This document shows positions 1 through 64,000 of a stretch of DNA of 64,000 bases, in pieces. This stretch comes from a bacterium (GTDB taxonomy: Bacteria > Patescibacteriota > Minisyncoccia > Phycocordibacterales > CAIZLB01). The first letter of the stretch is position 1. Every line of letters begins with the position of its first letter. The translations under genes and the position numbers were made by a program. The stretch is taken from positions 16,936 through 80,935 of the forward strand of contig JBAXXP010000001.1 in the NCBI GenBank assembly GCA_037127815.1. The letters run 5' to 3'. Under the pieces are notes generated by a model. That model made no database searches, was not told where the DNA came from, and saw only the letters and a list, made by a program, of their open reading frames with translations.

Positions 1-125
1 AAATTGTTGAACTGGAGCAACAGTTGGCACTTGGGATTCTGGATTACTACCAATGAACCACCAAATACCTCCGACTAGAATAAGTATTATAATCATCCAT
101 GAAGTTGTCTTTGCTGTATCAGTCA
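1..125 (-). CDS. Partial small membrane protein. The N-terminus (MTDTAKTTSWMIIILILVGGIWWFIGSNPES...) is present and the 3' end lies beyond the window edge
   Basis: Minus-strand ATG at 123-125 opens an ORF that runs off position 1. It encodes a hydrophobic helix. Not in the ORF track because it is incomplete. Confidence 0.3.
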
Positions 126-336
126 TATTTATATATTTAATATTAGAATTAATATCGGGCGCACGGTGCACAGCCACGATGAATATGGAAACCATGTAGC
201 GTTATACCGAACATGCCCCACCTAACTATTATACACCCCTGTCATCAAAAGGTGAATATCTCAAAGATTTCATAAATTCAAGGTCTCAAAAAAGGATTTC
301 GGGCAAACTCTCCAAACACATATCAATAATCACTAC

Positions 337-1500
337 TTAATGACTCTTTGCAGACTTCATAACAGCTTTTGCAACAACCTTCGCTACCCTTCTGTCAAAA
401 GGACTTGGTATTATATAGTCCTTTTTAAGCTCTGTTTTTTTAACGAGTGATGCGATTGCGTGAGCCGCAGCTAGTTTCATCTCATCTGTAATTTGTTTAG
501 CTCCAGAATCAAGGGCTCCACGGAAAATTCCAGGAAAAACCAAAACATTATTTATCTGATTTGGATAGTCTGAACGACCTGTTCCAAAGACAGCAATCTT
601 TGTTTGCTTCGCATCCTCATAAGATATCTCAGGATTTGGATTGGCCATTGCAAAAACAATTGGATTCTCTGCCATTTCACTCACCCATTCTTTTTTTAGA
701 GCTCCAGCAACCGATACACCAATAAACACATCGGCATCTTTAATTACAATATCAAGAAGCCCTTCTACCTTCTTCTTGTTTGTAATTTTTGCCATTTCAA
801 TTTTTGATGCATTTAATCCTTCTCTCCCTTCATAAATTGCACCCCTACTATCTACAATAATCATCTTCCCCGCTGTTATTCCAGCCTTGATAAGTAGTTT
901 TGAAACTGCTGTTGCTGCAGCTCCAGCTCCATTTACTACAACTTTAATATTTTTTATATCCTTCTTAATAATCTTTAGCGCATTTATTAATGCAGCAAGC
1001 ACAACAATTGCTGTACCATGCTGATCATCGTGAAAGACAGGAATATTCAATTCTTTCTTTAGACGCTCTTCAATATAAAAACAATTTGGCGCAGATATGT
1101 CTTCAAGATTAATTCCCCCAAATGTTGGTGCTAATAATTTTACGGCTTCAATAACTTTTTCTGGATCTTGTGTATCAAGACAAATTGGGAAAGCGTCTAC
1201 ATTTGCAAATTCCTTAAATAAAATAGACTTTCCTTCCATAACAGGCATCGCAGCATAGGGACCAATATTTCCTAGACCAAGAACCGCTGAACCATCCGTT
1301 ATAACCGCCACTGTATTGCCTCGCATTGTGTATGAATTAACCTGCTTTTGATCCTTATGAATTAAACGGCACACTTCCGCCACCCCCGGGGTATAAGCCA
1401 AAGATAAATCAATTTTTGTTTTAAGTGGAACTTTGGATTTTAATTCCATTTTTCCTTTATATTTCTTGTGAAGTGCTAATGATTTTTTATTGTAGTCCAT
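337..1500 (-). CDS. NAD(P)-dependent malic enzyme, small-type
   Basis: 387 aa. Malic-enzyme motifs are present: LAYTPGVAEVC, GLGNIGP, and the Rossmann segment VVVNGAGAAATAV. The length matches the short bacterial/archaeal malic enzymes. Confidence 0.85.
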   Translation of the reverse strand: MDYNKKSLALHKKYKGKMELKSKVPLKTKIDLSLAYTPGVAEVCRLIHKDQKQVNSYTMRGNTVAVITDGSAVLGLGNIGPYAAMPVMEGKSILFKEFANVDAFPICLDTQDPEKVIEAVKLLAPTFGGINLEDISAPNCFYIEERLKKELNIPVFHDDQHGTAIVVLAALINALKIIKKDIKNIKVVVNGAGAAATAVSKLLIKAGITAGKMIIVDSRGAIYEGREGLNASKIEMAKITNKKKVEGLLDIVIKDADVFIGVSVAGALKKEWVSEMAENPIVFAMANPNPEISYEDAKQTKIAVFGTGRSDYPNQINNVLVFPGIFRGALDSGAKQITDEMKLAAAHAIASLVKKTELKKDYIIPSPFDRRVAKVVAKAVMKSAKSH

Positions 1501-1626
1501 ACAGCAATTATATCACATTCAATTTAGCGACAAACATCAGAGTACACTACCTATAAAAAACAACCCCGACAGCAATTACGCCGTCAGGGTTGGGGTTATT
1601 AAACTAAAACATCGATCCGATACCAA

Positions 1627-2712
1627 TCAGAACATCATCTTGCCATGAGGCCAATCCTGCAATTTCCAATTCAGAGTTGTTCCTCCCTTGAAGATTTGAA
1701 CCGGGCCTAATTTCATGGGGACTTCCCACGACTCACGCTTAATTGTCATAAACTCGGTAGATACCTCCATGTCATACAGATCAATGAAGTTCTCTGACAT
1801 GAATGGACCCAGATGTTTCAAGGCATTATCTTCATCGAAGATTGTTGTATATAATTCAACAGCATTTGGTGCAGTGAAGATACCAGCTGCACATCCGTAA
1901 CAATGAGACTTCGCAGCTTCATCATGAGGAGCAGAATCAGTTCCCGCTCCAAAACGAGGGTTTCCAGAAGTGACATGCTTCCGAACACGCATACGATGCT
2001 CTTCACGCTTAGGCACAGGTTTGCAATAGTTCCCTGGATTCATTCCACCCAAGAACATTGCATTCCTGTTGATCATCATGCCTTGAGGAGTAGCTGTTGC
2101 ATAAATTGGATGGTCAACCTCCGCTACAAAGTCTGCAGAACGTCCATCGGTAATGTGTTCAAACACAACCTTGAGCCCTGGGAAGACTTTTATCAACGGA
2201 ACCAAATCACGCTCAATGGAAACAATCTCGCGATCGAATTCATCAACCTCTCGCTCAGCCGCTTCAAAGTGACCAAGAAGTGGAATACCATGTTTCTCCA
2301 TCATTTCAAAGACAGGGTATCTTCCAAGAAGATTTCTGACTCCATGTTGGGATCCCGTTGTTCCCCCTTCTCCATTCTTGTCAGCCATATACAATTTGAC
2401 AGCAGTAAGATATCCAGTGTCAATCCACTTCTTGATTTCAGAGGCTGGAGTTGTGTCGGTGAGATACAACGCCAAACGCGGTTCAAAGTCACTCCACCAA
2501 GGAAGGGTTTCTTTGATTCGGCGATAATAAGCTTCAACCTTTTCCGGCGTATCAATCTGATCAGGATATTTCAGGTTAGGCATAATCAGCGCACCACTTG
2601 CCTGTTGGCAAACAGTAGCTGGCAATACCAGACTCATCACTTCTCCATCTCTCACATGTAAATGGCGATCAAACCATCTTTTAATCAAGATTTTATTTTG
2701 TTTTTCTTTCAC
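1627..2712 (-). CDS. pyrC: Dihydroorotase, class II (PyrC-type)
   Basis: 361 aa. HLHVRDG matches the E. coli PyrC metal-binding motif HLHLRDG. AVKLY, FEHIT and GTDSAPH align along the length of E. coli PyrC. The stop codon is TGA. Confidence 0.85.
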   Translation of the reverse strand: MKEKQNKILIKRWFDRHLHVRDGEVMSLVLPATVCQQASGALIMPNLKYPDQIDTPEKVEAYYRRIKETLPWWSDFEPRLALYLTDTTPASEIKKWIDTGYLTAVKLYMADKNGEGGTTGSQHGVRNLLGRYPVFEMMEKHGIPLLGHFEAAEREVDEFDREIVSIERDLVPLIKVFPGLKVVFEHITDGRSADFVAEVDHPIYATATPQGMMINRNAMFLGGMNPGNYCKPVPKREEHRMRVRKHVTSGNPRFGAGTDSAPHDEAAKSHCYGCAAGIFTAPNAVELYTTIFDEDNALKHLGPFMSENFIDLYDMEVSTEFMTIKRESWEVPMKLGPVQIFKGGTTLNWKLQDWPHGKMMF

Positions 2713-2805
2713 GACTCAATTTCTTTCTATGTTTGTTTTGTTTTCTGCGTTTTGCGGTCAGACACACGATTCAGGTCTTCGACCAGAATCGCCTGACCCC
2801 AAAGA

Positions 2806-3747
2806 TTATTCCAACAAATGTGTTGGCTGATCCTGATGATTCAATTCCTCCACAATCGCTGTCGGCCTCCATGGAGTCCTTAAGTGAATTGCACCGAAGC
2901 TAATTGCAGCGGCTTTGAGAATTAAATTTGCATGTACAACGTCTTGATAGTTCATCACGCTCGGCACAATTACCGGAAGTGATCCTTGTCTGTAGAGCTG
3001 TTCAGCAGCCCTCCAATTAAGTTTTTGTGCTGGCTTCCCAGACACACCACCACCACCTCCACCAACTTTTTTCTCCAATCTCCAAAGAGGTGTTTCCTCA
3101 CCGTCAGGAAAGGCGGTTTTCCAAGGTATACTATTCAGAGCGATTGCTTCCGCAATGCCCTCCAGATCACTGGCGATAGTCAAATAGTCTTGGTCAACTG
3201 AAACCTTCACGATAACAGGGTGCCCAGACACTTCCTTCACAGCCTTAACAGCATCAACGACACTGCCAGCGTCTTGCAAAGCATCTCCAGAATTTGGACA
3301 TGAATAATTCACCTTGATTGCAACAAATGGATATCGGTTGAGCATCTTTGTCATTTCGACAAGCTCTTCCTTTGTTCCAAAAATTGAGGCAATTAGAGGA
3401 AATTTTACAAAATCATGAAATGGTGCAATTTCTTTACACCACCAATCAATTCCCTTGTTAGTCAATCCAATCTTGTTGACAGAGCCTCCACGAATCAAAC
3501 GCATGCAAGTCCAAGGATTCCACCAACGCAGATTTCCCGGACGAGGATGACGAGTCAGAGTTTTGATAACCACGGTAAAAAGCTCGGGTTTAATAATCCC
3601 AAGCCAAACCAATGGCCATTCCCAAAACCATCCTTTCCCATCAAAAGCGAGAGCCCCGCTTGCAACAACATATTTCAACTCATGTCCATTCGATAGTTTA
3701 ATCATCTTATGTATTCCTCCAGTTTGTAGTTTTTGTTCAATTGTCAA
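2806..3747 (-). CDS. pyrD: Dihydroorotate dehydrogenase
   Basis: 313 aa. ASGALAFDGKG, IKVNYSCPN (the DHODH active-site loop) and a GGGGGVSGKP flavin-binding segment. It sits directly next to pyrC. Confidence 0.8.
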   Translation of the reverse strand: MTIEQKLQTGGIHKMIKLSNGHELKYVVASGALAFDGKGWFWEWPLVWLGIIKPELFTVVIKTLTRHPRPGNLRWWNPWTCMRLIRGGSVNKIGLTNKGIDWWCKEIAPFHDFVKFPLIASIFGTKEELVEMTKMLNRYPFVAIKVNYSCPNSGDALQDAGSVVDAVKAVKEVSGHPVIVKVSVDQDYLTIASDLEGIAEAIALNSIPWKTAFPDGEETPLWRLEKKVGGGGGGVSGKPAQKLNWRAAEQLYRQGSLPVIVPSVMNYQDVVHANLILKAAAISFGAIHLRTPWRPTAIVEELNHQDQPTHLLE

Positions 3748-3840
3748 TTGTAAGGCCGTAGGACCGTTACAGGACGATGTCGATTTAATCGACTATACGG
3801 CAATCCTAGACTAAATAAGGCTTAAAAGCAAACCAAAATA

Positions 3841-5055
3841 CTATAAATTATTCTTCCTAATTCTATTCCCTGCAACAAACAAAAGTGTCAAAAAAACTAA
3901 AGCTGAAAATCCTATTCCCGCCCAAGCTATCCAGGGATATTGTTCAGTGAATCTACTTTCACTAGTGTCGCAAGCATCTCCAATTTTATCGCCATCAGTA
4001 TCTCTTTGATCATAATTTGGAACATCCCTACAATTATCTATGGAGTTAATTATTCCGTCTCTGTCATAATCATCACAAACATCCCCTCTTCCATTTTGAT
4101 CAATATCAAGCTGATCTCCATTGGCAACGTTTATACAATTATCTATTACATTAGGAACACCATCTCCGTCAGTATCACTTAGGACAAAAACTGGGTTCTC
4201 CAAAACAGCAGGCATTGAGATTTTCCTTACACCAAGAGACGATGAATAATTGGAGGCCTCTTCATAATTTGCATATATCTTAGGTGCAACTTCAGGATTT
4301 ACATAAATTACATACTCTTTTTTGGGAAGCGCTAAAAAACTTAAGGACTCTCCAGCATATGCATTTAATGTATCATTTAAATGAATCTCTGAAATTCTAA
4401 TAGGTTGAGCGTATTGTAGTTCTAAAATCCATTTGTTTGACAATGTTATTGGAAAGTTAATTTCATTTGAGGTTGGTTTGTAATTGTTTAGCAAGACAAT
4501 TTCTTTGCCATTTACGTATGCCTTCAATGTAACCAATGTAGGTAGTGAGACATACGAATCAAAAGATAAATTTAAAGAGTCAGACTTAATTGCTTTTGAA
4601 TAATTAATTGAAATTGCAGAAATACTTTTACTCTCTTCCTTATTAAGGTAGAAATCCTTCATCGTTTGATAATTATTATCAAACAAATCGTTTAGATTTT
4701 CATTAGTAGAAATATCTATTGCATTTACATTATTAACATTTATTTGATTATCTCTCGTGACCAAACTTGAAATAAATTTACCATCAGTTTTATTGTATAC
4801 ACCAAAAGAGTCACTACTGATTTGATTGATGTCTATGGGAATCTGTAAGAGTGTCGGAACTAATATATTTTGGGCAGGAACTTTCATATAGTTCTTATAC
4901 GCTTTAAATATCACCTCGTTTGTTGATGTGGCGACACTTGTCACAGGTTGCCAATCTTTTACAATCGCATATGCAGGCTTAAAACTTAAAATTAGGACGA
5001 ATGCTATTGCAAGACATGCTGTAACCGATGATTTTATAATTAGTTTTTTATTCAT
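3841..5055 (-). CDS. Secreted/cell-surface protein with C-terminal thrombospondin type-3 (TSP3) Ca-binding repeats and a C-terminal transmembrane anchor
   Basis: N-terminal signal peptide [30 protein letters not shown]. The C-terminal region [70 protein letters not shown] fits the DxDxDGxxDxxDNC TSP3 consensus. A terminal hydrophobic helix follows, ending in a basic tail. Confidence 0.6.
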
Positions 5056-5091
5056 GTTTATTATTGTTTTTATTTTTACTGTGGACGTATC

Positions 5092-7020
5092 TTATTGTTG
5101 TTTTTTTGAAATAAAAGCTGTACTGATAAACATAACTCCCAAAATAATGAATGTAACAACACGTAATGCCAACTCCATTTGCCATACATCAACGAGTACT
5201 AATCTAAGTACAACCAAGACAAGAAGAACTCCTCCATACTTTTTTAGAATATCACTCCTGTTAAATAACCCAATAAAATACGTTCCTAATCCAATAACTG
5301 TATACATAAATAAGCTAACAAAGACCGCTGTATCTTGATTGAATATTACAGCGTGTGATGATAGCCAAATTATTACATAAAGATAAACTGTTGAGAATAT
5401 TAGTGATAAATGATAGAAATCAAATTCAGGCGCCATTGAGTCTTTTTCTTTATTTAACCTATAGAACATTCCAAGAGTAGCTAGAATTACTCCTATCAGA
5501 AATAGAACAAAGAAGTCAACATGGAACATTCCCATTCCCCTTTCATATTCCCAATTAGAAGAGAAAACACTCTCCAAGGACATCGCCATTGGTATAACCA
5601 TTAAAGCACCAAAGGCCTTTGATATTTTAATATTATTTGTTACCAAGAATGATGCGATAGAAACAATTGCCGCTTCAATAGCAAAAGCAATAATTAATGA
5701 TTTACCACTTAATTCTACAGATGTGGCTATCGCTAAAAACAAAACGGCAACTAGAGAATGTATATAGAATAGCTTTTCGTTTCTTGTAGCTTGAAATACA
5801 ATAAATCCTGAAACTCCGTATATCAACATCCACATAGATAACACAAGAGATTGATAAATCATAGGAACAAGACCTAGTGTAAGACCTAGAATAATTATTG
5901 TACTGACCACAGTTAGGAGTACATCATTTGAAGTAGCGCCAAACTCTACACTCTCTTCACTATTAACACCTCTATTTTTGGCCAATGCAACACTTCCATT
6001 TTCTGCGATTAGTGTATTGTCCTTTTTAATCAAACTCCAAGAACTAACAACAAGGTATAATAGTGATATTACGTATGCAAGTATAAGTGTTGTATATTTT
6101 GCAGAATCAGAGGCAAAGCTGTTTTGAGCATTCATCATTATAGGAAAACTGTAAAGTAGTATTCCAACTATTCCTATTGGATTACCAAATCTCCATCCCT
6201 TAACAATAGAAACCCAGATTGTAGAAATCGAAATAACAAGTAAATACAGGTAGATAGACACATAATCTAGATTCATTGATACATGAGATAGAACAGGAGC
6301 AAGAAGCGCTAATATTAGACCGTAAATTGCCAACTTTTCTACAGAGTATGCAAGGGCTGTAAGGCTTACATAGAACGAAACCAAGAATATTATTCCTAGC
6401 ACTATCATTGGAGAGAAAAATTGATAGAAATATTGTCCAGATAGAACAGAAATAATAACAAGAGCAGCACCTAATGCTGTAAACAAAACTCCCTGTGTTT
6501 CATCCTTACCAAGTCTAATTGTTCCAAAAATTGATATAAACGATCCTGCAACAATACCAATTGCAATTCTACCTACGGGACCAATCCAATCATGCATAAA
6601 TGCATAACTCACAAACCAACCAAAGCCAATTAGAATCATCAGTACTCCAAGTTTTAATAACCAGTTCTCTTGAATCCACGCAAGTACAGGATCAGGAGTA
6701 CTTGTTTCAGGCTGATTTACTCTGGCGGGTTGACGATAAATAGGCTGACCCATTTCCGTCACCCCAACATACGTATGCGTTTCAGGATTATTAGCCCCAT
6801 TTCTTTGTTCTGCATAATTTACGTCTGTTCGTTGAGAATCAGAAATTGAAACCTTAGATGAAGACTGCGAGACTCCTCCTTCTATTTCAGCAAGTTTCTG
6901 CTTAATCTTATAAACCTCTGACTTTAAATTCCGCACAGAACTACTTAAATCTGATGTCCTCGCGAGGAATATAATCCCTAAAATAATAAGTAAAAAATAA
7001 ATCATAAATATGATGAACAA
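5092..7020 (-). CDS. Polytopic membrane protein (>=14 predicted transmembrane helices) with an N-terminal coiled-coil/S-rich segment. Possibly DUF2339-like
   Basis: 642 aa, overwhelmingly hydrophobic helices after an N-terminal amphipathic region (LSSSVRNLKSEVYKIKQKLAEIEG). No catalytic motif recognised. Confidence 0.45.
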   Translation of the reverse strand: MFIIFMIYFLLIILGIIFLARTSDLSSSVRNLKSEVYKIKQKLAEIEGGVSQSSSKVSISDSQRTDVNYAEQRNGANNPETHTYVGVTEMGQPIYRQPARVNQPETSTPDPVLAWIQENWLLKLGVLMILIGFGWFVSYAFMHDWIGPVGRIAIGIVAGSFISIFGTIRLGKDETQGVLFTALGAALVIISVLSGQYFYQFFSPMIVLGIIFLVSFYVSLTALAYSVEKLAIYGLILALLAPVLSHVSMNLDYVSIYLYLLVISISTIWVSIVKGWRFGNPIGIVGILLYSFPIMMNAQNSFASDSAKYTTLILAYVISLLYLVVSSWSLIKKDNTLIAENGSVALAKNRGVNSEESVEFGATSNDVLLTVVSTIIILGLTLGLVPMIYQSLVLSMWMLIYGVSGFIVFQATRNEKLFYIHSLVAVLFLAIATSVELSGKSLIIAFAIEAAIVSIASFLVTNNIKISKAFGALMVIPMAMSLESVFSSNWEYERGMGMFHVDFFVLFLIGVILATLGMFYRLNKEKDSMAPEFDFYHLSLIFSTVYLYVIIWLSSHAVIFNQDTAVFVSLFMYTVIGLGTYFIGLFNRSDILKKYGGVLLVLVVLRLVLVDVWQMELALRVVTFIILGVMFISTAFISKKQQ

Positions 7021-7080
7021 TAAATAATTGGTAAATAATAAAACCTTCTTGTTTATAATTATACAACATTAAGCAAAACA

Positions 7081-7118
7081 AAACACCTCGCGTTTAAGCG
7101 AGGTGTTTTGTTTTTTTT
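7081..7118. terminator. Rho-independent terminator hairpin (CACCTCGC-gtttaa-GCGAGGTG), flanked by an A-run and a T-run, so bidirectional
   Basis: Perfect 8-bp GC-rich stem followed by TTTTGTTTTTTTT on the plus strand and by T-rich sequence on the minus strand. It lies 15 nt downstream of the helicase stop on the minus strand. Confidence 0.5.
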
Positions 7119-7132
7119 GAAATCAGTATTAC

Positions 7133-8740
7133 TTAGTCAATGAAAGTAAGAGCCTTACCTTTCTTATCACTTCTACCTGTTCTACCAATACGGTGAACAT
7201 AGTCATCATGAGTTTCAGGTAATTCATAGTTAATAACGTGAGATACGTTAGGTATATCAAGTCCACGTGCAGCAACGTCAGTTGCAACAAGCATTTGAAC
7301 TTCACCATCCTTGAAAGACTTTAGAGCACGTTGACGTTGAGTATGAACCTTGTCTCCGTGAATAGATGCTGCTTTGAAACCACGTTCTGCAAGCATTGTT
7401 GTTAGCTTCTCTACACCATGCTTTGTTCTTCCAAAAATAATAACCTTTTGAAATTCTGGATTGATCAATAGATCATGAAGAATATCAATTTTTGTTCCTC
7501 CCTTAACATAGACAACATCTTGATCAACGTTCTTTGCGGTATCTCTAGTTTTAACAGAAATACGAATTGGGTTTTTCAAGAAGTCATTAATGATTCTTTC
7601 AATATCAGGAGACAATGTAGCTGAGAAGAAAAGAGTTTGTCTTTCCTTTGGCATAAGACTCATAACGTATTTCATATCGTTAATGAATCCCATATCAAGC
7701 ATACGGTCAGCCTCATCAAGAACTAAGTTCTTGAAGTTTGAAAGATTTAATTTCTTTCGCTCGATAAGGTCCTTCAGACGTCCTGGAGTTCCAATTATAA
7801 AGTTGTTGAAATATCTTAGTTCAGAAATTTGTCTTCCGATTGGCGCTCCACCAACACAACAAACTGAATAGATTTTTAATCCTTTAATAAAAGATTGTAA
7901 TTCTTGATCAATTTGAATAGCTAGTTCACGAGTTGGGGCCATTATAATAGCCTGCTCATCAGGATTTATAAGAACCTTGTTTATAAGTGGTAAAAGAAAA
8001 GCTGCTGTTTTACCAGTACCTGTATTTGCAATACCTACCAAGTCTTCCCCATTAAGAATATGGGGAATTGTTTTATCTTGAATTGGTGAAGGTGTTATGT
8101 AACCTTTTGCGATTACACTTTTCTTTAGAGTTTCTTCGATTTTAAAATCGCTGAAAGTATTCTCTGGTACGTAAACCTCTACCTTGTCATCAGTTGTAGC
8201 TTTGTTGATGAATCTTGAAACATCAAGACGTGCACCACCTCTTGCTCCACCGCGACCACGGTTACCACCAAAGTTTCCTCTGCCACCGAATCTACTTGCT
8301 CCACCTCCAAATCCACCGCGTGAACCACCGTTTCCTCCGGCGTATCCACCACGACTTCCTGATGAAGCTCCGTATGAAGAACCTCCACCAAAAGATGAAC
8401 CGTCACGTGAACTTGCACGTGAGCTGTATGAAGAACCACCAGATGAACGTCCACCAGCAGATGATCCGCTGTATGAAGAACCACCATGACTTGCGCCAGA
8501 TGTTCCTCTTGATGATCCACCATAAGATGAACCACCACGTGATGCACCGTATGAAGAACCTCCAGATCTTGGGGCGCTTGATGAAGTGCTTTTATTTAAT
8601 GAACCACCGTATACACCAGTAAAAGCAGCGTTACTAGCTGATCTTGGAGCACTAGAACTACGAGGCGCTGATTTACGAGCTCCTCCTGTTGTACCACGAG
8701 TAATATTGTTTCTATTGCTAGAAGTTGTTTTATTATACAT
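7133..8740 (-). CDS. DEAD-box ATP-dependent RNA helicase with a ~185-aa N-terminal Gly/Ser/Tyr/Arg-rich low-complexity extension
   Basis: The helicase core carries the Q-motif (TPSPIQ), motif I ANTGTGKT, motif II DEAD (VLDEADRM), SAT and HRIGRTGR. The N-terminus is (GGSSYG / RGG / SSAPRS)n repeats with no internal Met. Confidence 0.85.
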   Translation of the reverse strand: MYNKTTSSNRNNITRGTTGGARKSAPRSSSAPRSASNAAFTGVYGGSLNKSTSSSAPRSGGSSYGASRGGSSYGGSSRGTSGASHGGSSYSGSSAGGRSSGGSSYSSRASSRDGSSFGGGSSYGASSGSRGGYAGGNGGSRGGFGGGASRFGGRGNFGGNRGRGGARGGARLDVSRFINKATTDDKVEVYVPENTFSDFKIEETLKKSVIAKGYITPSPIQDKTIPHILNGEDLVGIANTGTGKTAAFLLPLINKVLINPDEQAIIMAPTRELAIQIDQELQSFIKGLKIYSVCCVGGAPIGRQISELRYFNNFIIGTPGRLKDLIERKKLNLSNFKNLVLDEADRMLDMGFINDMKYVMSLMPKERQTLFFSATLSPDIERIINDFLKNPIRISVKTRDTAKNVDQDVVYVKGGTKIDILHDLLINPEFQKVIIFGRTKHGVEKLTTMLAERGFKAASIHGDKVHTQRQRALKSFKDGEVQMLVATDVAARGLDIPNVSHVINYELPETHDDYVHRIGRTGRSDKKGKALTFID

Positions 8741-8972
8741 ATTATTTAAGACTCTTTCTAAAAAGAAAGAGGTTTGATTTCCATTTATTTATGGAAAACT
8801 GAATTAGTCTTTAGAGATATACGTAAGGCGACTAGAAATCTCTAAAGTTTCGAAAAGTATATAGTTTGTGTGAAATATCCACGCAAAACCCATGAGAGAT
8901 TAACTTACCCCTGTAGTATGTACTATTTTGATGCTTTTGTCAAATGAGCGATTGGGTGCTTATTGAGCAACC

Positions 8973-8999
8973 AAAAAACCCCGAGATTCGGGGTTTTTT
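8973..8999. terminator. Rho-independent terminator hairpin (CCCCGAG-att-CGGGG) between an A-run and a T-run
   Basis: AAAAAACCCCGAGATTCGGGGTTTTTTGG. Bidirectional by symmetry. It lies downstream of the minus-strand ORF 9024-9221 and the HAD gene. Confidence 0.45.
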
Positions 9000-9023
9000 G
9001 GTGTATTGAGATTAACTCTTTAC

Positions 9024-9221
9024 TTATGCGACTACTTCTTCTGCTGCTGGAGCAACTTCTTCAACTGGGGCTACTTCCTCTGCTGCAACTGTAGCAACTT
9101 CCTCTGTAGGAGCTTCTACTGTAGCATCAGCTGCAACCTCTGCAGAGGCCTCAACTGTAACCTCCGCTGCAACTACTGCATCATCAGCTACACCTGTAAC
9201 AATTGTTTGTTCATCTGTCAT
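9024..9221 (-). CDS. Possible small, highly acidic Ala/Glu/Val-rich protein (65 aa)
   Basis: The ORF sits between the HAD gene and a terminator on the same strand. The protein is pure low complexity (AAEEVAPVEEVAP repeats), so it could be a non-coding artifact. Confidence 0.25.
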   Translation of the reverse strand: MTDEQTIVTGVADDAVVAAEVTVEASAEVAADATVEAPTEEVATVAAEEVAPVEEVAPAAEEVVA

Positions 9222-9289
9222 ATAATTATTATAAGATTAGATATTATTAAAAACGACCAAGGGAGTATACTACACATGTTCTGTATGTA

Positions 9290-10126
9290 CTAATTTATTA
9301 GTTTTTCTATAATTTTTTTTGTCTCCTCCGGTCCACTTACCTGAATACAATCAACACCCGTCATTTTTGCAGCATAGTCATTTCCTCCGGGAAATATTTT
9401 ATCACCAACAAAAACCATCTTGATGATTGGAATCTTCAAGAATTCTTCAAGTTTATGAATTCCATATGCTTTATTCACCCCTTTCATGGTTATATCAATT
9501 GATGTAGATCCACCCATTGATACATCAAAATTTGGAAGTCTCTCCTTAAGAATATCAACTGCAACCTTACGTTTTGCTCCATTTGGATCCCAAGCATTCT
9601 TAAGCTCAAGCGGGGCTTCTTGTCCAAGCGCCGAAAATGTTATTTGTGATTCCCTATCCTCAATAATTTGCCCATATGTTTTTTCTGGAGTTTCTATACC
9701 AGCTTCAAGTAATGCCTCCTTAAGCGTTTTCAAAATAGTTTTTTTGTCATCCTCAGATAAATTTTCTGAATACTCTTCATACCAGACTCCAACTGCACCC
9801 ACTTTTTTTCCGCCAGAATTTTCCCTTTCCCCTTCACGTTCACCAATCATCTTCCAAGAATAAAGTCTGGTACCTGAAGTAGGTAATAAAAATAAATTTT
9901 GAAAGTACTTTGCAGAAAGTTCATCTTTAGGCAAATTTCCTAAAAATTGTTTCTCAAATTGAGCATATTTTCCACCAGAAATAACAGCGACCTTTCTTCC
10001 TTCTAGGAGTTTAATAATTAGGCCTGCCATCTCACTATCCAGTGCAGACTTGCTGGCAGCAAGGGTTCCGTCTAAATCGAAAATGATTAACTCTTTCTCC
10101 AGACTACCTTTATGTTCTAAGCTCAT
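9290..10126 (-). CDS. HAD-superfamily subfamily IIB hydrolase, phosphomannomutase-like
   Basis: 278 aa. Motif I FDLDGTL with the Asp nucleophile, a cap region, and motif IV VGDKIFPGGNDY. The architecture matches HAD-IIB (eukaryotic-type PMM / sugar-phosphate phosphatase). Confidence 0.65.
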   Translation of the reverse strand: MSLEHKGSLEKELIIFDLDGTLAASKSALDSEMAGLIIKLLEGRKVAVISGGKYAQFEKQFLGNLPKDELSAKYFQNLFLLPTSGTRLYSWKMIGEREGERENSGGKKVGAVGVWYEEYSENLSEDDKKTILKTLKEALLEAGIETPEKTYGQIIEDRESQITFSALGQEAPLELKNAWDPNGAKRKVAVDILKERLPNFDVSMGGSTSIDITMKGVNKAYGIHKLEEFLKIPIIKMVFVGDKIFPGGNDYAAKMTGVDCIQVSGPEETKKIIEKLIN

Positions 10127-10127
10127 A

Positions 10128-12032
10128 TTATATTCTTAGTTTATGCAACAAATCCTTCAAAACAATTGTTGCAACGCCAATAACACTGTCTCCTGCTCCA
10201 TAATAAATATAAGCTCTTTCATCTCTTAGAACCAAACTACATGGGAATACAACCTTAGGAACAAGACCATTTAATTCATAAGGATCTTCTGGCTCAAAAA
10301 TTGGAGCTGCAGTTCTTGCTTTTACAATTGTTGGATTTTCTAAATCCAAGAGCACAGCACCCACACGATACGTTTTATTTTTTGAAATACCATGATACAA
10401 AAGAAGCCATCCTTCTTCTGTCTTTATTGGAGGGCCTGCAATACCAACCTTAACACCATCCCACATACCAGGTTGCGGATTCAATACTTCTATACATCTA
10501 CTAATTTTTTCTTTAGTAAAATCAAGTGTTGCAACAAAGTCTGCGCAAATACTTGTGTTAACTCTGTGTATTATCATGTACTTACCACCAATTTTCTCAG
10601 GAAAAATTACAGCGTCTTTATTAGGTATATTTGACGGAGTAATAACATTTGGCATTTCCCAATTATCCCATTTTCTATTCACAAAATCTTCAATAGAAAT
10701 GGAACTTACTGCAACACGCGGGGTAACACCATCATAGGCAGTGTATGTCATGTAAATTCTTCCTTCAATTTCTATAATACGAGGGTCTTCACATCCATAA
10801 TTTCCACTAGCTCCAATGCTTCTTTCAAAATCGGTACGGGGTGAATAAATTGGAGTATTAGGCCTTTCGTCGATTTTTAAACCATCACTACTTACAGCAT
10901 AACCAAGGACAGAGAGATTGGTTGACGATGCTGCTCTGTAGATAATATGAGTTTGACCGTTAATATTAATTGCCGCTGGATTAATTGTTCCACCAGCTTC
11001 CCAAAGAAGCCCTTGTCGTGGAGTGATTATTGGATTCCCAGCAAAGCGCTTAAATTTATGTTCAAGCTTAGAATCCGTCATCATATCCAAAAGATTTTCC
11101 ATATATATAGTAGCTGTAGCACAGTGTGTATCAGCTGCTCCGTAGAATATTTCCAATCTTCCTTCCTTAACTAGTGCTCCTGTTGGAAATACAATATTTA
11201 TAATATGCCCAGTCTTTTCATAATATGTATCAGGCACCATAAATGGACCCTTTGTTCTTCCCACAATACGTCTTGGATCTACTAAATCAAGCAAAACGGC
11301 CTCAACACCAAAAACAGGAGCCGAACTATTGTATTCCTGAATATGTGAATATATAAAAAGCCACCCCTTATCTGTTCTTATTGGAGGTGTCCCCATCTCA
11401 ACCTGTTCATTATCTTTTCTTCTAAGAATTATTTTATGAACATCCATGTGCGCCATCCACTCTATCCACTTATTTTCATTCCACATATCTTCAACGTTAT
11501 CAAACTCTGCATAGCAAATATCGGACATTTTAAGATCTGTATTTACAGTAAGAAGCGCTGCAAACTTTCCATTTATTTTTTCTGGAAACAGGACCATCGC
11601 CTTTGCATTAAAGGGTGTAATAAGGTGTTTCTCCCTAACTGTTTCCAAATCATCAGATATTGCAACAGCAACCTTTATATTGTCCGATGAATATGGGTAA
11701 CCCCCAAGTGCTGTATAAAAAATATAATATGTGTCATCAACCTTGGTAATTCTTGGATCCTCGCAACCAGCTTTATCGTAATCTGTATTTGGACCAAAGA
11801 AAACTTTCCTATCTTCAAAATGCACCCCATCATCTGCTATTCCAACACCAATTACAGAAGTACTTATATACGGGTACAAAAGAAGGTCTGGGCGTGACAT
11901 TGCTCTATAGAAAAGATATGTCTTATCTCCTTTTACTATTGGACACCCATTAAACGATGCGCTAGCCTCCCATGGATGATCCTTAATTGGTGATAATATT
12001 GGATTGTGTTCTGATCTGGTTAATGTAAACAT
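10128..12032 (-). CDS. Tandem (duplicated) GH130-family glycoside phosphorylase, mannoside-phosphorylase-like, two domains in one 634-aa protein
   Basis: Both the N-terminal half (NPILSP...FNGCPIVKGDKTYLFYRA) and the C-terminal half (NPIITPRQ...GTINPAAININGQTHIIYRAASS) carry GH130 (DUF377, 5-bladed beta-propeller) signatures. Single GH130 enzymes are about 320 aa. Confidence 0.75.
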   Translation of the reverse strand: MFTLTRSEHNPILSPIKDHPWEASASFNGCPIVKGDKTYLFYRAMSRPDLLLYPYISTSVIGVGIADDGVHFEDRKVFFGPNTDYDKAGCEDPRITKVDDTYYIFYTALGGYPYSSDNIKVAVAISDDLETVREKHLITPFNAKAMVLFPEKINGKFAALLTVNTDLKMSDICYAEFDNVEDMWNENKWIEWMAHMDVHKIILRRKDNEQVEMGTPPIRTDKGWLFIYSHIQEYNSSAPVFGVEAVLLDLVDPRRIVGRTKGPFMVPDTYYEKTGHIINIVFPTGALVKEGRLEIFYGAADTHCATATIYMENLLDMMTDSKLEHKFKRFAGNPIITPRQGLLWEAGGTINPAAININGQTHIIYRAASSTNLSVLGYAVSSDGLKIDERPNTPIYSPRTDFERSIGASGNYGCEDPRIIEIEGRIYMTYTAYDGVTPRVAVSSISIEDFVNRKWDNWEMPNVITPSNIPNKDAVIFPEKIGGKYMIIHRVNTSICADFVATLDFTKEKISRCIEVLNPQPGMWDGVKVGIAGPPIKTEEGWLLLYHGISKNKTYRVGAVLLDLENPTIVKARTAAPIFEPEDPYELNGLVPKVVFPCSLVLRDERAYIYYGAGDSVIGVATIVLKDLLHKLRI

Positions 12033-12076
12033 GTTTTATTCTTTGGTTATATTTTATTTATTATCGATATCTTTTC

Positions 12077-13207
12077 CTAAACCTTTCCGTAGGTTACCAA
12101 CCAATCTAATAGTGGTTTCAAAGGGGTCTTTGCAACACAAACATGTTTATCACCACCTCCATAATAAACATACAGATCATCATCTTGAAGAATTGCACCT
12201 GAAGCATATACAACACCCGGTTTTTCATCATTCTCATAATTCTCTACAGGCTCAAGTATTGGCGAAGGAGAACGATACAAAATCTTTGTTGGATCTTCAA
12301 AATCCAAAATCATACATCCTAACTTATATTTATTTGGATCACTCTTATCCATTGCGTGGTACAAAAGTAACCAACCGATTTCTGTTCTGATAGGTGGTGA
12401 TCCCGCACCTCTTACCCAATTATCCCACTGATCCTCTCTTCCTCCTGAAGGCGCGGAGCTTTGAATAAATTCTTCATCGATACGATCAATGTCATCAATA
12501 TATCCAATTCTAATTTCTGGAGAAATACTGTGAATTACAGCAAATTTTCCATTTAGCTTTTCTGGAAATAATACCCAATTTTTATTTATGTCTTTTGCAG
12601 ATGAAATAAATTTTGGTTTTTTCCAATTCCATTTTCCTTTTTTAAAATCCTCCATTGAAATAGAGGTCAATGCCATACGCACTGATCCCCAACCTTCAAA
12701 AGCTGTGTAGGTCATGTAAATACGATCACCAATCACAACTGCCCTTGGGTCTTCAGTTCCTCCCCATCCTCCACCAGAAGCGTAAACCATTGGATTATAA
12801 AAATGCGGTCTATCCTCCTCGCATTCATTTTCTATACAAAAAGTTGAGACAGAGACATAAACAGGATAATTATACCTTTCATCAAAAACAATTCCGTCCT
12901 GACTATTTGCATATCCAATACGTGAAAGTCCATCATCCCCCACAGCTCTGTATAACATATGAACAACACCGTCATCATCTTTTATGATTGCAGGGTTGAA
13001 TGTTCCAATGTTCTCCCATTTATTTAGGAGAGAAGGACTTATAACAGGATTGTTTACATTACGATCCAGATGAATACCGTCTACGGAGACTTCTGGAGTC
13101 TTAATTGAGATCTGCTTCTTTCTGAAAATCGAAACGATAAGCACCCCTAGAAATATAATCGCTAATACCCAAAATGGGTTTGTTATTATTTCTTTTAAAT
13201 TAGGCAT
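12077..13207 (-). CDS. GH130-family glycoside phosphorylase with an N-terminal transmembrane anchor
   Basis: 376 aa. Transmembrane helix FWVLAIIFLGVLIVSIF, then a GH130 pattern (NPVISPS...FNPAIIKDDDGVVHMLYRAVG...GTEDPR) homologous to the two domains of the upstream gene. Confidence 0.75.
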   Translation of the reverse strand: MPNLKEIITNPFWVLAIIFLGVLIVSIFRKKQISIKTPEVSVDGIHLDRNVNNPVISPSLLNKWENIGTFNPAIIKDDDGVVHMLYRAVGDDGLSRIGYANSQDGIVFDERYNYPVYVSVSTFCIENECEEDRPHFYNPMVYASGGGWGGTEDPRAVVIGDRIYMTYTAFEGWGSVRMALTSISMEDFKKGKWNWKKPKFISSAKDINKNWVLFPEKLNGKFAVIHSISPEIRIGYIDDIDRIDEEFIQSSAPSGGREDQWDNWVRGAGSPPIRTEIGWLLLYHAMDKSDPNKYKLGCMILDFEDPTKILYRSPSPILEPVENYENDEKPGVVYASGAILQDDDLYVYYGGGDKHVCVAKTPLKPLLDWLVTYGKV

Positions 13208-13213
13208 TTATTT

Positions 13214-13594
13214 TTACTTTACTCTATTGTATTTATCCTCAATACGAACGATGTCTTCCTCATCAAAAGTTCCGTATGCTATTTCTAAAAAAGTGACATT
13301 CTCATCACCAGCTTCAATTCTGTGTAACATCTTTCTAGGAATGAATAGCTCAAGACCTGCTTTTATTTCTATTTTCTCTTCGCCTACTGTAGCTATTCCG
13401 TTACCAGAAAGGATGTACCAGAACTCATCACGCGAATCATGATATTGCAAACTAAAAGCTTGACCACTGTTTACAGTAATAGTCTTTACCGTACAGGGTA
13501 AATTTTCCACAAATTTTACAAAATCACCCCAAGGGCGTTTTTCCTTATATGATTTTGGGGGATTTTCTATTGTAAATTGTGTTGTCATTTGCAT
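13214..13594 (-). CDS. Cupin-fold protein, mannose-6-phosphate isomerase (type II PMI C-terminal domain)-like
   Basis: 126 aa. Cupin motifs (PWGDFVKF, SLQYHDSRDEFWYILSGNG, HRIEAGDENVTFLEI) typical of phosphomannose-isomerase-type cupins. Confidence 0.55.
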   Translation of the reverse strand: MQMTTQFTIENPPKSYKEKRPWGDFVKFVENLPCTVKTITVNSGQAFSLQYHDSRDEFWYILSGNGIATVGEEKIEIKAGLELFIPRKMLHRIEAGDENVTFLEIAYGTFDEEDIVRIEDKYNRVK

Positions 13595-13649
13595 TGATTA
13601 TTATATCACAACGTGCCCTTTTTTTGTCTATTTGTTTGTACTTATTGCA

Positions 13650-14924
13650 TTACCAGGCCTTAATCTTTGTATTTACAAAGATTCTATACTTTTCTAGGTT
13701 GTCTTGTTCTCTTTTGGAGACATTAATGCTTACTGGAATTTTATCAGCATCGAGTGGTAGAACTGTATAATATTTGTTTCCATTTTTGTCTGACCCTCTC
13801 TTTACCCATGTACCCATAAAATCTGGTGTTATAGACAGAGTACTACTGCCATTAACCCTGCTGGGATTAATTTCTTTTGTAATTTCAAGCTTAAGTATTC
13901 CTCCAAGGTCCGTATATGGATTGGTCATTCCAGACACAAAATTTCCAAGTGAATATATAACTAGACACTTTTCACCATTAGTACTTTTCAAAAATGTTAT
14001 AGGTTCCAGTACATGAGGATGATCTCCTAGAACAATATTTGCACCACTGTTACATGCCAGCTGTGCAAGTTCTCGTTGAGATGCATTCTCTTGTAATTTA
14101 TACTCTACCCCAAAATGTAATGCTGTCACAATTACATCAACATTTTGTTTTTTTAAATCATTTATGTCCCTTACTATTTGCTCTTTATTAATATATGAAA
14201 GCATTCCAGATTTACTTTTAGGTAATGTTAGGCCGTTTGTATCATAAGTATATGAAACAAAACCAAATTTAAGTCCGTTCTTTTCAGTAATTTGATAATT
14301 AGAAATAGGTGAAACAATTCCATTTGGTAATGAACTTGTGCCAGATAGAGCAATTTTAGTATCGGGCTGAATTCTAGCACCCAATCCAATTAAGCCAGAA
14401 TTCTCGACATTCTTAATTGTATTCGTAAGGCCTACAACACCCCTATCGAGCGCGTGATTATTTGCCAAAGACACATGAGTAAAATAATTATTTTTTAATT
14501 CAGTTAATATTTCTGCAGGAGCATTAAACCTTGGATACCCAGAGTATTTTAATTCCTTTCCTGCAATTGGCGTTTCTAAATTAGCATAAACAATATCCGC
14601 ATTATTTAAATACGGTTTTATGTTTACAAAAAAACTTGAGAAATCATATTTACCATTTTTTTTATTATAAGTAGCATCAAGTTGTGCCTGATGCATCATA
14701 ATATCTCCAACAGCGAGAAGCGTCACCTTTCTAACCACTGGGGCCGGCTCAACTTGTTTTATAGAGTCAGCTCCCGCAACCTGCGCGGAGAGACTTGATT
14801 CTACTTTTTTAAAATATTTACCATATTGTGTGTTTACAAAAAAACCTCCGATTATGAAAACAGCTGTTGCTGTTAGGTAAAATGCATAATGACTAATTCT
14901 TCCTGATTGATTTTTGAGTATCAT
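13650..14924 (-). CDS. CapA/PgsA-family metallophosphatase (poly-gamma-glutamate capsule synthesis-like), membrane-anchored
   Basis: 424 aa. N-terminal transmembrane helix, then LLAVGDIMMH, NLETP and ANNHALDRG motifs of the CapA (YwtB) calcineurin-like family. Confidence 0.7.
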   Translation of the reverse strand: MILKNQSGRISHYAFYLTATAVFIIGGFFVNTQYGKYFKKVESSLSAQVAGADSIKQVEPAPVVRKVTLLAVGDIMMHQAQLDATYNKKNGKYDFSSFFVNIKPYLNNADIVYANLETPIAGKELKYSGYPRFNAPAEILTELKNNYFTHVSLANNHALDRGVVGLTNTIKNVENSGLIGLGARIQPDTKIALSGTSSLPNGIVSPISNYQITEKNGLKFGFVSYTYDTNGLTLPKSKSGMLSYINKEQIVRDINDLKKQNVDVIVTALHFGVEYKLQENASQRELAQLACNSGANIVLGDHPHVLEPITFLKSTNGEKCLVIYSLGNFVSGMTNPYTDLGGILKLEITKEINPSRVNGSSTLSITPDFMGTWVKRGSDKNGNKYYTVLPLDADKIPVSINVSKREQDNLEKYRIFVNTKIKAW

Positions 14925-14941
14925 TTTATATTATATCTTTA

Positions 14942-15505
14942 TTATTCAGCTTCATTAAAATTTTCAGCATTTTGAATCATAAATTCCCGAACACTTTTTA
15001 ATGCAATATTTCGCATTGCAAAAGAAGACCTTTCTTCATCTAACATTTCGGCGTATGTTTTATCATATCCATCTGGAATGAATATAGATGACCAGCCAAA
15101 ACTATTTGTGCCCTTTGGTGAATCAGAAATAGTACCAGACATTGATCCATCAAATAGATGAACAGTTTCTCCATCGCAAAAACCATAGCAAACTTTAGCT
15201 GTACATCTCCTATCTTTTCCATCAATAAGTCTACAAAGGCCTTCATTTTCAAGTTCTTTTAAAAACCATTTAATTAGTGGGCCAGGCAGTTTTCCCAAGG
15301 CATGAAAAACAAAAGAGACATCCTCCACAAGAACAGGTTTTCCAATTTTACTATATGCACGCAAAGCTTTATCTTTTACAATTTCTTCTAGATCTAAAGA
15401 TTGTATTTCTTCCAAATCAAGTGAATGATGGTCTATTTCAAGACCTAGGTACCTACTAACCTCTTCGGCCTTTCCAGCATTTCCAGTTATAAAGGTTATT
15501 TTCAT
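14942..15505 (-). CDS. rdgB: Non-canonical purine NTP pyrophosphatase (dITP/XTP pyrophosphatase, RdgB/Ham1 family)
   Basis: 187 aa. N-terminal ITGNAGKAEE and the Ham1-family substrate loop. Typical size. Confidence 0.8.
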   Translation of the reverse strand: MKITFITGNAGKAEEVSRYLGLEIDHHSLDLEEIQSLDLEEIVKDKALRAYSKIGKPVLVEDVSFVFHALGKLPGPLIKWFLKELENEGLCRLIDGKDRRCTAKVCYGFCDGETVHLFDGSMSGTISDSPKGTNSFGWSSIFIPDGYDKTYAEMLDEERSSFAMRNIALKSVREFMIQNAENFNEAE

Positions 15506-15553
15506 ACATTTAATATATCATATAACACCCCGGGGAAGAACTTCTTTTTAATG

Positions 15554-16279
15554 CTAAAGTTTACTGTATAGTAATTTAAAAATTTTAGTTTGAAACTGAG
15601 CAATCATCTCATTTTCTATAACAATTGCTGTCTTACTATTATAATCAATCAAAGCCACCTTATTTCCATAAATGATTTGAGTAATATTTAAATCAAATAA
15701 ATTATAACTATTTGGTACCGTTCTGACAGATCTGCCAAGTTTTGCATGACCAGCATTTTTTGAGGATTCATCTGTAATAACTAATCTTTCAAGGGATTTC
15801 CTATCTCTTATAATTTTATAATCTGCCGGAACATATTTTTTGCGGGATAATGTCAGTCCAGAACTGTATCTATAATAGATAGCGTTTTTGGGTAAACTAT
15901 GTACAACATCTGAAAACACAGCCTTGATTGCACTATCACCTTCTGTAAAGGTAACGATTGGTTTCTTGTCTCTCATTTTATAAGTCTCATGAAGTTCATG
16001 GATCTCCGCATTAAAGTTATCCTCCAAATCATTAAAAAGTTTTTCTAGCTTTTCTGGAGATTCTGCAACATACAACTTATACTTACCTTTTGGCATAGCA
16101 TTAACTAACCCCAAACTAGATAGATTTGGTAATGCCTTATAAACAGTTGGCCTATGTAATTTTGTCTCTCTTATAATATCTGAAATAGAAGCAGGACCTA
16201 GTTTCAAAAGACCCTTATAAATCAAGGCTTCTTCTTTACTCATCCCTATTTGTTCCAGTACAGTTTTGTTTATTTTCAT
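15554..16279 (-). CDS. TrmB-family sugar-responsive transcriptional regulator (wHTH + C-terminal sensor domain)
   Basis: N-terminal EQIGMSKEEALIYKGLLKLGPASISDIIRETKLHRPTVYKAL matches the TrmB winged helix. The start is placed at MKINKT, residue 19 of the track ORF that ends at 16333. Confidence 0.6.
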   Translation of the reverse strand: MKINKTVLEQIGMSKEEALIYKGLLKLGPASISDIIRETKLHRPTVYKALPNLSSLGLVNAMPKGKYKLYVAESPEKLEKLFNDLEDNFNAEIHELHETYKMRDKKPIVTFTEGDSAIKAVFSDVVHSLPKNAIYYRYSSGLTLSRKKYVPADYKIIRDRKSLERLVITDESSKNAGHAKLGRSVRTVPNSYNLFDLNITQIIYGNKVALIDYNSKTAIVIENEMIAQFQTKIFKLLYSKL

Positions 16280-16452
16280 AAGTTGTAATGTTTTGTTACA
16301 ACTTAATATATCACTATTAACTATGTAAATCAAGGGTGCTACAGCAGGCTCTCTGTTTAATGTACAAATTTTAGCATTTTCAAATACAAGTTTGTTGATT
16401 TGAACTATAGTTTAATCAGAAAAGAAATTAACAATTAACAGCAAACAAAACC

Positions 16453-17364
16453 ATGAAAAACAAAATCGAAAACACTAGGGTTAAGCAAATTGGGAATATC
16501 ATTCTTCAAAACCTTGTTCCACAGGCAATACAAATAATTCAAGATGAATGTCATGACCTGACTATAATCAAGAAGGTTGGCTATGATGGAGTGAAGCCTG
16601 ACCTTGCAACTAATGGTGACAGAAAAGCACAGGAAATGTACATGCGAGAAATCGCCAAACACTTCCCTGACTTTGGAATCATCGCCGAGGAAGATGGGGT
16701 TGCCTTTGATGGCAAAGATAATGGCGAGGATGGAGAGAAGGGCGAAGATATATATTTCACTATTGATCCACTAGATGGAACCAAGGCGTATGAACGTGGT
16801 GCAGGACAAGGTGTTGGAACAATGATTGCCCTCTGTAAAGACAACGATGTCATTGCAGCTTACATCGGCGACGCAAACACTGGTGAGACATACGGTTTTG
16901 CAGACATGGAAAAAAGAGGCGCAGCCATAAGGCAAAGATTTGGTGTAACAACCAACTTAAAGCCCAGAACTGATAAACCTCTAGCTGAACAATATGTACT
17001 CTTGCGTGAAATGCCTCGCAAGCAACCCGAGTTAATTAATAAAATGATTAACGATATAACAGCAGGTGGGCTATTTAAGGACGCTGAGGTTACAGGAGGA
17101 AGTATTGGTACAGCTTTTGCAAGGTTGTGGAAGGGAGAGGTTGGAGCGATGGTTCTTCAGCCAGGATTCAATACACCATGGGATCTTGCTCCAACACTTG
17201 GTATTAGCCGTAGGCTTGGCTACAAGTTTTTCAAACTTTTAGATGGTAAACTCATTGAGAATGAGCCAATGCTTACAAAGACTGTTGTTGAGAAACCATA
17301 CACAGAAATTGTTGTCCATGAAGCTCATGAAAAGGAATTGATGGAGTGGTTGAAGGTTAATTAA
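16453..17364 (+). CDS. Inositol monophosphatase / FBPase-like Li-sensitive phosphatase superfamily protein
   Basis: 303 aa. IIAEEDG, the metal-binding DPLDGT, and the WD(L)AP motif (NTPWDLAP). Confidence 0.7.
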   Translation: MKNKIENTRVKQIGNIILQNLVPQAIQIIQDECHDLTIIKKVGYDGVKPDLATNGDRKAQEMYMREIAKHFPDFGIIAEEDGVAFDGKDNGEDGEKGEDIYFTIDPLDGTKAYERGAGQGVGTMIALCKDNDVIAAYIGDANTGETYGFADMEKRGAAIRQRFGVTTNLKPRTDKPLAEQYVLLREMPRKQPELINKMINDITAGGLFKDAEVTGGSIGTAFARLWKGEVGAMVLQPGFNTPWDLAPTLGISRRLGYKFFKLLDGKLIENEPMLTKTVVEKPYTEIVVHEAHEKELMEWLKVN

Positions 17365-17378
17365 CAGCGGAATAAACC

Positions 17379-17415
17379 GCAATGCCCCGGCGCCAGAATG
17401 GCGCCGGGGCATTGC
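17379..17415. terminator. Perfect 17-bp GC-rich inverted repeat (GCAATGCCCCGGCGCCA-gaa-TGGCGCCGGGGCATTGC) between convergent genes
   Basis: Read directly. The stem is perfect and the loop is 3 nt. It lies between the + gene ending at 17364 and the - gene ending at 17483. No long T-run follows; only AAATGTTT is present. Confidence 0.45.
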
Positions 17416-17482
17416 AAATGTTTAAACGTTTCCGTTCAATATACTCGTGCTATATCCAATCATAAAAAAACAATTCCTTCTG

Positions 17483-18376
17483 TTAGAGATTATCCATCCC
17501 TGGCCTTCTGATTAATGTAGAATAATTCTCAGCATACCCAGTTTTTTGAGAAATATCTGTAATGTAAAATTTCTTTCTAGCCTGATCTATAGTAAGTTTT
17601 GTATCGATTAACCCACTATCTAACGCCATCTTATCGGCATGACTTGTAAGCACTACTTGCCAGTCAAAAGACGTTAACATTCCTGGCCAAAGTTTGTTCA
17701 CATGTCCTGCAATACTTGATGTACAATTTGCAAAGATAGAGTTGTACCATGCAGGGTGAATAGATAACTCGTTCATTCTATTTAACATATCCACAAGCAA
17801 TAACTTACCATCTTTTTGATTAGCTTTAAGTGGGTATATATAAATGTCAGCCTTGAATATATTTGCACGAACATAAATAGCATCCCTCTCGTCCGTTGCA
17901 ATATACATCAATGGAAAAGTACGAATAGTTCCATTCACCGGGCTGTATTTTTGACCCTTTGTTAATCTTCCTTCAATTGTAATTACCAAAAATGAATTAT
18001 CTTCAAATTCAAATGATAAAAAGGTATGAGCAAAAGAACTATCTGGACTGAATGGAGCTGTTATGTACCAAACTTTTTTTAACTTATTCAAATCATAGGT
18101 TTTATCATAGTACACCTCAATAGTTGGGTTCCCATTAGCATCATATTGAAAATTTCTGACATTTTTGACCGTGACTAAATTATCTTTAAATTCAGCTGTA
18201 GACAGTACTTTTAAGGTATCCTTCCAGTCTCCATCAGTTGGAACTTTTTTTGTTGCTTGCCAAATGATAAAAACAGCGAGGATTATACAAATTAGAGACA
18301 GGGTGAATTTTAGTATTTTTCTGAATTTGAAGCCCTTCCTGATTTTTGCCATGTGAGATGGTTTCGTGTTTTTCAT
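17483..18376 (-). CDS. N-terminally membrane-anchored hypothetical protein (possibly a DUF4105-like lipoprotein-associated domain)
   Basis: 297 aa. Basic N-terminus plus transmembrane helix LSLICIILAVFIIW, then a soluble domain with no recognised catalytic motif. Confidence 0.35.
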   Translation of the reverse strand: MKNTKPSHMAKIRKGFKFRKILKFTLSLICIILAVFIIWQATKKVPTDGDWKDTLKVLSTAEFKDNLVTVKNVRNFQYDANGNPTIEVYYDKTYDLNKLKKVWYITAPFSPDSSFAHTFLSFEFEDNSFLVITIEGRLTKGQKYSPVNGTIRTFPLMYIATDERDAIYVRANIFKADIYIYPLKANQKDGKLLLVDMLNRMNELSIHPAWYNSIFANCTSSIAGHVNKLWPGMLTSFDWQVVLTSHADKMALDSGLIDTKLTIDQARKKFYITDISQKTGYAENYSTLIRRPGMDNL

Positions 18377-18570
18377 TTAGTTCATTATAAAACAAAAGCA
18401 ATACAATTACACGCAAAAATCAAAAGATTTTTATATATTTTACGCTTAAAAACATTGTCCCTCGCTAAGCTCGGGATGATTTAGGCTAATATTGATGCGC
18501 TTCGCACCTAATAAGAGGAACATCTACGTCAAAATCTGCTGATTTTGACGCGATTTTTACGCTTAAAAAT

Positions 18571-18644
18571 TGGCTGCGAGACTTGGACTCGAACCAAGAT
18601 AGCGCCCTTCAGAGGGGCGCGTCCTACCATTAGACGATCTCGCA
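18571..18644 (-). tRNA. tRNA-Gln (anticodon CUG)
   Basis: The cloverleaf was folded by hand. The U1-A72 acceptor pair is typical of bacterial tRNA-Gln. The anticodon loop is CUCUGAA, the T-loop is TTCGAGT, and CCA is encoded. Confidence 0.8.
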
Positions 18645-18779
18645 ATGTAAATAAAGAATATCATTTTAGACTCTCATAAACAAGGGGTTAAAAATAACAC
18701 TGATTACCACTTCAAAAACAAAAGCACCCCCTGTATGTTGGATGCTTTTTCTAGTTTACCAACCATATTATGAAACGTT

Positions 18780-19709
18780 TTAGACCTTCAAATACTTCTT
18801 CACCGCCAAATAACTTGAAACAGCACCGAGAATTAGTCCTGTTCCAACAACAACCATAAACATCTGTCCAAAATTTGAAACATAGTAGCTAAAGATATTT
18901 AGCCCAGTTCCAAGATTAAACGTAAGCGGACCAACATAATAAGTCATTGGATATAATAGAATCAAGGTTATAATTCCAGCTACGGCACCATACATTAAAC
19001 CAACAGTAACAAACGGACCTCTAATATACATTTCACTAGCACCAACTAATCTCATAACAGCAATTTCCTCTCTGAAGATGTAAATCGCCAATCTAACGGT
19101 ATTAAATGTTATTAAAATTGAAACGATTGCAAAGAACGTCACCACAATTGTTCCAAGCTTCCTTGAAGAATCCATTATTCTATTAAGCGCATCAATTGCT
19201 TGTTTATTGTTAGAATAGTTTACTCTATCAACAATACCCGCGCCATTTCCATCGACACCAGTTTTCTGACTATCCAAGAATTTTACGATTGACTCATATT
19301 GTGAAGGATTCTTTGCTCTAATATTAAAGCTAGCTCCAAGTGGGTTTGCCCCAATTTCATCTAATGCTTGAAGTGTAAGCTCATCATCTTGATGTCTCTT
19401 TCTAAATTGAGTTAATGACTCCTCTCTTGAAACAAATGTAGCTGAAGCAACTTCTGGCAAATTCTTAATAGACTTTTGAAGTGAAGCTATGTCTTCATCG
19501 CTTGCGGATTGAGTTAAATAAACATTAACATCAACCTTACTTTCAATTGATTTCAATGTCGATGTTAGCATCGCGCCAATAAAGATGATTGAAGATATGA
19601 CGAGTAGTGTCACAATCATCACGAGAACCGATGCCAGAGAAACTGATCCGTTTCTCCAGAAACTTACAAAACCTGACTTTAATGTTCTTTTTATATTTGT
19701 CCAAATCAT
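18780..19709 (-). CDS. ftsX: Cell-division ABC transporter permease FtsX
   Basis: 309 aa. FtsX topology: TM1, a large extracytoplasmic loop, then three C-terminal transmembrane helices. It lies in the ftsE-ftsX arrangement. Confidence 0.8.
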   Translation of the reverse strand: MIWTNIKRTLKSGFVSFWRNGSVSLASVLVMIVTLLVISSIIFIGAMLTSTLKSIESKVDVNVYLTQSASDEDIASLQKSIKNLPEVASATFVSREESLTQFRKRHQDDELTLQALDEIGANPLGASFNIRAKNPSQYESIVKFLDSQKTGVDGNGAGIVDRVNYSNNKQAIDALNRIMDSSRKLGTIVVTFFAIVSILITFNTVRLAIYIFREEIAVMRLVGASEMYIRGPFVTVGLMYGAVAGIITLILLYPMTYYVGPLTFNLGTGLNIFSYYVSNFGQMFMVVVGTGLILGAVSSYLAVKKYLKV

Positions 19710-19766
19710 AAGTTTATTATAACCCCATATGTGGGAATTACAAAATCATGAAAAATAGATATACGG

Positions 19767-20303
19767 TTAGTTTCCAGCACAATATGACCGGTCCCAGACA
19801 TAAGGATCCGTTGGACCCACCAATTCCTTATTTAAATAAGAAATACCCACGTCTATAGGATTGTTTTGTTTATCAAGTACATACAAATTAAAATAATATT
19901 CGTTAAAGGATCTTTTACCCCCACAATCATAACCCCAACTACTATCCCAAGATAAAGGAGAAAGGTAGCTAACATTAACTGTGCCATAATTTGGGATAGT
20001 TTTTAGAATAGATATTAAATCTCCATTATACATTTTTTTTAACTGTAGATCAGCCGTAATATAAGTTGTAAAACCTCCGTCACTCCATACTGTATCACCA
20101 GGATCAAAATTAACATCACATTCACCATACTGACACAACGAAGAGGATGGGTAGTGACCGTAAGCTGTTCTGTACACTTCCAAAGACTTCATGAACTCCT
20201 CAAGAGAACTTTTAACCTTGGACATTTGCGCTTTTTGCCTAGCTATATTAACAGAAGCCAACACAATAGATGAAAGCAAGGCAATAATCGATATAACCAC
20301 CAA
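19767..20303 (-). CDS. Type IV pilin-like protein (mature domain). Its class-III signal peptide and ATG lie upstream in a different frame, across a 9-nt homopolymer
   Basis: This frame continues upstream as ...KTSKGGGGNSKKAG|FTLIELLVVISIIALLSSIVLA, the canonical prepilin G|FTLIE cleavage motif, with no in-frame start codon. The ATG at 20381-20383 (minus strand) is in the +1 frame across the poly-G tract. Confidence 0.6.
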   Translation of the reverse strand: MVVISIIALLSSIVLASVNIARQKAQMSKVKSSLEEFMKSLEVYRTAYGHYPSSSLCQYGECDVNFDPGDTVWSDGGFTTYITADLQLKKMYNGDLISILKTIPNYGTVNVSYLSPLSWDSSWGYDCGGKRSFNEYYFNLYVLDKQNNPIDVGISYLNKELVGPTDPYVWDRSYCAGN

Positions 20304-20343
20304 AAGCTCAATTAAAGTGAATCCTGCTTTTTTACTATTACCA

Positions 20344-20352
20344 CCCCCCCCC
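20344..20352. repeat. Homopolymeric tract, C9 on the plus strand and G9 on the minus strand, inside the prepilin leader coding region
   Basis: Counted directly: 20344-20352 are all C. With G10 or G7 the upstream ATG (MNIFKNKKLARGGGGNSKKAG|FTLIE...) would be in frame with the pilin. Confidence 0.7.
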
Positions 20353-20414
20353 TTGCTAGTTTTTTGTTTTTGAAAATATTCATTTTACTAGTTTTTCAGG
20401 TTTTTTTCTTTTTA

Positions 20415-21095
20415 TTACACAACAAACTCCCCTGTCTCACTATCCATAACAATCGCACCATCCTTCATTGAAATAACTCTTTTACCAACATGATCCACCA
20501 CTCCAGTGTTATGTGTAGTTAGGATGACGGTTGTTCCAAGATCATTGATCTTTTTAAGAATCTGAATAATCTCATAGGCGGTCTTTGGATCTAGATTTCC
20601 AGTTGGCTCATCGGCAATAATAATGTCTGGTTGATTAACAATAGCTCTTGCGATAGCCACTCTCTGCTTCTCTCCACCTGAAAGTTGGTGAGGAAAGTTA
20701 TGCATTTTATTACCAAGATCAACTAACTCTAGAACATGAGGAACATCAGCATGAATCTCTTCCTCATTTCTTCCTGCGGCTTCCATTGCAAAAGCTACGT
20801 TCTCATAGGCAGTTTTGTCGGATAATAATCTAAAATCCTGAAACACAGTTCCAACACGCCTTCTGTATTCATTCATATCAGACTTTCTTATTCCATGAAT
20901 ATCAATATTTTCAAAGGTTATAATTCCCTCTGTAGGTTTCTCCTCCGCTAAGATCATTTTAAGCAAAGTTGTCTTTCCAGCACCTGAGTGCCCCACAATT
21001 GAAACAAACTCTTTTGGTTTGATTAATAATGAAACATTATCTAACGCAAATGTATTATCAGCGTATTTTTTTGAGACTTTGTCGAGGAATAACAT
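20415..21095 (-). CDS. ftsE: Cell-division ATP-binding protein FtsE
   Basis: 226 aa. Walker A GHSGAGKTT, ABC signature LSGGEKQRVAIARA, Walker B IIIADEPTGNLD. Confidence 0.9.
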   Translation of the reverse strand: MLFLDKVSKKYADNTFALDNVSLLIKPKEFVSIVGHSGAGKTTLLKMILAEEKPTEGIITFENIDIHGIRKSDMNEYRRRVGTVFQDFRLLSDKTAYENVAFAMEAAGRNEEEIHADVPHVLELVDLGNKMHNFPHQLSGGEKQRVAIARAIVNQPDIIIADEPTGNLDPKTAYEIIQILKKINDLGTTVILTTHNTGVVDHVGKRVISMKDGAIVMDSETGEFVV

Positions 21096-21137
21096 ATAGA
21101 GATATTATAACCCCATATGCGGTTTTTACAAAATGCT

Positions 21138-22040
21138 TTATTCCGCAAAGAACTTTTTCTCTGCCTGTATAAAATCGTCCAGATCTCCACTTAAAACATT
21201 CTCCACCTTACTAGTCTCCTCCCCAGTCCTATGATCCTTAACCATTTTATATGGATGAAGTACATATGATCTTATCTGATTCCCCCACTCGGCATCCGTA
21301 GTCTTGCTCACATATAAACCTTTTTCTTTTGCCAGTCTTTCTTCTTCTTGATGTGCATATATTTTGGCCTTCAACATTGCAATTCCTTTTTCTCTATTCT
21401 GTAACTGCGAACGTTCAGTTGTAACATGCACAGACATTTTTGTTGGCTTATGAACAATCCTAACTGCAGTTTCCCTTTTATTTACATTCTGTCCCCCAGG
21501 ACCTCCGGCTCTTGCATAGGAGTATTCCAATTCATCTTCTGGAATTTCAATATCAACTTCCCTTTCAAATTTTGGTACAACCTCAACCATAGAAAAACTT
21601 GTATGTCTTAATTGTTTTGAATTAAACGGAGAAAGTCTAACAAGCCTATGCACTCCTGACTCATGTTTTAAAGTTCCGTAAGCGTTCTTTCCATCTATGT
21701 CAAAAGAGACATTTCTGTATCCTCCGTGATCATTTTTGTGTTCGTGAATCAAGGTCATACTCCAGCCTTTTTTTGAGATGAACTTCTGATACATTTCAAA
21801 TAGCATTCTAGAGAAATCTTCTGAATCATCCCCTCCAGCTCCTGAGAAGATTGTAATAATAGCCGAGCCTCCGTCATAAGGGCTTCCACCAAGACCGCTT
21901 GCAAGCTCTGTTTTTAGGTCCTGAAGCTCTTTTATTGTAGCCTGCGCTGTTGTTGAATCATTCCAAAAATCAACAGCGTTCATTGCTGATTCTATTTCAA
22001 TTATTCTAGCTTCTTTTTCTTTTTTGTTTAGATTATTCAT
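21138..22040 (-). CDS. prfB: Peptide chain release factor 2 (compact, 300 aa). No programmed-frameshift signature found upstream
   Basis: The SPF tripeptide (RLSPFNSKQ), specific to RF2, and the GGQ motif (GGPGGQNVNK) are present. The N-terminus aligns to E. coli RF2 from about residue 25 onward. Domain 1 is shortened. Confidence 0.85.
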   Translation of the reverse strand: MNNLNKKEKEARIIEIESAMNAVDFWNDSTTAQATIKELQDLKTELASGLGGSPYDGGSAIITIFSGAGGDDSEDFSRMLFEMYQKFISKKGWSMTLIHEHKNDHGGYRNVSFDIDGKNAYGTLKHESGVHRLVRLSPFNSKQLRHTSFSMVEVVPKFEREVDIEIPEDELEYSYARAGGPGGQNVNKRETAVRIVHKPTKMSVHVTTERSQLQNREKGIAMLKAKIYAHQEEERLAKEKGLYVSKTTDAEWGNQIRSYVLHPYKMVKDHRTGEETSKVENVLSGDLDDFIQAEKKFFAE

Positions 22041-22246
22041 GTTTTTAGACCTGATTAAGCATATTTTCCTAACACGATTCGCATTACTCCATCTACTCCG
22101 TGACCCTTCCCTTTTATTGGTATTTTAGCATAAATTTGGGTTTTCTTTATCTTTCCCTTGGTAATTCGAAACCCCGCCAGATAAACAAAAATTTGACAAG
22201 CCAAAATTATTTGATAAACTAAAAGTACAAATGGGGTATCCCAACC

Positions 22247-22271
22247 GCCCGAGCCTTAAAACCGCTCGGGC
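22247..22271. terminator. Hairpin GCCCGAGC-cttaaaacc-GCTCGGGC straddling the stop codon of the MazF-like gene
   Basis: 8-bp perfect stem. The TAA stop (22256-22258) lies in the loop. The upstream arm on the minus strand encodes the last residues, PERF. Confidence 0.4.
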
Positions 22272-22675
22272 TTAAGGTTTGATTTTATTTTAATCAGATC
22301 TTTTATAGACCTCTGTATCATTGCGAAATCTTTGTCTGACAAATATCCGATATGAGTGTCTAGCCTTTTTGTATCCAAAACCCTAAGTTGAGAGATTATA
22401 ACAGACTGCTCAGTATTTTTCAGTAAGACCTTCACATAATAGATATTGTCTTTATTTTTAGTACTCATTGGTATTCCCCAAAAAATGTTATTATTGAATT
22501 TTTTGAATACCAAAACAGGCCTTCGAAATATATACCCTTTTCCGTTTTCTTCATCCCCAACATTCTCCCCCAGTGCGCACCATCGAACCTCACCTTCTTT
22601 AATATAGATTCCCTTCCTTTCTTTTTTATCCAAATTAATTTTCACATATATCCAATCAATAAATATTTTTAGCAT
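22256..22675 (-). CDS. MazF/PemK-like endoribonuclease-fold protein (toxin-like), solitary, with an N-terminal extension
   Basis: 139 aa. The core VRWCALGENVGDEENGKGYIFRRPVLVFKKFNNNIFWGIPMSTKNKDNIYYVKV fits the MazF/Kid pattern W-x-D/L..G.E..G..RP.lV.......(V/I)P.T(S/T). No antitoxin-like ORF is adjacent. It is a paralog of 56296-56712. Confidence 0.55.
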   Translation of the reverse strand: MLKIFIDWIYVKINLDKKERKGIYIKEGEVRWCALGENVGDEENGKGYIFRRPVLVFKKFNNNIFWGIPMSTKNKDNIYYVKVLLKNTEQSVIISQLRVLDTKRLDTHIGYLSDKDFAMIQRSIKDLIKIKSNLKPERF

Positions 22676-22759
22676 TTAGAAATGTTATCAAAATGCAAGT
22701 GTGATTTTCATTAACAAATTATAAAGAAATTCCAAATTTTTTATAAACATACGTGAAAT

Positions 22760-22835
22760 TGGAGCCAATGGACGGGATCGAACCGTCGGCCTGCACGTTA
22801 CGAATGTGCCGCTCTACCAACTGAGCTACATCGGC
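22760..22835 (-). tRNA. tRNA-Thr (anticodon CGU)
   Basis: Sequence GCCGATGTAGCTCAGTTGGTAGAGCG...TTCGTAA...GGTTCGATCCCGTCCATTGGCTCCA closely resembles E. coli tRNA-Thr(CGU). CCA is encoded. Confidence 0.8.
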
Positions 22836-22900
22836 TTAAATAAGTCACTCACTATCTCACTTTTCCACACAGCATATTAACACTCACATACAATACTACT

Positions 22901-23761
22901 CTATCCCTTTTTTACCAGTTTTGAAAACAGGTCCATTATTACCTTAGTATTTTTGCCGACAACTCCATCACCAACCTTATCTTTATCAACCATAACAATT
23001 GGAACGATATCTTTATAAGAGGAGGTTAGAAAAATTTCATCTGCCTTCTTCATCTCTTCTATTGTGACGTCTCTTTCCTCAATCTTAAAATGCTTTTTTG
23101 CAATATCAAGCACGGCCATTCTGGTTATACCGAATAGAACATTATCTTTTGGAGTAACAAGTGTATCACCGAAGAACATAAAAATATTACTTGTTGAACA
23201 CTCAAGAATTTTTCCCTTATCGGTGAATAGTATCTCTATTGCTTTTTCTTTCTTACGCTTAACCTGTAAACTAACTGTGGTTATGTAATGAGTACTTTTT
23301 ACATCAGGCATAAAACGTTGATGTTCTTCTACAATAATCTTTCCACCTTTTATATATAAGTCTTCAGGAAGTGGAGTCCATTTTTCTGCTATTACAAAAA
23401 AAGTAGGTGTGTTTACATTGAATTCTATTCCCCTAATTGCGTCACCCCCTGTTAAAATCATTTTTAAATTAGTTCTTTCAAACCCATTCTTTTTTATAAG
23501 CGTCTTTAGAATTTGCTCTATCTCAACATCTGTAGATGGTATTTGTAGTCCGAGTTTTTTTGCAGATCTTTTAAATCTAGCCAAATGTTGTTTAAGGTAA
23601 AAAGGTTTATCGCCGTAAGCTGTAATTCCTTCATATATTGCATACCCTCTCAAAAGTCCAATATCGTAACAACTCACGTAAAGTTTATCAGCTCTCTCTA
23701 TCTTTCCATTTATATAGCAATAAGGCTTAATGCTTGGCTTACCCGTTTTTTCTGATGTCAT
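22901..23761 (-). CDS. Class IV PLP-dependent aminotransferase (branched-chain amino-acid / D-amino-acid aminotransferase family)
   Basis: 286 aa. Fold-type IV pattern (YDIGLLRGYAIYEG, GGDAIRG, the catalytic Lys region EILFTDKGKILECSTSNIF). Confidence 0.7.
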   Translation of the reverse strand: MTSEKTGKPSIKPYCYINGKIERADKLYVSCYDIGLLRGYAIYEGITAYGDKPFYLKQHLARFKRSAKKLGLQIPSTDVEIEQILKTLIKKNGFERTNLKMILTGGDAIRGIEFNVNTPTFFVIAEKWTPLPEDLYIKGGKIIVEEHQRFMPDVKSTHYITTVSLQVKRKKEKAIEILFTDKGKILECSTSNIFMFFGDTLVTPKDNVLFGITRMAVLDIAKKHFKIEERDVTIEEMKKADEIFLTSSYKDIVPIVMVDKDKVGDGVVGKNTKVIMDLFSKLVKKG

Positions 23762-23855
23762 AAGTTAAATATACCAAATATGGTCTAGGGTTACAAACTA
23801 TATACGAGTTCTTAGATACATTTAACATAACAGGACACAGGTTCAATACTAATTG

Positions 23856-23927
23856 AGCCGACAGTGAGAATCGAACTCACGATCTCTTCCTTACCAAGGA
23901 AGTGCTTTACCACTAAGCTATAACGGC
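23856..23927 (-). tRNA. tRNA-Thr (anticodon GGU). CCA not encoded. U5-U68 mismatch in the acceptor stem
   Basis: GCCGTTATAGCTTAGTGGTAAAGCACTTCCTTGGTAAGGAAGAGATCGTGAGTTCGATTCTCACTGTCGGCT. Anticodon loop TTGGTAA, T-loop TTCGATT. Confidence 0.7.
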
Positions 23928-23978
23928 TTTGATACCAAATGAGTAACAACCAGAACCCCGATGGACTCTGACTATACC

Positions 23979-24692
23979 CTACTCATCAATCTCCTGCTCC
24001 TCTTCAGTCTCAATATGATGATTACTTGGAATAATATCATCATCGTCAGAAAATGCACGGTCGAGCCATGCGTGCATGATATTCGAGCTTGCTGGCACAA
24101 GATTGAATAGAATTGCTAAAATAAAGAGTACTTTGGCCACCAGGGGACTCCAGAAACAGACGATGATTGCAAGAATAGCTGTTGCAACAGGAAACAGAAT
24201 TCTAATATAACCACTTCTTCTATCGATTTTTGTTATATCAACAGTGTCGATTTCCGGATCCTTTTCAATATGCCTCCTCATTAAATATAAGCTCAATCCT
24301 ATCAAAATAACATTTATCGCATAAACAATTACAGCTATTTTACTATCTGGATATCTTCCAAGTAAGGTTGTTGAAAAAGGGACTAGGATAATTAATAGGA
24401 AAAATAATGCGTTATAACATGCAAGGTATACGGTTAGAGTTTTGGCGTAAACAGAAGATATATAGTGGTGAGCACGCCAGTATGTAAACAAAAGAGAGAA
24501 TGACATTATGAAACTTAGAAAGATTGGAAGTAATTCTTTTAGAGAAGTAAGCAGAAGTTGTTCAGATGCTCCATCTGCTAAAATTGGGACCTTAATTTCA
24601 AAAGCCAGAAGCGTCATAACAATTGCAAATATACCATCTGCAAGCCCATCTAATCTCTGACGTCGCATATGAATTGGTCTCTTTGTAATCAT
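23979..24692 (-). CDS. TMEM175/DUF1211-family membrane protein (putative K+ channel)
   Basis: 237 aa. N-terminal RRQRLDGLADGIFAIVMTLLAFEI is the DUF1211 signature helix. Six transmembrane helices. Confidence 0.55.
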   Translation of the reverse strand: MITKRPIHMRRQRLDGLADGIFAIVMTLLAFEIKVPILADGASEQLLLTSLKELLPIFLSFIMSFSLLFTYWRAHHYISSVYAKTLTVYLACYNALFFLLIILVPFSTTLLGRYPDSKIAVIVYAINVILIGLSLYLMRRHIEKDPEIDTVDITKIDRRSGYIRILFPVATAILAIIVCFWSPLVAKVLFILAILFNLVPASSNIMHAWLDRAFSDDDDIIPSNHHIETEEEQEIDE

Positions 24693-24711
24693 GTAATTAT
24701 TTTAGCATGAC

Positions 24712-24745
24712 TTTGGGGTCAGGCACCAGCGTGCCTGACCCCAAA
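24712..24745. repeat. Copy 1 of the GC-rich palindromic repeat family (TTTGGGGTCAGGCAC-cagc-GTGCCTGACCCCAAA)
   Basis: 15-bp perfect arms. It sits between the tandem minus-strand genes 23979-24692 and 24817-25563. Confidence 0.8.
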
Positions 24746-24816
24746 TTAAAAATAGCGCAGCCCAATTCTAGGTCACACTATTTTTATGAAGCAAATAATT
24801 TGTTCAACCCTTCCCC

Positions 24817-25563
24817 CTAGTCTCTTTGTCTCTCCATGTAAACAGATATTGTTCTTCTTTTGTAAGCTTTACCGTCTCTTATATGTTTATAAGATTTAAT
24901 CATCTTATGAATTTTAAAATATGGTGAAAACAATTCTATAATTTCATCATCTGTCCAGACGTGCTCATAAACATCAATTCTAGGATGTATATATGAATTC
25001 AACTCCCCCGCTGGATTTTCCTTAATCAATCTTATTGCATGAGCGTCGGCGTCAAGCACAAATGTTTTTAGAAACGCCCAACCATACGGCTTAACAACTC
25101 TTGCAATTTCTTTAACATAATTTTTACGCTCTTCATCTCTAAGAAAATGACTTGTCATCATGTCTAGGAACATATCAACAGTTCCGTCCTCTGTAGGTAT
25201 TGGATCTGATAGGTCCTGAACATAAAATAGAATTCTTTCTGCTTTAGGGATTTTTGCATCTGGATTCACTTTTGTAACACCCTTCTCTTTTGCCATATCC
25301 TTTGCTTGTGAAATAGCAGTTCCAGAAATATCTATTCCAATACCCCTCATGTTATATTCAGCACAAAGTGGGACGAGATTTCTACCATTTCCGCACCCCG
25401 CATCAACAATTAATCCATTCTTTGGAAAAGGAGGCCACTCTGAGTTTCTGGTCACCCATTTTTCAAAAGTAATTAAATCAGAAGAAGGCTCAGTGGACAT
25501 TGCTAAATGCTCCCCTGTTTTATATTCCTTATTCCAAAACGCTGCTGAATTTTTTTTAGTCAT
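24817..25563 (-). CDS. Class I SAM-dependent methyltransferase
   Basis: 248 aa. SAM-binding motif I LIVDAGCGNGRN and motif II region IGIDISGTAI. Substrate unknown. Confidence 0.7.
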   Translation of the reverse strand: MTKKNSAAFWNKEYKTGEHLAMSTEPSSDLITFEKWVTRNSEWPPFPKNGLIVDAGCGNGRNLVPLCAEYNMRGIGIDISGTAISQAKDMAKEKGVTKVNPDAKIPKAERILFYVQDLSDPIPTEDGTVDMFLDMMTSHFLRDEERKNYVKEIARVVKPYGWAFLKTFVLDADAHAIRLIKENPAGELNSYIHPRIDVYEHVWTDDEIIELFSPYFKIHKMIKSYKHIRDGKAYKRRTISVYMERQRD

Positions 25564-25578
25564 GATATTTGTTTGTTT

Positions 25579-25616
25579 GATTTGGGGTCAGGCACCACGG
25601 TGCCTGACCCCAAATC
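25579..25616. repeat. Copy 2 of the palindromic repeat family (GATTTGGGGTCAGGCACCACGGTGCCTGACCCCAAATC)
   Basis: Near-perfect 18-bp arms. It lies between the MTase start (25563) and the NRAMP stop (25620). Confidence 0.8.
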
Positions 25617-25619
25617 AAA

Positions 25620-27056
25620 CTATGAGAACAAAGCATAGATTGTAGCCAAAGCTGTAACACCCATAAACACTACCGTAACCCACCCAACAACATTAGTCAA
25701 TTTTTTATTTCTATTTTCACCCATCACATCCTTTCTAGAGCTTAATCTAACGATAAAATACAATATTACAGGGGCAACAATACCATTAAGAACGGCAGAG
25801 TAGATTAATGCCTTTATAGGGTCTAAACCAATAAAGTTAAGCCCAATACCCACTATTACAGCAAGTGATATAACTCCATAAAAAGCCCTAGCCTCTTTTA
25901 GCTTCCTATTCAAACCAAACTTCCATCCAAAACTCTCAGATACAGCATATGCTGCTGAGCCTGCAAGAACTGGCACAGCAAGTAGTCCAACACCAATGAT
26001 ACCTATCGTAAACAGCAAATAAGCAAAATCTCCAGCAAAAGGACGAAGTGCAGCAGCAGCATCAGCAGCAGTGCCAATATTCGTTACACCATGTGAAAAT
26101 AGAGTTGCAGAACAAACTGCGATAATAAAAAACATCGCAGCATTTGAAATAAACATTCCCATCCAAATATCTACTCTCATTTTTTTAATATCCTCTGGAG
26201 TAGAAATTGTCATCAATGGTTCCGTCACAACTGATACAAAAGAAGGGTCAGTTAAAGGAACGGTCTCTAAGGTTTGAACATTCTGATTATTTTGTAAATC
26301 TAAAATTCTTTGAGCAAGTTGTTTTTCTTCTATCTCCTGAGAAGTCTGCCAGAAGAATAGATATGGAGAAATTGTTGTTCCTAATATTCCACAAACCAAA
26401 AGTATTTGATCTTTTGTAAAATCAAAATGTGGAACAACAGTATAATATAATACCGCTGACCAATCTATTTGAACAAAGAATGCCGTAATAACATATGAAA
26501 GTAGCACAAGCGCTAAATATTTTAAATACCTAGCATACTTTCCATAGCTCATAAATATTTGCATCAATAGACCACTCACACCAAAGAAAATAACAGTTGG
26601 ACCAAAAGGAAAATAAGGAAAAATTAATTGAAGCGCCTTAGTCATTGCACCAAAGTCTGCACCAATATTGAAAATATTTGCAGCAAGCAATAGAAATGTA
26701 CAAATATAAATAGCAGTTCTTGAATGATACTGTCTTATGTTTGCAGCAAGGCCTTGCCCTGTAATCATACCAATTCTAGCGCACATCTCTTGAACTGTTG
26801 CCATTAAAGGAAAGGTAAAAAGAGAAAGCCAAATTAATTTGAAACTATACTGAGCGCCGGTTTGAGAATATGTAGCAATTCCTGATGGATCATCATCAGA
26901 AGCACCCGTAGTTAGTCCTGGGCCAAGCATACGCCAAAAGTTTTTTGCTTTCTTTTCAACCACAACAGCTTCATGGCCTGCAGCTCTTACCCCCTCTCCT
27001 GCTACATGAATAGTTTTTCCAATTACATGACCAGTTGCATGTAAGGCATCTTTCAT
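25620..27056 (-). CDS. NRAMP-family divalent metal (Mn2+/Fe2+) transporter-like membrane protein
   Basis: LGPGLTTGASDDDPSGIATYSQTGAQY corresponds to the Nramp GPG...DPGN metal-binding TM1 motif, and ATVQEMCARIG to TM6. The start is taken at MKDALH, since the track ORF (ending 27140) has 28 implausible extra residues. Confidence 0.65.
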   Translation of the reverse strand: MKDALHATGHVIGKTIHVAGEGVRAAGHEAVVVEKKAKNFWRMLGPGLTTGASDDDPSGIATYSQTGAQYSFKLIWLSLFTFPLMATVQEMCARIGMITGQGLAANIRQYHSRTAIYICTFLLLAANIFNIGADFGAMTKALQLIFPYFPFGPTVIFFGVSGLLMQIFMSYGKYARYLKYLALVLLSYVITAFFVQIDWSAVLYYTVVPHFDFTKDQILLVCGILGTTISPYLFFWQTSQEIEEKQLAQRILDLQNNQNVQTLETVPLTDPSFVSVVTEPLMTISTPEDIKKMRVDIWMGMFISNAAMFFIIAVCSATLFSHGVTNIGTAADAAAALRPFAGDFAYLLFTIGIIGVGLLAVPVLAGSAAYAVSESFGWKFGLNRKLKEARAFYGVISLAVIVGIGLNFIGLDPIKALIYSAVLNGIVAPVILYFIVRLSSRKDVMGENRNKKLTNVVGWVTVVFMGVTALATIYALFS

Positions 27057-27239
27057 TCTATGTACATCATTTTGTTCATCATTATTCACAACAATATTAT
27101 ACACTATTAGATATTTTTTGAACAAGCAGTTATAATACATATGTAGCCTAAAATGAAATTTTTCTGAATATTAGACGTAATAATCATTATGAAGGCTAAA
27201 GGTGACAGCTTTCTGTTTTAACTAAACATAAATATAAAT

Positions 27240-28133
27240 ATGAATATAAAAAAAATATCATTAGTAACGTCTAGCCTTGCATTAGTTGCAAGTATGATGA
27301 TAGCCTCTTCATCTTCTGCAGACAGCATTACTAATACTAGACCCCAAGGAATGACGGGTCGAGGCGTGGCGCCTTATGGCGTAAACAAAAACGCAGTAAG
27401 ACCTGTAGCTATGGGGGCAGTTACATCCATTAATGGATCAACAATTACAATCGCAGGACGTCAGGTATCATTTAGTGAAAGAAGTAGCTCATCAACTCCA
27501 TCGTCAGCAGTAGTAACCTATACTGTTGATGCAACAAACGCTGTTGTAACTAAAGGAAACGCTTCAAGCACAGTTTCAAGTATTGTAGTTGGAGATAACA
27601 TTGTTGTTATGGGTACCGTAAGTGGAACAAACATTGTTGCCACAACAATTTTTAATAGTGTAAGAGGTCCGGCAAATGGACAAGGTAAAGAGCTGCAAAA
27701 CAGCGGTCAAGATAGTAGACAAAACGGTGGACAAAAAACTGGAAATAGAAATCCAAGAAACGGAACCTCAACGCAACCAGGAATTATTGGTAATGGGCAG
27801 CCGGTTGTGGCGGGAAAAATTGTCACTATAAATTCAAACTCTATCACAATTACAACCTCTGGTAATCTTACATATACAATCGATGTAGCAAACGCAAAAA
27901 TTACACTAGGGCAGGCCATCAGTGATATATCAAAACTAACTATTGGAGATATGGTTGTTGTTCAGGGTACAATAAACGGATCATCTGTTACAGCTTCAAC
28001 AATAATGGATAGAGGAAATTCTAATGGGCCATCCGGAACAGCAACAGGCTCTGCAAACACAAATCCTACTAATGGTGTAAAGGGATTTTTTGGTGGAGTA
28101 GGACAATTCTTCATGCACATGTTTGGATTCTAA
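27240..28133 (+). CDS. Secreted Thr/Ser/Gly/Asn-rich protein with two internal ~60-aa repeats
   Basis: Signal peptide MNIKKISLVTSSLALVASMMIASSSSA. The repeats TYTVDATNAVVTKGNASSTVSSIVVGDNIVVMGTVSGTNIVATTIF and TYTIDVANAKITLGQAISDISKLTIGDMVVVQGTINGSSVTASTIM align. Confidence 0.5.
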   Translation: MNIKKISLVTSSLALVASMMIASSSSADSITNTRPQGMTGRGVAPYGVNKNAVRPVAMGAVTSINGSTITIAGRQVSFSERSSSSTPSSAVVTYTVDATNAVVTKGNASSTVSSIVVGDNIVVMGTVSGTNIVATTIFNSVRGPANGQGKELQNSGQDSRQNGGQKTGNRNPRNGTSTQPGIIGNGQPVVAGKIVTINSNSITITTSGNLTYTIDVANAKITLGQAISDISKLTIGDMVVVQGTINGSSVTASTIMDRGNSNGPSGTATGSANTNPTNGVKGFFGGVGQFFMHMFGF

Positions 28134-28156
28134 TCTAAATTTTTATCGATTAAATA

Positions 28157-28185
28157 AAAAAGGACCGCATTCTGCGGTCCTTTTT
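28157..28185. terminator. Rho-independent terminator (GGACCGCA-ttc-TGCGGTCC + TTTTTTT), bidirectional between convergent genes
   Basis: AAAAAGGACCGCATTCTGCGGTCCTTTTTTTAAT, 8-bp perfect stem. Confidence 0.55.
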
Positions 28186-28818
28186 TTAATTCTTATTCCT
28201 ATTTACCCACCAAGCATCATCCTTATCACCAAACCACCAATGATCAGATTCTATATTTAATATTTTCTCTGCCAAGTCTTTTGCTTCATCCGTCTTTAGT
28301 CTACTTATTGTAGATTTAACCCAAGTCCTTGCTCTCTCATTACCAATATCAATTTGCTCTTTTAGTGAAATTAAAAATTCTAGATTATCTGCATCTTTTG
28401 CAAGCTGTGATTCATATGTAGTTCTTTCATGATATTCATGCAACAACTCCCCTATTTTATTTCCAAACGGCAATGAATCAACCAAATCTTTTTCAGCCTT
28501 CTCCTCTAGTCTTTCTGTATATTTTTGATGAACATAATTTAAATCAGAAATTCTAGATTCTGTTATGTCGTGGAATTGACACATTTGAACGATTCTTCCA
28601 ACATCAACTTTTCCATTTATGTGACCTAGGCAAAATCCAATATAAACAACTCTGTTAATATGTTCAGCAACACTTTGTTGTCCGCTGCCCAAAAACGCAG
28701 ACCAACTACGAGGTGTTTTTGCTAAGATTCCAACTTCATATAAGAAGTCTACTACGGGGTCCACTGAATTCTCTGGAATGTTAGTTATGATGTTTTTCAT
28801 ATAATTAGATACTAGCAT
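28186..28818 (-). CDS. HD-domain phosphohydrolase (YfbR-like 5'-deoxynucleotidase family)
   Basis: 210 aa. H...HD...D metal-ligand pattern (AEHINRV, QFHDITE, LAKDADNLE). Confidence 0.65.
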   Translation of the reverse strand: MLVSNYMKNIITNIPENSVDPVVDFLYEVGILAKTPRSWSAFLGSGQQSVAEHINRVVYIGFCLGHINGKVDVGRIVQMCQFHDITESRISDLNYVHQKYTERLEEKAEKDLVDSLPFGNKIGELLHEYHERTTYESQLAKDADNLEFLISLKEQIDIGNERARTWVKSTISRLKTDEAKDLAEKILNIESDHWWFGDKDDAWWVNRNKN

Positions 28819-28917
28819 ATCTGAGCCAAATTTGTGTACTGCTCCAAATTTTTAACTTCTATATTACGCTCCTAACACAGCCCTCATGTTCCAGAATTTT
28901 AGCAGAAATAAAAAACC

Positions 28918-28955
28918 TCTGGGTCACATATAATGTGCCCCAGAGGGTGTTTGAG
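28918..28955 (-). terminator. Hairpin (CCTCTGGG-tcacatataatgtgc-CCCAGAGG) followed by a T-run on the minus strand, downstream of 28984-29283
   Basis: The stem has one G.U pair. AAATAAAAAA on the plus strand gives TTTTTTATTT after the stem on the minus strand. Confidence 0.4.
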
Positions 28956-28983
28956 AATAGAATCATATTGTAATGATTGGTAA

Positions 28984-29283
28984 TCACCAGCCAAACGGGT
29001 TAGCGTATGGATTGTAGTATGGTTCCACGTAGTGTCCACGGTAGTAGCCACGGCGGCCATAGCCACCGTACGGAACAGTCGGACGGTTCATGGAATTGTT
29101 GAGGACAGCACCCCCTACCGCAGCAGCAGCAACACCCAATGCGGCCATTCCGACAGCATTGCCCATCTTGGCATTAGCTTCAGTTTGGCGAGCGCGCTGT
29201 TCGGGAGTACCACTTGGCATGGCGCAGTTTGTGAAAACAAGCGACACCATCGTAACGACAACAGTCAACAGTTTAGTTTTCAT
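28984..29283 (-). CDS. Small exported protein with a glycine-zipper segment and a Tyr/Gly/Arg/Pro-rich C-terminal tail
   Basis: Signal peptide MKTKLLTVVVTMVSLVFTNC, GMAALGVAAAAVGGAV glycine zipper, then PYGGYGRRGYYRGHYVEPYYNPYANPFGW. Confidence 0.5.
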   Translation of the reverse strand: MKTKLLTVVVTMVSLVFTNCAMPSGTPEQRARQTEANAKMGNAVGMAALGVAAAAVGGAVLNNSMNRPTVPYGGYGRRGYYRGHYVEPYYNPYANPFGW

Positions 29284-29346
29284 TTGTTCTGATTCTGGTT
29301 TTGGTTTTCTGACATCAGGAAAGGAGTATTCCTCCGGTCCTCACTA

Positions 29347-29374
29347 ATGCTATTCCTATCATATTTTTTGTCAA
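29347..29374 (-). promoter_or_regulatory. Sigma70-like promoter (minus strand: TTGACA-16nt-TAGCAT) for the 28984-29283 gene. A near-identical copy precedes the next paralog
   Basis: Minus-strand sequence CATTGACAAAAAATATGATAGGAATAGCATTAG. The same TTGACA-N16-TAGCATTA architecture and GAATAGCATTA block recur at 29872-29899. Confidence 0.5.
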
Positions 29375-29377
29375 TGA

Positions 29378-29791
29378 TCATCTATTGTTATGACCGTGTC
29401 CACCTTGGTGTTGATTGCCCCCAAAGTTTTGGTGCTGACCATATCCACCTCCTCTTCCTGGCGTGTTGTATACACCACGGTTGTAACTACCGTTGTAACC
29501 ACTATATCCATGATTACCGCCAACACTGTGACCGTAACCACTTGTATATCCACGATCTCCATAACTTGATCCGTAGTTATGGTTATCGTAACGATTATAG
29601 TATCCACCTCCGCGATAATAATTACGATATGGTTCGTACCCATAATACTGGGGACTTTCCACAATCACCTCCTCGACATACCCAGGTGTGTATGCTTGAC
29701 TGCTATAATCAATCATCGGCACACAACTCGTCAAAAGAAATGCTGGTGGAGCAAGGACAAGTAATGCTGTAAGAAACAATTTTGCATTCAT
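29378..29791 (-). CDS. Lipoprotein with a Gly/Tyr/Arg/Asn-rich low-complexity C-terminal region
   Basis: Lipobox LLTSC after the signal peptide MNAKLFLTALLVLAPPAFLLTSC. The tail is YYGYEPYRNYYRGGGYYNRYDNHNYGSSYGDRGYTSGYGHSVGGNHGYSGYNGSYNRG.... Confidence 0.5.
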   Translation of the reverse strand: MNAKLFLTALLVLAPPAFLLTSCVPMIDYSSQAYTPGYVEEVIVESPQYYGYEPYRNYYRGGGYYNRYDNHNYGSSYGDRGYTSGYGHSVGGNHGYSGYNGSYNRGVYNTPGRGGGYGQHQNFGGNQHQGGHGHNNR

Positions 29792-29871
29792 ATTCTTTGT
29801 GATTCTAGGGTTCTGTATTTTAGTTCAGGGTTCTGATGCAAGGAATCGATAACATCTTCACATCTGTCTTA

Positions 29872-29899
29872 ATGCTATTCTTCTCGTGATTTTTGTCAA
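29872..29899 (-). promoter_or_regulatory. Sigma70-like promoter (minus strand TTGACA-16nt-TAGCAT) for lipoprotein gene 29378-29791
   Basis: Minus-strand CATTGACAAAAATCACGAGAAGAATAGCATTAAG. Duplicate of the element at 29347-29374. Confidence 0.5.
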
Positions 29900-29961
29900 T
29901 GCAGAAAAATAATCACAAAAAAAAGAGCCCTATTGCTAGGACTCTTTTTATTGTTTCTTTG

Positions 29962-30033
29962 CGCGGCTGATGGGTGCTGACCCCACGGCCTCTCCCGTGA
30001 CAGGGGAGTGCTCTACCGTTGAGCTACAGCCGC
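29962..30033 (-). tRNA. tRNA-Asp (anticodon GUC). CCA not encoded. Unusual T-loop (GTCAGCA)
   Basis: GCGGCTGTAGCTCAACGGTAGAGCACTCCCCTGTCACGGGAGAGGCCGTGGGGTCAGCACCCATCAGCCGCG. The anticodon loop CTGTCAC matches E. coli tRNA-Asp, and the discriminator is G. Confidence 0.7.
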
Positions 30034-30632
30034 ATTTTCATGAATCCTTCGAAAATAAGCTTTTTTCTGTCCAGATAAAGCTTACTCGTCGTATTATACA
30101 TGATTTTATAAATTTTCAAAGAGTCTCGGGTACTATACTGTAATCTACTATAATTTCCACTTCTAAGGTTAAATAAACTTCCACCGTCCAAACCTAAAGA
30201 ATTAAGCATATTAAATAGATTATTTAAGAACATTTTACTAGCAGAAGTAAAGGCTACAAACATCACGGATGTTGGTTTTTTTCTTGTTTTATTAGTATGC
30301 CCTACCCAGATATTTCCATCCCCATCAAAATACCCTCTAATAAAATCTCCTTCATATTTTTTTGGAATGGTAGGAATATCCATTCTTAATGACTTATTTG
30401 GGGTAAGTCCAAGGAGTACAAGGTCATTAAACATTTCTTTGCTTCCAATTTGGACCCTATATACAGACCCCGTTTCTGATTTTATTTCAGATATTTTATG
30501 TGGTAATTTCATTACTTCAGCAATAGAAATAAGAAGTTCCCTGTCAGCCGTATAGAAAGAGATAAAATGAGTATTTCTTTTAGTTTTAATTATGTTACCA
30601 TCTGCAAATAAAAAACCTAAAATATAAGCCAT
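30024..30632 (-). CDS. Free-standing double-motif LAGLIDADG homing endonuclease
   Basis: 202 aa. Motif 1 LGFLFADGNI and motif 2 IRGYFDGDGNI are spaced about 100 aa apart, typical of monomeric two-domain LAGLIDADG enzymes. The 3' end overlaps the first ~10 nt of tRNA-Asp. Confidence 0.8.
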   Translation of the reverse strand: MAYILGFLFADGNIIKTKRNTHFISFYTADRELLISIAEVMKLPHKISEIKSETGSVYRVQIGSKEMFNDLVLLGLTPNKSLRMDIPTIPKKYEGDFIRGYFDGDGNIWVGHTNKTRKKPTSVMFVAFTSASKMFLNNLFNMLNSLGLDGGSLFNLRSGNYSRLQYSTRDSLKIYKIMYNTTSKLYLDRKKLIFEGFMKMRL

Positions 30633-30740
30633 GTTAGGCGACCATTTTTTGAAAAAGTTGTTGTTGTTAATTTTAAATACTGGAGTGGTATTATTATATA
30701 TTCGAAAAAATTAATGACAATTGCGAACATTAAAAAAGTG

Positions 30741-30814
30741 TGTCGACGGGAGGGATCGAACCTCCGACCTTGGGCTTATGAGTCCCACGCTCTAACCAAC
30801 TGAGCTACGTCGAC
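30741..30814 (-). tRNA. tRNA-Met (anticodon CAU), elongator-type or tRNA-Ile2-type (G1-C72 paired). CCA not encoded
   Basis: GTCGACGTAGCTCAGTTGGTTAGAGCGTGGGACTCATAAGCCCAAGGTCGGAGGTTCGATCCCTCCCGTCGACA. Anticodon loop CTCATAA. Confidence 0.75.
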
Positions 30815-30941
30815 GTACAGACACTATAATACAAAAACACCTAATTTTCAAGCTTTATAGAAGGCTCTATTTTATGCATTTTTTACGATTAATATCTACC
30901 CAGCAAAAAAGCCCCTATTAGGAGCTTTTTTTTTTAAATTG

Positions 30942-31012
30942 TTGCGGAGTCCGGAATTGCACCGGATCTACAAGGTTATGAGCCTCGCGTGCGACTGTAA
31001 CACTCCCCCGCA
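30942..31012 (-). tRNA. Atypical tRNA-like gene with a CAU anticodon loop. The D-loop lacks GG and the T-loop is TGCAATT
   Basis: TGCGGGGGAGTGTTACAGTCGCACGCGAGGCTCATAACCTTGTAGATCCGGTGCAATTCCGGACTCCGCAA folds into a cloverleaf with a 7-bp acceptor stem (U1-A72, one G.U) and anticodon loop CTCATAA. The D and T loops are non-canonical. Confidence 0.4.
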
Positions 31013-31120
31013 ATTTGTATCTATATCAAATATGAATACCTTCGTACTATATAACATATTGTAATAAAAGACAATCCTTTTCAGGTTTTAGTCTAAAATA
31101 CCAAATAGCAATAAGTCAGC

Positions 31121-31903
31121 CTAGATAAAATAGAATTCAGCAAAAACCTTTCTGTATAAATCTATTGTGTTTTGAGCTTGCTCATGTGACAACTCATATG
31201 AAGACCCTTCATGAGCAATGGTGTTTCTAACTTTATGAGCCCTCCATGCCAAATCAAGTGTATTAAAGTCTGAGGACTCAATTGCTTTTAATTTGTCTGC
31301 GATAGTGTCTCCATCGTAACCCATTTGATCAAGCATTTCATATAGCAAAATATCAGCTTCAAGAATTGCCATTCTCCAATCTGAAGAATTTGTAGATGCT
31401 ATGTGACCTAAAATATCTTCCCATTTTTTATTTTCTCCAGATGGATTAAGTACAGGCTTACCGGCAGACAAGTCTGTACCACCTTCAGACACACCTTCTC
31501 CAACACCCCCCTGCGATACACCACTCTGTGAACCCGCAGTACTTGAAATACTTGCGATATAACCTTTTGGTAAACTAGTTTTATACAAAGTAACAATTTC
31601 CTTTTGCTTATTTTTTAAATAAAAGGACGCAAGAAGGAAAAATAGAATTAAAAAAACAGAGAAAAATATCACCATATTAAATAGTGAATTGAATGAGTCC
31701 AGAGCCTGATTTATAAAACCAGTTGAGTCTGTAGTCAACTTTCCTTGTCCGTACCCCAAATTCTCTAAAACTCTTTTCCCGGTTGCAAGATAAATAAGAA
31801 CAATAAAAGCGACAACTGAAAATATCTTAATTTCCAATGCGAACATATGGTCTGAAGCCCCAGCACTTGCTGGTTTTTTTGCATCTGGTTTTTTATCTGC
31901 CAT
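31121..31903 (-). CDS. Two-TM membrane protein whose C-terminal alpha-helical domain carries an R-x4-H (HEPN-like, DUF4145-like) motif
   Basis: 260 aa. Lys-rich N-terminus, two transmembrane helices, a Ser/Gly-rich linker, then ...AWRAHKVRNTIAHEGSSYELSHEQAQNTIDLYRKV. The R-N-T-I-A-H segment fits the HEPN Rx4-6H motif. Family assignment is tentative. Confidence 0.4.
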   Translation of the reverse strand: MADKKPDAKKPASAGASDHMFALEIKIFSVVAFIVLIYLATGKRVLENLGYGQGKLTTDSTGFINQALDSFNSLFNMVIFFSVFLILFFLLASFYLKNKQKEIVTLYKTSLPKGYIASISSTAGSQSGVSQGGVGEGVSEGGTDLSAGKPVLNPSGENKKWEDILGHIASTNSSDWRMAILEADILLYEMLDQMGYDGDTIADKLKAIESSDFNTLDLAWRAHKVRNTIAHEGSSYELSHEQAQNTIDLYRKVFAEFYFI

Positions 31904-32024
31904 TGTATTGTAATTCTATCATACTAGATGAGCAAAGAGAAAGACTAATTAGAATATGTACAAATTTTCGATTAAATTCCCCACCAACATACAGTATTAC
32001 TGCCTAAAGTAGAATTAGTTTCCC

Positions 32025-33314
32025 TTACTGGGGGGTGCTGGTGCCGGTGTCAACACAGGTGTTAGTTACATAGTCAAAATATGTGGTCTCCGTTGCTCCA
32101 GCACAGTAAGGTTCAACAGACGTCTTTCTTTGATCAACCGAGGCTGCGCATGTACCATTGGCAGTATTTTCCGTTCCGTCTGTAAGGAACACCAGACCTT
32201 CAGGACAAACAGCCTCAGTAGTACAATCCGTATCCGCTGAATCCACATCATTATCCAAATCATTATCTATACCGTCATGACATGTTGTTAAAGTATTTTC
32301 AGGACGTGATAGAAAAGGGTGAGCACCCGAGTGCAAAAAACCGGCACAATCTGCATCATAATTATCACTAGCTCCATCACCATCATTATCGATATGATCG
32401 TTACAAAGATCTGCTGTATTCTCCTGTGGAGATGGAGAAGTAATGGTATTTACGATTGGAGCAAAGACAGTCTCATAGAAGCTTCCTCCTGAACCATTAG
32501 AAATAGCAGGGGCACCATTTGTAATACCAGCAACGGCATCAACGGAGTCGCTTATATTGGTAGATGCCTCTAAACCATCATGTCCTGCAGGGAAGGGTCT
32601 CTCAGAAACTTCAGATTCACCAGCTCCAACAGTATACTCCACAACACCATACGTGTACCCATTTTCGTTTTCGCCTCCATTATTCAAAACATCAATAGCC
32701 GCAGGACTCGTGTCCCCTAAAATAAAACCAGTTCTCTTGTTTATAATACCACTTGATTCTGACCCACCTCCACTTACTCCAACTTGAGCTGTCAAAATAG
32801 AGTAAGTTGCAAACGTTGTGTCAGTTTTAATTGCCTTATAACAAATCCCTGCTGCATCATCATCATATGGGTGAACGGGTACGGCTGGCATGTATTTTTT
32901 TGCTACCAATGCCGCCGCCGCATTATCAAAGTTTACACAAAGCTGTGTCGTACTATGTGTGGCTGATGCATCAGCCTTTTTAATAAAAAACGAAAGTTTG
33001 TTTGCCCAATTTGCTCTTTGTTCATTGTTGTGTCCAGCCGTTCTCTGCAAACCCAAAACCTTATTTTCCTTTTGATTATTCAGCGCAACGGTAGTTCCAT
33101 CTGTTGGCGGAAATGTATGTGTATCATTATAATAAAGATCTGCAGCTATTCTAAACTGCCTCAAGTCCTCTGTTATCTTTGTATCATTAGTTTTCATTCT
33201 TGTGCTAGCAAGATTATTTAGAACAATTGATGACATTAGTGCGATTATCGCAACAACAACGAGAAGCTCAATTAAAGTGAAAGCTCTTTCTCTATTAGTT
33301 TTAGTTTTCATCAT
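32025..33314 (-). CDS. Large type IV pilin-like protein (prepilin leader + ~400-aa C-terminal domain with Cys-bracketed Asp-rich Ca-binding-like repeats)
   Basis: MMKTKTNRERA|FTLIELLVVVAIIALMSSIVL prepilin N-terminus. The C-terminal region has the repeats CNDHIDNDGDGASDNYDADC and CHDGIDNDLDNDVDSADTDC. The start is taken at MMKTK, since the track ORF adds 18 unlikely residues. Confidence 0.6.
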   Translation of the reverse strand: MMKTKTNRERAFTLIELLVVVAIIALMSSIVLNNLASTRMKTNDTKITEDLRQFRIAADLYYNDTHTFPPTDGTTVALNNQKENKVLGLQRTAGHNNEQRANWANKLSFFIKKADASATHSTTQLCVNFDNAAAALVAKKYMPAVPVHPYDDDAAGICYKAIKTDTTFATYSILTAQVGVSGGGSESSGIINKRTGFILGDTSPAAIDVLNNGGENENGYTYGVVEYTVGAGESEVSERPFPAGHDGLEASTNISDSVDAVAGITNGAPAISNGSGGSFYETVFAPIVNTITSPSPQENTADLCNDHIDNDGDGASDNYDADCAGFLHSGAHPFLSRPENTLTTCHDGIDNDLDNDVDSADTDCTTEAVCPEGLVFLTDGTENTANGTCAASVDQRKTSVEPYCAGATETTYFDYVTNTCVDTGTSTPQ

Positions 33315-33379
33315 ACTTATATTATACAGCTTTATCGAAAAAAATCGACAACATAACGCCAAATACAATCAAACAATGA

Positions 33380-34885
33380 CTATCTCACCTCTTCAAACTT
33401 CTTTCCTATTGCAAACAAAACGTCTTCTCTACATGACGGTGCCATGAATTGAATACCAAGTGGTAATTTTATTTTTCCCCCATTATTTTCTATAGAATTT
33501 ACACTTGAAGAATCTTTCTCTTCTGCTTCTACATAACCCGATGGAACAGAAATAGCTGGGATTCCAATTAGGTTTGCAGTAACCGTAAATATATCTTCTA
33601 AATACATTTGAACTGGATCACTAGTATTTTGGCCAATTTTAAAAGCTGGACTTGGTGCTGTTGGTGTCAGGATGACATCAACTTCCTCAAATGCTTTTTT
33701 GAAATCTTGTGCAATCAAATCTCTGACAATATTGGCCTTGTTATAATACGCATCATGATATCCAGATGAAAGCACATAGGTTCCTAAAATTATTCTTCTT
33801 CTAACTTCCTTTCCCAATAATCCCCCTCTGGTATTTAGATAGTCACCAAGTAAATCATCGCCCTCAATTTTTGAACCGTATTTTACAGCATCAAATCTTG
33901 CCATGTTCGATGAAACCTCAGCTGGCATCAAAATATAATAAACAGCTAGTGAATATTTTATATGAGGAAGACTAACTTCTTTTATCTCAACCCCTGCTTT
34001 TTTAAGTTTTTCTATTGATTCATTTAAATTCTTAAGAACAGCTGGATCAATTCCACCCATATTCATAAGCTCAGGAACAATTCCTATTCTTAATTTATTC
34101 AAATCTATTCTTGATGTATTTGCGACTGTATTCTTCACCTCTTCATCTGAAAGTGAGGTTGCGTCATATCTATCCTGTCCTTTTATTACATTAAAAATTT
34201 GTTCCGTTTCTTCAACTGTTTTTGCGATTGGTCCGATTACGTCTAGTGACGACCCCATCGCCATTAGTCCATGACGAGAAACTCTTCCATATGTTGGCTT
34301 AAGTCCAACTACTCCGCAGTAACTTGCGGGTTGTCTAATTGATCCACCTGTATCTGATCCAAGTGAAACAAGTACGGCGTCCATTGCAACCGAAGCCGCT
34401 GATCCACCTGATGAGCCTCCGGCAACACGAGATAAATCATTTGGATTTTTTGTTACCCCATATGCGGAGTTCTCAGTTGAACCTCCCATGGCAAATTCAT
34501 CCATATTCACTCTTCCGATAAAAATAGCTCCGACTGCTTTTAGTTTTGTGATTACATTTGAATCATAGGCGCTAATATAATTTTCCAGGATTTTCGATGA
34601 AGCTCCCGCGTGCTTTCCTTCTGTTAAAATATTGTCCTTGATTGCAAAAGGAATTCCAAGCAGGGCTCTCGCTGAAAGGTCTCCTCCTCCCTTTCTTTCG
34701 TCATCAGCTTTTTTTGCTTGTTCAAGTGCGTCTGCAAAAACCTCTCTAAATGCATTTATATCTTTGTCTTTTAAATTTATTTGATCAAGATAAGCTTGCA
34801 CCAAATCAACACTGGTTAATGTGCCGTTTGCAAACATTTCTTTTACTGATGATATTGTGAGTGATTTTAGATCTATTGTAGTCAT
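33380..34885 (-). CDS. gatA: Asp-tRNA(Asn)/Glu-tRNA(Gln) amidotransferase subunit A
   Basis: 501 aa. Amidase signature GGSSGGSAASVA, catalytic Ser-cisSer-Lys region. Confidence 0.9.
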   Translation of the reverse strand: MTTIDLKSLTISSVKEMFANGTLTSVDLVQAYLDQINLKDKDINAFREVFADALEQAKKADDERKGGGDLSARALLGIPFAIKDNILTEGKHAGASSKILENYISAYDSNVITKLKAVGAIFIGRVNMDEFAMGGSTENSAYGVTKNPNDLSRVAGGSSGGSAASVAMDAVLVSLGSDTGGSIRQPASYCGVVGLKPTYGRVSRHGLMAMGSSLDVIGPIAKTVEETEQIFNVIKGQDRYDATSLSDEEVKNTVANTSRIDLNKLRIGIVPELMNMGGIDPAVLKNLNESIEKLKKAGVEIKEVSLPHIKYSLAVYYILMPAEVSSNMARFDAVKYGSKIEGDDLLGDYLNTRGGLLGKEVRRRIILGTYVLSSGYHDAYYNKANIVRDLIAQDFKKAFEEVDVILTPTAPSPAFKIGQNTSDPVQMYLEDIFTVTANLIGIPAISVPSGYVEAEEKDSSSVNSIENNGGKIKLPLGIQFMAPSCREDVLFAIGKKFEEVR

Positions 34886-34893
34886 ATTTTTTG

Positions 34894-34926
34894 TTGGGGT
34901 CAGGCACCATGGTGCCTGACCCCAAA
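34894..34926. repeat. Copy 3 of the palindromic repeat family (TTGGGGTCAGGCACCATGGTGCCTGACCCCAAA), intercistronic between gatC and gatA
   Basis: Perfect palindrome with a CATG centre. It occupies essentially the whole 44-nt gatC-gatA spacer. Confidence 0.8.
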
Positions 34927-34929
34927 TCG

Positions 34930-35238
34930 TTAGCCGAGAATTTTCTTAACCTCCACCAATCCATCTTGATGCTTTGGAGCAGCCTCTACCAGCTTTTGTG
35001 GAACTGGATTAAGCAATTGATCAGCAACATCATCTCTCATTACATTTCTATGAGAAAGATCCGATGGGTTTTTAATTGAAGCGCTTGTAGTATCAGCACC
35101 TTCTGTCACCTCTTGTATTTGATCTACATACTTCAGAATATGGCTTATCTCCGTAGCGTATTGCTCAGCCTCTTCATTTGCAACCTTAATACGTGCAAGG
35201 CTAGCCAATTTTTGTATATCTTCTGATGTGATTGTCAT
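34930..35238 (-). CDS. gatC: Asp-tRNA(Asn)/Glu-tRNA(Gln) amidotransferase subunit C
   Basis: 102 aa. A GatC-like helical N-terminus (LASLARIKVANEEAEQY..ISHILKYVDQI) sits directly upstream of gatA. Confidence 0.7.
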   Translation of the reverse strand: MTITSEDIQKLASLARIKVANEEAEQYATEISHILKYVDQIQEVTEGADTTSASIKNPSDLSHRNVMRDDVADQLLNPVPQKLVEAAPKHQDGLVEVKKILG

Positions 35239-35343
35239 GTTTGTTATAGTAGCATTATTGGGACGATTTTCAAATGTCGAGGTCTGGTGAGACTTAGGCC
35301 TATCTTCATAAAATGTAGTACATTTTATTAAAATTAAACTCTA

Positions 35344-35601
35344 CTAATAAAGTTCGCTATGCGAACCAATTTCGACTAGAATAACCACATCTTTCTGACT
35401 TTTATCAAAAATAACTCTAACATCCCCTGTTACATTCAAACTCCATAAATCCTTTAACTTACCAGATAGTCTATGAATATTTAGAGACCTATCACCTGAG
35501 TCTTTTATAAAAATTCCTATTCTAGCCCTGAACTCATTTTTAATTCTTTGGTCCTGTTTTTTAAATTGCTTATCAAATTTATTGGTAGTGGTTATTATCA
35601 T
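35344..35601 (-). CDS. Type II toxin-antitoxin toxin, RelE/ParE superfamily (YafQ-like mRNA interferase)
   Basis: 85 aa. KFDKQFKK...IKNEFRARIGIFIKD...SLNIHRLSGKLKDLWSLNVTGDVRVIF matches the YafQ/RelE pattern, including the conserved catalytic-region His/Arg. Confidence 0.6.
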   Translation of the reverse strand: MIITTTNKFDKQFKKQDQRIKNEFRARIGIFIKDSGDRSLNIHRLSGKLKDLWSLNVTGDVRVIFDKSQKDVVILVEIGSHSELY

Positions 35602-35629
35602 TAGTAAGGTTCATTATGACGACTAGAGA

Positions 35630-35896
35630 TTAAGAATTAAGATGCTTCATTAAATCATTGGTATTATCAAATGGGCCCGAGGTTTTACCTTCTTTATATT
35701 CTTTCCTTGCTTCAACAATTAAAGACTCTAAACGTGGTGTTATGGTTGTTGATGTAGAAAATTCAAGCTGACCAGTTCTTGCAAATTGCTTTAGTGTTGC
35801 GTTCACTATTGAACTCAAAGACAGCCCTAGATCAAAGGCTCTTTGCTGGGCTTGTACCTTTACATCATTATCTATCTTTAGATTGACCTGTGTTTT
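35630..35896 (-). CDS. Type II antitoxin, RelB/DinJ family (ribbon-helix-helix)
   Basis: MKTQVNLKIDNDVKVQAQQRAFDLGLSLSSIVNATLKQFA resembles the DinJ N-terminus (RIDEDLKNQA..VLAGMGLTISDLVRITL). It lies immediately upstream of the toxin. The start is taken at the internal Met of the track ORF. Confidence 0.6.
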   Translation of the reverse strand, partial: KTQVNLKIDNDVKVQAQQRAFDLGLSLSSIVNATLKQFARTGQLEFSTSTTITPRLESLIVEARKEYKEGKTSGPFDNTNDLMKHLNS

Positions 35897-35943
35897 CATA
35901 TACCATAAGTATATACTTATGGTAGCGTGAGTCAAGTCAACTA

Positions 35944-38091
<2,148 letters not shown>

Positions 38092-38164
38092 TTAACACAA
38101 TTTAAGCACGGGGTCAGTCACGACGGCACTCAAACACCCAATAGTCATACATAGTCCTAAATCA

Positions 38165-38797
38165 TTAGTATTGTACATCCAGACCTCTTTCTACCGTTCT
38201 TGGATTTGCAGTATTACAACCTATTTTATCGGCTGTTACACCAGAATTATATCCTCTAGAAATAATTCTGGTGTAGGGTACGTTTTCTGTATTACCCAAA
38301 TCATCTGTTGCACTATTATAACCTTTAGCAATCACGACTTTTGCACAAGACGGATATCCATCGGTATTATTTGAATAATCAATAATTAAAGTTGAGGTTG
38401 CTGCATCAAAAGACACCATTTTTGATGCATATATTTTACCAGCTCCGCAACGAATAGTTGCATTTTCGGTGGGTATAGGTATAGGTGTAGGTGTAGCTGC
38501 GACAACAGTAGAAGATGCAGAAAATGGACCATCATCCAAAACATTTGTTCCATCAGCATTTTTTACATCCCAAAACTGTACACATTCAGAGCCAGAGTCA
38601 GCTGCATAAAAAGCAATCTGTGAATCTTTTCCTGAGCCTGCAAGAAGTAATTGCTTCAAAATAATATTCCCAATAGAAAAACCAACAGCAAGCAGAAGGC
38701 TTGAGACAACCATAGCCACAAAGAGTGTAAAACCAGAAGATCTGCTTTCTCTTGTGCTGTTCTTTTTGTTTTTCATCAGTTTATTTAAATTAATCAT
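38165..38797 (-). CDS. Type IV pilus minor pilin (prepilin-type N-terminal domain)
   Basis: ...SRSSG|FTLFVAMVVSSLLLAVGFSI prepilin cleavage and methylation motif. First of four consecutive pseudopilin genes. Confidence 0.55.
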   Translation of the reverse strand: MINLNKLMKNKKNSTRESRSSGFTLFVAMVVSSLLLAVGFSIGNIILKQLLLAGSGKDSQIAFYAADSGSECVQFWDVKNADGTNVLDDGPFSASSTVVAATPTPIPIPTENATIRCGAGKIYASKMVSFDAATSTLIIDYSNNTDGYPSCAKVVIAKGYNSATDDLGNTENVPYTRIISRGYNSGVTADKIGCNTANPRTVERGLDVQY

Positions 38798-38818
38798 ATT
38801 GTAATTATATTACTTAAA

Positions 38819-39478
38819 TTATAAACCATTTTTAGAAGCCCAGTTTGTAAAATACTCTTTTAAAGTAAGCTTTGATTGACTACTTCCAGTTTTCCAATAC
38901 ATATTCACAACCATAACAATTTCTTGCGGGACTGCCGGTTGAGTACCTGTAGGCATAGGTACTCTTTCAAAATATATCTCTCTTTTAAATATAGAATCTG
39001 TTACTACACTCCCTGTTGTTTTACCAAAAATACCATCCCCAATCTTTAAAAAATTATCATTGTATGCATCAAATTGATATCCACCAACACCTATAGTCAA
39101 GGATACTGTATTTGTCTTAGTAGTTGCAGCATTAGGAGCCGTCAGTATCATCTTGGTTCCGAATACACCGTCAGCTGTATTATCTCCAAGCCATATTCTT
39201 CTATCAGCATATTTCGCATTATCAACGTAAAACCCCGTAATTCCAATGCTCTGAACATCTCTCAAATTCCTTACATATTCAATTGCCTCCTGCGCCAGAT
39301 AATAAGCGGTCATTTGGTCTCTTGTGTAATACGATGAATGCAAAGCCTGCGCAATAATTCCGAGAGGCCCAATAACAGCAATTGTCAAAATAGAAATTGC
39401 GACCAAAGTTTCTACCATAGTTAAGCCTGCGTTACTTCTCACCTTACCAATATTTAATTTTATTTTTTTCAGGAACAT
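38819..39478 (-). CDS. Type IV pilus minor pilin (PilW/FimT-like)
   Basis: ...RSNAG|LTMVETLVAISILTIAVIGPL prepilin N-terminus, with Glu at +5. Confidence 0.6.
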   Translation of the reverse strand: MFLKKIKLNIGKVRSNAGLTMVETLVAISILTIAVIGPLGIIAQALHSSYYTRDQMTAYYLAQEAIEYVRNLRDVQSIGITGFYVDNAKYADRRIWLGDNTADGVFGTKMILTAPNAATTKTNTVSLTIGVGGYQFDAYNDNFLKIGDGIFGKTTGSVVTDSIFKREIYFERVPMPTGTQPAVPQEIVMVVNMYWKTGSSQSKLTLKEYFTNWASKNGL

Positions 39479-39483
39479 ATTTA

Positions 39484-40125
39484 TTATTTTGGTAGATTTA
39501 GATTTCTTTGAGAAATATATGTCTGCACTGTAAAATCAGAAGTCTGGGTTGGGTTCACATTTGCCGTTCCATTCATCGTAAGAAACACACTCGGTTGACC
39601 AGTATAATTTGCAGAGATGGGATTACTCACAACAAATTTTAAATCCTTAATATCAACTTCTGGTGATGTTAATGGATATTGGGAAACGACTTCGGACCCT
39701 GTGCGGGTTTCTTTCCATATTCTACCCTTACCGTCTGTCACTTCACGATAATATCTAACACCTCTTTTTTCACCTGTAATTGTGGATACTAGGGAAATAG
39801 AGAAGAACGACGTATTGGGAGTACAACCATTATCACCAGATAGATTAGAAGTCGTGGATGCTGAAATAACATTCACAGTACAGGTGTAAGCATATCCTGT
39901 TTTAATGTCTCTGACCATACTTTCGACTGCAAAGTTTAAGTTATTAGCTACAGCATTTATTGCTTGAGCTTTTTTGTTACCATCAACGATAGATAAGATT
40001 GCTCCAAGACTCAGAGTCATAACCATAGCAAATAAACTAACAGAAACCATAACCTCAATAAGGGTAAAACCTCTTTTTTGATTGGTATTCTTTTCAGTTT
40101 TATTTTTATTATTATTTCTAATCAT
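39484..40125 (-). CDS. Type IV pilus minor pilin (PilV-like)
   Basis: ...NQKRG|FTLIEVMVSVSLFAMVMTLSLGAIL prepilin N-terminus. Confidence 0.6.
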   Translation of the reverse strand: MIRNNNKNKTEKNTNQKRGFTLIEVMVSVSLFAMVMTLSLGAILSIVDGNKKAQAINAVANNLNFAVESMVRDIKTGYAYTCTVNVISASTTSNLSGDNGCTPNTSFFSISLVSTITGEKRGVRYYREVTDGKGRIWKETRTGSEVVSQYPLTSPEVDIKDLKFVVSNPISANYTGQPSVFLTMNGTANVNPTQTSDFTVQTYISQRNLNLPK

Positions 40126-40167
40126 TTTTTTATTATTTACTATTTTTCAATAGAACCTCACATTATT

Positions 40168-40869
40168 TTACGGAATTGGAGTAGTGGGTGTTGTACAATT
40201 AAGTCCTGGATTAGGAACCCCCGGATTCTCAACTCTTATCTGCCCAGTAACTTCAACTACAATAGCTCTACAGTTTGTCCCCTCCGCATTGTTTACAATA
40301 ATTCTTGCAGGACCCACAGCCTGAGTGACACCAAGACTAGCATCAACAACATAAAAAGTAGCCTCAGGATTTGGTCTTTTAAACATTATAGCTAGTTTTT
40401 CACTAGATTGCAGAGACATACAGGCAGGGTCAGTACCATGGGCGACGCAAGCTCCTGTAATTTTATTTCCTCTCTGGTTCTGAATTTGATACATTGATTG
40501 AACTTCTGATGGTTGACCATCAGACTCAAGTATGCGGGGCACTTTGTTATCATCAGCGTCACCAAATACAACAACTTGATTTGAAATTCCCATATCAAAA
40601 TACGCACCATATCCCATATTAAAATTAGGATTGGCAGAGGCTGTTGCTCTCACTCCAATACCATAGGTCTGTGCCTCTCTTACAGAAAGTGCAGTCTCAT
40701 ACGCAAGGTTCGTTATCAAAATACTACTATTCAATCCAGTCTGATTAAATAATGCAGCACCCATAATTACAGCAAAAATACCAAGAACAACAATAAGCTC
40801 AATCATAGTAAACCCCCCATTCTTTAGCTTTACAATCTGCTTATTTTTTTTAGAAAAAATTACCTTCAT
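40168..40869 (-). CDS. Type IV pilus minor pilin (FimT/GspH-like)
   Basis: ...LKNGG|FTMIELIVVLGIFAVIMGAALF prepilin N-terminus. Confidence 0.6.
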   Translation of the reverse strand: MKVIFSKKNKQIVKLKNGGFTMIELIVVLGIFAVIMGAALFNQTGLNSSILITNLAYETALSVREAQTYGIGVRATASANPNFNMGYGAYFDMGISNQVVVFGDADDNKVPRILESDGQPSEVQSMYQIQNQRGNKITGACVAHGTDPACMSLQSSEKLAIMFKRPNPEATFYVVDASLGVTQAVGPARIIVNNAEGTNCRAIVVEVTGQIRVENPGVPNPGLNCTTPTTPIP

Positions 40870-40910
40870 TAGCTATATTGTAACACAACAGAAAACAAGA
40901 AAATAGTAAA

Positions 40911-41915
40911 TTATGAATTAAATATCGCAAGAAAATCCATTACAGAAATATTTAAGAAGAATACAATCAACAGTCCAAGTATTAGGAATGGTGCAAACGG
41001 TATCTCACTTTGAAATTTAACAGAATACAGTTGCTTGAAATCACTTTGTATTCCCATTCTATTCTTTCTGTTTGCCGTCTTTTTTGATATAAATTTCATC
41101 ACAGCAACGCCTCCCATTGCAATAAGTGATATTATTGCTCCAATCCAGAAGGCAAAAACAACAGCTGAGAAGCCATATTTAACTCCAAGAAGCCATCCGA
41201 TTCCTAACCCGAGCTTTGCATCACCAAGTCCCATCCACTTCCCTCCTGAGATAAGCCAAATGAAATAGAATGGAAATGCAACGAAGATTCCAGAAAGTAG
41301 CATCATATACCCATCAAAGTTCAGTGGTATGCCAAAAAGAATACTAGAAGTTTCATAATTGAAGCTGAGAAAAATCTGAAGAAATGCTATAGCAGCAAAT
41401 GCGTATGAGAATTCATCGGGAATAATTTTATGCTTGAAATCATAAACTGTCATCAGAACCAGCAAACACATAATTATTAAAGATACCCCTACAGATACAC
41501 CAAAAATTAATGGCGACACCTCAAGTATTGCTGCGTTTTTTAAATATACAAACAAAAACAGAACGGCAGTGAAAATCTCTACCAATACATATTGTGGAGA
41601 TATCTTACTTTTACACGTTCTACATTTTCCTTTTAGGAATATCCAACTGAAAATTGGGAACAGGTCTATTACAGACAATGTTCTTCTGCACGATGGACAT
41701 TTAGAGCGACCCCCCAACCCCCTCCCTGTATTAAATCTATATAAAACTACATTCAAGAAACTTCCAATAATGGCGCCAAAAATAAAAAAGGCAAATGATA
41801 AGAAAATGGTCATGTCTATATAATACATTATTATTGGTGTGCTGGCGATTGGGTAGTTTCCAGCTGTATTTTGTGATTTTAGAACAACAAAAAAACCGAG
41901 CCGGAATATCTCCAA
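40911..41915 (-). CDS. pilD: Prepilin peptidase / N-methyltransferase PilD (A24 family)
   Basis: GAIIGSFLNVVLYR TM1 motif. A CPSC...CRTC tetracysteine Zn site in the first cytoplasmic loop. Catalytic Asp-containing helices. The likely true start is MTIFLSF (41813), since the track ORF adds 34 N-terminal residues. Confidence 0.8.
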   Translation of the reverse strand: MEIFRLGFFVVLKSQNTAGNYPIASTPIIMYYIDMTIFLSFAFFIFGAIIGSFLNVVLYRFNTGRGLGGRSKCPSCRRTLSVIDLFPIFSWIFLKGKCRTCKSKISPQYVLVEIFTAVLFLFVYLKNAAILEVSPLIFGVSVGVSLIIMCLLVLMTVYDFKHKIIPDEFSYAFAAIAFLQIFLSFNYETSSILFGIPLNFDGYMMLLSGIFVAFPFYFIWLISGGKWMGLGDAKLGLGIGWLLGVKYGFSAVVFAFWIGAIISLIAMGGVAVMKFISKKTANRKNRMGIQSDFKQLYSVKFQSEIPFAPFLILGLLIVFFLNISVMDFLAIFNS

Positions 41916-41948
41916 ACTCGGTTTTTAATTCTCCCAAACTATGTCAAA

Positions 41949-42374
41949 TTAACTTCCACAAACACCCCCCGTAACTGTATTTCCTGTTGTAGAAGCTGAT
42001 TTTCCAGTACTATCTACACACCAATATGCGCCAGACGTCTTTGCTGCTACAGCCCAAGCTGTAGTTGATGCGGTACAATAAACGGAATTTACTGGTGAAG
42101 TTTTTGTCTTAACATCCGTTATAAGAGTTTTTAAGCCTGTATCTGCGATAAAAATACCACCGGTACAGTCAGCAGAACTACTGTAACTTCCAGCTGTCGA
42201 ATAATACAACTCCGCCTGAGCTCTCATGTTTGAAAGCTCAGATTGGATAGCTGCATCCTGTCCTTTTGTTCTCGCTGTTGTAAGTGAAGCTAACACAACA
42301 GATGAAAGAATACCGATGATAGCAATAACTACCAAGAGCTCGATCAATGTGAAACCTTTATTTGAATTTTTCAT
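41949..42374 (-). CDS. pilA: Major type IV pilin (PilA-like)
   Basis: 141 aa. Short leader MKNSNKG|FTLIELLVVIAIIGILSSVVLASL. A C-terminal Cys pair (C...C) forms a D-region disulfide. The size is typical of a major pilin. Confidence 0.7.
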   Translation of the reverse strand: MKNSNKGFTLIELLVVIAIIGILSSVVLASLTTARTKGQDAAIQSELSNMRAQAELYYSTAGSYSSSADCTGGIFIADTGLKTLITDVKTKTSPVNSVYCTASTTAWAVAAKTSGAYWCVDSTGKSASTTGNTVTGGVCGS

Positions 42375-42458
42375 AAACTATTTTTAAATTTAATTGTTAT
42401 AACAATGAGACTGGCCGAAAACCGAAACTGATTTTTAACTTGATTTTGATTTCAAAAT

Positions 42459-42489
42459 TACGTGAGTGTCTTAAATAGACATTCACGTA
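42459..42489 (-). terminator. Hairpin (TACGTGAGTGTC-ttaaata-GACATTCACGTA) between pilC and pilA, followed by a T-rich tract on the minus strand
   Basis: 12-bp stem with one G.U. On the minus strand the stem is followed by ATTTTGAAATC. It is a candidate terminator or attenuator that separates the pilA transcript. Confidence 0.35.
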
Positions 42490-42580
42490 TGTTTAATTAT
42501 ATACTATATATACAAATAGGCTATTTTGATGTGTGGATAGGTCATTTGCGTCCATTACTTTTTTCCTTCTTTCCCAATTA

Positions 42581-43792
42581 CTACATAGATGAAGACACGT
42601 TGTAAATAGGAATCAAAACTGACGCGAGCAAGAATCCAACACCAAGACCAAGTGCAACAATCATAATAGGTTCAATCAAGTCCACAAGTGTATCAACTGC
42701 TTGCATAACCTCTCTTTGATAGAATTTAGCAAGAGTCTTTAGAATTCCACCCACATCTCCCGTCTCCTCTCCAACCTTAACCATCTGTACCATAATTCCT
42801 GGAATTTCTTTTTGATAGGGCATCAATGAATCAGACAATGACTTACCACCTCTAACCGCTTCCAATGCGTCATTCAACAAATCTTCATAAACTTTATTGT
42901 CCACAACCTTACTTGTAAGTTCAAGTGCTTTAACCATAGGAACACCAGAAATTAGCTGTGTGTTCATGTTATCTGCAATTCTTGAAAGATACAGTTTCTT
43001 ATACAAACTACTTACATAAGGAATCTCTAATTTAAATTTTGCAAACGAGTCCTTGCCAGCTGGTGTTCTTGCGTAATAAATAAGTAAAATAATTCCTGCA
43101 ATGAACACCGCCAAAAAGAAGAATCCATATCTCACCATAAAATTACTAAGTCCAATAACAATTTTTGTATAAATAGGAACCTCTTGTCCAGAATCAAGAA
43201 TAATTGAAGAGATTTTTGGAATAACCACAGTAAGCATCAGAATCATAACGGCAAAGAATGTGAAGATAACAAAGGCTGGATAAATTAAGGCATTCTTAAC
43301 CTTTGATGAAACTTCATAACTTCTATCAAGATAGTCAGCTAGGTATTCAAATGTCTCATCCAACTTACCAGACTCCTCCCCCGCCTTGATCATGTTTGTA
43401 TAAAAAGAGGAGAAAACTCTTGGATGCTTTGACAAAGCAGATGACATGGATGTACCACCCTGAATATCTTCTGCAACTTCTGAAAGAATTATTCTAAGAT
43501 TCTTATTCTCCATTTCCCCCGCTAGCAATCTAAAGATTCTAAGAGCAGAAACCTGCGCAGTAAAGAGTGTAGCCAACTGACGAGACAAAATAACAATATC
43601 CTTGTTTGAGATACCTGTACCAAAAATAGCCAAATCTCTACTTAAAAGACCTTTATCTTCAGCTGGCTTAATTGAGGAAATTGTCAGATTTCTTCTTTGA
43701 AGAGAGTTTATGGCAATATCAACATTGATTGCATCAATTGTTCCTTCACTCTCGGCTCCACCTTCTCCTATTGCTTTGTATTTGAATAACAT
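42581..43792 (-). CDS. pilC: Type IV pilus platform protein PilC (GspF family)
   Basis: 403 aa. Two GspF repeats with three transmembrane helices each. Confidence 0.85.
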   Translation of the reverse strand: MLFKYKAIGEGGAESEGTIDAINVDIAINSLQRRNLTISSIKPAEDKGLLSRDLAIFGTGISNKDIVILSRQLATLFTAQVSALRIFRLLAGEMENKNLRIILSEVAEDIQGGTSMSSALSKHPRVFSSFYTNMIKAGEESGKLDETFEYLADYLDRSYEVSSKVKNALIYPAFVIFTFFAVMILMLTVVIPKISSIILDSGQEVPIYTKIVIGLSNFMVRYGFFFLAVFIAGIILLIYYARTPAGKDSFAKFKLEIPYVSSLYKKLYLSRIADNMNTQLISGVPMVKALELTSKVVDNKVYEDLLNDALEAVRGGKSLSDSLMPYQKEIPGIMVQMVKVGEETGDVGGILKTLAKFYQREVMQAVDTLVDLIEPIMIVALGLGVGFLLASVLIPIYNVSSSM

Positions 43793-43812
43793 CTTTTTTA
43801 GATTTGTTTAAA

Positions 43813-44874
43813 TTATACCATTCTTTCTAGATTTTTTGGATTCAAAGAATGCTTATATGCAGATTCAATTGAAATTTCCCCACGTCTTACTAGCTCCGCA
43901 AGGGACCTATTCATATCAATCATACCATCACCCATTCCCGTTTCAATTACGGTATTTATTTCATATGATCTTTTCTCTCTAATTAAGTTTGCTGTTGCGT
44001 TGTTTGCAATCATAAGCTCAAAGGCAGGAACCATTCCACCTGAAATTTTTGGAATTAATCTTTGTGAAAATATTCCGGTTAAGGATGATGCCAGCTGTGT
44101 TCTAATTTGATCCTGTTGTTCAGGTGGAAATGAATCTATAATTCTATCAATGGTTTGCGATGCATTATTAGTATGAAGTGTTGAAAGAACTAAGTGACCA
44201 GTCTCGGCTGCTGTTACCGCAGCTGATATTGTCTCCGTATTCCTCATCTCTCCCAATAGAATAACGTTAACGTCTTGACGCAAAACTGAGGTTAGTGCAG
44301 CTTCAAAACTATTTGTATCAACAAAAATCTCTCTTTGGTCAATAATAGATTTCTTTTGTTCATACAAATATTCAATGGGGTTTTCAATTGTGATAATATG
44401 TTCTGCTCTTTCTTGATTAATAAGTTCAACCATAGACGCCAGGGTTGTTGACTTGCCTTGTCCAACTGGACCAACTACCAAAAAGAAACCTTGCTTCATT
44501 CTGGCAAAGCTTTCCAGAATTTCTGGTAACCCTAACTCCTTAAGTGTCTTTATTTTATTTTGAATAAGTCTAAGTGCAATAGTATGAGCACTTCTTTGTA
44601 TATACGCATTACCTCTAAATCTTGACACTTCATTAAACTGATACGAGAAGTCCAACTCTTTATTGTCTAAAAATCTTTTACGAGAAGCTTCATCTATCAT
44701 TAAATTTAACAAGGAATCAATATCATCATGTGTAAGAAGTGGTTTTTTAACTAATGGAATTAAAACCCCATTAACTCTAACTGTTGGATGTCTACCCTCA
44801 GACAAGTGTAAATCAGACGCCCCCTCTAGGGTAACTGTTGATAAAAGGTCTTTTAATTCTTGTTCGTAATTCAT
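43813..44874 (-). CDS. pilT: Twitching-motility retraction ATPase PilT
   Basis: 353 aa. Walker A GPVGQGKST, Asp box, Walker B and His box. Its size is PilT-like and it lacks the long PilB N-domain. Confidence 0.85.
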   Translation of the reverse strand: MNYEQELKDLLSTVTLEGASDLHLSEGRHPTVRVNGVLIPLVKKPLLTHDDIDSLLNLMIDEASRKRFLDNKELDFSYQFNEVSRFRGNAYIQRSAHTIALRLIQNKIKTLKELGLPEILESFARMKQGFFLVVGPVGQGKSTTLASMVELINQERAEHIITIENPIEYLYEQKKSIIDQREIFVDTNSFEAALTSVLRQDVNVILLGEMRNTETISAAVTAAETGHLVLSTLHTNNASQTIDRIIDSFPPEQQDQIRTQLASSLTGIFSQRLIPKISGGMVPAFELMIANNATANLIREKRSYEINTVIETGMGDGMIDMNRSLAELVRRGEISIESAYKHSLNPKNLERMV

Positions 44875-44898
44875 ATTTTTTATTTTAATAGTTTAAAA

Positions 44899-45315
44899 TT
44901 ATATAGAAACACCTACCCTTCTATCTTTTGTTCTCTCTAAAAGAGCAAAAACTTCTGTGACAATTTCTGATGGAATAGATGTTGCCTTAACAATATAACC
45001 ATCAACACCAAGACTTTTGGCCTTCTCAATATCAGATGGCTGTCCTTGATTACTAAGCATCATAATAGCAGCTCTCTTTGCTAGGCCGTCCACCCTGATT
45101 GCGTTCAACGCCTCTATGCCATCCATTACAGGCATTACAACATCCAGAAGAATGACATCAGGTTCGTATCCATCCTTTAGTTTGGTAACAGCAACCAAAC
45201 CATTGCCAGCTAAAGTAACATCAAATCTATTATTGGTAAATTTTATTGAATACATATTCAATAAAAACTTATCATCATCCACAATCATTACTTTAAATGG
45301 TATATCTCCGTTCAT
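44899..45315 (-). CDS. Single-domain response regulator (CheY-like receiver) embedded in the pilus locus
   Basis: 138 aa. Phospho-acceptor Asp in ILLDVVMPVMDG, and DD at the N-terminus (MIVDDDKF). Confidence 0.75.
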   Translation of the reverse strand: MNGDIPFKVMIVDDDKFLLNMYSIKFTNNRFDVTLAGNGLVAVTKLKDGYEPDVILLDVVMPVMDGIEALNAIRVDGLAKRAAIMMLSNQGQPSDIEKAKSLGVDGYIVKATSIPSEIVTEVFALLERTKDRRVGVSI

Positions 45316-45406
45316 GTTTTTATTATATCACAAAACAATTACAAAAAAATGTAGATAGTAACATTCCAACATAAAAAAAACACTTCTCTCTACGCAATAG
45401 ATCTTA

Positions 45407-47134
45407 CTAAACTTTACTGATTTCTTCCATCGGAATAACTTTATTTAAAGCCTTGATTGTAGCATCCTCTTTCATTAAAATCATACCTTGAGTTCTTGCA
45501 TATTTTGTAATTGCAATTTCAGTTGGCTCTTTTAGAATAATTTCCTGCATTGTTTTATCCACCTCAAACATTTCAGTTACAGCGATTCTTCCTTTTGTTC
45601 CACGTGGACAATCTGGAGTGGGACTAATTTTATAGACGTCCTTCATTTCAGGAATAACCCCTCTAAATTCTGTTGGGATTTCTTCAAGGAATTTGTCAAA
45701 AATTGTCTTAATACTTCCTTCTACTGGAATTGTCGTAACAGCAGATTCATATGACTTACCAACAAGACGCTGTGCCATTCCCAAAATCAACGTAGGAGCA
45801 ATAAGATAAGGGTCAATTCCCATGTCCACAAGTCTAGGGATAATACCAACAGCTGAGTTGGTGTGAATTGTTGATAGCACCAAGTGACCAGTAAGAGCGG
45901 CTTGAATAGCCAACTCCGCCGTCTCCTTATCTCTAATCTCTCCAACCATTATAATATCTGGGTCCTGGCGAAGAGTAGTACGCAATCCAGTTGCAAAAGT
46001 ATATCCAATTTCTGGTCTAACCTGAGACTGACTTAATCCCTCAATATTATATTCAACCGGATCCTCAAGTGACAGCACATTGTTTTCTTCCAAATCAAGC
46101 TCCTTAACCATAGAATAAAGGGTTGTTGTCTTTCCAGATCCTGTAGGACCAGAAATAAGGATTAACCCATAAGGCTTATCTAATGCCTCTTTAATTAATT
46201 TAAGATTTCTCTCTGGAAACCCTAACTCATCAAGTTTTTGAACACTTTTTTGTTGATCCAAGATACGCATTTCAACTTTTTCTCCATAATATGTTGGAAA
46301 TGTAGATACACGAAAGTCAATCTTTCTTCCGTCAATTCTTGCGGAAAAACGGTTATCTTGTGGCTTACGTTTTTCATCGAGCTTAATATTGGAAAGAATT
46401 TTAATACGCGCAACAAGAGCGTCGTGAACTTTTGCAGGCAAAACAATACTTGTATATAAAACACCGTCTACTCGGAAACGAACACGAACTCTATCCTTCA
46501 TTGGTTCAATATGAACGTCAGATACTCCTCCCTCAATTGCATAACGTAAGATTGTTGCAACAATTTTTGTAACTGGCGCGTCTTCAATTATATTAGGTGC
46601 TCCCCCAACAGCAGGAGCCTTACCAAGATCACCTCTATCCTTCATCATTTCAACCTCTTCTGCTGAAAATTCAGTCTCTAAATCACCGAGAGCTTTATTA
46701 ACTTCTCCGGCAATTCCATTATAAGCGGCTAATGCCTGGGTGAAATCATCCTCAGAGATAAGGAAGATTTTAAAAGGCATATTTGTCTTATTTGAAATAA
46801 AATTAAGAGCGTCTCTCGCCTCAATATTCTCAGGATCCACAATTCCAACCTCAAGAACTCCATCGGAAATACCAAGTGGAATAATTTTATAGTGATTTGC
46901 AGATTCTTCTGGAATATATTTTAAAACATCAAAAGCAATGTCCTTTCCGTCAAGTTCTCTTGTTGGTATTTTAAGATACTCACCTTTTGCTTTTACTATT
47001 GCTGTATTACTAATCTGTTTGGCACGCAAAATATCCTCTACAGATTGACCTGTGGTTGTTGCTTCATCTGATATGTATGGGATATCCTCCGCTGATATCA
47101 CATTTTGCTTTGCTAATACGTCTAAAAAACTCAT
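45407..47134 (-). CDS. pilB: Type IV pilus assembly ATPase PilB (GspE family)
   Basis: 575 aa. N-terminal GSPII_E_N domain. Walker A GPTGSGKTT, Asp box, Walker B, His box. Confidence 0.9.
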   Translation of the reverse strand: MSFLDVLAKQNVISAEDIPYISDEATTTGQSVEDILRAKQISNTAIVKAKGEYLKIPTRELDGKDIAFDVLKYIPEESANHYKIIPLGISDGVLEVGIVDPENIEARDALNFISNKTNMPFKIFLISEDDFTQALAAYNGIAGEVNKALGDLETEFSAEEVEMMKDRGDLGKAPAVGGAPNIIEDAPVTKIVATILRYAIEGGVSDVHIEPMKDRVRVRFRVDGVLYTSIVLPAKVHDALVARIKILSNIKLDEKRKPQDNRFSARIDGRKIDFRVSTFPTYYGEKVEMRILDQQKSVQKLDELGFPERNLKLIKEALDKPYGLILISGPTGSGKTTTLYSMVKELDLEENNVLSLEDPVEYNIEGLSQSQVRPEIGYTFATGLRTTLRQDPDIIMVGEIRDKETAELAIQAALTGHLVLSTIHTNSAVGIIPRLVDMGIDPYLIAPTLILGMAQRLVGKSYESAVTTIPVEGSIKTIFDKFLEEIPTEFRGVIPEMKDVYKISPTPDCPRGTKGRIAVTEMFEVDKTMQEIILKEPTEIAITKYARTQGMILMKEDATIKALNKVIPMEEISKV

Positions 47135-47144
47135 ATTTATTTTA

Positions 47145-47687
47145 TTATTGTGGAAGTGCCACTGGAACAGCTTTCTTTTTAGTAGCGCTTGATGTTGCGG
47201 CCGCTGGAGCGCTTGATGTTGCAGTTTTTGGAACGAGCACTGGAGATTTTACAGCGGAGGATGTAGCGGTTGAAGTTCCAGCCGTATTTGTAATATTACC
47301 AGATATATCCTGGAAACTACCTGATGATTGTCCGGAATCAGATCCGATTGGTGCAAAAGGATTTGGTCTACCAATTTCTTGGACTTGTATTTCTAGGTGA
47401 TTATCAACTAACCCTAAAAATATAGGGTCCTTAAAGTAGGCCACTTTTAAATCAACACTTTGTATTGCAAGTAATTGATCAACGAAGCTCTTAGCTAATT
47501 CATTATTAGGCACAACAGAACCGGTAGATGCAGCGCCTGTAGTTGATGTATCAACAGAAGTTTTCTGAAGTGTTGAAGAGTCCGTAGTTGGAGCGCCGCT
47601 TGTGTAGATAGTATAAGCAATAAAAGCAACAATCAAAACTACGATTATGATGATTAAATATTTAAATTTTTTAAGTGTTTCAATCAT
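47145..47687 (-). CDS. Pilus-locus bitopic membrane protein with a Ser/Thr-rich region (PilP-like position), function unknown
   Basis: 180 aa. N-terminal transmembrane helix, then Thr/Ser-rich low complexity and a conserved-looking middle segment. Confidence 0.35.
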   Translation of the reverse strand: MIETLKKFKYLIIIIVVLIVAFIAYTIYTSGAPTTDSSTLQKTSVDTSTTGAASTGSVVPNNELAKSFVDQLLAIQSVDLKVAYFKDPIFLGLVDNHLEIQVQEIGRPNPFAPIGSDSGQSSGSFQDISGNITNTAGTSTATSSAVKSPVLVPKTATSSAPAAATSSATKKKAVPVALPQ

Positions 47688-47691
47688 GTTT

Positions 47692-48249
47692 TTATTTTAG
47701 CCAATAAGTCTGCAGGGTCACATTAAAATCATATTTATCATTGTCTGCTGCTGTAAAGGAAATTTCTGAAACATCAACTAGACGAAGGTTATCTTCAAGA
47801 CTTTGTAGAAATAGAATAAACTGATCATATGATGTTGTGACGCCAAAGTTAAGCGCGATTGTTCCATATTTTTTGTTATCAGACCCTATGCTTGGTGAAG
47901 CATTCCCTGTAGCTCCAGTCTTAGATGCACCTCCGATAACCTTTGCGCCTCTTATATTTTGAGACAAAACAAGATTGGCGATGTGTTGAATATCGATAAT
48001 AAGCTTAACGTTTTCTACTCCATCTGGGAGAAACTTATCTAGATTTTTTAATTGAACATCATCAATTTTCTTTCTATCAGATGTCAATTTCTCTCTCTTA
48101 ACCCTTAACTCCATAGCCTTACCGTTTGCTTCATCTAATTTTTGAAGATCAGCTTGCTTTTGCTGAATTAATGCATAGTTTGGATTTATATAGAAAATAA
48201 ACGCAGCTACGGCCGAAGCTATAAAAAATATTTGTGCGAGGGTTTTCAT
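47692..48249 (-). CDS. pilO: PilO-like pilus assembly protein (TM + coiled coil)
   Basis: 185 aa. N-terminal transmembrane helix, a coiled-coil (QQKQADLQKLDEANGKAMELRVKREKL) and a C-terminal domain. It follows the pilN-like gene. Confidence 0.5.
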   Translation of the reverse strand: MKTLAQIFFIASAVAAFIFYINPNYALIQQKQADLQKLDEANGKAMELRVKREKLTSDRKKIDDVQLKNLDKFLPDGVENVKLIIDIQHIANLVLSQNIRGAKVIGGASKTGATGNASPSIGSDNKKYGTIALNFGVTTSYDQFILFLQSLEDNLRLVDVSEISFTAADNDKYDFNVTLQTYWLK

Positions 48250-48250
48250 A

Positions 48251-48922
48251 TTATTGTCCTGTTACATTAGCTGGTTGAGTAGTGTCGACCGTAGTATCAG
48301 ATGGAGGAGTCCTCTTGTAAACCTGATTATTTGGATCAGACTTCATCTTGTAATAATTCAAAAGAGTAGGGTCAACTCCAGTTGTGAAAGAGAACACAGC
48401 TTTACCAGAAGCAGTTAGGTCAGGGTCACTAAAAATAGTGTTTCTAAAAACATTTCTTAATTTAGGATTAGTAAAAGCACTAGCTTGAAGCGCAACAGCT
48501 TCATAACTAACAGCCTCGCCACTCATGGAAATAGAAATTTTATCACCACCAGCGTTTGTATATTTGAAATTTGTGAATCTTGCATTCTTAAGTGTTGTAT
48601 CCCCTATCACTCCAAATAGTACTGATGGAGCAACGTGTTGTCTCAAAAGAAAATCAGCGGAATTTATTTTATCATTTAAATGAGTAAACTCTTTGATGGT
48701 ATTTTGATCGAATGAATTTCTGGCCAAATTTAAACTATTGTTTGTTGCTGCAATTTTGCTATCCAATTGATTGCTCCACAAATAGACAGCACCAGATGCC
48801 ACACCACTTGCAATAAAAATCAAAAAAGAAATCAAGAAGAAAATATTTGAGCCAGCTCTTGACCTAACTGGTTCGTTAACCGGTTGCTTTGGTATAAATG
48901 ATGATTGGAACTTTGTTTCCAT
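48251..48922 (-). CDS. pilN: PilN-like pilus assembly protein
   Basis: 223 aa. Short cytoplasmic N-terminus, a single transmembrane helix and a periplasmic domain. It lies directly downstream of pilM, as in pilMNO operons. Confidence 0.5.
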   Translation of the reverse strand: METKFQSSFIPKQPVNEPVRSRAGSNIFFLISFLIFIASGVASGAVYLWSNQLDSKIAATNNSLNLARNSFDQNTIKEFTHLNDKINSADFLLRQHVAPSVLFGVIGDTTLKNARFTNFKYTNAGGDKISISMSGEAVSYEAVALQASAFTNPKLRNVFRNTIFSDPDLTASGKAVFSFTTGVDPTLLNYYKMKSDPNNQVYKRTPPSDTTVDTTQPANVTGQ

Positions 48923-49022
48923 AAGAATTATTTAAATATAGTATACCACTAATTGCAATTTTAATGCATTGTTTTTCAAAAGTTTTCCACAAGTAAAATC
49001 GTTTTTCACTCTTATACAGCTT

Positions 49023-50144
49023 TTATGACACCTCCTGAAGTCTTCTTAGCGCAATCCCAACAGCAACAGCAAATTCTAGCCCCGCATTCTTCAATACCCC
49101 CTCCAAAAAAGCAGGTGCCTCAACTTTACTGAATGGATCTCCAATCTCTACGGTTGTTTGAAAGTTTGCTGCGGCCATTTCTACAATCCCCTTCATAGCA
49201 ACACCACCTCCTGTTAAAATAACCTTTGAGACAGTTTTATTAAATCTTTTTTGGTAACTCAAAAGTACACTATTTGCTTCTGAAAAAATATAATCCATAG
49301 TAAGAGAAATAATTTCATATATTTTTTGCTCATCAGCTGGAGCTAGGGTTCCAAGAGACCTTTTCATATGCTCAGCACTATCAAAAGTAACATTCATTCC
49401 CTTAGAGATACTAGTGCTAACCTCTTGAGATCCTTTATTTATTATATGCGATGATTTAATTATACCTCTTTCAATCATATAAATTTTTGTAGCCGCTGCG
49501 CCCATGTCAAAAATCATCACAGGCTCAATTTCCCCAGAAATCAAAGCTCTTGTACTACTGAACATCTCAATTTCAAAAAAACCAGTATCAAGCCCAGCTT
49601 GATTTACAATAGAACTATAATTACTGAGAACTTCATTATGAATTGATACAACCAAAACCTGTACCTTCTGTGGCACGTTTGTTTTTTCACCCTCTTCATC
49701 TTCTGCGTCCACAAAATCTAAATCACCATGTTCATTAGGGATTACCCACCAATCCATAGTCACTTCACTTATTGGAACAGGGATATATTTTCTTGCCTCA
49801 AGGGGAATCATTTCTTTTAGCTCCGCATCACTCACTTTTGGTAACTCAATAAGGGAAACAAGACTAGATTTAAATGGAATTGAAACTCCAGAAATAAGAC
49901 TTGTGACATTCGCTTCCTTAATAATATCTTTTATAGCCTCTGCAATTTTCTCAGCAGGCAGGACTGCTACCTGCCCAACCTGAAGACCTGCATATGGAGC
50001 AAGGGCAATTTCTCCATATGTTTCAAGTACGGCCTTGCCACGATGCTTTTTTAATTGCACAACCTTGATAGAAGAAGAGCCAATATCAACACCAATGACG
50101 CTTTGGTTGTTTTCTTGGAAAATTCTTTGGAGAAAATTTGACAT
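49023..50144 (-). CDS. pilM: Type IV pilus assembly protein PilM (actin-like ATPase fold)
   Basis: 373 aa. N-terminal VIGVDIGSSSIKVVQL phosphate-1 motif of the actin/FtsA fold. PilM length. Confidence 0.75.
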   Translation of the reverse strand: MSNFLQRIFQENNQSVIGVDIGSSSIKVVQLKKHRGKAVLETYGEIALAPYAGLQVGQVAVLPAEKIAEAIKDIIKEANVTSLISGVSIPFKSSLVSLIELPKVSDAELKEMIPLEARKYIPVPISEVTMDWWVIPNEHGDLDFVDAEDEEGEKTNVPQKVQVLVVSIHNEVLSNYSSIVNQAGLDTGFFEIEMFSSTRALISGEIEPVMIFDMGAAATKIYMIERGIIKSSHIINKGSQEVSTSISKGMNVTFDSAEHMKRSLGTLAPADEQKIYEIISLTMDYIFSEANSVLLSYQKRFNKTVSKVILTGGGVAMKGIVEMAAANFQTTVEIGDPFSKVEAPAFLEGVLKNAGLEFAVAVGIALRRLQEVS

Positions 50145-50262
50145 AGGTGTGTTATGTAAATGTATACAGTGTTGTCTTTACTATTTATACAATAAATAGC
50201 CATACAGACATTCTACTGTGCGTAACATTATTATTAATAGTATACACCATAAAAAATAAAAT

Positions 50263-50952
50263 ATGAACAATAAACAAATTAATTGTGAAGAAAAAGAAGA
50301 CAAAAGAGAAAATAGCAAAATTAAATCTATTTTTTGCTATGGAGACGCCGATGTAAAGAAAATGATATGGTCATTTAAGACCGATAAGACATTTTATAAA
50401 TCGCAAGACAGCCTTATTCCACTAAGGGCTGTAGCTAAAGAACTTGTGAATGAAAATTTGCAAAATATCATTATTTGCGTGCCTTCATCCTCATTTTGGC
50501 ATAATAAAAAAAGTTTTGACCATATGCACTTATTTATAAGGAATTTAAGAAGATTTTTTGAAGGAATTTGTAAAAACAAATCATTTACAATCACAGATAA
50601 GCCGGTTTGCTCAAACTTTGAATATATCCCCTATTCAATAATTCCTCATTTGAACAAGGATTTACAGAAGGGATTAAATAAAAATGAGCGCAGTATACAA
50701 ACAGTCGGAGCATATCAATTAAGTTATTATTTTAAATTCCGTATAAAATTACTCCTGAAAAAAATAACTAGTCAAACCAATCAAACAGATCAAAACAAGA
50801 GTCCTATATTGCAGATTTTAATTATGGACGATGTGATGACAACAGGCTCAACAATAAAAGAGTGCCGTAGGGTTGTATATGAATACTTACAAAAAATAGA
50901 GGCGGATGAAGTGGTGCATGTAAACTGTTTAACACTAGCTTATGAAGCCTAA
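50263..50952 (+). CDS. comF: ComF/ComFC-family phosphoribosyltransferase-domain protein (DNA-uptake associated)
   Basis: 229 aa. C-terminal PRTase motif LIMDDVMTTGSTIKE. Cys-containing N-terminus. It is transcribed divergently from the pilus locus. Confidence 0.6.
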   Translation: MNNKQINCEEKEDKRENSKIKSIFCYGDADVKKMIWSFKTDKTFYKSQDSLIPLRAVAKELVNENLQNIIICVPSSSFWHNKKSFDHMHLFIRNLRRFFEGICKNKSFTITDKPVCSNFEYIPYSIIPHLNKDLQKGLNKNERSIQTVGAYQLSYYFKFRIKLLLKKITSQTNQTDQNKSPILQILIMDDVMTTGSTIKECRRVVYEYLQKIEADEVVHVNCLTLAYEA

Positions 50953-51078
50953 TATCGATAAAATACAAAGAAATGAAAAAATGGACATTAGACCTTAAAT
51001 TATGTAGTATTTTGACCAGATAGATAGTAGTAAATTAAATCAATAAATCAACACACAACCAATAGAAATAGACACGCA

Positions 51079-52407
51079 ATGAAACGTAAAGGTATAAATG
51101 CAAACATTAAAGTCGCAAAGTTTGGTGGAACCTCGCTTGCTGACGCAAATCAGATAAAGAAAGTTTTGGCCATCATTCAAGCAGACAGTGAGCTTCAATA
51201 CATTGTAGTCTCTGCCCCAGGTAAGCGACATTCCAAAGACAAGAAAATTACGTCCCTTTTGGAGAAATGGCATCAGCTTCACAAAAACGGCCATTCCTAC
51301 GCAAGAGTACAGAAAATTGTTAGCAATAGATTTTCTAAAATAGTTCAAGAGCTTGGAATCAAGCTGGATATTCATGCAGAAATGGTAGAAATTGCGCACT
51401 GGATTAACTCTGGTGCAACATTAGACTATGCAATCAGTAGAGGTGAATACCTTATGGGCAAAATTATTGCCATTGCTCTTGAATATGATTTTGTGGACCC
51501 AGCAACTTGCATTAATTTTAACAGGCAAGGACAACACATTGAGGATTATAAGCAGATTGGAAAAATCCTCAAAGGCAAAAAAGCTGTCATCCCAGGATTT
51601 TACGGCGCCTCGCAAGATGGATTCATAAAGACTTTTTCTCGAGGTGGCTCTGACATAACGGGGGCAATAATTGCCTGCGCAGTTAGAGCAGCTGTCTACG
51701 AAAACTGGACCGACGTGTCAGGCTTTCTAATGGCAGATCCCAGAGTGGTTGAGAGGCCGATGAAAATTGAATCAATGACTCACCGTGAACAACGTGAACT
51801 TTCCTATATGGGAGCCGGTGTATTTCATGAAGAAGCAATGTTCCCTCTTCGAAACACAGGGACTGCTATCAACATAAGAAACACCAATGATCCTAGCAAT
51901 AGTGGAACGCTCATTGTTGCTGATGGTGGACAAGGAAGAAAACCGTGGGTTATCACGGGCGTTGCTGGTCGCAAAAACTTCACGTCAATTAGAGTGGAAA
52001 AGGCGATCATGAACAGACAGGTTGGATTTGCTAGAAAAATTCTCACCATACTTGAGAAAAATGATATCAGTTTTGAGCACATACCAGGGGGTATTGATAC
52101 GTTAAGCATCATCATTAATGACAAACAACTTTATGGAAAAAAACAAAAGGTTGTGCGAGAAATTAGAAAGATATGTTCACCAGATTTGATTAAAATAACC
52201 TCGGGAATGGCTATGATTGCAATTGTCGGACAGGCCATGGTCCACCGTCCTGGAATTGCCGCAATTGTTTTTACAGCGCTCGCAAATGAGAAAATTAATG
52301 TGAAAATGATCAATCAGGGATCAAGTGAAATCAGTATTATCATCGGCGTCAAAAACGACGATTATGAGAATGCTGTACGCGCGATCTACGAGGGTTTTGT
52401 AGGATAG
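51079..52407 (+). CDS. lysC: Aspartate kinase
   Basis: 442 aa. N-terminal VAKFGGTSLADA, the amino-acid kinase fold, and C-terminal ACT domains. Confidence 0.9.
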   Translation: MKRKGINANIKVAKFGGTSLADANQIKKVLAIIQADSELQYIVVSAPGKRHSKDKKITSLLEKWHQLHKNGHSYARVQKIVSNRFSKIVQELGIKLDIHAEMVEIAHWINSGATLDYAISRGEYLMGKIIAIALEYDFVDPATCINFNRQGQHIEDYKQIGKILKGKKAVIPGFYGASQDGFIKTFSRGGSDITGAIIACAVRAAVYENWTDVSGFLMADPRVVERPMKIESMTHREQRELSYMGAGVFHEEAMFPLRNTGTAINIRNTNDPSNSGTLIVADGGQGRKPWVITGVAGRKNFTSIRVEKAIMNRQVGFARKILTILEKNDISFEHIPGGIDTLSIIINDKQLYGKKQKVVREIRKICSPDLIKITSGMAMIAIVGQAMVHRPGIAAIVFTALANEKINVKMINQGSSEISIIIGVKNDDYENAVRAIYEGFVG

Positions 52408-52428
52408 GGATTTTTCACAATCAACTTG

Positions 52429-52459
52429 GCCGCTTTGCGTTTTACGCAAAGCGGCCATT
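52429..52459. terminator. Terminator hairpin (TGGCCGCTTTGCG-tttta-CGCAAAGCGGCCA) after lysC
   Basis: 13-bp perfect stem, then T-rich ATTCTTTTGTTT on the plus strand. It lies between convergent genes. Confidence 0.55.
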
Positions 52460-52469
52460 CTTTTGTTTA

Positions 52470-52898
52470 TCATTCTACGCTAATCAATCCTTGAACAAAT
52501 TTAAATATCTTTTCATAAGTATCCTTTGCAATTTCTGCTGTAACAAATTTTGGATCCTCCACTTTCCACCAAATAACTTTTTTATCATTCCTCAGAAAAT
52601 CTGGAATATATGGCTCTTGTGCCATTGAAACAACAACGTTATGTTCTTCTAGCATCTCTGGGAGTAATCGTCTTGTCTTATTCATTCTTATATTCATGCC
52701 ATTCAATTCCATTAAATCAAAGAAGTCTTCTGTTAAAAACACATTACACAAAAGCTGCCCCTCAGGTTCATCTACCGCCCCCGTATAAGTACCTGCTGAG
52801 TCAGAGTCGTTTGAATCTGTAAGCTTATTATAAATAGACATAGCCATCTGACTTCTGAACATATTTCCCTTGCATATGAATAAAACTTTTTTAGGCAT
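52470..52898 (-). CDS. Low-molecular-weight protein-tyrosine phosphatase / LMW-PTP-type arsenate reductase family
   Basis: MPKKVLFICKGNMFRSQMA carries the CX5R P-loop (CKGNMFRS). 142 aa. The track ORF (to 53000) reads through the adjacent tRNA-Ser and was trimmed to the ATG at 52896-52898. Confidence 0.7.
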   Translation of the reverse strand: MPKKVLFICKGNMFRSQMAMSIYNKLTDSNDSDSAGTYTGAVDEPEGQLLCNVFLTEDFFDLMELNGMNIRMNKTRRLLPEMLEEHNVVVSMAQEPYIPDFLRNDKKVIWWKVEDPKFVTAEIAKDTYEKIFKFVQGLISVE

Positions 52899-52900
52899 TT

Positions 52901-52992
52901 TGGCGGAGACGGAGGGATTCGAACCCTCGGTGCCGTTTAAAGGGCACACCTCTTTAGCAAAGAGGCACGTTAGACCACTCTGACACGTCTCC
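52901..52992 (-). tRNA. tRNA-Ser (anticodon GCU), type II with long variable arm. CCA encoded
   Basis: GGAGACGTGTCAGAGTGGTCTAACGTGCCTCTTTGCTAAAGAGGTGTGCCCTTTAAACGGCACCGAGGGTTCGAATCCCTCCGTCTCCGCCA. Anticodon loop TTGCTAA. Confidence 0.8.
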
Positions 52993-53031
52993 AACATCAT
53001 TAAGATAGCACAAAATAGAGTATTTTACTAC

Positions 53032-53364
53032 ATGATAATTACGACCAATTCAAGGTTTGACACCATCGGTAATTTAATATATCATTCAAACATGCATTTG
53101 AATGAATTAGCCAAGTTAATACGCACAGCCGGTGATGAAAGTAGGCTCAAAATCCTATGCATTATTTTTAATAAGAAGAAAATATGCGTATCTGACCTAG
53201 CAGAAGAATTGCATATGGGCATAGCCATCGTATCCCATCACCTTCAAGTCATGTCTCGTGAAGGACTAGTAATCCCTGTACGGGACGGCAAAAGAATTTG
53301 TTACGAGCTTCCCAAAGAAGCATTTATTAAAGACTTAAAAAAATTTATTTGTAAATACAAATAA
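53032..53364 (+). CDS. ArsR/SmtB-family metalloregulatory transcriptional repressor
   Basis: ELAKLIRTAGDESRLKILCII...ICVSDLAEELHMGIAIVSHHLQVMSREGLV is the ArsR wHTH. The start may be the internal MHLNEL (53092). Confidence 0.65.
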   Translation: MIITTNSRFDTIGNLIYHSNMHLNELAKLIRTAGDESRLKILCIIFNKKKICVSDLAEELHMGIAIVSHHLQVMSREGLVIPVRDGKRICYELPKEAFIKDLKKFICKYK

Positions 53365-53383
53365 TAGACTAAAAAATTAAAAT

Positions 53384-53626
53384 ATGAATACAACAAATCA
53401 CAAAGTTATAGTTTACGGAACTCAAACATGTCCATACTGTATATACGCAAAAGATTACTTCAATGAAAATAATATCCCCTTTGAAGACATTGATGTAACA
53501 AAGGATCAAGTAAAGGCACAAGAAATGATTACCAAAAGTGGCCAAATGGGAGTACCTGTAATTGATATAGATGGAAACATATTAATTGGATTCCAGCCTG
53601 AGGCTTTTGCAGAACTACTAAAATAG
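53384..53626 (+). CDS. Glutaredoxin (NrdH/Grx-like, CPYC active site)
   Basis: 80 aa. VIVYGTQTCPYCIYAK and the downstream GVPVIDIDG motif. Confidence 0.75.
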   Translation: MNTTNHKVIVYGTQTCPYCIYAKDYFNENNIPFEDIDVTKDQVKAQEMITKSGQMGVPVIDIDGNILIGFQPEAFAELLK

Positions 53627-53629
53627 CTT

Positions 53630-53665
53630 ATTTGGGGTCAGGCACCATGGTGCCTGACCCCAAAT
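53630..53665. repeat. Copy 4 of the palindromic repeat family (ATTTGGGGTCAGGCACCATGGTGCCTGACCCCAAAT)
   Basis: Perfect 36-nt palindrome between the grx stop (53626) and the ung stop (53667). Confidence 0.8.
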
Positions 53666-53666
53666 A

Positions 53667-54347
53667 TTATTTCCAATCAATCTCCCTTACTCCACGTTTC
53701 TTAAGATATTTATTTGTCTTACTAAAATGCTTGGTACCAAAGAACCCCTTGTATACTGAGAATGGCGATGGATGCGCTGCCTCAAGTACAAGATGTTTTT
53801 TTGTATCAATTTTTTTACCCTTCTTTTTTGCATAATTTCCCCACAATATAAAAACCAAGCCTTCTCTCTCAGAAGATAACTTTTCAATTACAAAATCTGT
53901 AAATTCCTCCCACCCCTTTTTCTGATGTGACCCTGGAGCATGCGAACCAACAGTTAATGTCGCATTCAAAAGAAGCACCCCTTGTTTTGCCCATCTAGAT
54001 AAATCTCCACTTTTCTGTGGAACTATATGTAAATCGTTCTCAATTTCTTTATAAATATTTTTTAACGATGGAGGTGGCGTAACCCCATCGTTAACAGAGA
54101 AGCACAGCCCATTTGCCTGATTTGGACCATGATATGGATCCTGACCAATAATCACCACTTTCACATTCTCAAACGAACATAAATTGAAGGCTCTAAAGAT
54201 GTTTTGTTTTGCTGGATAAGTTTCAACTCCACCCTTCAAATACTCTCCATGAACAAAACTAGATAAAGCCTTAAAATACGGCTTTTTAAACTCACCCAAA
54301 AGAACCTTCTTCCAGGAATCTTCAATTTTGACTTCCTTATCAAACAT
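53667..54347 (-). CDS. ung: Uracil-DNA glycosylase, family 1
   Basis: 226 aa. GQDPYHGPNQANGLCFSV water-activating loop and the HPSPFS DNA-intercalation loop. Confidence 0.85.
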   Translation of the reverse strand: MFDKEVKIEDSWKKVLLGEFKKPYFKALSSFVHGEYLKGGVETYPAKQNIFRAFNLCSFENVKVVIIGQDPYHGPNQANGLCFSVNDGVTPPPSLKNIYKEIENDLHIVPQKSGDLSRWAKQGVLLLNATLTVGSHAPGSHQKKGWEEFTDFVIEKLSSEREGLVFILWGNYAKKKGKKIDTKKHLVLEAAHPSPFSVYKGFFGTKHFSKTNKYLKKRGVREIDWK

Positions 54348-54427
54348 TAGCTGTATTATAGGTAAAAAGGCAAAAAATTCAAATAAGTTTGAAATATCTC
54401 AAAAATAAGATATACTGCCACATACAA

Positions 54428-54514
54428 GGAGGATTGGATGAGCGGCTTAAATCAACAGTTTACTAAACTGTCGGCTTGGAAACAGGCCCGTGAGTTCGAA
54501 TCTCACATCCTCCG
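54428..54514 (+). tRNA. Type II (Ser-like, long variable arm, G73) tRNA with apparent anticodon ACU. CCA not encoded
   Basis: GGAGGATTGGATGAGCGGCTTAAATCAACAGTTTACTAAACTGTCGGCTTGGAAACAGGCCCGTGAGTTCGAATCTCACATCCTCCG. The anticodon stem ACAGT/ACTGT gives loop TTACTAA. The loop differs from the tRNA-Ser(GCU) loop TTGCTAA only by G34A. Confidence 0.6.
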
Positions 54515-54657
54515 CAAAATAATGGGCATAGCCCATATATTTTGCGAGAGTGCAGAATAGGTTGCGAAGCGACCGTAATTCTGCCTCCGCAAGTCATATT
54601 ACCCTTAAAATTTGACACCCTCTGTATCTTTGTTAAACTATAGGTACAAATAGACTT

Positions 54658-54782
54658 TTAGTCGCAACCCCAAGCTTTTCCAAGAAGCTTGGGGATTAAA
54701 TTTACAACATTTTCTATAATCTTATTATATTCAGAAGTATTTAGCCTACCCATTCTTAAGCCTAATCTTTTTGCATCATATA
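54658..54782 (-). pseudogene. 3' fragment (~41 codons) of a third MazF/PemK-like paralog
   Basis: The minus-strand frame reads ...LYDAKRLGLRMGRLNTSEYNKIIENVVNLIPKLLGKAWGCD*. This aligns with the C-terminus of 56296-56712 (LYDSRRLGPRIGKLDKIGYNDVIKNIVNFIPKPLVETWGSD*). Similarity stops upstream of LYD and there is no start codon. Confidence 0.5.
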
Positions 54783-54807
54783 GCGCGGCAGAGACACCTG
54801 AAAAATA

Positions 54808-54868
54808 AAAAACCCACCCAATAGCTGACCCCTAGGCCTAAAACTATTGTGTGGGTTATTTTTATGTC
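54808..54868 (-). terminator. Long imperfect hairpin (AACCCACCCAATAG ... CTATTGTGTGGGTT) flanked by A/T runs, downstream of 54881-55159
   Basis: 12-bp stem with one mismatch and a 19-nt loop, preceded by AAAAAA and followed by ATTTTTAT. Confidence 0.3.
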
Positions 54869-54880
54869 AACCTTCCCCAA

Positions 54881-55159
54881 CTAGCGAGTCAACACTCCAG
54901 TCCGATGAAACCAATTCAATAGCATTGCTGTTAACCATCCAACCACATACCCAACAATGAATGTAAATATAATCAAAGTCAGAGCGATACTAAATGAAAA
55001 TGGCTGTACCTGAAATGGATTGTTAACAAAATGTAATCCAAATATCCAATCCATATAAATCTGGGCCCATCCGATAAGCACAAAAAGACTCCAACATAAG
55101 TGAAATCCTCCCATTATACTTCCTGTAGCTAGACCTACTTTATTTTTATTAAGATTCAT
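54881..55159 (-). CDS. Small hypothetical membrane protein (3 predicted transmembrane helices)
   Basis: 92 aa, hydrophobic and Trp-rich. No recognised motif. Confidence 0.35.
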   Translation of the reverse strand: MNLNKNKVGLATGSIMGGFHLCWSLFVLIGWAQIYMDWIFGLHFVNNPFQVQPFSFSIALTLIIFTFIVGYVVGWLTAMLLNWFHRTGVLTR

Positions 55160-55164
55160 GAGTG

Positions 55165-55587
55165 TTATTTATTAAGTTTTATTTTTACTGATTTCTCCTT
55201 TGACCCCTCAACAACGGGCATCGTAACCACAAGTACACCATCCTTATATTCCGCTTCTGTCTTAGAAGAATCTACAGCTTTTGGTAGTCTTACAGATCGA
55301 GAAAAGGAACCCCTCTTTATCTCCTTACTGTAGTAATCCTTTTTATCAACCTCCTTTTCTTCCTCCCTGCTGCCAGAAATTGTTAACATGTCATCCTCCA
55401 GTGAAATATCAAGTTCGTCAGACTTAATTCCAGGCAAGCTCATTTTTGCAATAACTTTATCTTTTTCTTCGTAAATATCGACAGCAAGATCCATACCCAA
55501 TTTAGGCATAACCGGAAAAGATGGGAAAATGCGATCATCAAAAAATTTATCTACCTCACCAAATGGTTCCCATTTAATTATTTGCAT
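55165..55587 (-). CDS. Small heat-shock protein, Hsp20/alpha-crystallin family
   Basis: Alpha-crystallin-domain pattern (MDLAVDIYEEKDKVIAKMSLPGIKSDELDISLEDDMLTISGSR...GSFSRSVRLP...AEYKDGVLVVTMP). The start is taken at MQIIKWEPF, since the track ORF extends to 55641. Confidence 0.8.
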   Translation of the reverse strand: MQIIKWEPFGEVDKFFDDRIFPSFPVMPKLGMDLAVDIYEEKDKVIAKMSLPGIKSDELDISLEDDMLTISGSREEEKEVDKKDYYSKEIKRGSFSRSVRLPKAVDSSKTEAEYKDGVLVVTMPVVEGSKEKSVKIKLNK

Positions 55588-55707
55588 AATATTAATTATT
55601 TTAATCGTTCCACTAATATAATATACTATCGCTCTAGGCAATTGATGATCGACCTATATATGGTAATTATCTCGCACTGCAAAAAAAAAGCAAACTATGC
55701 ATAAATA

Positions 55708-56241
55708 ATGTATAGTTTAAATATGAAAAAATTGCTTTATACAGAAGCTGGGCCAAATGGAACTGCATACAAAAAAGGAGAATGGGAGAAGTTTGCCATA
55801 CACAATGAAAATGAAATAAAGGGCTTTTTTGGCGAATACAGATTTCTGAGTAATTTCTGGCCAGCAAAAGTATTTCTAGATAATGTAGAGTATTCAAGCG
55901 TAGAACTTGCATATCAGGCGGCAAAATGGAAACCTGAGTCCAGACAATTTTTCTCTACATGTACAGAATTAGATTCAATAGATTTCAATAGACAAAATAT
56001 ACCAGATGGATACCCTACAGCTATATGGGATTCAATAAAACTATCTATAATGGAAGATTTAGTTAAGCAAAAATTTGACCCAAAAATTAATCCTGAGAAT
56101 TATCAAAAACTCCAATCTACAAACAACAAACATCTTGAAGAAATGAATTGGTGGGGTGACATATTTTGGGGAACAACAGAAAATGGAGATGGAGAAAATA
56201 ATCTCGGTAAACTACTAATGGCAGTACGCAAAAATATCTAA
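55708..56241 (+). CDS. NADAR-domain protein (YbiA/DUF1768 family; N-glycosidase / ADP-ribose-processing superfamily)
   Basis: FFGEYRFLSNFWPAKV, YSSVELAYQAAKW, WWGDIFWG and NNLGKLLMAVR match NADAR conserved blocks. The start may be MKKLLY (55723). Confidence 0.7.
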   Translation: MYSLNMKKLLYTEAGPNGTAYKKGEWEKFAIHNENEIKGFFGEYRFLSNFWPAKVFLDNVEYSSVELAYQAAKWKPESRQFFSTCTELDSIDFNRQNIPDGYPTAIWDSIKLSIMEDLVKQKFDPKINPENYQKLQSTNNKHLEEMNWWGDIFWGTTENGDGENNLGKLLMAVRKNI

Positions 56242-56295
56242 CTGTGTATTTGACATCCTTGTTTGATTTGATAGAATTCAAATACAAATCGACGC

Positions 56296-56712
56296 TTAGT
56301 CGCTACCCCAAGTCTCCACCAGAGGCTTGGGGATAAAATTTACTATATTTTTAATAACATCGTTATACCCTATTTTATCCAGCTTTCCAATTCTAGGACC
56401 TAGCCTTCTACTATCATAAAGCCTTATATGAGAAATCATTACTGATCTAGTCACTGATTTTAATTGGACTTTAATATAATACTTATTATCCTTATTTTGA
56501 CTAGTCAAAGGAATACCCAAAAATAAATTTCTATTAAACTTTTTAAACACCAAAACGGGTCGTGAAAAAGTATCGCTTTTCCCGTTCTCTTCATCACCTA
56601 TGTTTACTCCAATTGAACACCAAAAAACATCCCTTTCTTTAATTGAAGGAAATCTTAATCTGACATCTAAACCACTCTTTTTCACAGACCATTTTTCGAA
56701 GTCTTTTTCCAC
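56296..56712 (-). CDS. MazF/PemK-like endoribonuclease-fold protein (toxin-like), solitary; paralog of 22256-22675
   Basis: 138 aa. DVFWCSIGVNIGDEENGKSDTFSRPVLVFKKFNRNLFLGIPLTSQNKDNKYYIKV. The C-terminal codons (IPKPLVETWG) are encoded by the inverted repeat CCCCAAG...CTTGGGG at 56307-56332. No antitoxin-like neighbour. Confidence 0.55.
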   Translation of the reverse strand: MEKDFEKWSVKKSGLDVRLRFPSIKERDVFWCSIGVNIGDEENGKSDTFSRPVLVFKKFNRNLFLGIPLTSQNKDNKYYIKVQLKSVTRSVMISHIRLYDSRRLGPRIGKLDKIGYNDVIKNIVNFIPKPLVETWGSD

Positions 56713-56783
56713 TAATTAATTTTAGCAAAATCACATGAGTTTTTGATAAATAAATTCTAAAGAAAAACGAAACAAAATAATTA

Positions 56784-57188
56784 CTAGGAAAGCTTGGATG
56801 TACAGAAAGCACACCTTGTTGCCTCTTTTGGAATCTCACTCAAACATTCCGGGCATTCCTTCTTTTTTGGTTCCAACTTTTTCAAATCGCGCTTAGCTCT
56901 TGCGATTAATATATTTATTGGAGTTAGAACAAAAAAATAAACAGAGAAAACGATTATGAAAAATGACATTAGTGAATTTATGAAGTCTCCAACCATAAAT
57001 TTACTGTCGTTGATTGTAAAGAAGATGCTTGAAAAATCAGGAGACTTAACCACAGCCCCAATCAAAGGAGTAATCAAGTCCTTAACAATAGCTTCCACAA
57101 TCTTACTGAAAGCAGCTCCAACAGCAACTCCAACTGCCAAAGTAATCATGTTATCTCTTAATATAAATTCTTTAAATCCTTTTATCAT
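56784..57188 (-). CDS. mscL: Large-conductance mechanosensitive channel MscL with a C-terminal CxxC...CxxC zinc-ribbon tail
   Basis: N-terminal FKEFILRDNMITLAVGVAVGAAFSKIVEAIVKDLITPLIG is the MscL TM1 signature. The C-terminus is KKECPECLSEIPKEATRCAFCTSKL. Confidence 0.75.
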   Translation of the reverse strand: MIKGFKEFILRDNMITLAVGVAVGAAFSKIVEAIVKDLITPLIGAVVKSPDFSSIFFTINDSKFMVGDFINSLMSFFIIVFSVYFFVLTPINILIARAKRDLKKLEPKKKECPECLSEIPKEATRCAFCTSKLS

Positions 57189-57262
57189 ATTTTTTTATTA
57201 TATTCCTATTCTATCCTTAAACAGAATAACGTCAACTTTTAGCTCCCTATTATTTGCAGATA

Positions 57263-57706
57263 TTAATTGAAATCTACTTCAAATCTATACATTCCCATTC
57301 CACATGTTCCATTTAGTATACCGGCAGCTTGGCTTCCAACATCAATATCCGTTGAACCAGTTTGTGGTAATATTTGATTAACATTCAAACTTGCAATTCT
57401 TATAGACGAGGAGCAATCAAATGTACCTCTAGTTTTGAATCTTATACTAGTTGGAATACCAGCCTTAGCTATACTCTTACTAGGATTATATCCACCCCTA
57501 ACATCAATTTCAATAATTTGCTTTCCATCTACCACCGTGACATTACTCGCGTTACTATCTGTTTCTCCTGTTCCATTCACACCCCCAGTAATTCCAGACG
57601 CCCCATTGTTTCCACTCGATGAAACTATGAATGCCACTATAATTAAAAGTAAGGCAAATATTACTGCTGCTATGGTTGTTTTCATATATTGTGTTTTATC
57701 GGACAT
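57263..57706 (-). CDS. Membrane-anchored exported protein with a Cys/Met-rich cupredoxin-like C-terminal domain (putative copper-binding)
   Basis: N-terminal transmembrane helix and a Gly/Ser/Asn/Thr linker. The domain EIDVRGGYNP...FDCSSSI...GTCGMGMYRFEV resembles Cupredoxin_1-like proteins found in copper operons. Tentative. Confidence 0.35.
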   Translation of the reverse strand: MSDKTQYMKTTIAAVIFALLLIIVAFIVSSSGNNGASGITGGVNGTGETDSNASNVTVVDGKQIIEIDVRGGYNPSKSIAKAGIPTSIRFKTRGTFDCSSSIRIASLNVNQILPQTGSTDIDVGSQAAGILNGTCGMGMYRFEVDFN

Positions 57707-57711
57707 AAAGA

Positions 57712-58839
57712 TTAAAAATTAAAGATTGGTGAAATAAACCCAATCGCCACCAAGCTATTTATTAAATTGAAGATAGCAAACATAATTACAATAAGACCAG
57801 CCGTCTTAAAGAATATCCCCTGTTTTGTGCTATTTTTTATACTAAATGAACTAAAGCTAATAAGTGCGAGAACTGGAAGCGTACCTAACGCAAAGGAAAG
57901 CATTGTTAAGGTACCGCCCATAAAACTACCTGTTGTTAAACTATATAATTGCATTGACTGAGTAAATCCACAAGGTAAAAAGAAAGTTGCAATACCTACG
58001 AGTAATGGAGTTAAGGTGTGATTTAATTTTGATACGCCGTGCGCTCTCTGTGAAATAAATCTTGGCATCCCCGGTTGTAGTTTTTTAGCCCAAGGAAAAA
58101 CATCGAGCAAATTTATACCTAAGATGAACATTACAACGGCTATCAATATTCCGAGAATAAATGTTGCATAAGCACTTAATGTAAATGCACTTCCTACAGC
58201 ACCAATTACTCCACCCAAAATAAAGAACGATATCAAACGCCCTCCATGAAACATTATTTGAGGTTTAATTCTATCTCCTTCTTTTGCAAAAGTAGCAGAC
58301 ATTGAAAGTAATAGACCACCAACAACTGCCATACATGATGAAAGTGATGCAATTATTCCGACTACAAACGATGTACCATATGTCACATTTCCTCCGCCAA
58401 CAAGATTTATAAGGCCAACTTTTTGAAGTAGTAAAAATAAAATTAGAAAACCAAGTGCGACAGGACCTGCGATTTTAAAATCAGACCATTTTGAAACGCT
58501 TGCTCCTTTTGTGTGCTGAGAATTCAGAACACCTCCATCTTTAGACCCAAACACTTCTTTATGTTCCTCTCCAGAAGAAATTTTATATCCATGCTTTTCT
58601 ACAAGTAACGACAACTCTTTTGCAATATCTTCCTCACTCTTACCTTTGAAATTTCCAATCACTTCAACACATCCCCCACCTAAATTTGCTACAGCTTTTT
58701 CCACCATTGCATGATCATTTAATTCAGTTTCAGTTAGAAGTACACAGGCGTTACAATGCATTCCCTTGATAAAGAATTTATATTTTTTAGACCCATCTAT
58801 TTCTTCCTGCATTCTACCCGTATTATTTTGATTATGCAT
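57712..58839 (-). CDS. Heavy-metal-associated (HMA) domain fused to a DsbD_2/CcdA-like thiol-disulfide transmembrane domain
   Basis: N-terminal FFIKGMHCNAC metal-binding motif. The membrane domain has Cys-containing helices (LSSCMAVVGG; FFLPCGFTQ) like the CcdA/DsbD transmembrane region. Confidence 0.5.
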   Translation of the reverse strand: MHNQNNTGRMQEEIDGSKKYKFFIKGMHCNACVLLTETELNDHAMVEKAVANLGGGCVEVIGNFKGKSEEDIAKELSLLVEKHGYKISSGEEHKEVFGSKDGGVLNSQHTKGASVSKWSDFKIAGPVALGFLILFLLLQKVGLINLVGGGNVTYGTSFVVGIIASLSSCMAVVGGLLLSMSATFAKEGDRIKPQIMFHGGRLISFFILGGVIGAVGSAFTLSAYATFILGILIAVVMFILGINLLDVFPWAKKLQPGMPRFISQRAHGVSKLNHTLTPLLVGIATFFLPCGFTQSMQLYSLTTGSFMGGTLTMLSFALGTLPVLALISFSSFSIKNSTKQGIFFKTAGLIVIMFAIFNLINSLVAIGFISPIFNF

Positions 58840-58840
58840 A

Positions 58841-61198
58841 TTATTTTAATTTTTTAGTTTCAAGTCTTAGTGAGTTTGTCACAACAGAAACACTACTTCC
58901 GGCCATTGCCAATCCTGCGAAAACGGGATTCAGAGTTATACCCCATATTGGATACAGTAACCCAGCAGCTACAGGAATTCCAATTATATTATAAATAAAT
59001 GCCCAGAAAAGATTTTGCTTTATTGTTCTCATTGTAGTTTGAGAAAGATCAAACGCCTGTGACAGTTTATTTAAGTCCCCATGTAAAAGCGTAATGCCAG
59101 ATGACTCAATAGCAACATCAGTTCCTGTAGCCATAGCGATTCCAACATCAGCTTGAACCAAAGCCGGAGCATCATTAATTCCGTCTCCCACCATTGCTAC
59201 TTTTTTACCTTCTGCCTGAAGCTCTTTAATTTTTCCAGCCTTCTCAGCAGGTAATACTTCTGAAATCACATTATCGATATTTGCTTGCTTGGCAATATAC
59301 ATTGCTGCCAAATGATTATCTCCGGTAAGCATCACTACTTTGATTCCACGCTTATGAAGTTTTGAAATCGCCTCCACTGACTCTTCTTTTAGAGTATCGC
59401 TAAGTGCAATTAATCCAATTTTTTGCGAATCAATCTCCACAATAACCACGGTCTTACCTTGTTCTTGTAATTCTTTTATCTTTTCGATTTCTTGCCCTCT
59501 ACCAACATGACTTATCTCATTTAAATTTGGTTTGTGAACATAAATAATTTTCCCCTCACCTTCTCCTCTCACACCAACTCCTTCAAGTGCAATAAAATTT
59601 TCTATCTTAATAAGAGTAATATTTTTTTCAATTGATTTATTAACGATAGCTTCAGCAAGAGGGTGTTCTGAAAGTTTTTCAACACTGGCTGCAAATTGCA
59701 AAATATGATCATCGCTGAATTCCTCATGCAAAATAATAACATCAGTTACTTCTGGCTTTCCTTTTGTAATTGTTCCTGTCTTATCAAGTACCACCGTATC
59801 AACATTACTTAATTTCTCAAGAGCCTCAGCATCCTTAATCAGGATTCCGTATTCAGCCCCCTTCCCAACCCCAACAATGATTGCTGTTGGAGTTGCAAGT
59901 CCTAGGGCACATGGGCAAGCAATAACTAATATTCCAACAAAAGCTAAAATTCCAAAAGAAAGTGCCGACGAGAAACCAAGAAACATTGTTCCAACAGTTA
60001 GCCATACAGCAAGAGTGAGTATTGATACACCAAGAACAATAGGAACAAATACTGCAGATATTTTATCAGCAAGCGCTTGTATGGGTGCTTTGGAGCCCTG
60101 TGCCTCCTCTACCATTCTAATAATTTGTGACAAAAGTGTGTCTGCGCCAACTTTTGTGGCAATAAATTTAAAATTACCTTGTTTGTTAATCGTTGCACCA
60201 ACAACCAAATCTCCAACTTTTTTTTCAGCAGGAATAGACTCCCCAGTAATCATAGATTCATCTACGCTAGACACACCTTCAATTATTTTCCCATCAACTG
60301 GAATTTTTGCTCCGGGTTTCACGATAACGATATCTCCAATCTGCACTTCATTTATAGATACTTCAACTTCAATTCCATCTTTTAAGACAAGAGCTATCTT
60401 TGCCTGCAGTCCAATTAATTTTTCTATTGCCTCTCCTGTTTGAAGTTTAGATTTTGCTTCAAGATATTTTCCAAATATTACAAAACCAATTACAACAATC
60501 GTAACATCAAAATATGTATATTCTGGAAGTTGCAACGCAAAAGCGGCTTGAGGAAATAGAGTTATAAAAATACTGTAAATGTATGCAGTTAATGTTCCAA
60601 TACCAATAAGCGTATCCATATTTGCAACCCTGTATTTTATGAATCTAATAACCCCTTGCAGGAATGGTTGTCCAATCCAAAAAAGAACTATTGTTCCAAG
60701 TATCATTGTAATTGAATTAAACAATGACATTGAAATAGGTACCTCTGAAATGTACGATGAAAGCAAAGTCTTCATCAAGATATTCCACACCATGACAATA
60801 AATACTAAAATAGCCACGGGCAAAACAAACCAAATTTTATACCTCATCTCTGACAGCTCCTTATTTTTTTCTTCTTTTGATTGTCCAATACCTGTGTGAA
60901 CACGATGTTCCTCCTCACTCATATTCTCCATACCTGGTCCCATACCATGATCTTCTACACGACTCATACCGTGAATTGCACTTTCATTTTCACCACTAAG
61001 TGTATAGCCGAGTTTTTCTATTTCATTATTCATTCTTTCTATTGATGTTTTTTCTGGATCAAATTCAACTACCGCTTTTTCAGTTGCAATGTTAACATTG
61101 ACGTCCCCCACCCCATCTAATGTACCAATCTTTTTTGAAATTATTGCAGCACAACTAGCGCAATGCATACCTTTGATTTTTAATATTTGTTTTCTCAT
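58841..61198 (-). CDS. copA: Copper-translocating P1B-type ATPase
   Basis: 785 aa. N-terminal HMA domain (GMHCASC), transmembrane CPC motif ([11 protein letters not shown]), phosphorylation motif DKTGTIT, and GDGINDAP. Confidence 0.9.
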
Positions 61199-61221
61199 GT
61201 TTATATATAGTGAATTTTGAA

Positions 61222-61276
61222 TTTTGGGGTCAGGCGATTTTGGTCGTAGACCTAAGTCGTGTGCCTGACCCCAAAA
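61222..61276. repeat. Copy 5 (variant with 27-nt insert in the loop) of the palindromic repeat family, intercistronic between csoR and copA
   Basis: TTTTGGGGTCAGGC-[gattttggtcgtagacctaagtcgtgt]-GCCTGACCCCAAAA. It lies between the csoR stop (61280) and the copA start (61198). Confidence 0.7.
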
Positions 61277-61279
61277 CTT

Positions 61280-61570
61280 TTATTTTCTCTTAAGCTTATA
61301 TACTTTTAGAATCTCAGCTTTTGCCTTTTCTGTTTGACCTTGTGCAACCTGCCTAAGAACACAATGTCCCAAATGATGCTCTAAAAGAAGATCTTCAACG
61401 TTAGATAGACCTTGTTTTGCAGCTGAAGTCTGAGTAATTACATCGATGCAATATGTATCGTTTTCGATCATTTGATATAACCCTCTGATTTGACCTTCTA
61501 TTAATTTTAGACGGCGCAGAATTTTATCTTTCTTTTCATCTTTCTTGATATCTGTTTTTACTGATTTCAT
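61280..61570 (-). CDS. csoR: CsoR/RcnR-family copper-sensing transcriptional repressor
   Basis: 96 aa. LRRLKLIEGQIRGLYQMIENDTYCIDVITQ...HHLGHC carries the C-H-C Cu(I)-ligand pattern (Cys41, His66 and Cys70 in this protein's own numbering) of CsoR. Confidence 0.8.
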   Translation of the reverse strand: MKSVKTDIKKDEKKDKILRRLKLIEGQIRGLYQMIENDTYCIDVITQTSAAKQGLSNVEDLLLEHHLGHCVLRQVAQGQTEKAKAEILKVYKLKRK

Positions 61571-61582
61571 ATTTCATATTTT

Positions 61583-61600
61583 ATACCCCCTAGGGGGTAT
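61583..61600. promoter_or_regulatory. CsoR operator: perfect 18-bp palindrome ATACCCCCTAGGGGGTAT, upstream of csoR-copA
   Basis: It matches the GC-rich pseudo-palindrome bound by B. subtilis CsoR at copZA (TACCC-N-GGGTA core). It sits 13 nt upstream of the csoR start codon. Confidence 0.6.
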
Positions 61601-61640
61601 AGTCAATTACCTATAACTAGATCCTTCTAAAATCATAAGT

Positions 61641-62225
61641 TTGGTATTTCTTTATATTTTCTTTATAAACACAGGTCCTGCTGGATATGGTAAACTTAGG
61701 TACATAGACATGAAAAAAGAACCAAAAACAATAGCAGTAAATGACAAAATGCAGAAGAACTATACATATGCATTGGTTGAACCTGTTGGTAAAAATTTTG
61801 ACCCTATCTTCAAGCCTCAACTTACACCTAAAGAAATGCTTGAACTGGGTGTTTTTGGTGGAAAGTACATGACAGACTGTGGTAAGGAGTTTCCTAAGGA
61901 CTGGTACAAAGAAGCAAAACTCTCCCCTCTCAAATACGATGCCAAAATTAATTATTTTAAAACAAGAGCAAGTCAACCACTTTCTGTTTGGCGTGCCAAG
62001 GGATGGATTTATAAAGAAGATCCAAGAGGTTGGTTTCAATGGTATTGCAGATATTATATGGGGAGAAGGATTCCTGCTGAAGATAAAAGACAAATAAAAA
62101 GATGGTTTAATATGAGACGTCATGTTTCTCAAATAGTTAACAATTGTAGAACAGCAGATTTTAGCTGTCACACCAGACAGAGGCAAGCAGTTCTTCACTG
62201 GGCATATGATAGTAGAAAATTTTAA
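61641..62225 (+). CDS. Conserved hypothetical protein with a Trp/Tyr/Arg-rich C-terminal motif (GWFQWYCRYYMGRR...QIKRWFNMRRH)
   Basis: 194 aa. The likely start is MKKEPKT (61704). No family recognised by eye. Confidence 0.35.
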   Translation: MVFLYIFFINTGPAGYGKLRYIDMKKEPKTIAVNDKMQKNYTYALVEPVGKNFDPIFKPQLTPKEMLELGVFGGKYMTDCGKEFPKDWYKEAKLSPLKYDAKINYFKTRASQPLSVWRAKGWIYKEDPRGWFQWYCRYYMGRRIPAEDKRQIKRWFNMRRHVSQIVNNCRTADFSCHTRQRQAVLHWAYDSRKF

Positions 62226-62232
62226 ATAAAAA

Positions 62233-64000
62233 ATGACAGAAAAATCCACACACCTTAAATTCATAGACTATCCCATTTCATCAGTAATCAGGGTTACTCC
62301 TGATCAAGTTCCACACCTTAAAAAATTAAACCTTTTTACTGTTGGTGATATTCTAAGGCACTTCCCCACAAGATATGGTGGAACATCTGAAGCCCAATAT
62401 ATCAAAGACCTAATGGTGGGCCAAAGCGCTACAATATACGGAAGAATTGGAAAACTAAAAACGGGTAAAAGTTTTAAGAGTAAGATGGCAATGGCCGAGG
62501 GCGTGGTAACCGACAACACCGGAAACATAAAAGTCATATGGCTTCATCAACCTTACATTGCAAAACTAATTCAAGAAGGAAGTTTGGTGAAAGTTACAGG
62601 TAAGGTTACAAAAAGAGGTGAAACAAATGGAATGATGAATCCAGAAATAGAATCTGTTGGAACTCTGCCAGACCAAATTGGTAGAAACCTTTTTGCAGGC
62701 AGTGAAACACCAATAGAACATTTTTCGCCAGTATACCCAGAGACAAAAGGGGTGACATCAAAATGGATTTATCACACACTTCAGAGAATTTTTAAGAATC
62801 CCCTTTTTGAATCAATAGAGGACCCAGTTCCCGCTGACATTCTTAAGAAATATAATTTACCAGCACTTAAAACATCTCTTGTTTGGATTCATACTCCTCA
62901 AAAGGAATCTGATGCTCAGGTCGCTAGAAAAAGATTTGCATTTGAGGAAGTGTTTTATATTCAAATTAAAAATCAACAAGTTAGAGCTATGGCTGAAAAA
63001 GAAAAGGCTTACATAATTGAACCATCAAAAGAGACTCTTGGAGAATTCACTAGCAGATTCCCCTTTGCATTAACCACCTCTCAACAAAAATCAATTAAAG
63101 ATATTTTGAACGATTTTAAAAAAGGCACCCCAATGTCCCGACTTCTTGAAGGAGATGTAGGTTCAGGAAAAACAGCCGTTGCAGCAACTACAGCATACGG
63201 AGTTGTGACAACAAGACCAAAAGGCAAGGACTCAAAAACACAAAACTTTGGAAACTTACAGGTTGCATACATGGCCCCCACAGAAATATTAGCAAAACAA
63301 CACTTCGAATCTTTTATTCAGTATTTCAAACATATGCCAATTTCTATTGGTTTTATAAGCGGAACGGGATGCAGAAAATTTCCTTCAAAGGTTAATCAAG
63401 GTGGATGGACCGATATTTCAAGATCACAATTATTGAAATGGGTTGAGGGTGGTGAGATTGCAATACTAATTGGAACTCATGCATTAATTCAAAAGACAGT
63501 AAAATTCAAAGATCTGGCGTATGTAATAATTGATGAGCAACATAGATTTGGAACAGCACAGAGACAGAAGTTAGCACGCAAGCATGATGTTGTCCCCCAT
63601 TTACTATCAATGACGGCAACACCAATTCCAAGAACTCTTGCCCTAACTCTTTATGGGGATTTAGATTTATCTTTGATTGATCAAATGCCCACAGGAAGAA
63701 AACCAATTATTACGGAAATTATTACTGAGCCAAAAAGAGATGCAACATATGAAAAAATCAAAAAAGAACTTGCTGAAGGAAGACAAGTTTATGTTATTTG
63801 TCCAAGAATAGAAGAAGCTGATCCTGACAAGGAGCAAGCTCTGAATGTTAAATCTGTTGTAGAGGAAGCAAAAAGACTAAAGCAAAAAATATTTCAAGAA
63901 TGGAATATCGATATTCTTCATAGTAAAATGAAGCCTAAAGAAAAGGATGCGGTTATGCAGAGTTTTGAAAGAAAAGAAATTGATATCTTGGTTGCAACAA
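62233..64000 (+). CDS. recG: ATP-dependent DNA helicase RecG (3'-partial, continues beyond window)
   Basis: An N-terminal wedge/OB domain, then helicase motif I GDVGSGKT, motif II VIIDEQHRFG and MTATPIPRT. The ORF is open to the window end and is not in the track because it has no stop. Confidence 0.85.
   Translation, partial: MTEKSTHLKFIDYPISSVIRVTPDQVPHLKKLNLFTVGDILRHFPTRYGGTSEAQYIKDLMVGQSATIYGRIGKLKTGKSFKSKMAMAEGVVTDNTGNIKVIWLHQPYIAKLIQEGSLVKVTGKVTKRGETNGMMNPEIESVGTLPDQIGRNLFAGSETPIEHFSPVYPETKGVTSKWIYHTLQRIFKNPLFESIEDPVPADILKKYNLPALKTSLVWIHTPQKESDAQVARKRFAFEEVFYIQIKNQQVRAMAEKEKAYIIEPSKETLGEFTSRFPFALTTSQQKSIKDILNDFKKGTPMSRLLEGDVGSGKTAVAATTAYGVVTTRPKGKDSKTQNFGNLQVAYMAPTEILAKQHFESFIQYFKHMPISIGFISGTGCRKFPSKVNQGGWTDISRSQLLKWVEGGEIAILIGTHALIQKTVKFKDLAYVIIDEQHRFGTAQRQKLARKHDVVPHLLSMTATPIPRTLALTLYGDLDLSLIDQMPTGRKPIITEIITEPKRDATYEKIKKELAEGRQVYVICPRIEEADPDKEQALNVKSVVEEAKRLKQKIFQEWNIDILHSKMKPKEKDAVMQSFERKEIDILVAT

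What the first reader, a model, noticed from the sequence alone, without database searches (positions are those of the whole stretch)
28984..29899. Tandem exported-protein genes with Gly/Tyr/Arg-rich tails driven by duplicated TTGACA-N16-TAGCAT promoters
Two adjacent minus-strand genes encode a signal-peptide or lipobox N-terminus followed by low-complexity tails rich in Y, G, R, N and H (for example YYGYEPYRNYYRGGGYYNRYDNHNYGSSYG). Each has a ~28-nt upstream element that is almost identical (CATTGACAAAAA-N-GAATAGCATTA): a clean -35 TTGACA, a 16-nt spacer and a TAGCAT -10. The first gene also has a glycine-zipper helix. The composition recalls secreted adhesive or amyloid-forming and cell-wall-binding peptides. 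The duplicated promoter implies recent tandem duplication or co-regulation.
Basis: seen in the sequence. Interest (0 to 1): 0.5.

Follow-up and report, generated by a model that had tools for sequence, protein, structure and literature searches.

The report
Two small lipoprotein genes sharing a promoter
Two neighbouring genes of an uncultured, very small-genome (Patescibacteria/CPR) bacterium encode small membrane-anchored proteins with sticky, unstructured glycine/tyrosine-rich stretches. They share a promoter-plus-leader module that is also kept in related species, so this is a real but fairly ordinary pair of uncharacterised envelope genes.

Summary
Gene A (29378-29791, minus, 137 aa) and gene B (28984-29283, minus, 99 aa) both begin with a lipoprotein signal peptide. 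Each is preceded by TTGACA-N16-TAGCAT inside a 32-nt direct repeat, and these are the only two copies in 64 kb.

The "recent tandem duplication" reading fails. The proteins cannot be aligned, and the 9 nt between the conserved blocks has diverged. A and B belong to two different orphan families.
- A is a lipid-anchored, apparently disordered protein (G 23%, Y 18%, N 10%, H 6%).
- Two related Patescibacteria carry compositionally matching lipoproteins directly upstream of the same HD-hydrolase gene. Both have the same promoter block (GGAATAG[C/T]ATTA) and the same CAGAATCA motif next to the ATG.
- B has six distant homologues. All have a lipobox, a GTPEQQARQTxANA segment, a Gly/Ala-rich hydrophobic helix and a basic Tyr/Arg tail. 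By the positive-inside rule that tail is probably cytoplasmic, not exported.

The locus lies in a variable stretch between tRNA-Asp and the HD gene. The genome has no Shine-Dalgarno sites and many leaderless-type promoters, so this promoter with its 55-75 nt leader stands out.

No known protein or RNA family matches. No phase variation was seen. Function is inferred only (envelope coat or adhesion). Modest interest.

The parts
29920..29949 (-). Intrinsic terminator hairpin plus T-run after tRNA-Asp (29961-30033). It closes the upstream transcription unit just before promoter P_A.
   Evidence: 13-bp stem, T-run; inverted repeat I2
29870..29901 (-). Promoter block P_A. -35 TTGACA at 29899-29894, 16-nt spacer, -10 TAGCAT at 29877-29872, in the context GAATAGCATTA.
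29792..29869 (-). Leader of gene A, about 74 nt if transcription starts near 29865. It is A/C-rich, has no Shine-Dalgarno site, and has AGAATCA at 29800-29806. No significant fold and no Rfam match.
29378..29791 (-). Gene A, 137 aa. Signal peptide with lipobox LLTSC (Cys23, nt 29723-29725). Mature part is a Gly/Tyr/Asn/His/Arg-rich low-complexity region (densest at nt 29381-29656) that ends in a His cluster, HGHNNR.
29345..29376 (-). Promoter block P_B. -35 TTGACA at 29374-29369, 16-nt spacer, -10 TAGCAT at 29352-29347. It starts 3 nt after the stop codon of A, with no terminator between A and B.
29284..29344 (-). Leader of gene B, about 57 nt. It has a GGAGG-containing hairpin near the 5' end (not statistically significant), an A/C-rich tract, and CAGAATCA at 29290-29297.
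28984..29283 (-). Gene B, 99 aa. Signal peptide with lipobox VFTNC (Cys20, nt 29224-29226). Conserved segment GTPEQRARQTEANAK. Gly/Ala-rich hydrophobic helix at residues 43-61 (nt 29101-29157). Basic Tyr/Gly/Arg/Pro tail at residues 62-99 (nt 28987-29100).
28904..28952 (-). Terminator-like hairpin (20-nt arms, 85% complementary) followed by a T-run. It ends the A-B unit before the HD-hydrolase gene.
   Evidence: inverted repeat I1

Best explanation
This is an accessory envelope locus of a Patescibacteria (CPR) bacterium. It holds two unrelated small lipoprotein genes that use copies of one lineage-specific promoter-leader module.

Shown:
- Each gene has a lipobox signal peptide.
- Each is preceded by TTGACA-N16-TAGCAT within invariant flanks (CATTGACAAAAA ... 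GAATAGCATTA).
- Each has a 55-75 nt A/C-rich leader without a Shine-Dalgarno site, and each leader ends in (C)AGAATCA.
- The same module precedes the syntenic Gly/Tyr/His-rich lipoprotein gene of two related species.
- The coding parts and the promoter spacer have diverged.

Inferred mechanism:
- The housekeeping sigma factor, or a close variant, reads a perfect -35 plus an imperfect but fixed -10. This makes a long-leader mRNA translated without a Shine-Dalgarno site, as elsewhere in this genome.
- A is transcribed from P_A. B is transcribed from P_B plus read-through from P_A, because no terminator separates them.
- A is lipidated at Cys23 and carries a roughly 90-residue disordered Gly/Tyr/Asn/His/Arg chain on the outer face of the membrane. 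The most likely role is a cohesive or adhesive surface coat held by Tyr/Arg/Gly contacts, possibly metal-assisted through the conserved C-terminal His cluster.
- B is lipidated at Cys20, has a short outside helix, then a Gly/Ala zipper helix that most likely spans the membrane. Its basic Tyr/Arg tail would then be on the cytoplasmic side.
- The shared promoter arose by an old copy of the regulatory module, not of the gene. It is kept by selection so that the two envelope proteins are expressed together.
For: - ORFs, lipoboxes and sequence.
- Repeat and its rarity.
- Terminators that bracket the unit.
- A vs B not alignable.
- Syntenic homologues with the same promoter: L015 (HD gene 87% identical; TTGACA-N16-TAGCAT, GGAATAGCATTAAGGAGG) and L027 (HD 82%; TTGACA-N16-TAGTAT).
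- L015 and L027 proteins are homologous to each other (E=2e-6). Their composition matches A (G 30%, Y 17%, N 10%, H 9% in L015). A three-way alignment keeps the lipobox Cys, a GYG..YYG.GGYY core and a C-terminal His cluster.
- Intergenic DNA is otherwise not alignable between these genomes.
- Leaders are more alike than shuffles: A-B z=2.9, B-L027 z=4.6.
- AGAATCA lies close to the start codon only in these genes.
- B family: six homologues with invariant Cys, GT.xQ, AN and G50.
- AlphaFold of B gives one long helix at 27-65 and a disordered tail.
- Hydrophobic 19-mer scores KD 2.06. Net charge is about 0 before it and +1 to +10 after it, in the six of seven family members for which the script located the lipobox Cys (P0128 was mis-anchored).
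- The genome has no Shine-Dalgarno sites. About a third of genes have TATAAT 4-12 nt before the ATG, mostly with poor -35 boxes, so P_A and P_B are a distinct class.
- A and B are the only lipobox ORFs in the window.
Against: - No transcription data, so promoter use and start sites are inferred from consensus and position only.
- A shows no statistically significant sequence similarity to the L015/L027 proteins after composition correction. Homology rests on synteny, promoter, architecture and composition.
- Lgt and LspA were not found in the window (searches cover about 48 of the 64 long ORFs, none beyond 48922). B has Asn at lipobox position -1.
- B's topology is a rule-of-thumb prediction.
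- The surface-coat or adhesion function has no direct support.
- Only 64 kb of the genome could be scanned, so it is unknown whether the module serves more genes.
Confidence: 0.55

Rival explanations
1. Recent tandem duplication of one gene together with its promoter. A and B would be young paralogues.
For: Two adjacent same-strand genes, both lipoproteins with Tyr/Gly-rich parts and an 84%-identical 32-nt upstream block. There is a short shared motif, Y.EPY.N.Y, in both tails.
Against: - BLASTP gives E=25 between A and B.
- The signal peptides are unrelated.
- B has a conserved helix domain that A lacks, and B has its own homologues elsewhere.
- The promoter spacer matches at 4 of 9 positions while the flanking 12- and 11-nt blocks are perfect. 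The same blocks persist in species whose flanking genes are only 76-82% identical at the DNA level.
Confidence: 0.04
2. The conserved block is mainly an operator or an alternative-sigma recognition site. It would define a small regulon switched by a specific factor (for example envelope stress, growth phase or host contact), rather than a constitutive housekeeping promoter.
For: - Invariance extends beyond the hexamers (GAATAG[C/T]ATTA; TTGACAAA) in four instances.
- The non-consensus G-C (or G-T) inside the -10 is kept.
- A second conserved GAAT-containing motif, (C)AGAATCA, lies near the ATG in all four.
- This promoter class differs from the genome's usual extended -10, leaderless type.
Against: - There is no palindrome or direct-repeat operator structure beyond AAT/ATT.
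- No regulator gene is adjacent.
- The hexamers and 16-nt spacing fit sigma-70 well.
- Only two sites lie in 64 kb, and the exact pattern is at chance level across 185,579 genomes.
Confidence: 0.25
3. The two 32-nt direct repeats are recombination scars or attachment sites that flank a small inserted cassette (gene A) next to tRNA-Asp. They would not be promoters.
For: The repeats bracket gene A exactly, with 525-nt spacing. The locus abuts a tRNA gene and a LAGLIDADG gene. Gene content between tRNA-Asp and the HD gene differs in every relative examined.
Against: - In L015 and L027 the block occurs once, upstream of the gene and not on both sides.
- It has perfect -35 and spacing features.
- Its distance to the ATG is similar in all cases (63-80 nt from the -10 to the start codon).
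- No integrase or recombinase is present in the interval.
Confidence: 0.06
4. The proteins act in metal handling. The His-rich Gly/Tyr chains would bind divalent cations at the membrane surface and serve the nearby Nramp transporter.
For: A conserved C-terminal His cluster: HGHNNR in A, SHHHQN in L015, SHHHNN in L027. His is 6-9% of the mature proteins. B-family member P0122 ends HGGHGHYRRGYRHGGYGHYY. An Nramp gene lies about 1.8 kb away in the conserved HD-DUF5666-Nramp block.
Against: - The lipoprotein genes are in the variable part of the locus and are absent from most relatives that keep HD and Nramp.
- No metal-regulator box was recognised in the promoter.
- No match to any metal-binding family.
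Confidence: 0.12
5. B, and possibly A, is a membrane-active small lipoprotein of the entericidin/OsmB kind (a stress or lysis modulator). The tandem arrangement would be a toxin and modulator pair.
For: Small size, lipobox, Gly/Ala zipper helix. Tandem small lipoprotein genes with separate promoters recall the ecnA/ecnB locus (own knowledge, not tested).
Against: No match to Entericidin, Gly-zipper_Omp/YMGG, Rick_17kDa_Anti or any other model at E<=10. A has no membrane-active helix. L015 and L027 carry the A type alone.
Confidence: 0.08

Closest known systems
Bacterial lipoproteins processed by Lgt/LspA (lipobox [LVI][ASTVI][GAS]C)
   Same: Both have a short basic N-terminus, a hydrophobic core and a Cys at the lipobox position. 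The Cys is invariant in the B family and in the three A-type proteins.
   Different: The mature parts match no described lipoprotein family. B has Asn at -1. The processing enzymes were not seen in the window.
Small glycine-zipper lipoproteins of Gram-negative bacteria (OsmB, entericidin A/B, Pcp/SlyB; Pfam Gly-zipper_Omp, Gly-zipper_YMGG, Rick_17kDa_Anti)
   Same: B is a lipoprotein under 100 aa with a Gly/Ala-rich helix carrying G-x3-G-x4-G-x6-GG spacing.
   Different: No profile match. B has a single long helix rather than a helical hairpin. It carries a basic Tyr/Arg tail. The host is a Patescibacteria cell, which is thought to lack an outer membrane (own knowledge).
Mycoplasma variable surface lipoprotein families (Vlp, Vsp, Vsa)
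   Same: A small-genome, host-dependent bacterium. Adjacent lipoprotein genes with a shared 5' regulatory region and fast-diverging low-complexity mature parts. A short A-run follows the -35 box.
   Different: The signal peptides are not conserved. There are no tandem coding repeats. The A-run is only 5-6 nt. Twelve independent metagenome copies are 100% identical, so no phase variation was seen.
Eukaryotic Gly/Tyr-rich low-complexity proteins (high-glycine-tyrosine keratin-associated proteins, FUS-type [G/S]Y[G/S] domains, C. elegans NLP/CNC YGGYG peptides)
   Same: Composition: G 23-30%, Y 17-18%, with N, S, R and H. Short GYG/YYG motifs. Predicted lack of structure.
   Different: Resemblance in composition only, recalled from memory. 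There is no homology, and here the chain is lipid-anchored to a bacterial membrane.
Sigma-70-type promoters
   Same: Perfect TTGACA, 16-nt spacer, and a -10 with A2 and T6.
   Different: The -10 is TAGCAT/TAGTAT with invariant flanks. The usual promoters of this genome are TATAAT close to the ATG with a weak -35.

Membership tests
Bacterial lipoprotein (Lgt/LspA substrate) | N-terminal basic region plus a 7-22 residue hydrophobic core | tested here: met
   A: MNAK + LFLTALLVLAPPAFLL. B: MKTK + LLTVVVTMVSLVF. A regex scan finds only these two in the window.
Bacterial lipoprotein (Lgt/LspA substrate) | Lipobox [LVI][ASTVI][GAS]C with a conserved Cys | tested here: met
   A has LTSC. L015 has SSSC and L027 has TSSC. 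B has FTNC, where Asn at -1 is atypical, but its homologues have PSC, VSC, ISC, SSC or ASC and the Cys is invariant.
Bacterial lipoprotein (Lgt/LspA substrate) | Lgt and LspA encoded by the genome | not testable with these tools
   Only 64 kb is available. About 48 of the 64 long ORFs were scanned against Pfam, and neither enzyme appeared. An Lnb_N (DUF4105) protein is present at 17483-18376.
Sigma-70-type promoter | -35 and -10 hexamers with 16-18 nt spacing | tested here: met
   TTGACA-16-TAGCAT twice, 10 of 12 matches. Same in L015. L027 has TAGTAT.
Sigma-70-type promoter | Transcription starts 6-8 nt downstream of the -10 | not testable with these tools
   No RNA data. Needs 5'-RACE, dRNA-seq or metatranscriptome mapping.
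Glycine-zipper lipoproteins (Pfam Gly-zipper_Omp/YMGG, Rick_17kDa_Anti, Entericidin; OsmB) | Significant match to a family profile | tested here: not met
   No such family at E<=10 for B or its six homologues, and none in NCBIfam.
Glycine-zipper lipoproteins (Pfam Gly-zipper_Omp/YMGG, Rick_17kDa_Anti, Entericidin; OsmB) | GxxxG-type small-residue repeats on a hydrophobic helix | tested here: met
   G41-x3-G45-x4-G50-x6-G57G58 within a predicted helix at 27-65. Mean Kyte-Doolittle score is 2.06 over residues 43-61.
Mycoplasma-type variable lipoprotein system (Vlp/Vsp) | Conserved 5' region that includes the signal peptide across family members | tested here: not met
   Promoter blocks and leader motifs are conserved, but the signal peptides of A and B are unrelated.
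Mycoplasma-type variable lipoprotein system (Vlp/Vsp) | Tandem in-frame repeats and length-variable homopolymer in the promoter (phase variation) | tested here: not met
   Tandem Repeats Finder reports only a weak 12-nt x 2.6 array. Twelve contigs from different samples are 100% identical over 908-1161 nt.
Functional amyloid systems (curli CsgA/B, Fap, chaplins, TasA) | Profile match or the associated assembly genes nearby | tested here: not met
   No Pfam or NCBIfam hit. The neighbours are tRNA, LAGLIDADG, HD hydrolase, a DUF5666-like protein and Nramp.
Known cis-regulatory RNA (riboswitch or leader) in the 5' leaders | Rfam covariance-model match or a significantly stable fold | tested here: not met
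   No Rfam match on the minus strand in 29284-29869 at E<=1. Fold z-scores are -1.0, +0.3 and -0.5.

The most novel reading that the evidence does not exclude
The TTGACA-N16-TAG[C/T]AT plus CAGAATCA module marks a lineage-specific, dedicated expression cassette for fast-evolving low-complexity lipoproteins in these ultra-small, probably host-attached bacteria. In this reading the Gly/Tyr/Arg/His chains form a lipid-anchored cohesive layer, a bacterial counterpart of eukaryotic Gly/Tyr-rich matrix or phase-separating domains. That layer would mediate attachment to a host cell. B would link it across the membrane through its zipper helix and cytoplasmic Tyr/Arg tail.
Probability: 0.1. Interest if true: 0.6.

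Novelty: new member of a known kind. Interest (0 to 1): 0.3.

Why it matters
Patescibacteria (CPR) cells are tiny, mostly uncultured and thought to live attached to other microbes, and almost nothing is known about their surface proteins or their promoters.

This locus offers three things:
- a concrete, conserved promoter-leader element that differs from the genome's usual leaderless promoters;
- two uncharacterised families of very small lipoproteins that are candidates for envelope or attachment functions;
- an example of regulatory DNA being better conserved than the low-complexity proteins it drives.

It does not open a long-standing question, and no unusual mechanism is indicated.

Tried and rejected
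- **Family searches.** Pfam, NCBIfam and PDB-sequence searches of A, B, the A-type trio and the B family found nothing meaningful.
- **Word-indexed homologue search.** A gave no hit, and its exact sequence is not even in that protein collection. B hit only itself.
- **Exhaustive HMMER search with B.** It gave six true small homologues plus two spurious repeat proteins, P0124 and P0127, which were rejected on inspection.
- **Motif scan of 185,579 genomes** for TTGACAAAAA-N9-GAATAGCATTA. Two hits: a Staskawiczbacteria contig, upstream of an unrelated small gene, and a Microcoleus contig. My estimate of the chance number is 0.3-3, so this is no evidence for a wider regulon.
- **Metagenome scan with the B-family alignment.** The first alignment was too diverse. 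The second found only two short contigs of one organism, with an ordinary promoter.
- **Leader RNA structure.** Not significant. No Rfam family.
- **Upstream ORFs in the leaders.** Present in A and B, not conserved in L015 or L027, so rejected as a shared feature.
- **(T/C)AGAAT near the ATG as a second, leaderless-type -10.** The distance fits in A and B (10 and 8 nt) but not in L015 or L027 (1 and 3 nt), so this reading was rejected.
- **Phase variation or strain polymorphism.** None in 12 contigs.
- **Fur, Zur or MntR-like boxes and alternative-sigma consensus sequences.** Compared by eye from memory, with no convincing match. Not a formal test.
- **Literature searches.** Nothing on such proteins in Patescibacteria.
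- **AlphaFold of the A-type alignment.** The single-sequence model of A shows only the signal-peptide helix, which is weak evidence for disorder.
Full report
**What is there**

On the minus strand, the order is as follows.
- tRNA-Asp (29961-30033) with its terminator hairpin (29949-29920)
- a promoter-like block (29901-29870)
- a leader of about 74 nt
- gene A (29791-29378, 137 aa)
- three nucleotides later, a second promoter-like block (29376-29345)
- a leader of about 57 nt
- gene B (29283-28984, 99 aa)
- a 20-bp-arm hairpin with a T-run (28952-28904)
- an HD-domain hydrolase gene (28818-28186), then a DUF5666-like secreted protein on the other strand, then an Nramp transporter

The two blocks are a 32-nt direct repeat, 84% identical. 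CATTGACAAAAA and GAATAGCATTA are identical in both copies, and the nine bases between them match at four positions. Both copies read TTGACA-N16-TAGCAT exactly. With one mismatch allowed the window has three matches against 0.53 expected. With TTGACAAA fixed and two mismatches allowed there are still only these two. GAATAGCATTA occurs exactly only here.

**The organism and its usual gene starts**

The exact locus is present, 100% identical, on contigs from several lake metagenomes and one NCBI MAG labelled only "bacterium". Homologues of the neighbouring HD gene are named Yonathbacteria, Niyogibacteria, Pacebacteria or "Patescibacteria group". The window also holds a type IV pilus cluster. This points to a Parcubacteria-like member of the candidate phyla radiation.

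Upstream of the 64 long ORFs there is essentially no Shine-Dalgarno sequence. About 22 ORFs have a TATAAT-like hexamer ending 4-12 nt before the start codon, mostly with a poor -35. That is a leaderless-type architecture. Other genes have A/C-rich leaders.

Against this background, P_A and P_B are a distinct class. They have a perfect -35, a fixed imperfect -10 and long leaders. Their lack of a ribosome-binding site is normal for this genome.

**The two genes are not duplicates**

BLASTP of A against B gives E=25, and the signal peptides differ.

A has a lipobox (LLTSC). The rest has no predicted secondary structure (single-sequence model, weak evidence). Its composition is G 23%, Y 18%, N 10%, S 8%, R 6% and H 6%.

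B has a lipobox (VFTNC), a polar segment GTPEQRARQTEANAK, a Gly/Ala-rich hydrophobic stretch and a Tyr/Gly/Arg/Pro tail. An exhaustive HMMER search found six true homologues of B (sequences).
- They are 86-102 aa long and have E-values from 5e-12 to 3e-4.
- All share the same layout.
- Cys20, G25, T26, Q29, A36, N37, G50 and Y85 are invariant.

AlphaFold with this alignment gives one long helix at residues 27-65 and a disordered tail, with mean pLDDT 61. The best 19-residue window of B has mean Kyte-Doolittle hydropathy 2.06. In the six members for which the lipobox Cys was located (P0128 was mis-anchored by the script), the net charge before the helix is about 0 and after it +1 to +10. By the positive-inside rule, B's "tail" is more likely cytoplasmic than exported. 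This is an inference, not a demonstration.

One B-family member from another organism (L021) has an ordinary TTGACA/TATAAT promoter and a GGAGG ribosome site. The special promoter is therefore not a property of the B family.

**The promoter-leader module is conserved in other species**

I used homologues of the HD gene to fetch syntenic loci. The interval between tRNA-Asp/LAGLIDADG and the HD gene differs in almost every relative. It holds GATase, LRR, APH, NUDIX, SpoU or unknown genes, so this is a variable spot.

Two relatives carry a lipoprotein directly upstream of the HD gene.
- **L015** (HD 87% identical): 128 aa, MKKWILASLAALIALISSSC..., G 30%, Y 17%, N 10%, H 9%.
- **L027** (HD 82% identical, GCA_037131935.1): 137 aa.

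These two are homologous to each other (E=2e-6). With A they share the lipobox, a GYG..YYG.GGYY core and a C-terminal His cluster: HGHNNR, SHHHQN and SHHHNN. After composition correction, however, A is not significantly similar to either.

Both have the same upstream block.
- L015: TTGACAAACCTAGCCAAAGGAATAGCATTAAGGAGG
- L027: TTGACAGTCCTAACCATAGGAATAGTATTAAGGAGG

Otherwise only coding and tRNA regions align between these genomes, at 64-90% identity and mostly 70-82%.

The leaders downstream of the block are also more alike than shuffled controls (A-B z=2.9; B-L015 3.3; B-L027 4.6; L015-L027 7.6). All four end in (C)AGAATCA, 0-12 nt before the ATG. That heptamer is at chance frequency in the window and is not found near any other start codon.

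Invariant blocks, a diverged spacer and diverged coding regions together indicate selection on a regulatory module. Its two copies in the window are old, not recent. B's leader resembles the L015/L027 leaders more than A's does. This suggests that a B-type coding region came to sit behind the HD-proximal copy of the module.

**What it probably does**

The form, the position directly after terminators and the conservation all support two promoters. There is no terminator between A and B, so B should receive transcripts from both.

No Rfam family and no significant fold were found in the leaders. No protein family, solved structure or defence or amyloid model matches either protein. There are no tandem coding repeats and no sequence variation among 12 metagenome copies. 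A mycoplasma-style phase-variable system is therefore not supported.

The best-supported reading has two parts.
- A lipid-anchored, disordered Gly/Tyr/Asn/His chain (A type) sits on the cell surface.
- A bitopic zipper-helix lipoprotein (B type) is expressed with it from a dedicated promoter class.

An envelope-coat or adhesion role is an inference from composition and from the lifestyle attributed to these bacteria. A metal-binding role suggested by the His clusters is a weaker alternative. It is weaker because the genes are missing from most relatives that keep the neighbouring Nramp gene.

**Limits**

Only 64 kb of the genome was available, so the size of the regulon is unknown. A scan of 185,579 representative genomes for the exact 21 specified bases found only two sites, about the chance number by my estimate. 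No RNA data were available. Lgt and LspA could not be checked.

**Verdict**

The finding is real. Its promoter interpretation is reasonable and is strengthened by cross-species conservation. Its duplication interpretation is wrong, and its functional analogy is untested. It adds two new small orphan families and one conserved cis-element to an ordinary category. Interest is modest.

Noticed in passing
window 24715-24742, 25584-25611, 34896-34923, 53634-53661, 61226-61272; single half-sites at 2791-2800 and 38110-38119: A repeated palindromic intergenic element, GGGGTCAGGC-N8(-N27)-GCCTGACCCC. There are 12 half-sites against 0.94 expected. They lie between genes, like REP-type elements or shared terminator hairpins.
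   Followed up: partly
whole window (upstream of 64 long ORFs): The genome shows virtually no Shine-Dalgarno sequences. About a third of genes have a TATAAT-like box ending 4-12 nt before the start codon (leaderless-type), usually with a weak -35. The others have A/C-rich leaders.
   Followed up: partly
window 30024-30632 (-) and tRNA-Asp 29961-30033 (-): A free-standing LAGLIDADG endonuclease-like gene whose stop codon lies inside the 5' end of tRNA-Asp. It sits between tRNA-Met and tRNA-Asp, and the same arrangement recurs in relatives (L015, L019, and the contig of P0006).
   Followed up: no
window 54428-54515 (+): ARAGORN calls a tRNA-Ser with the unusual anticodon ACT, in addition to tRNA-Ser(GCT) at 52901-52992. 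This may be a miscalled anticodon loop or an odd tRNA.
   Followed up: no
window 29800-29806 and 29290-29297 (-); L015 3487-3494; L027 2937-2944: (C)AGAATCA lies 0-12 nt upstream of the ATG in all four genes that carry the promoter block, and near no other start codon in the window. Its role is unexplained: ribosome contact, regulator site or inherited leader remnant.
   Followed up: partly
L015 3429-3437, L027 2890-2898; window 29327-29333 (-): A perfect Shine-Dalgarno-like AAGGAGGA (GGAGGAA in B) sits right at the predicted 5' end of the leaders, 45-60 nt from the ATG, in genomes that otherwise do not use such sites. It could be a 5' stabiliser or stand-by site, or part of the promoter's start region.
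   Followed up: no
window 29280-29315 (-) and 29813-29848 (-): Each window leader contains an 11-codon upstream ORF. In B it is MSENQNQNQNK, and its TGA overlaps B's ATG as ATGA. In A it is MLSIPCIRTLN. Neither is conserved in L015 or L027.
   Followed up: partly
window 17483-18376 (-): A protein with an Lnb_N (formerly DUF4105) domain. The domain is named after the Bacteroidota lipoprotein N-acyltransferase, so it may be relevant to lipoprotein maturation in this organism.
   Followed up: no
window 38165-48922 (-): A type IV pilus gene cluster: several pilins with N-methylation motifs, PilX_N, prepilin peptidase, T2SSF, two T2SSE ATPases, a PilO-like protein and a stand-alone response regulator.
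   Followed up: no
window 22256-22675 (-) and 35630-35935 (-): A MazF/PemK-type toxin gene and a RelB/DUF6364 antitoxin-like gene lie among housekeeping genes.
   Followed up: no
L013 4190-4295 (-), Candidatus Staskawiczbacteria contig CAILLM010000002.1: An exact copy of TTGACAAAAA-N9-GAATAGCATTA directly after a terminator and upstream of an unrelated Cys-rich small ORF that has a normal GGAGG site. It is either chance or a sign that this promoter form occurs more widely in Parcubacteria.
   Followed up: partly

What the first reader, a model, noticed from the sequence alone, without database searches (positions are those of the whole stretch)
29962..31012. Free-standing LAGLIDADG homing endonuclease wedged in a tRNA gene cluster (tRNA-Asp | HE | tRNA-Met | tRNA-like CAU)
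A 202-aa protein with two canonical LAGLIDADG motifs (LGFLFADGNI, IRGYFDGDGNI) is encoded between tRNA-Met(CAU) and tRNA-Asp(GUC) on the same strand. Its last codons overlap the 5' end of tRNA-Asp (30024-30033). LAGLIDADG enzymes are normally intron- or intein-encoded. Here no intron ribozyme core was recognised and the flanking tRNAs look uninterrupted. So this is either a free-standing, domesticated homing endonuclease co-transcribed with tRNAs, or a remnant of an intron invasion into a tRNA or rRNA gene. Near-identical terminator-like hairpins (AAAAAAG(A)GCCCCTATT..AGGAGCTCTTTTT) at 29926-29955 and 30905-30935 bracket the unit.
Basis: partly seen in the sequence, partly recalled or inferred. 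Interest (0 to 1): 0.65.

Follow-up and report, generated by a model that had tools for sequence, protein, structure and literature searches.

The report
Homing endonuclease gene abutting tRNA-Asp
The window carries one copy of a widespread, apparently undescribed selfish endonuclease gene of Patescibacteria that sits in the leader of the tRNA-Asp gene and, in relatives, travels with a small self-splicing intron in that tRNA, which would be the first cellular, LAGLIDADG-type case of 'collaborative homing'.

Summary
A LAGLIDADG ORF (30024-30632, minus strand) lies between tRNA-Met(CAU) and tRNA-Asp(GUC), and its TAG stop is U8-A9-G10 of the tRNA. No intron is present in the window.

It is not a one-off. 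At least 217 species-level genomes, mostly Paceibacteria, carry the same arrangement. In 66 of 73 loci the ORF ends inside tRNA-Asp.

It is a presence/absence insertion, not a fixed host gene:
- Empty sites have a 22-80 nt spacer in place of 706 nt.
- Two empty sites have a tRNA-Asp identical to the window's.
- Decayed remnants exist.

[quoted passage not shown] The endonuclease lies outside the intron.

Many promoters of the gene contain a mimic of tRNA-Asp positions 18-39. This points to the likely DNA target and to autorepression.

Best reading: a free-standing homing endonuclease that mobilises itself and the neighbouring intron, as in phage collaborative homing. The window's copy is the intron-less state. 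It lacks the family's start codon (ACT) and the promoter mimic, so its current activity is doubtful. Target and cleavage are inferred, not shown.

The parts
30941..31012 (-). Second tRNA(CAU), atypical D and T loops; identity (elongator Met or Ile2) not resolved. It is a conserved upstream neighbour of the unit.
   Evidence: ARAGORN; Rfam tRNA 40.7 bits. The same tRNA lies upstream in L201, L203 and L204.
30905..30935 (-). Terminator-like hairpin after tRNA(CAU)-2. It marks the upstream edge of the transcription unit.
   Evidence: Fold -14.1 kcal/mol, z = -2.8; sequence.
30823..30851 (-). Promoter-like site (TTGAAA-17-TATAGT) in front of tRNA-Met(CAU).
   Evidence: Consensus scan, 10 of 12 positions.
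30740..30814 (-). tRNA-Met(CAU). It is the conserved upstream flank of the insertion and the inferred left homology arm.
   Evidence: 69.8 bits. A tRNA-Met(CAU) precedes the endonuclease gene, or the empty site, in most of about 200 related loci.
30693..30720 (-). Promoter-like site TTGTCA-16-TATAAT. The -10 box ends 6 nt before the family's start-codon position, which is leaderless-mRNA geometry.
   Evidence: 11 of 12 positions. The same 6-nt geometry occurs in 45 of 90 related loci. Coordinates.
30684..30686 (-). Position of the family's conserved start codon. The window has ACT, which is not a start codon.
   Evidence: ATG or GTG at this position in about 90 of 92 relatives. ACT here. The identical protein is called as 202 aa on 8 contigs.
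30633..30683 (-). In-frame codons of the conserved N-terminal extension (PVFKINNNNFFKKWSPN), which has no start codon of its own in the window.
   Evidence: dN is well below dS for this segment. The segment is ordered in the AlphaFold model.
30024..30632 (-). LAGLIDADG endonuclease core ORF (202 codons plus stop): two motifs, with both catalytic Asp residues present.
   Evidence: D11 and D105 invariant. Structure model and fold matches. dN/dS about 0.1.
30024..30033 (-). Overlap of the ORF end with the 5' end of tRNA-Asp. The TAG stop is tRNA U8-A9-G10.
   Evidence: The stop lies inside tRNA-Asp in 66 of 73 related loci.
29961..30033 (-). tRNA-Asp(GUC), uninterrupted. It is identical to the spliced exons of intron-containing relative L061 and to empty-site alleles L169 and L174. 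The T-loop is unusual (GUCAGCA).
29996..30017 (-). Inferred recognition region of the endonuclease within the tRNA-Asp gene (GGTAGAGCACTCCCCTGTCACG, tRNA positions about 18-39).
   Evidence: Inference from the promoter mimic TGGTTAG-N8-CCTGTCACG found in relatives. Not tested biochemically.
29999..30000 (-). Unoccupied group I intron insertion site (between U35 and C36).
   Evidence: Relatives carry 203-260 nt group I introns exactly here. The 35/36 site is published in PMC13011429.
29920..29949 (-). Intrinsic-terminator-like hairpin that ends the HE/tRNA-Asp transcript.
   Evidence: 13-bp stem plus T-run; -20 kcal/mol, z = -6.3.

Best explanation
The ORF is a free-standing LAGLIDADG homing endonuclease gene (HEG) of a large Patescibacteria family.

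Shown:
- The gene is an insertion of about 650-680 bp between tRNA-Met(CAU) and tRNA-Asp(GUC).
- The ORF starts about 7 nt after a -10 box, which is leaderless-mRNA geometry, and it ends inside the tRNA gene.
- The gene is present or absent among otherwise equivalent loci, and it decays to C-terminal remnants.
- It is under purifying selection.

Inferred:
- The enzyme recognises the uninterrupted tRNA-Asp gene across roughly positions 18-39 and cuts alleles that lack the element.
- Repair from an HEG-bearing allele uses the two conserved tRNA genes as homology. It copies the HEG and, by co-conversion over about 35 bp, the intron as well. This is collaborative, or trans, homing.
- An intron at 35/36 splits the site and protects its carrier.
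- A copy of the site in the HEG promoter lets the enzyme repress its own synthesis.
- RNase P processing of tRNA-Asp would remove the stop codon from the mRNA, which would further limit expression.

The window holds the HEG-plus, intron-minus state beside a tRNA-Asp identical to naive alleles. Its copy lacks both the canonical start codon and the promoter site. It is therefore probably weakly expressed or recently silenced, not an active driver.
For: Family and fold:
- Pfam LAGLIDADG_3.
- Catalytic D11 and D105 are invariant in 31 homologues.
- The AlphaFold model has pLDDT 87.5. Its best fold matches are I-Tsp061I, I-DmoI and I-AniI.

Conserved placement:
- 217 species genomes carry a relative.
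- The order tRNA-Met, ORF, tRNA-Asp holds in most of 80 loci.
- The stop lies inside the tRNA in 66 of 73 loci.
- The -10 box ends exactly 6 nt before the start codon in 45 of 90 loci.

Mobility signature:
- An unbiased tRNA-Asp sample gave HE-/intron- about 72, HE+/intron+ 13, HE+/intron- 5 and HE-/intron+ 4 (Fisher p = 5e-9).
- Empty sites L169 and L174 have a tRNA-Asp 72/72 identical to the window's, with spacers of 22 and 58 nt against 706 nt.
- C-terminal remnants occur in at least 9 loci.
- dN/dS is 0.06-0.25.
- Intron states are interspersed on the HE tree.
- HE and intron distances correlate (Mantel r = 0.38, p = 0.0005).

Intron:
- Rfam RF00028 hits reach 84 bits.
- Introns are 203-260 nt, too short to hold an ORF.
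- Self-splicing of such tRNA-Asp introns is published (PMC13011429).

Target clue:
- GGT(T)AG-N9-CTGTCA[CT] occurs 145 times in 1.33 Mb: 114 real tRNA-Asp genes and 31 HE promoters, with none elsewhere.
- At least 13 of 16 positions match in 41 of 93 promoters against 0 of 614 background windows.
- Among HE+ loci the consensus D-arm is found in 41 of 42 intron+ alleles but only 11 of 41 intron- alleles (p = 2e-12).

Precedents: collaborative homing, I-TevI operator autorepression and SegB (PMC3984707, PMC2988022, PMC2790892).
Against: - No cleavage, binding or homing has been measured. The target is inferred from a sequence mimic.
- Eleven HE+/intron- loci, including the window, have a consensus D-arm. 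Under the model that makes their tRNA-Asp apparently susceptible. Most of the other ten loci keep a normal start codon, so immunity in them is unexplained.
- The D-arm association could be phylogenetic. My metagenome pattern required the consensus D-arm, so the frequency of variant D-arms in HE-less genomes is unknown.
- The window's whole sub-clade is intron-less yet keeps intact ORFs. The gene can therefore persist without the intron.
- The HE-intron distance correlation could reflect shared host ancestry.
- The promoter mimic could be a conserved footprint of an old duplication and not an operator.
- Leaderless transcription and RNase P truncation are inferred from geometry only.
Confidence: 0.6

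Rival explanations
1. Domesticated LAGLIDADG protein. The gene has become a host factor tied to tRNA-Asp. It could be a DNA-binding regulator of the tRNA-Asp promoter, or an RNA chaperone or maturase for pre-tRNA-Asp or its intron. It is kept by selection for that role, not for mobility.
For: - Strong purifying selection, including in an entirely intron-less clade.
- Fixed position and orientation across hundreds of species.
- A tRNA-like site in its own promoter would suit a regulator.
- LAGLIDADG maturases (bI3, I-AniI) are among the fold matches.
Against: - The gene is absent from about 66 of 77 intron-less and 4 of 17 intron-containing loci in an unbiased sample, including loci with a tRNA-Asp identical to the window's.
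- Decayed remnants are frequent.
- Both catalytic Asp residues are invariant. By my recollection, dedicated maturases often lose them.
- The intron self-splices without protein in vitro (PMC13011429).
Confidence: 0.15
2. Mobile homing endonuclease with a different target, for example the spacer/tRNA junction or another locus. The intron association would then arise only from tight physical linkage (hitch-hiking). The intron insertion site would not lie within the recognition site.
For: - HE+/intron- alleles with unaltered tRNA-Asp and intact genes exist, which is simplest if the tRNA-Asp body is not the target.
- The intron-less clade persists.
- The HEG is only about 35 bp from the intron site, so co-conversion alone would link them.
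Against: - Sequence immediately upstream of tRNA-Asp in 60 empty sites is not conserved, so a junction-spanning site has no conserved left half.
- The promoter mimic reproduces tRNA positions 18-39, including the 35/36 junction, with exact spacing and complete specificity.
- The D-arm variant pattern would be unexplained.
Confidence: 0.2
3. The window's copy is a dying relic. It is an HEG that has lost expression and is on its way to deletion, with no present activity. This concerns the window's copy only and is compatible with the main explanation.
For: - ACT replaces the start codon that about 90 of 92 relatives keep.
- No ATG, GTG or TTG lies between the upstream stop and Met19.
- No promoter mimic is present.
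- The model shows that the first LAGLIDADG helix and the ordered FFKxW segment begin before Met19.
- The adjacent tRNA-Asp is of the naive type.
- Sub-clade relative L203, which also has a consensus tRNA-Asp, has a stop codon inside the extension.
Against: - All 219 codons are intact.
- dN/dS versus relatives is 0.09-0.17, and the extension itself shows dN below dS.
- Relatives L202 (GTT) and L204 (ATT) also lack a canonical start yet conserve the extension. This hints at non-canonical initiation.
Confidence: 0.3
4. Ordinary intron-encoded endonuclease whose intron was missed.
For: By my recollection, LAGLIDADG enzymes are usually intron- or intein-encoded. Patescibacterial rRNA introns encode them (PMC11270868).
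Against: - No intron model matches around the ORF at E <= 10.
- Both flanking tRNAs are complete.
- In relatives the intron is a separate 203-260 nt element downstream of the ORF, inside the tRNA.
Confidence: 0.02

Closest known systems
Collaborative or trans homing in phages: F-CphI with the psbA intron of cyanophage S-PM2, and mobE with the nrdB intron of T-even phages (PMC3984707, PMC6083498, PMC2790892)
   Same: A free-standing endonuclease gene lies next to a gene that carries an ORF-less or defunct group I intron. The inferred enzyme target covers the intron insertion site, so the intron protects its carrier and is mobilised in trans.
   Different: - Here the host is cellular (Patescibacteria), not a phage.
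- The enzyme is LAGLIDADG, not Endo VII-like or HNH.
- The host gene is a tRNA.
- The HEG is only about 35 bp from the intron site and overlaps the target gene.
- All four HE/intron states, plus remnants, occur in nature.
- The target is inferred, not measured.
- The window itself has no intron.
Phage T4 SegB (PMC2988022, Table 1)
   Same: A free-standing homing endonuclease gene inserted between two tRNA genes of a tRNA cluster, with its target in the tRNA region.
   Different: SegB is a GIY-YIG enzyme and is phage-borne. The paper lists no associated intron and no overlap of its ORF with a tRNA.
I-TevI autorepression (PMC2988022)
   Same: A sequence resembling the homing site overlaps the endonuclease's own promoter.
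   Different: - I-TevI is intron-encoded, a GIY-YIG enzyme and from phage T4.
- Here the mimic is seen in about 44-80% of relatives, in two registers.
- It is absent from the window.
- Binding has not been tested.
Group I introns at 35/36 of Patescibacteria tRNA-Asp and tRNA-Asn (Nakagawa et al. 2026, PMC13011429)
   Same: Same intron class, same insertion site and same phylum. Self-splicing was shown in vitro there.
   Different: That study searched for endonuclease genes only inside introns longer than 500 bp. It concluded that tRNA-Asp introns lack them and have limited mobility. The adjacent free-standing gene is not mentioned.
Monomeric two-domain LAGLIDADG enzymes I-Tsp061I, I-DmoI and I-AniI (PDB 2dch, 2vs7, 1p8k)
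   Same: Same fold and size class, with two motifs and a conserved catalytic acid in each.
   Different: Sequence identity is only 16-19%. By their PDB titles, I-Tsp061I is intron-encoded and I-AniI is also a group I intron splicing factor, whereas this family is encoded outside introns.

Membership tests
LAGLIDADG homing endonuclease (single-chain, two-motif) | Two LAGLIDADG motifs in one polypeptide | tested here: met
   LGFLFADGN and IRGYFDGDGN; Pfam PF14528, E = 2e-13.
LAGLIDADG homing endonuclease (single-chain, two-motif) | Catalytic acidic residue at the end of each motif | tested here: met
   D11 and D105 (202-aa numbering) are invariant in 31 and in 38 homologues.
LAGLIDADG homing endonuclease (single-chain, two-motif) | Pseudo-dimeric alpha-beta-beta-alpha-beta-beta-alpha fold | tested here: met
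   AlphaFold2 pLDDT 87.5, pTM 0.86. Foldseek probability 1.00 to I-Tsp061I, I-DmoI, I-AniI and I-SmaMI.
LAGLIDADG homing endonuclease (single-chain, two-motif) | Site-specific cleavage of a long DNA target | not testable with these tools
   Needs a biochemical assay.
Free-standing homing endonuclease gene | ORF lies outside any intron or intein | tested here: met
   No intron model matches around the ORF. The flanking tRNAs are complete. In relatives the intron is a separate element.
Free-standing homing endonuclease gene | Presence/absence polymorphism at one conserved locus, with empty sites and decayed copies | tested here: met
   About 66 clean empty sites, 18 or more occupied and 9 or more remnants. 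Empty alleles are identical to the window's tRNA-Asp.
Free-standing homing endonuclease gene | Enzyme cuts alleles that lack the gene, close to the insertion point | not testable with these tools
   The target is inferred only from the promoter mimic.
Collaborative (trans) homing pair | ORF-less group I intron in the gene next to the endonuclease gene | tested here: not met
   The window's tRNA-Asp is uninterrupted. The feature is met in about half of related loci and is statistically linked to the gene (p = 5e-9).
Collaborative (trans) homing pair | Endonuclease target coincides with the intron insertion site | tested here: inconclusive
   The promoter mimic spans tRNA positions 18-39, including 35/36. 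The D-arm pattern is consistent with this. However, 11 HE+/intron- loci have apparently susceptible tRNAs.
Intron-encoded homing endonuclease | ORF embedded in a self-splicing intron | tested here: not met
Homing-site-like operator autorepression (I-TevI type) | Target-like sequence overlapping the gene's own promoter | tested here: not met
   The window's best match is only the tRNA-Met gene itself (11 of 16). The feature is met in 41 of 93 relatives at 13 or more of 16 positions. Binding and repression have not been tested.
Domesticated LAGLIDADG (maturase or host factor) | Universal retention in the lineage that needs it, often with loss of the catalytic residues | tested here: not met
   The gene is absent from most equivalent loci. 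The catalytic residues are invariant.

The most novel reading that the evidence does not exclude
The protein is more than a selfish nuclease. It would be a translation product of the pre-tRNA-Asp leader that binds both the tRNA-Asp gene and a tRNA-like operator. This would form a feedback circuit. In that circuit tRNA processing (RNase P removes the ORF's stop codon), endonuclease synthesis and tRNA-Asp transcription would be coupled. It would be a selfish element part-way to becoming a regulator of an essential single-copy tRNA in reduced genomes.
Probability: 0.12. Interest if true: 0.85.

Novelty: new variant of a known kind. Interest (0 to 1): 0.7.

Why it matters
- **Collaborative homing.** It is the proposed route by which group I introns acquired endonuclease genes. 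The reviews read here (PMC3984707, PMC2988022) describe it from phage systems only. This locus family would supply a natural, cellular and very large data set: hundreds of species, all four HE/intron states, decay intermediates and two intron types.
- **Testable prediction.** The promoter mimic gives a concrete target, tRNA-Asp gene positions about 18-39.
- **Published inference.** The result bears on a 2026 conclusion that Patescibacteria tRNA introns lack endonuclease genes and so rarely move. That survey looked only inside introns.
- **Compact design.** The ORF starts at the transcription start and borrows its stop codon from the invariant U8-A9-G10 of a tRNA. This is an unusually tight way to insert a gene into a reduced genome.
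- **Annotation.** Pipelines miss both the intron-split tRNA-Asp and the true 220-aa start.

Tried and rejected
1. **Hidden intron around the ORF.** Rfam at E <= 10 over 28500-32500, and at gathering score over the whole window, found only tRNAs. Rejected.
2. **Target at the spacer/tRNA junction.** The last 45 nt upstream of tRNA-Asp in 60 empty sites show no conservation. Judged unlikely.
3. **Fixed host gene.** Rejected on the presence/absence data and the remnants.
4. **A long (695 nt) tRNA-Asp intron in L145 that might hold an ORF.** The sequence turns GC-rich and unrelated, so this is probably a chimeric contig or a false 3' exon match. Discarded.
5. **Near-identical hairpins as element boundaries or repeats.** They are about 75% alike and are generic terminators. 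Rejected as a mobile-element feature.
6. **Loss of the start codon tracking the intron-less state.** Almost all intron-less loci keep ATG or GTG. No general correlation.
7. **Checking the three published tRNA-Asp-intron genomes (GCA_001029755.1, GCA_023898525.1, GCA_030583725.1) for the gene.** I could not map assembly accessions to the contigs I hold.
8. **Vertical versus horizontal descent from dS.** Synonymous sites are saturated (dS >= 1), so this was uninformative.
9. **Calling the upstream tRNA(CAU) an initiator.** Withdrawn, because it has a paired G1-C72.
Full report
**1. What is in the window**

All features lie on the minus strand.
- A tRNA(CAU) at 30941-31012 is followed by a terminator-like hairpin at 30905-30935.
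- A promoter-like site at 30823-30851 precedes tRNA-Met(CAU) at 30740-30814.
- A second promoter-like site, TTGTCA-16-TATAAT, lies at 30693-30720.
- A 202-codon ORF occupies 30024-30632 and runs into tRNA-Asp(GUC) at 29961-30033.
- A strong terminator-like hairpin lies at 29920-29949.

The ORF product has two LAGLIDADG motifs and matches Pfam LAGLIDADG_3 (E = 2e-13). Its last 10 nt, GCGGCTGTAG, are tRNA-Asp positions 1-10, so the stop codon is the tRNA's U8-A9-G10. No intron model matches the neighbourhood at E <= 10, and none matches anywhere in the window at gathering score. The exception is the hairpins, which are about 75% alike and not near-identical.

**2. The arrangement is a family trait**

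- The protein has 1970 database relatives. The best 120 are full-length at 54-100% identity, and those that carry a source name are mostly from Patescibacteria/Paceibacterota.
- In an alignment of 31, all end at the same column with ...KMR[P/S/A/L]. Three instead end NCGGSSTG, which is the tRNA 5' end read in another frame.
- A scan of species-representative genomes found relatives in 217 genomes, and 80 loci were fetched.
- In most of them a tRNA-Met(CAU) lies 110-300 nt upstream, and the ORF ends in a TAG inside tRNA-Asp(GUC).
- The stop lies inside the tRNA in 66 of 73 loci, and in 48 of those it is exactly U8-A9-G10.

**3. Relatives reveal a linked intron**

- Where ARAGORN found no tRNA-Asp, the 5' half of the tRNA (...CCTGT) is followed by a group I intron. 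Rfam RF00028 scores reach 84 bits.
- I reconstructed exons and introns for all loci. About half carry a 203-260 nt intron after U35, and there are two sequence types. These introns are too short to encode a protein.
- This is the 35/36 tRNA-Asp intron recently described in Patescibacteria and shown to self-splice in vitro (PMC13011429).
- That study looked for endonuclease genes only inside introns longer than 500 bp. It concluded that such introns lack them and have limited mobility.
- The window's tRNA-Asp is identical to the spliced exons of the intron-containing relative L061.

**4. The gene is a polymorphic insertion, linked to the intron**

I scanned metagenome contigs with a pattern that lies wholly in the tRNA-Asp 5' exon, so the sample is blind to endonuclease and intron state. 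After resolving ambiguous cases by eye, the counts were:
- HE-/intron-: about 72
- HE+/intron+: 13
- HE+/intron-: 5
- HE-/intron+: 4

Fisher's exact test gives p = 5e-9.

Empty sites are tRNA-Met(CAU), a spacer with a median of about 53 nt, then tRNA-Asp. Two empty sites (L169, L174) have a tRNA-Asp 72/72 identical to the window's, with spacers of 22 and 58 nt against 706 nt in the window.

An HMM scan of the longer spacers found truncated copies that always keep the C-terminal end next to the tRNA. These are L086, L122, L175, L176, L114, L159, L108, L187 and L177.

Invasion, decay and loss are all visible. This fits the life cycle I recall being proposed for homing endonuclease genes. It argues against a fixed, domesticated host gene.

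**5. Selection and enzyme features**

- Both catalytic Asp residues are invariant.
- An AlphaFold2 model (pLDDT 87.5, pTM 0.86) has the two-domain LAGLIDADG fold.
- The closest solved structures are I-Tsp061I, I-DmoI, I-AniI and I-SmaMI, at 13-21% identity.
- In the window's sub-clade, dN/dS is 0.06-0.25 with saturated dS.
- On the endonuclease tree, intron-containing and intron-less loci are interspersed. The window falls in a wholly intron-less clade.
- Endonuclease and intron distances correlate (Mantel r = 0.38, p = 0.0005).

**6. Expression architecture**

A conserved extension follows, (M/V)PIYKxVNKxFFKKWS.
- A TATAAT box matching at least 5 of 6 positions ends exactly 6 nt before that start codon in 45 of 90 loci, and within 5-8 nt in 59 of 90.
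- This geometry implies a leaderless mRNA. The ORF fills the pre-tRNA-Asp leader from the transcription start to the tRNA body.
- It follows, as inference, that RNase P cleavage at tRNA +1 would leave the message without a stop codon.

**7. A clue to the target**

- Many promoters contain TGGTTAG-N8-CCTGTCACG. This has the sequence and spacing of tRNA-Asp positions about 17-39 (TGGTTAG-AGCACCCG-CCTGTCACG), from the D-loop to the anticodon loop, and it spans the 35/36 intron site.
- A strict pattern hits 145 places in 1.33 Mb on both strands. Of these, 114 are genuine intron-less tRNA-Asp genes and 31 lie directly upstream of an endonuclease gene. None lies elsewhere.
- With a relaxed score, 41 of 93 promoters reach 13 or more of 16 positions, against 0 of 614 background windows. 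In 26 loci the site ends exactly 15 nt before the start codon. It is present in 29 of 47 intron-containing loci and 11 of 44 intron-less loci.
- A second register places the -10 box inside the site, with the start codon abutting it.
- The closest precedent is the I-TevI operator, a homing-site-like sequence over its own promoter that mediates autorepression (PMC2988022).
- I therefore infer that the enzyme recognises the uninterrupted tRNA-Asp gene across this segment, and that an intron at 35/36 splits the site.
- Consistent with this, among HE+ loci the consensus D-arm is found in 41 of 42 intron-containing alleles but only 11 of 41 intron-less alleles (p = 2e-12). Recurrent variants include a one-base D-loop insertion (GGTTAGTAGC) and a compensated D-stem change (AGTTCA...GAAT).

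**8. Mechanism proposed**

The system matches collaborative or trans homing as defined in phages. In that scheme a free-standing endonuclease and an ORF-less intron converge on one site (PMC3984707, PMC2790892, PMC6083498). A break inside tRNA-Asp lies between the endonuclease gene (upstream) and the intron site (downstream). Repair would use the conserved tRNA-Met and tRNA-Asp sequences as homology. Such repair can produce all four observed allele classes.

Shown: the anatomy, the polymorphism, the linkage, the selection and the mimic.

Inferred: the target, the cleavage, the repair pathway, the autorepression and the RNase P effect.

**9. The window's own copy**

- It is HE+/intron-, and its tRNA-Asp is indistinguishable from naive alleles.
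- At the family's start position it has ACT. No alternative ATG, GTG or TTG lies before Met19.
- The identical protein is called as 202 aa on 8 contigs, so an assembly error at the start position is unlikely.
- It lacks the promoter mimic.
- The model shows that the first LAGLIDADG helix and the ordered FFKxW segment begin before Met19.
- In its sub-clade the start position varies: ATG in L201, L001 and L002; GTT in L202; ATT in L204; and a stop inside the extension in L203.
- The two members with a consensus, apparently susceptible tRNA-Asp (the window and L203) are the two with the most clearly defective N-termini. The numbers are very small.
- Against a dead gene: all 219 codons are intact, and both the core and the extension show dN well below dS.
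- I rate it about 30% likely that this copy no longer makes active enzyme.

**10. Weak points**

- Nothing biochemical has been tested.
- Eleven HE+/intron- loci have consensus tRNA-Asp sequences. Most of those other than the window and L203 keep a normal start codon, which the immunity model does not explain.
- The D-arm association may be phylogenetic, because my unbiased sample required the consensus D-arm.
- The intron-less clade shows that the gene persists without the intron.
- The identity of the upstream tRNA(CAU), which has a paired G1-C72, is unresolved.

**11. Novelty**

Full-text searches returned the 2026 intron paper, its preprint and a paper on endonucleases in rRNA insertions. 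The first two do not discuss an endonuclease gene beside tRNA-Asp, and the third never mentions tRNA. 'Free-standing LAGLIDADG' appears only in organelle genome papers. I file this as a new variant of a known kind. The enzyme family and the homing logic are known. The new elements are the cellular host, the LAGLIDADG enzyme, the tRNA target, the leader-filling architecture and the target-mimic promoter.

Noticed in passing
window 29962-29999 (T-arm of tRNA-Asp); also L001, L002, L027, L053, L058, L061 and others: The tRNA-Asp T-loop reads GUCAGCA (G54 and G58) instead of the near-universal UUCRANY, and it is paired with a short D-loop. [quoted passage not shown]
   Followed up: partly
window 30941-31012; L045 3286-3494; L049 3212-3510: The second tRNA(CAU) scores low (40.7 bits) and has atypical D and T loops. 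In relatives L045 and L049, another group I intron lies just upstream of tRNA-Met(CAU), probably inside the corresponding CAU tRNA. The published study lists a Met(CAU) 33/34 intron in a genome that also has the tRNA-Asp intron.
   Followed up: partly
L048 about 4610-4700; L041 about 4595-4690; L006; L020; L050: In a few loci the ORF ends in a short duplicate of the tRNA-Asp 5' end (for example TTGCGGCTGTAGCT). A 60-140 nt spacer and the complete tRNA-Asp follow. The 3' edge of the cassette therefore includes the first ~12 nt of the tRNA.
   Followed up: no
L001, L002, L201 (intron-less) and L046, L051, L068 (type-B intron), upstream of the ORF: These loci share a third promoter type (...ttagatttcttYactttttctttggg...TAGAAT-ATTGAT-ATG) that lacks the tRNA-like site. 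The sharing cuts across intron state and across endonuclease clades.
   Followed up: no
L060 (record labelled Candidatus Roizmanbacteria): This locus carries the endonuclease plus the intron. It groups with Paceibacteria/Nomurabacteria copies (L056, L058) on the endonuclease tree. That suggests either transfer between classes or a mis-binned contig.
   Followed up: no
window 54428-54515 (+): ARAGORN calls a tRNA-Ser with anticodon ACT. Rfam does not report a tRNA there at gathering score, so it may be a false call or an odd tRNA.
   Followed up: no
window 32025-33368 (-): A 447-aa ORF has a prepilin-type N-terminus (FTLIELLVVVAIIA), a long low-complexity middle and a Cys/Asp-rich C-terminus. 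It is probably a type IV pilin-like surface protein.
   Followed up: no
window 29378-29791 (-) and 28984-29283 (-): Two small ORFs have signal-peptide-like N-termini and Gly/Tyr/Asn/Arg-rich repetitive bodies. They lie directly downstream of the tRNA-Asp terminator.
   Followed up: no
L145 (metagenome contig Ga0118677_10084818): An apparent 695-nt tRNA-Asp intron begins like the usual intron and then turns GC-rich and unrelated. The contig is probably chimeric.
   Followed up: partly

What the first reader, a model, noticed from the sequence alone, without database searches (positions are those of the whole stretch)
30942..31012. Second CAU-anticodon tRNA-like gene with non-canonical D- and T-loops
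Immediately downstream of tRNA-Met(CAU) lies a 71-nt sequence that folds as a cloverleaf. It has a 7-bp acceptor stem with U1-A72, anticodon loop CUCAUAA, and T-stem TCCGG/CCGGA. Its D-loop (TACAGTC) lacks the universal G18-G19, and its T-loop (TGCAATT) has G55 instead of U. It may be tRNA-Ile2 (lysidine-modified CAU), an initiator variant, a tRNA pseudogene, or a tRNA-like regulatory or mobile-element remnant.
Basis: seen in the sequence. Interest (0 to 1): 0.5.

Follow-up and report, generated by a model that had tools for sequence, protein, structure and literature searches.

The report
Atypical initiator tRNA of a Parcubacterium
The odd second CAU tRNA is a real, conserved gene, most likely the start-codon (initiator) tRNA of an uncultivated Parcubacteria bacterium, and it carries a lineage-wide rewiring of the normally invariant contact between the D-loop and T-loop (A18/G55 instead of G18/U55).

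Summary
Window 30942-31012 (minus strand) encodes a 71-nt cloverleaf tRNA with anticodon CAU, U1-A72, D-loop UACAGUC and T-loop UGCAAUU (ARAGORN; Rfam tRNA 40.7 bits). It is neither a pseudogene nor a mobile remnant. The host is a Patescibacteria/Parcubacteria MAG. The same gene sits at the same syntenic place (ligA-gatCA-X-[this tRNA]-tRNA-Met-tRNA-Asp) in eight relatives. More than 100 further species carry the same type, with strong stem covariation.

Family features are those of bacterial tRNA-fMet:
- acceptor GCGGGG/CCCCGC
- unpaired 1:72 in 92 of 104 sequences
- A11:U24 in 91 of 104
- A73
- G30-C40 and G31-C39
- about 87% identity to E. coli metZWV

They differ by a 7-nt D-loop with A18 and a T-loop with G55. 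The A18/G55 swap recurs in other tRNAs of these bacteria. The window copy is more derived (G8, U14, C21, U11:A24, U1-A72) and is the intron-less allele of a gene that close relatives interrupt with an fMet-type group I intron at 33/34. The tRNA-Ile2 reading is unlikely.

Verdict: initiator tRNA, a new structural variant of a known kind, of moderate interest.

The parts
30942..31012 (-). Atypical tRNA(CAU), inferred to be the initiator tRNA-fMet. Position 1 is 31012, the anticodon CAU is 30980-30978 and the discriminator A73 is 30942. No CCA is encoded (the 3' trailer is CAA).
   Evidence: ARAGORN; Rfam tRNA 40.7 bits; cloverleaf minimum-free-energy fold; family statistics and covariation; homology to E. 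coli metZWV through family members.
30980..30981 (-). Empty group I intron site between U33 (30981) and C34 (30980). Close relatives carry a 229-230 nt intron exactly here.
   Evidence: L007/L009/L011 sequences; Rfam RF00028 at 58.8 bits against a gathering score of 50; L021, L137, L142 and L147.
31046..31074 (-). Promoter-like site TTGTCT-17-TATAGT, about 34 nt upstream of the tRNA 5' end. The equivalent site in relatives is TTGATT-17-TATATT.
   Evidence: Consensus scan. Conservation was read. It is a consensus match only; function is inferred.
30905..30931 (-). Terminator-like hairpin A6GCUCCU-loop-AGGGGCU6, directly after the tRNA and separating it from the next tRNA gene.
   Evidence: Fold of -14.1 kcal/mol, z -2.8. 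Relatives have a different GC hairpin plus T-run at the same place. The simple terminator scan did not flag it, because the U-run is absorbed into the stem.
30741..30814 (-). Canonical tRNA(CAU) with G1-C72, a GG D-loop and a UUCGAUC T-loop; inferred elongator tRNA-Met. It is the conserved downstream partner of the initiator.
   Evidence: ARAGORN and Rfam 69.8 bits. A type-B canonical CAU tRNA accompanies the G55-type tRNA in most of the loci scanned with ARAGORN (89 distinct sequences). The best E. coli match is annotated tRNA-Met.
30823..30851 (-). Promoter-like site TTGAAA-17-TATAGT for the canonical tRNA-Met, conserved in relatives.
   Evidence: sequences.
29961..30033 (-). tRNA-Asp(GUC), the third member of the conserved fMet-Met-Asp tRNA cluster.
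   Evidence: ARAGORN called 87 tRNA-Asp across the scanned loci.

Best explanation
Window 30942-31012 (minus strand) is the functional initiator tRNA gene (tRNA-fMet type) of a Parcubacteria/Paceibacteria bacterium.

Inferred working: it is transcribed as its own unit from a sigma-70-like promoter to an intrinsic-terminator-like hairpin. The transcript is trimmed and receives CCA post-transcriptionally. MetRS charges it through CAU and A73. It is then used at the ribosomal P site for initiation: G2-C71, C3-G70 and a weak 1:72 pair would serve formylation, and G30-C40 and G31-C39 would serve P-site licensing.

Its odd loops are not decay. They are the lineage's normal initiator architecture. 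The D-loop is shortened to 7 nt, and the near-universal elbow contact G18-Psi55 is replaced by A18 with G55, while G19-C56 is kept. This initiator therefore cannot carry Psi55.

The window's clade has drifted further, to G8/U14/C21, U11:A24 and U1-A72. The window allele lacks the self-splicing group I intron that interrupts the same gene between U33 and C34 in close relatives.

What is shown: the gene is real, conserved, covarying, homologous to tRNA-fMet and syntenic. What is inferred: its expression, charging, formylation and use in initiation, and the geometry of the A18-G55 contact.
For: 1. Real tRNA. ARAGORN calls it, Rfam scores it 40.7 bits and the minimum-free-energy fold is a cloverleaf.

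2. Purifying selection. The exons are 69/71 identical to L007/L009/L011/L021, and the two differences form a compensatory C-G to U-A pair at tRNA positions 51:63. The flanks are only 64-69% identical. The canonical neighbour tRNA is 98.6-100% identical.

3. Synteny. The order ligA-gatC-gatA-(260-aa protein)-[this tRNA]-tRNA-Met is kept in eight loci that were chosen through the neighbouring protein, not through the tRNA: window, L007, L009, L011, L013, L014, L169 and L170. All eight carry a G55/A18-type CAU tRNA.

4. Family size.

5. Family features. Among 104 distinct sequences:
- 1:72 is C:A 47, A:A 44, U:A 12, G:A 1.
- 11:24 is A:U in 91.
- A73 is present in all.
- 29:41 is A:U in 92, that is, au/GC/GC.
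- C33 occurs in 23.
The search pattern itself fixed CAUAACC, GGUGCAANUCC and CCGCA.

6. Covariation. 96.2% of cells are paired. There are 123 double-sided changes against 29 in shuffles, and 0 of 500 shuffles reach the observed value. Slid controls give 29-51% paired. Position 15:48 also covaries.

7. Homology to tRNA-fMet. A typical member (L031) is 86.5-87.8% identical over its full length to the four-copy E. coli tRNA-Met next to amiC, which is metZWV. In alignment the differences are a 2-nt D-loop deletion, G18 to A and U55 to G.

8. Intron type. The intron in relatives is a group I intron at 33/34. It aligns with a Bacteroidota tRNA-fMet IC3 intron at the same site (sequence from the PMC13011429 supplement).

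9. A18/G55 as a coupled change. Every non-initiator tRNA with G55 in these loci (elongator Met, Thr, Asp) has AG where its U55 homologues have GG.

10. CAU tRNA count. ARAGORN finds only two CAU tRNAs in five of the six complete Paceibacteria genomes whose rows I read. That leaves one initiator and one elongator (PMC13011429 Table S2).

11. Precedent. au/GC/GC initiators occur naturally, and G30-C40 is the essential pair (PMC5389676).
Against: The window copy itself lacks three textbook initiator marks.
- 1:72 is a Watson-Crick U-A pair, not a mismatch.
- 11:24 is U:A, which is elongator-like.
- Only two of the three G-C pairs are present.

Its initiator identity therefore rests on orthology to family members that do carry these marks, and on each deviation occurring singly in other members. 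BLAST finds no direct E. coli match for the window sequence.

The rest of this genome was not available, so a second, canonical initiator elsewhere is not excluded. No fmt, def, metG or IF genes lie in the window. There is no expression, charging or formylation data. tRNAscan-SE isotype models could not be run. The published study labels the Microgenomatia homologues 'Met', not 'fMet'.
Confidence: 0.82

Rival explanations
1. It is tRNA-Ile2: C34 is converted to lysidine by TilS and the tRNA reads AUA as an elongator.
For: The anticodon is CAU. In the window copy 1:72 is paired and 11:24 is Y:R, as in elongators.
Against: Positional orthologues and 92 of 104 family members have an unpaired 1:72, which by established knowledge blocks EF-Tu use. 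The acceptor stem and T arm are those of tRNA-fMet. The intron in relatives is of the fMet type. Complete Paceibacteria genomes mostly have two CAU tRNAs and two or three Ile tRNAs, so Ile2(CAU) seems to be generally absent from the class. No tilS lies in the window.
Confidence: 0.03
2. It is a second elongator tRNA-Met. The window's clade would have converted a former initiator (U1-A72, U11:A24) while another gene supplies the initiator.
For: The two features that most distinguish initiators from elongators are both elongator-like in the window clade.
Against: The adjacent canonical tRNA already fits the elongator role. U1:A72 and U11:A24 each occur in family members that otherwise keep initiator marks; for example L119 has C:A together with U11:A24 and L061 has U:A together with A11:U24. 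No other initiator candidate was seen in the window or in any related locus. Complete genomes of the class usually have only two CAU tRNAs.
Confidence: 0.07
3. It is a decaying tRNA pseudogene, a degenerate duplicate of tRNA-Met.
For: It has a low Rfam score, is missed by default filters, and lacks U8, A14, G18 and U55.
Against: The exons are 97% conserved against 64-69% in the flanks, with a compensatory change. It is identical in four independent samples. The family shows strong covariation. Promoter-like and terminator-like signals are conserved. It shares little sequence with the neighbouring tRNA-Met.
Confidence: 0.04
4. It is a tRNA-like remnant or attachment site of a mobile element, linked to the nearby LAGLIDADG homing endonuclease gene or to the intron.
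For: A LAGLIDADG ORF lies 310 nt downstream. The gene is a group I intron target in relatives.
Against: No integrase or element boundaries are present. Synteny is stable across distant relatives with and without the LAGLIDADG ORF. The full cloverleaf is under selection.
Confidence: 0.02

Closest known systems
Bacterial initiator tRNA-fMet (E. coli metZWV/metY)
   Same: CAU anticodon; acceptor stem N1-GCGGGG/CCCCGC-A72; A73; G2-C71 and C3-G70; GGCUCAUAACC anticodon arm; T-loop U-CAAAU. A typical family member is about 87% identical over its full length.
   Different: The family has a 7-nt D-loop (AGUAGUA against AGCCUGGUA), A18 for G18, G55 for U55/Psi55, and mostly A29-U41. The window copy additionally has U1-A72 instead of C1xA72, U11:A24 instead of A11:U24, G8, U14 and C21. 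No CCA is encoded.
Natural au/GC/GC initiator tRNAs of alpha-proteobacteria and some mycoplasmas (PMC5389676)
   Same: The first of the three G-C pairs is A-U, while G30-C40 and G31-C39 are kept.
   Different: As far as I know, those tRNAs keep the canonical D-loop and T-loop. The elbow change seen here is not part of that variant.
Eukaryotic cytoplasmic initiator tRNA (from my own knowledge)
   Same: It has an initiator-specific departure from the universal T-loop (A54 and A60 in eukaryotes) and C33 in vertebrates and plants. Here G55 is close to initiator-specific, and C33 occurs in 23 of 104 family members.
   Different: The positions and chemistry differ. This is a resemblance of principle only and no homology is implied.
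Group-I-intron-containing tRNA-fMet genes of Cyanobacteriota/Bacteroidota, and 'Met(CAU) 33/34' genes of Microgenomatia (PMC13011429)
   Same: Relatives of the window gene carry a group I intron at the same 33/34 site. Its core and 3' end align with the Bacteroidota fMet IC3 intron. The Microgenomatia exons share UGCGGGG, the GUGU/GCAC D-stem and CGAGGCU with the window tRNA.
   Different: The window allele has no intron. The Microgenomatia exons keep GG in the D-loop and U55. That paper does not discuss initiator identity or the D-loop and T-loop change.

Membership tests
tRNA (Rfam RF00005, canonical cloverleaf) | Cloverleaf with a 7/4/5/5-bp stem pattern scoring above the family threshold | tested here: met
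   40.7 bits against a gathering score of 29; ARAGORN call; minimum-free-energy cloverleaf.
tRNA (Rfam RF00005, canonical cloverleaf) | Conserved tertiary nucleotides U8, A14, G18, G19, U54, U55, C56, A58 | tested here: not met
   The window has G8, U14, A18 and G55. G19, U54, C56 and A58 are kept.
Bacterial initiator tRNA-fMet | Anticodon CAU with discriminator A73 | tested here: met
Bacterial initiator tRNA-fMet | No Watson-Crick pair at 1:72 (C1xA72) | tested here: not met
   The window has U1-A72, a weak Watson-Crick pair. In the family, 92 of 104 sequences are unpaired (C:A 47, A:A 44, G:A 1), including the syntenic orthologues L013 and L014.
Bacterial initiator tRNA-fMet | G2-C71 and C3-G70 (Fmt determinants, PMC5389676) | tested here: met
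   Present in the window and in all 104 family sequences. Positions 70-71 were fixed by the search pattern; positions 2-3 were not.
Bacterial initiator tRNA-fMet | Three consecutive G-C pairs at 29:41, 30:40 and 31:39 | tested here: not met
   The window has A29-U41, G30-C40 and G31-C39. This au/GC/GC pattern is found in 92 of 104 family sequences and is a known natural initiator variant; the essential G30-C40 pair is present.
Bacterial initiator tRNA-fMet | A11:U24 (my own knowledge: elongators have Y11:R24) | tested here: not met
   The window has U11:A24. In the family, 91 of 104 have A11:U24. The GUGU/GCAC subfamily combines U11:A24 with 1:72 mismatches.
Bacterial initiator tRNA-fMet | Sequence homology to an experimentally established initiator | tested here: inconclusive
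   The family member L031 is 86.5-87.8% identical over its full length to E. coli metZWV. The window sequence itself gives no BLAST hit. It is linked only through the family and through synteny.
Bacterial initiator tRNA-fMet | Formylation by Fmt, IF2 binding and P-site use | not testable with these tools
   No biochemical data are available, and fmt is not in the window.
tRNA-Ile2 (lysidine, CAU) | Elongator architecture with a fully paired acceptor stem across the family | tested here: not met
   1:72 is unpaired in 92 of 104 homologues.
tRNA-Ile2 (lysidine, CAU) | tilS in the genome and a third CAU tRNA | not testable with these tools
   Only 64 kb of the genome was available. Published counts give two CAU tRNAs in most complete Paceibacteria genomes.
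Group-I-intron-split tRNA gene | Group I intron in the anticodon loop | tested here: not met
   The window allele is continuous. Relatives L007-L011, L013, L021, L137, L142 and L147 have 229-230 nt introns (RF00028 at 58.8 bits).

The most novel reading that the evidence does not exclude
In Paceibacteria the A18-G55 elbow, and hence the absence of Psi55, together with the 7-nt D-loop, is a selected and largely initiator-specific identity or anti-determinant. It would be analogous in principle to A54/A60 in eukaryotic initiators. It would have co-evolved with the reduced CPR translation apparatus and would have allowed the classical bacterial marks (the 1:72 mismatch, A11:U24, the third G-C pair, U33) to relax. 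That relaxation is seen in its most extreme form in the window's clade.
Probability: 0.18. Interest if true: 0.72.

Novelty: new variant of a known kind. Interest (0 to 1): 0.5.

Why it matters
1. Annotation. The initiator tRNA of a very large uncultivated bacterial class sits at the edge of what standard tools detect. Rfam with default filters missed the window copy. ARAGORN missed two intron-less orthologues and every intron-containing one. A published survey labels the homologues simply 'Met'. Claims that tRNAs are missing from CPR genomes should therefore be checked against this family.

2. RNA structure. G18-Psi55 is among the most conserved tertiary contacts in biology. Here nature offers a clean coupled replacement (A18 with G55), fixed in one tRNA species across many lineages and recurring in others. 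This makes the geometry and tolerance of the tRNA elbow directly testable.

3. Translation initiation. Within one orthologous family these initiators progressively lose textbook identity elements (the 1:72 mismatch, A11:U24, 3 G-C pairs, U33, U8). This gives a natural series for asking what Fmt, IF2 and IF3 really need in bacteria with reduced genomes.

Tried and rejected
- Phage origin. A distant BLAST of the region against phage genomes returned only generic tRNA and gatA-like hits. The window is an ordinary CPR chromosome with ligA, gatCA, RF, ftsEX and a type IV pilus cluster.
- Direct BLAST of the window tRNA against E. coli gave no hit. The link to tRNA-fMet had to be made through less derived family members.
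- The simple terminator scan found nothing. Folding shows that the hairpin absorbs the U-run into its stem.
- My first reconstruction script missed all intron-less genes because of an indexing error. This was fixed and cross-checked with ARAGORN.
- Literature searches for a described CPR initiator tRNA or an A18/G55 elbow found nothing relevant. This covers only the open-access library that could be searched.
- I looked for fmt, def, truB, tilS, metG and IF genes in the window and found none.
- L168 (a homologue of the neighbouring protein) lacks the synteny and has no tRNA. L012 is cut at the contig end.
- A viral-contig scan for the unrelated tRNA-Ser(ACU) found nothing.
- The pseudogene, mobile-remnant and Ile2 readings were considered and rejected, as set out under the rival explanations.

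Full report
**1. What is in the sequence**

The stretch 30942-31012 read on the minus strand is a 71-nt tRNA:

UGCGGGG GA GUGU UACAGUC GCAC G CGAGG CUCAUAA CCUUG UAGA UCCGG UGCAAUU CCGGA CUCCGCA A.

- ARAGORN calls it tRNA(CAU).
- Rfam's tRNA model gives 40.7 bits (gathering 29, E 3e-7) when the region is searched locally. The whole-window gathering scan dropped it.
- The minimum-free-energy fold is the cloverleaf.

The gene is on the minus strand. In the direction of transcription it lies upstream of the canonical tRNA(CAU) at 30741-30814. The D-loop keeps one G. U8, A14 and A21 are also replaced, by G8, U14 and C21.

**2. Context**

The window is a normal chromosome segment of a Patescibacteria (CPR) bacterium of the Parcubacteria/Paceibacteria group.
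- It encodes NAD-dependent ligase, a RelB/YafQ pair, GatC, GatA, pilins and a type IV pilus cluster, RF, FtsEX and other housekeeping functions.
- Homologues of the neighbouring 260-aa protein are named Patescibacteria, Parcubacteria or Paceibacterota by their sources.

The tRNA has a promoter-like site (TTGTCT-17-TATAGT, 31074-31046) and is followed by a 12-bp A6GCUCCU/AGGGGCU6 hairpin at 30905-30931. The canonical tRNA(CAU) downstream has its own TTGAAA-17-TATAGT site. Both signals recur in relatives with different sequence. Function of these signals is inferred, not shown.

**3. Orthologues**

I fetched loci through the neighbouring protein, so the choice did not depend on the tRNA. The order ligA-gatC-gatA-X-[tRNA]-tRNA-Met(-LAGLIDADG)-tRNA-Asp is conserved.

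In L007, L009 and L011, where protein X is 66-70% identical, ARAGORN reports no tRNA at this place. The sequence nevertheless shows the same tRNA, split after GGCU by a 230-nt insert that ends in G before CAUAACC. Rfam identifies the insert as a group I intron (RF00028, 58.8 bits, gathering 50). [quoted passage not shown]

The window is therefore the intron-less allele. All other window-clade alleles found carry the intron (L021, L137, L142, L147).

The exons differ from the window at only two positions, which form a compensatory pair in the T-stem (UCCGG/CCGGA against UCUGG/CCAGA). The flanks are only 64-69% identical, and the canonical neighbour tRNA is 98.6-100% identical. This excludes a decaying pseudogene.

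**4. Identity**

More distant syntenic orthologues are less derived. L013 and L014 read:

AGCGGGG UA GAGA AGUAGCA UCUC G AGAGG CUCAUAA CCUCU AGAC CCCGG UGCAAAU CCGGG CCCCGCA A.

They have an A1xA72 mismatch, A11:U24 and the acceptor stem of E. coli tRNA-fMet.

A scan of one genome per GTDB species, with a pattern for the 3' half, reached its 120-locus limit. Almost all hits are in Parcubacteria lineages, including Adler-, Kaiser-, Giovannoni-, Wildermuth-, Sung-, Nomura-, Nealson- and Zambryskibacteria.

Among 104 distinct mature sequences:

| Feature | Count |
|---|---|
| 1:72 | C:A 47, A:A 44, U:A 12, G:A 1 |
| 11:24 A:U | 91 |
| D-loop AGUAGUA | 63 (nearly all others also 7 nt, with AG at 18-19) |
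| 29:41 A:U | 92 |
| Anticodon loop | CUCAUAA 81, CCCAUAA 23 |
| A73 | all 104 |

The pattern itself fixed CAUAACC, GGUGCAANUCC and CCGCA, so those positions are not independent evidence.

A typical member (L031) is 86.5-87.8% identical over its full length to the E. coli tRNA-Met present in four copies, three of them in tandem beside amiC; this is metZWV. The alignment reduces the difference to three items: a 2-nt deletion in the D-loop, G18 to A, and U55 to G.

A mismatch at 1:72 together with G2-C71 and C3-G70 is the Fmt determinant. au/GC/GC anticodon stems are known natural initiator variants in which G30-C40 is the essential pair (PMC5389676).

The introns of the Paceibacteria genes are homologous to one another. 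They also align with a Bacteroidota tRNA-fMet IC3 intron inserted at the same site.

Finally, Table S2 of PMC13011429 shows that ARAGORN finds two CAU tRNAs in five of the six complete Paceibacteria genomes whose rows I read. Saccharimonadia genomes have three CAU tRNAs and a single Ile tRNA. The two adjacent CAU genes in the window are therefore probably the whole set: one initiator and one elongator. The canonical neighbour has G1-C72, and its best E. coli match is annotated tRNA-Met.

**5. Structure is under selection**

On 36 diverse sequences the cloverleaf is 96.2% paired. There are 123 double-sided changes against 29 +/- 5 in shuffles (0 of 500 reach the observed value). Slid controls give 29-51% paired.

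The only position that is systematically unpaired is 1:72. Over all 104 sequences each stem position pairs in at least 103, and several show up to five pair types. The Levitt pair 15:48 covaries: G:C 86, A:U 10, A:A 4.

There is a caveat. Acceptor and anticodon-stem pairing were used as criteria when genes were reconstructed or called. D-stem pairing and T-stem pairs 49-51 were not.

**6. The elbow**

In 100 of the 104 sequences, positions 18, 19 / 55, 56 read AG / GC. The same coupling appears independently in other tRNAs of these loci:
- Elongator-type tRNA-Met genes with T-loop UGCAAGU have D-loop AGGUAGUUA, where their U55 homologues have AGUUGGUUA.
- One tRNA-Met has AGACAGUUA with UGCGACU.
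- One tRNA-Thr has AGGUAGUA with UGCAAAU.
- One tRNA-Asp has AGCUAGUUA with UGCGAAU.

G18-U55 and A18-G55 therefore behave as alternative states of one contact. The most likely geometry, an A-G pair stacked on the retained G19-C56, is my inference.

The other tRNAs in the window keep GG in the D-loop. All but tRNA-Asp (T-loop GUCAGCA) also keep a UUC-type T-loop. In this genome the A18/G55 change is thus specific to the initiator.

**7. The window's clade**

The window belongs to a subfamily with D-stem GUGU/GCAC (U11:A24), a purine at position 8 and D-loop NACAGUN. A metagenome scan gave 31 true hits for it. It is also present in the unbiased syntenic loci L169 and L170. There Rfam scores 50.5 and 46.6 bits, but ARAGORN reports nothing.

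Within this subfamily 1:72 is A:A, C:A or U:A. The window clade combines U1-A72, U11:A24, au/GC/GC and the G8/U14/C21 triple. That makes it the most elongator-like member of an initiator family. This is the main reason confidence in initiator function is 0.82 rather than higher.

**8. Comparison with what is known**

The gene works like, and is homologous to, bacterial tRNA-fMet. Judged strictly on the window sequence it fails four textbook criteria: the 1:72 mismatch, A11:U24, the three G-C pairs, and the conserved elbow nucleotides. I therefore file it as a new structural variant of the initiator, not as a canonical member.

Group I introns at 33/34 in Patescibacteria 'Met(CAU)' genes and in cyanobacterial fMet genes are already published (PMC13011429). 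I found no description of the A18/G55 and short-D-loop initiator, nor of its distribution. That search covered only the open-access library.

**9. Verdict**

This is a new variant of a known kind, with interest 0.5.

Noticed in passing
window 54428-54514 (+): A class II tRNA with a long variable arm and G73, so Ser-type, has anticodon loop UUACUAA, giving anticodon ACU. Rfam scores it 51 bits in a local search, and ARAGORN calls tRNA-Ser(ACU). The whole-window gathering scan missed it. It is only about 60% identical to the normal tRNA-Ser(GCU) at 52901-52992, so it is not a recent duplicate. An A34 serine tRNA is very unusual in bacteria.
   Followed up: partly
window 29961-30033 (-): The tRNA-Asp(GUC) has T-loop GUCAGCA where relatives have UUCGAGC. 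This is another non-canonical T-loop in the same tRNA cluster.
   Followed up: no
window 30024-30632 (-): A free-standing LAGLIDADG homing-endonuclease ORF lies between tRNA-Met and tRNA-Asp, and its last 10 nt overlap the 5' end of tRNA-Asp. It is present at the same place in L007 and L011 and absent in L009/L010. The window genome has the endonuclease gene but not the initiator-tRNA intron.
   Followed up: partly
L007 4941-5170; also L009, L011, L013, L015, L021, L025, L037, L083, L097, L103, L109, L137, L142, L147, L165: Group I introns of 215-250 nt sit at position 33/34 of Paceibacteria initiator tRNA genes. They carry no ORF and resemble the IC3 fMet intron of Bacteroidota. ARAGORN does not call any of these genes. 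L156 and L159 seem to carry other, longer inserts.
   Followed up: partly
L030, L031, L057, L103, L109, L110, L113, L117, L127 (tRNA-Met); L095 (tRNA-Thr); L109 (tRNA-Asp): Elongator tRNAs in some Kaiser-/Adlerbacteria-type genomes also carry G55, always together with A at position 18.
   Followed up: partly
23 of the 104 distinct family sequences, e.g. L017, L026, L038, L040, L041: These initiator tRNAs have C33 (loop CCCAUAA) instead of the near-universal U33, as in vertebrate and plant cytoplasmic initiators (the comparison is from my own knowledge).
   Followed up: no
window 30741-30814 (-) and type-B tRNA-Met in many loci: The canonical tRNA-Met has a conserved non-Watson-Crick 31:39 pair at the base of the anticodon loop: A.G in the window, and A.A or U.G elsewhere.
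   Followed up: no
L034 (Acutalibacteraceae), L039 (Chthoniobacter), L019 (Hyphomicrobiaceae), L027/L078 ('Gammaproteobacteria'), L103 ('Nitrospira', 3.5-kb contig): A few G55 initiator-like tRNAs occur in bins not labelled Patescibacteria. L034 and L039 keep a canonical GG D-loop and an encoded CCA. Some of the others may be mis-binned CPR contigs.
   Followed up: no
PMC13011429 Table S2: In the Table S2 rows I read, Paceibacteria and Microgenomatia genomes mostly show 2 CAU tRNAs and 2-3 Ile tRNAs, while Saccharimonadia show 3 CAU tRNAs and mostly a single Ile tRNA. This suggests the first two classes read AUA without a lysidine tRNA.
   Followed up: no
window 35344-35935 (-): A RelB-like antitoxin and a YafQ/ParE-like toxin pair are inserted between ligA and gatC. 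The same pair is present in L011 but not in L007 or L009.
   Followed up: no
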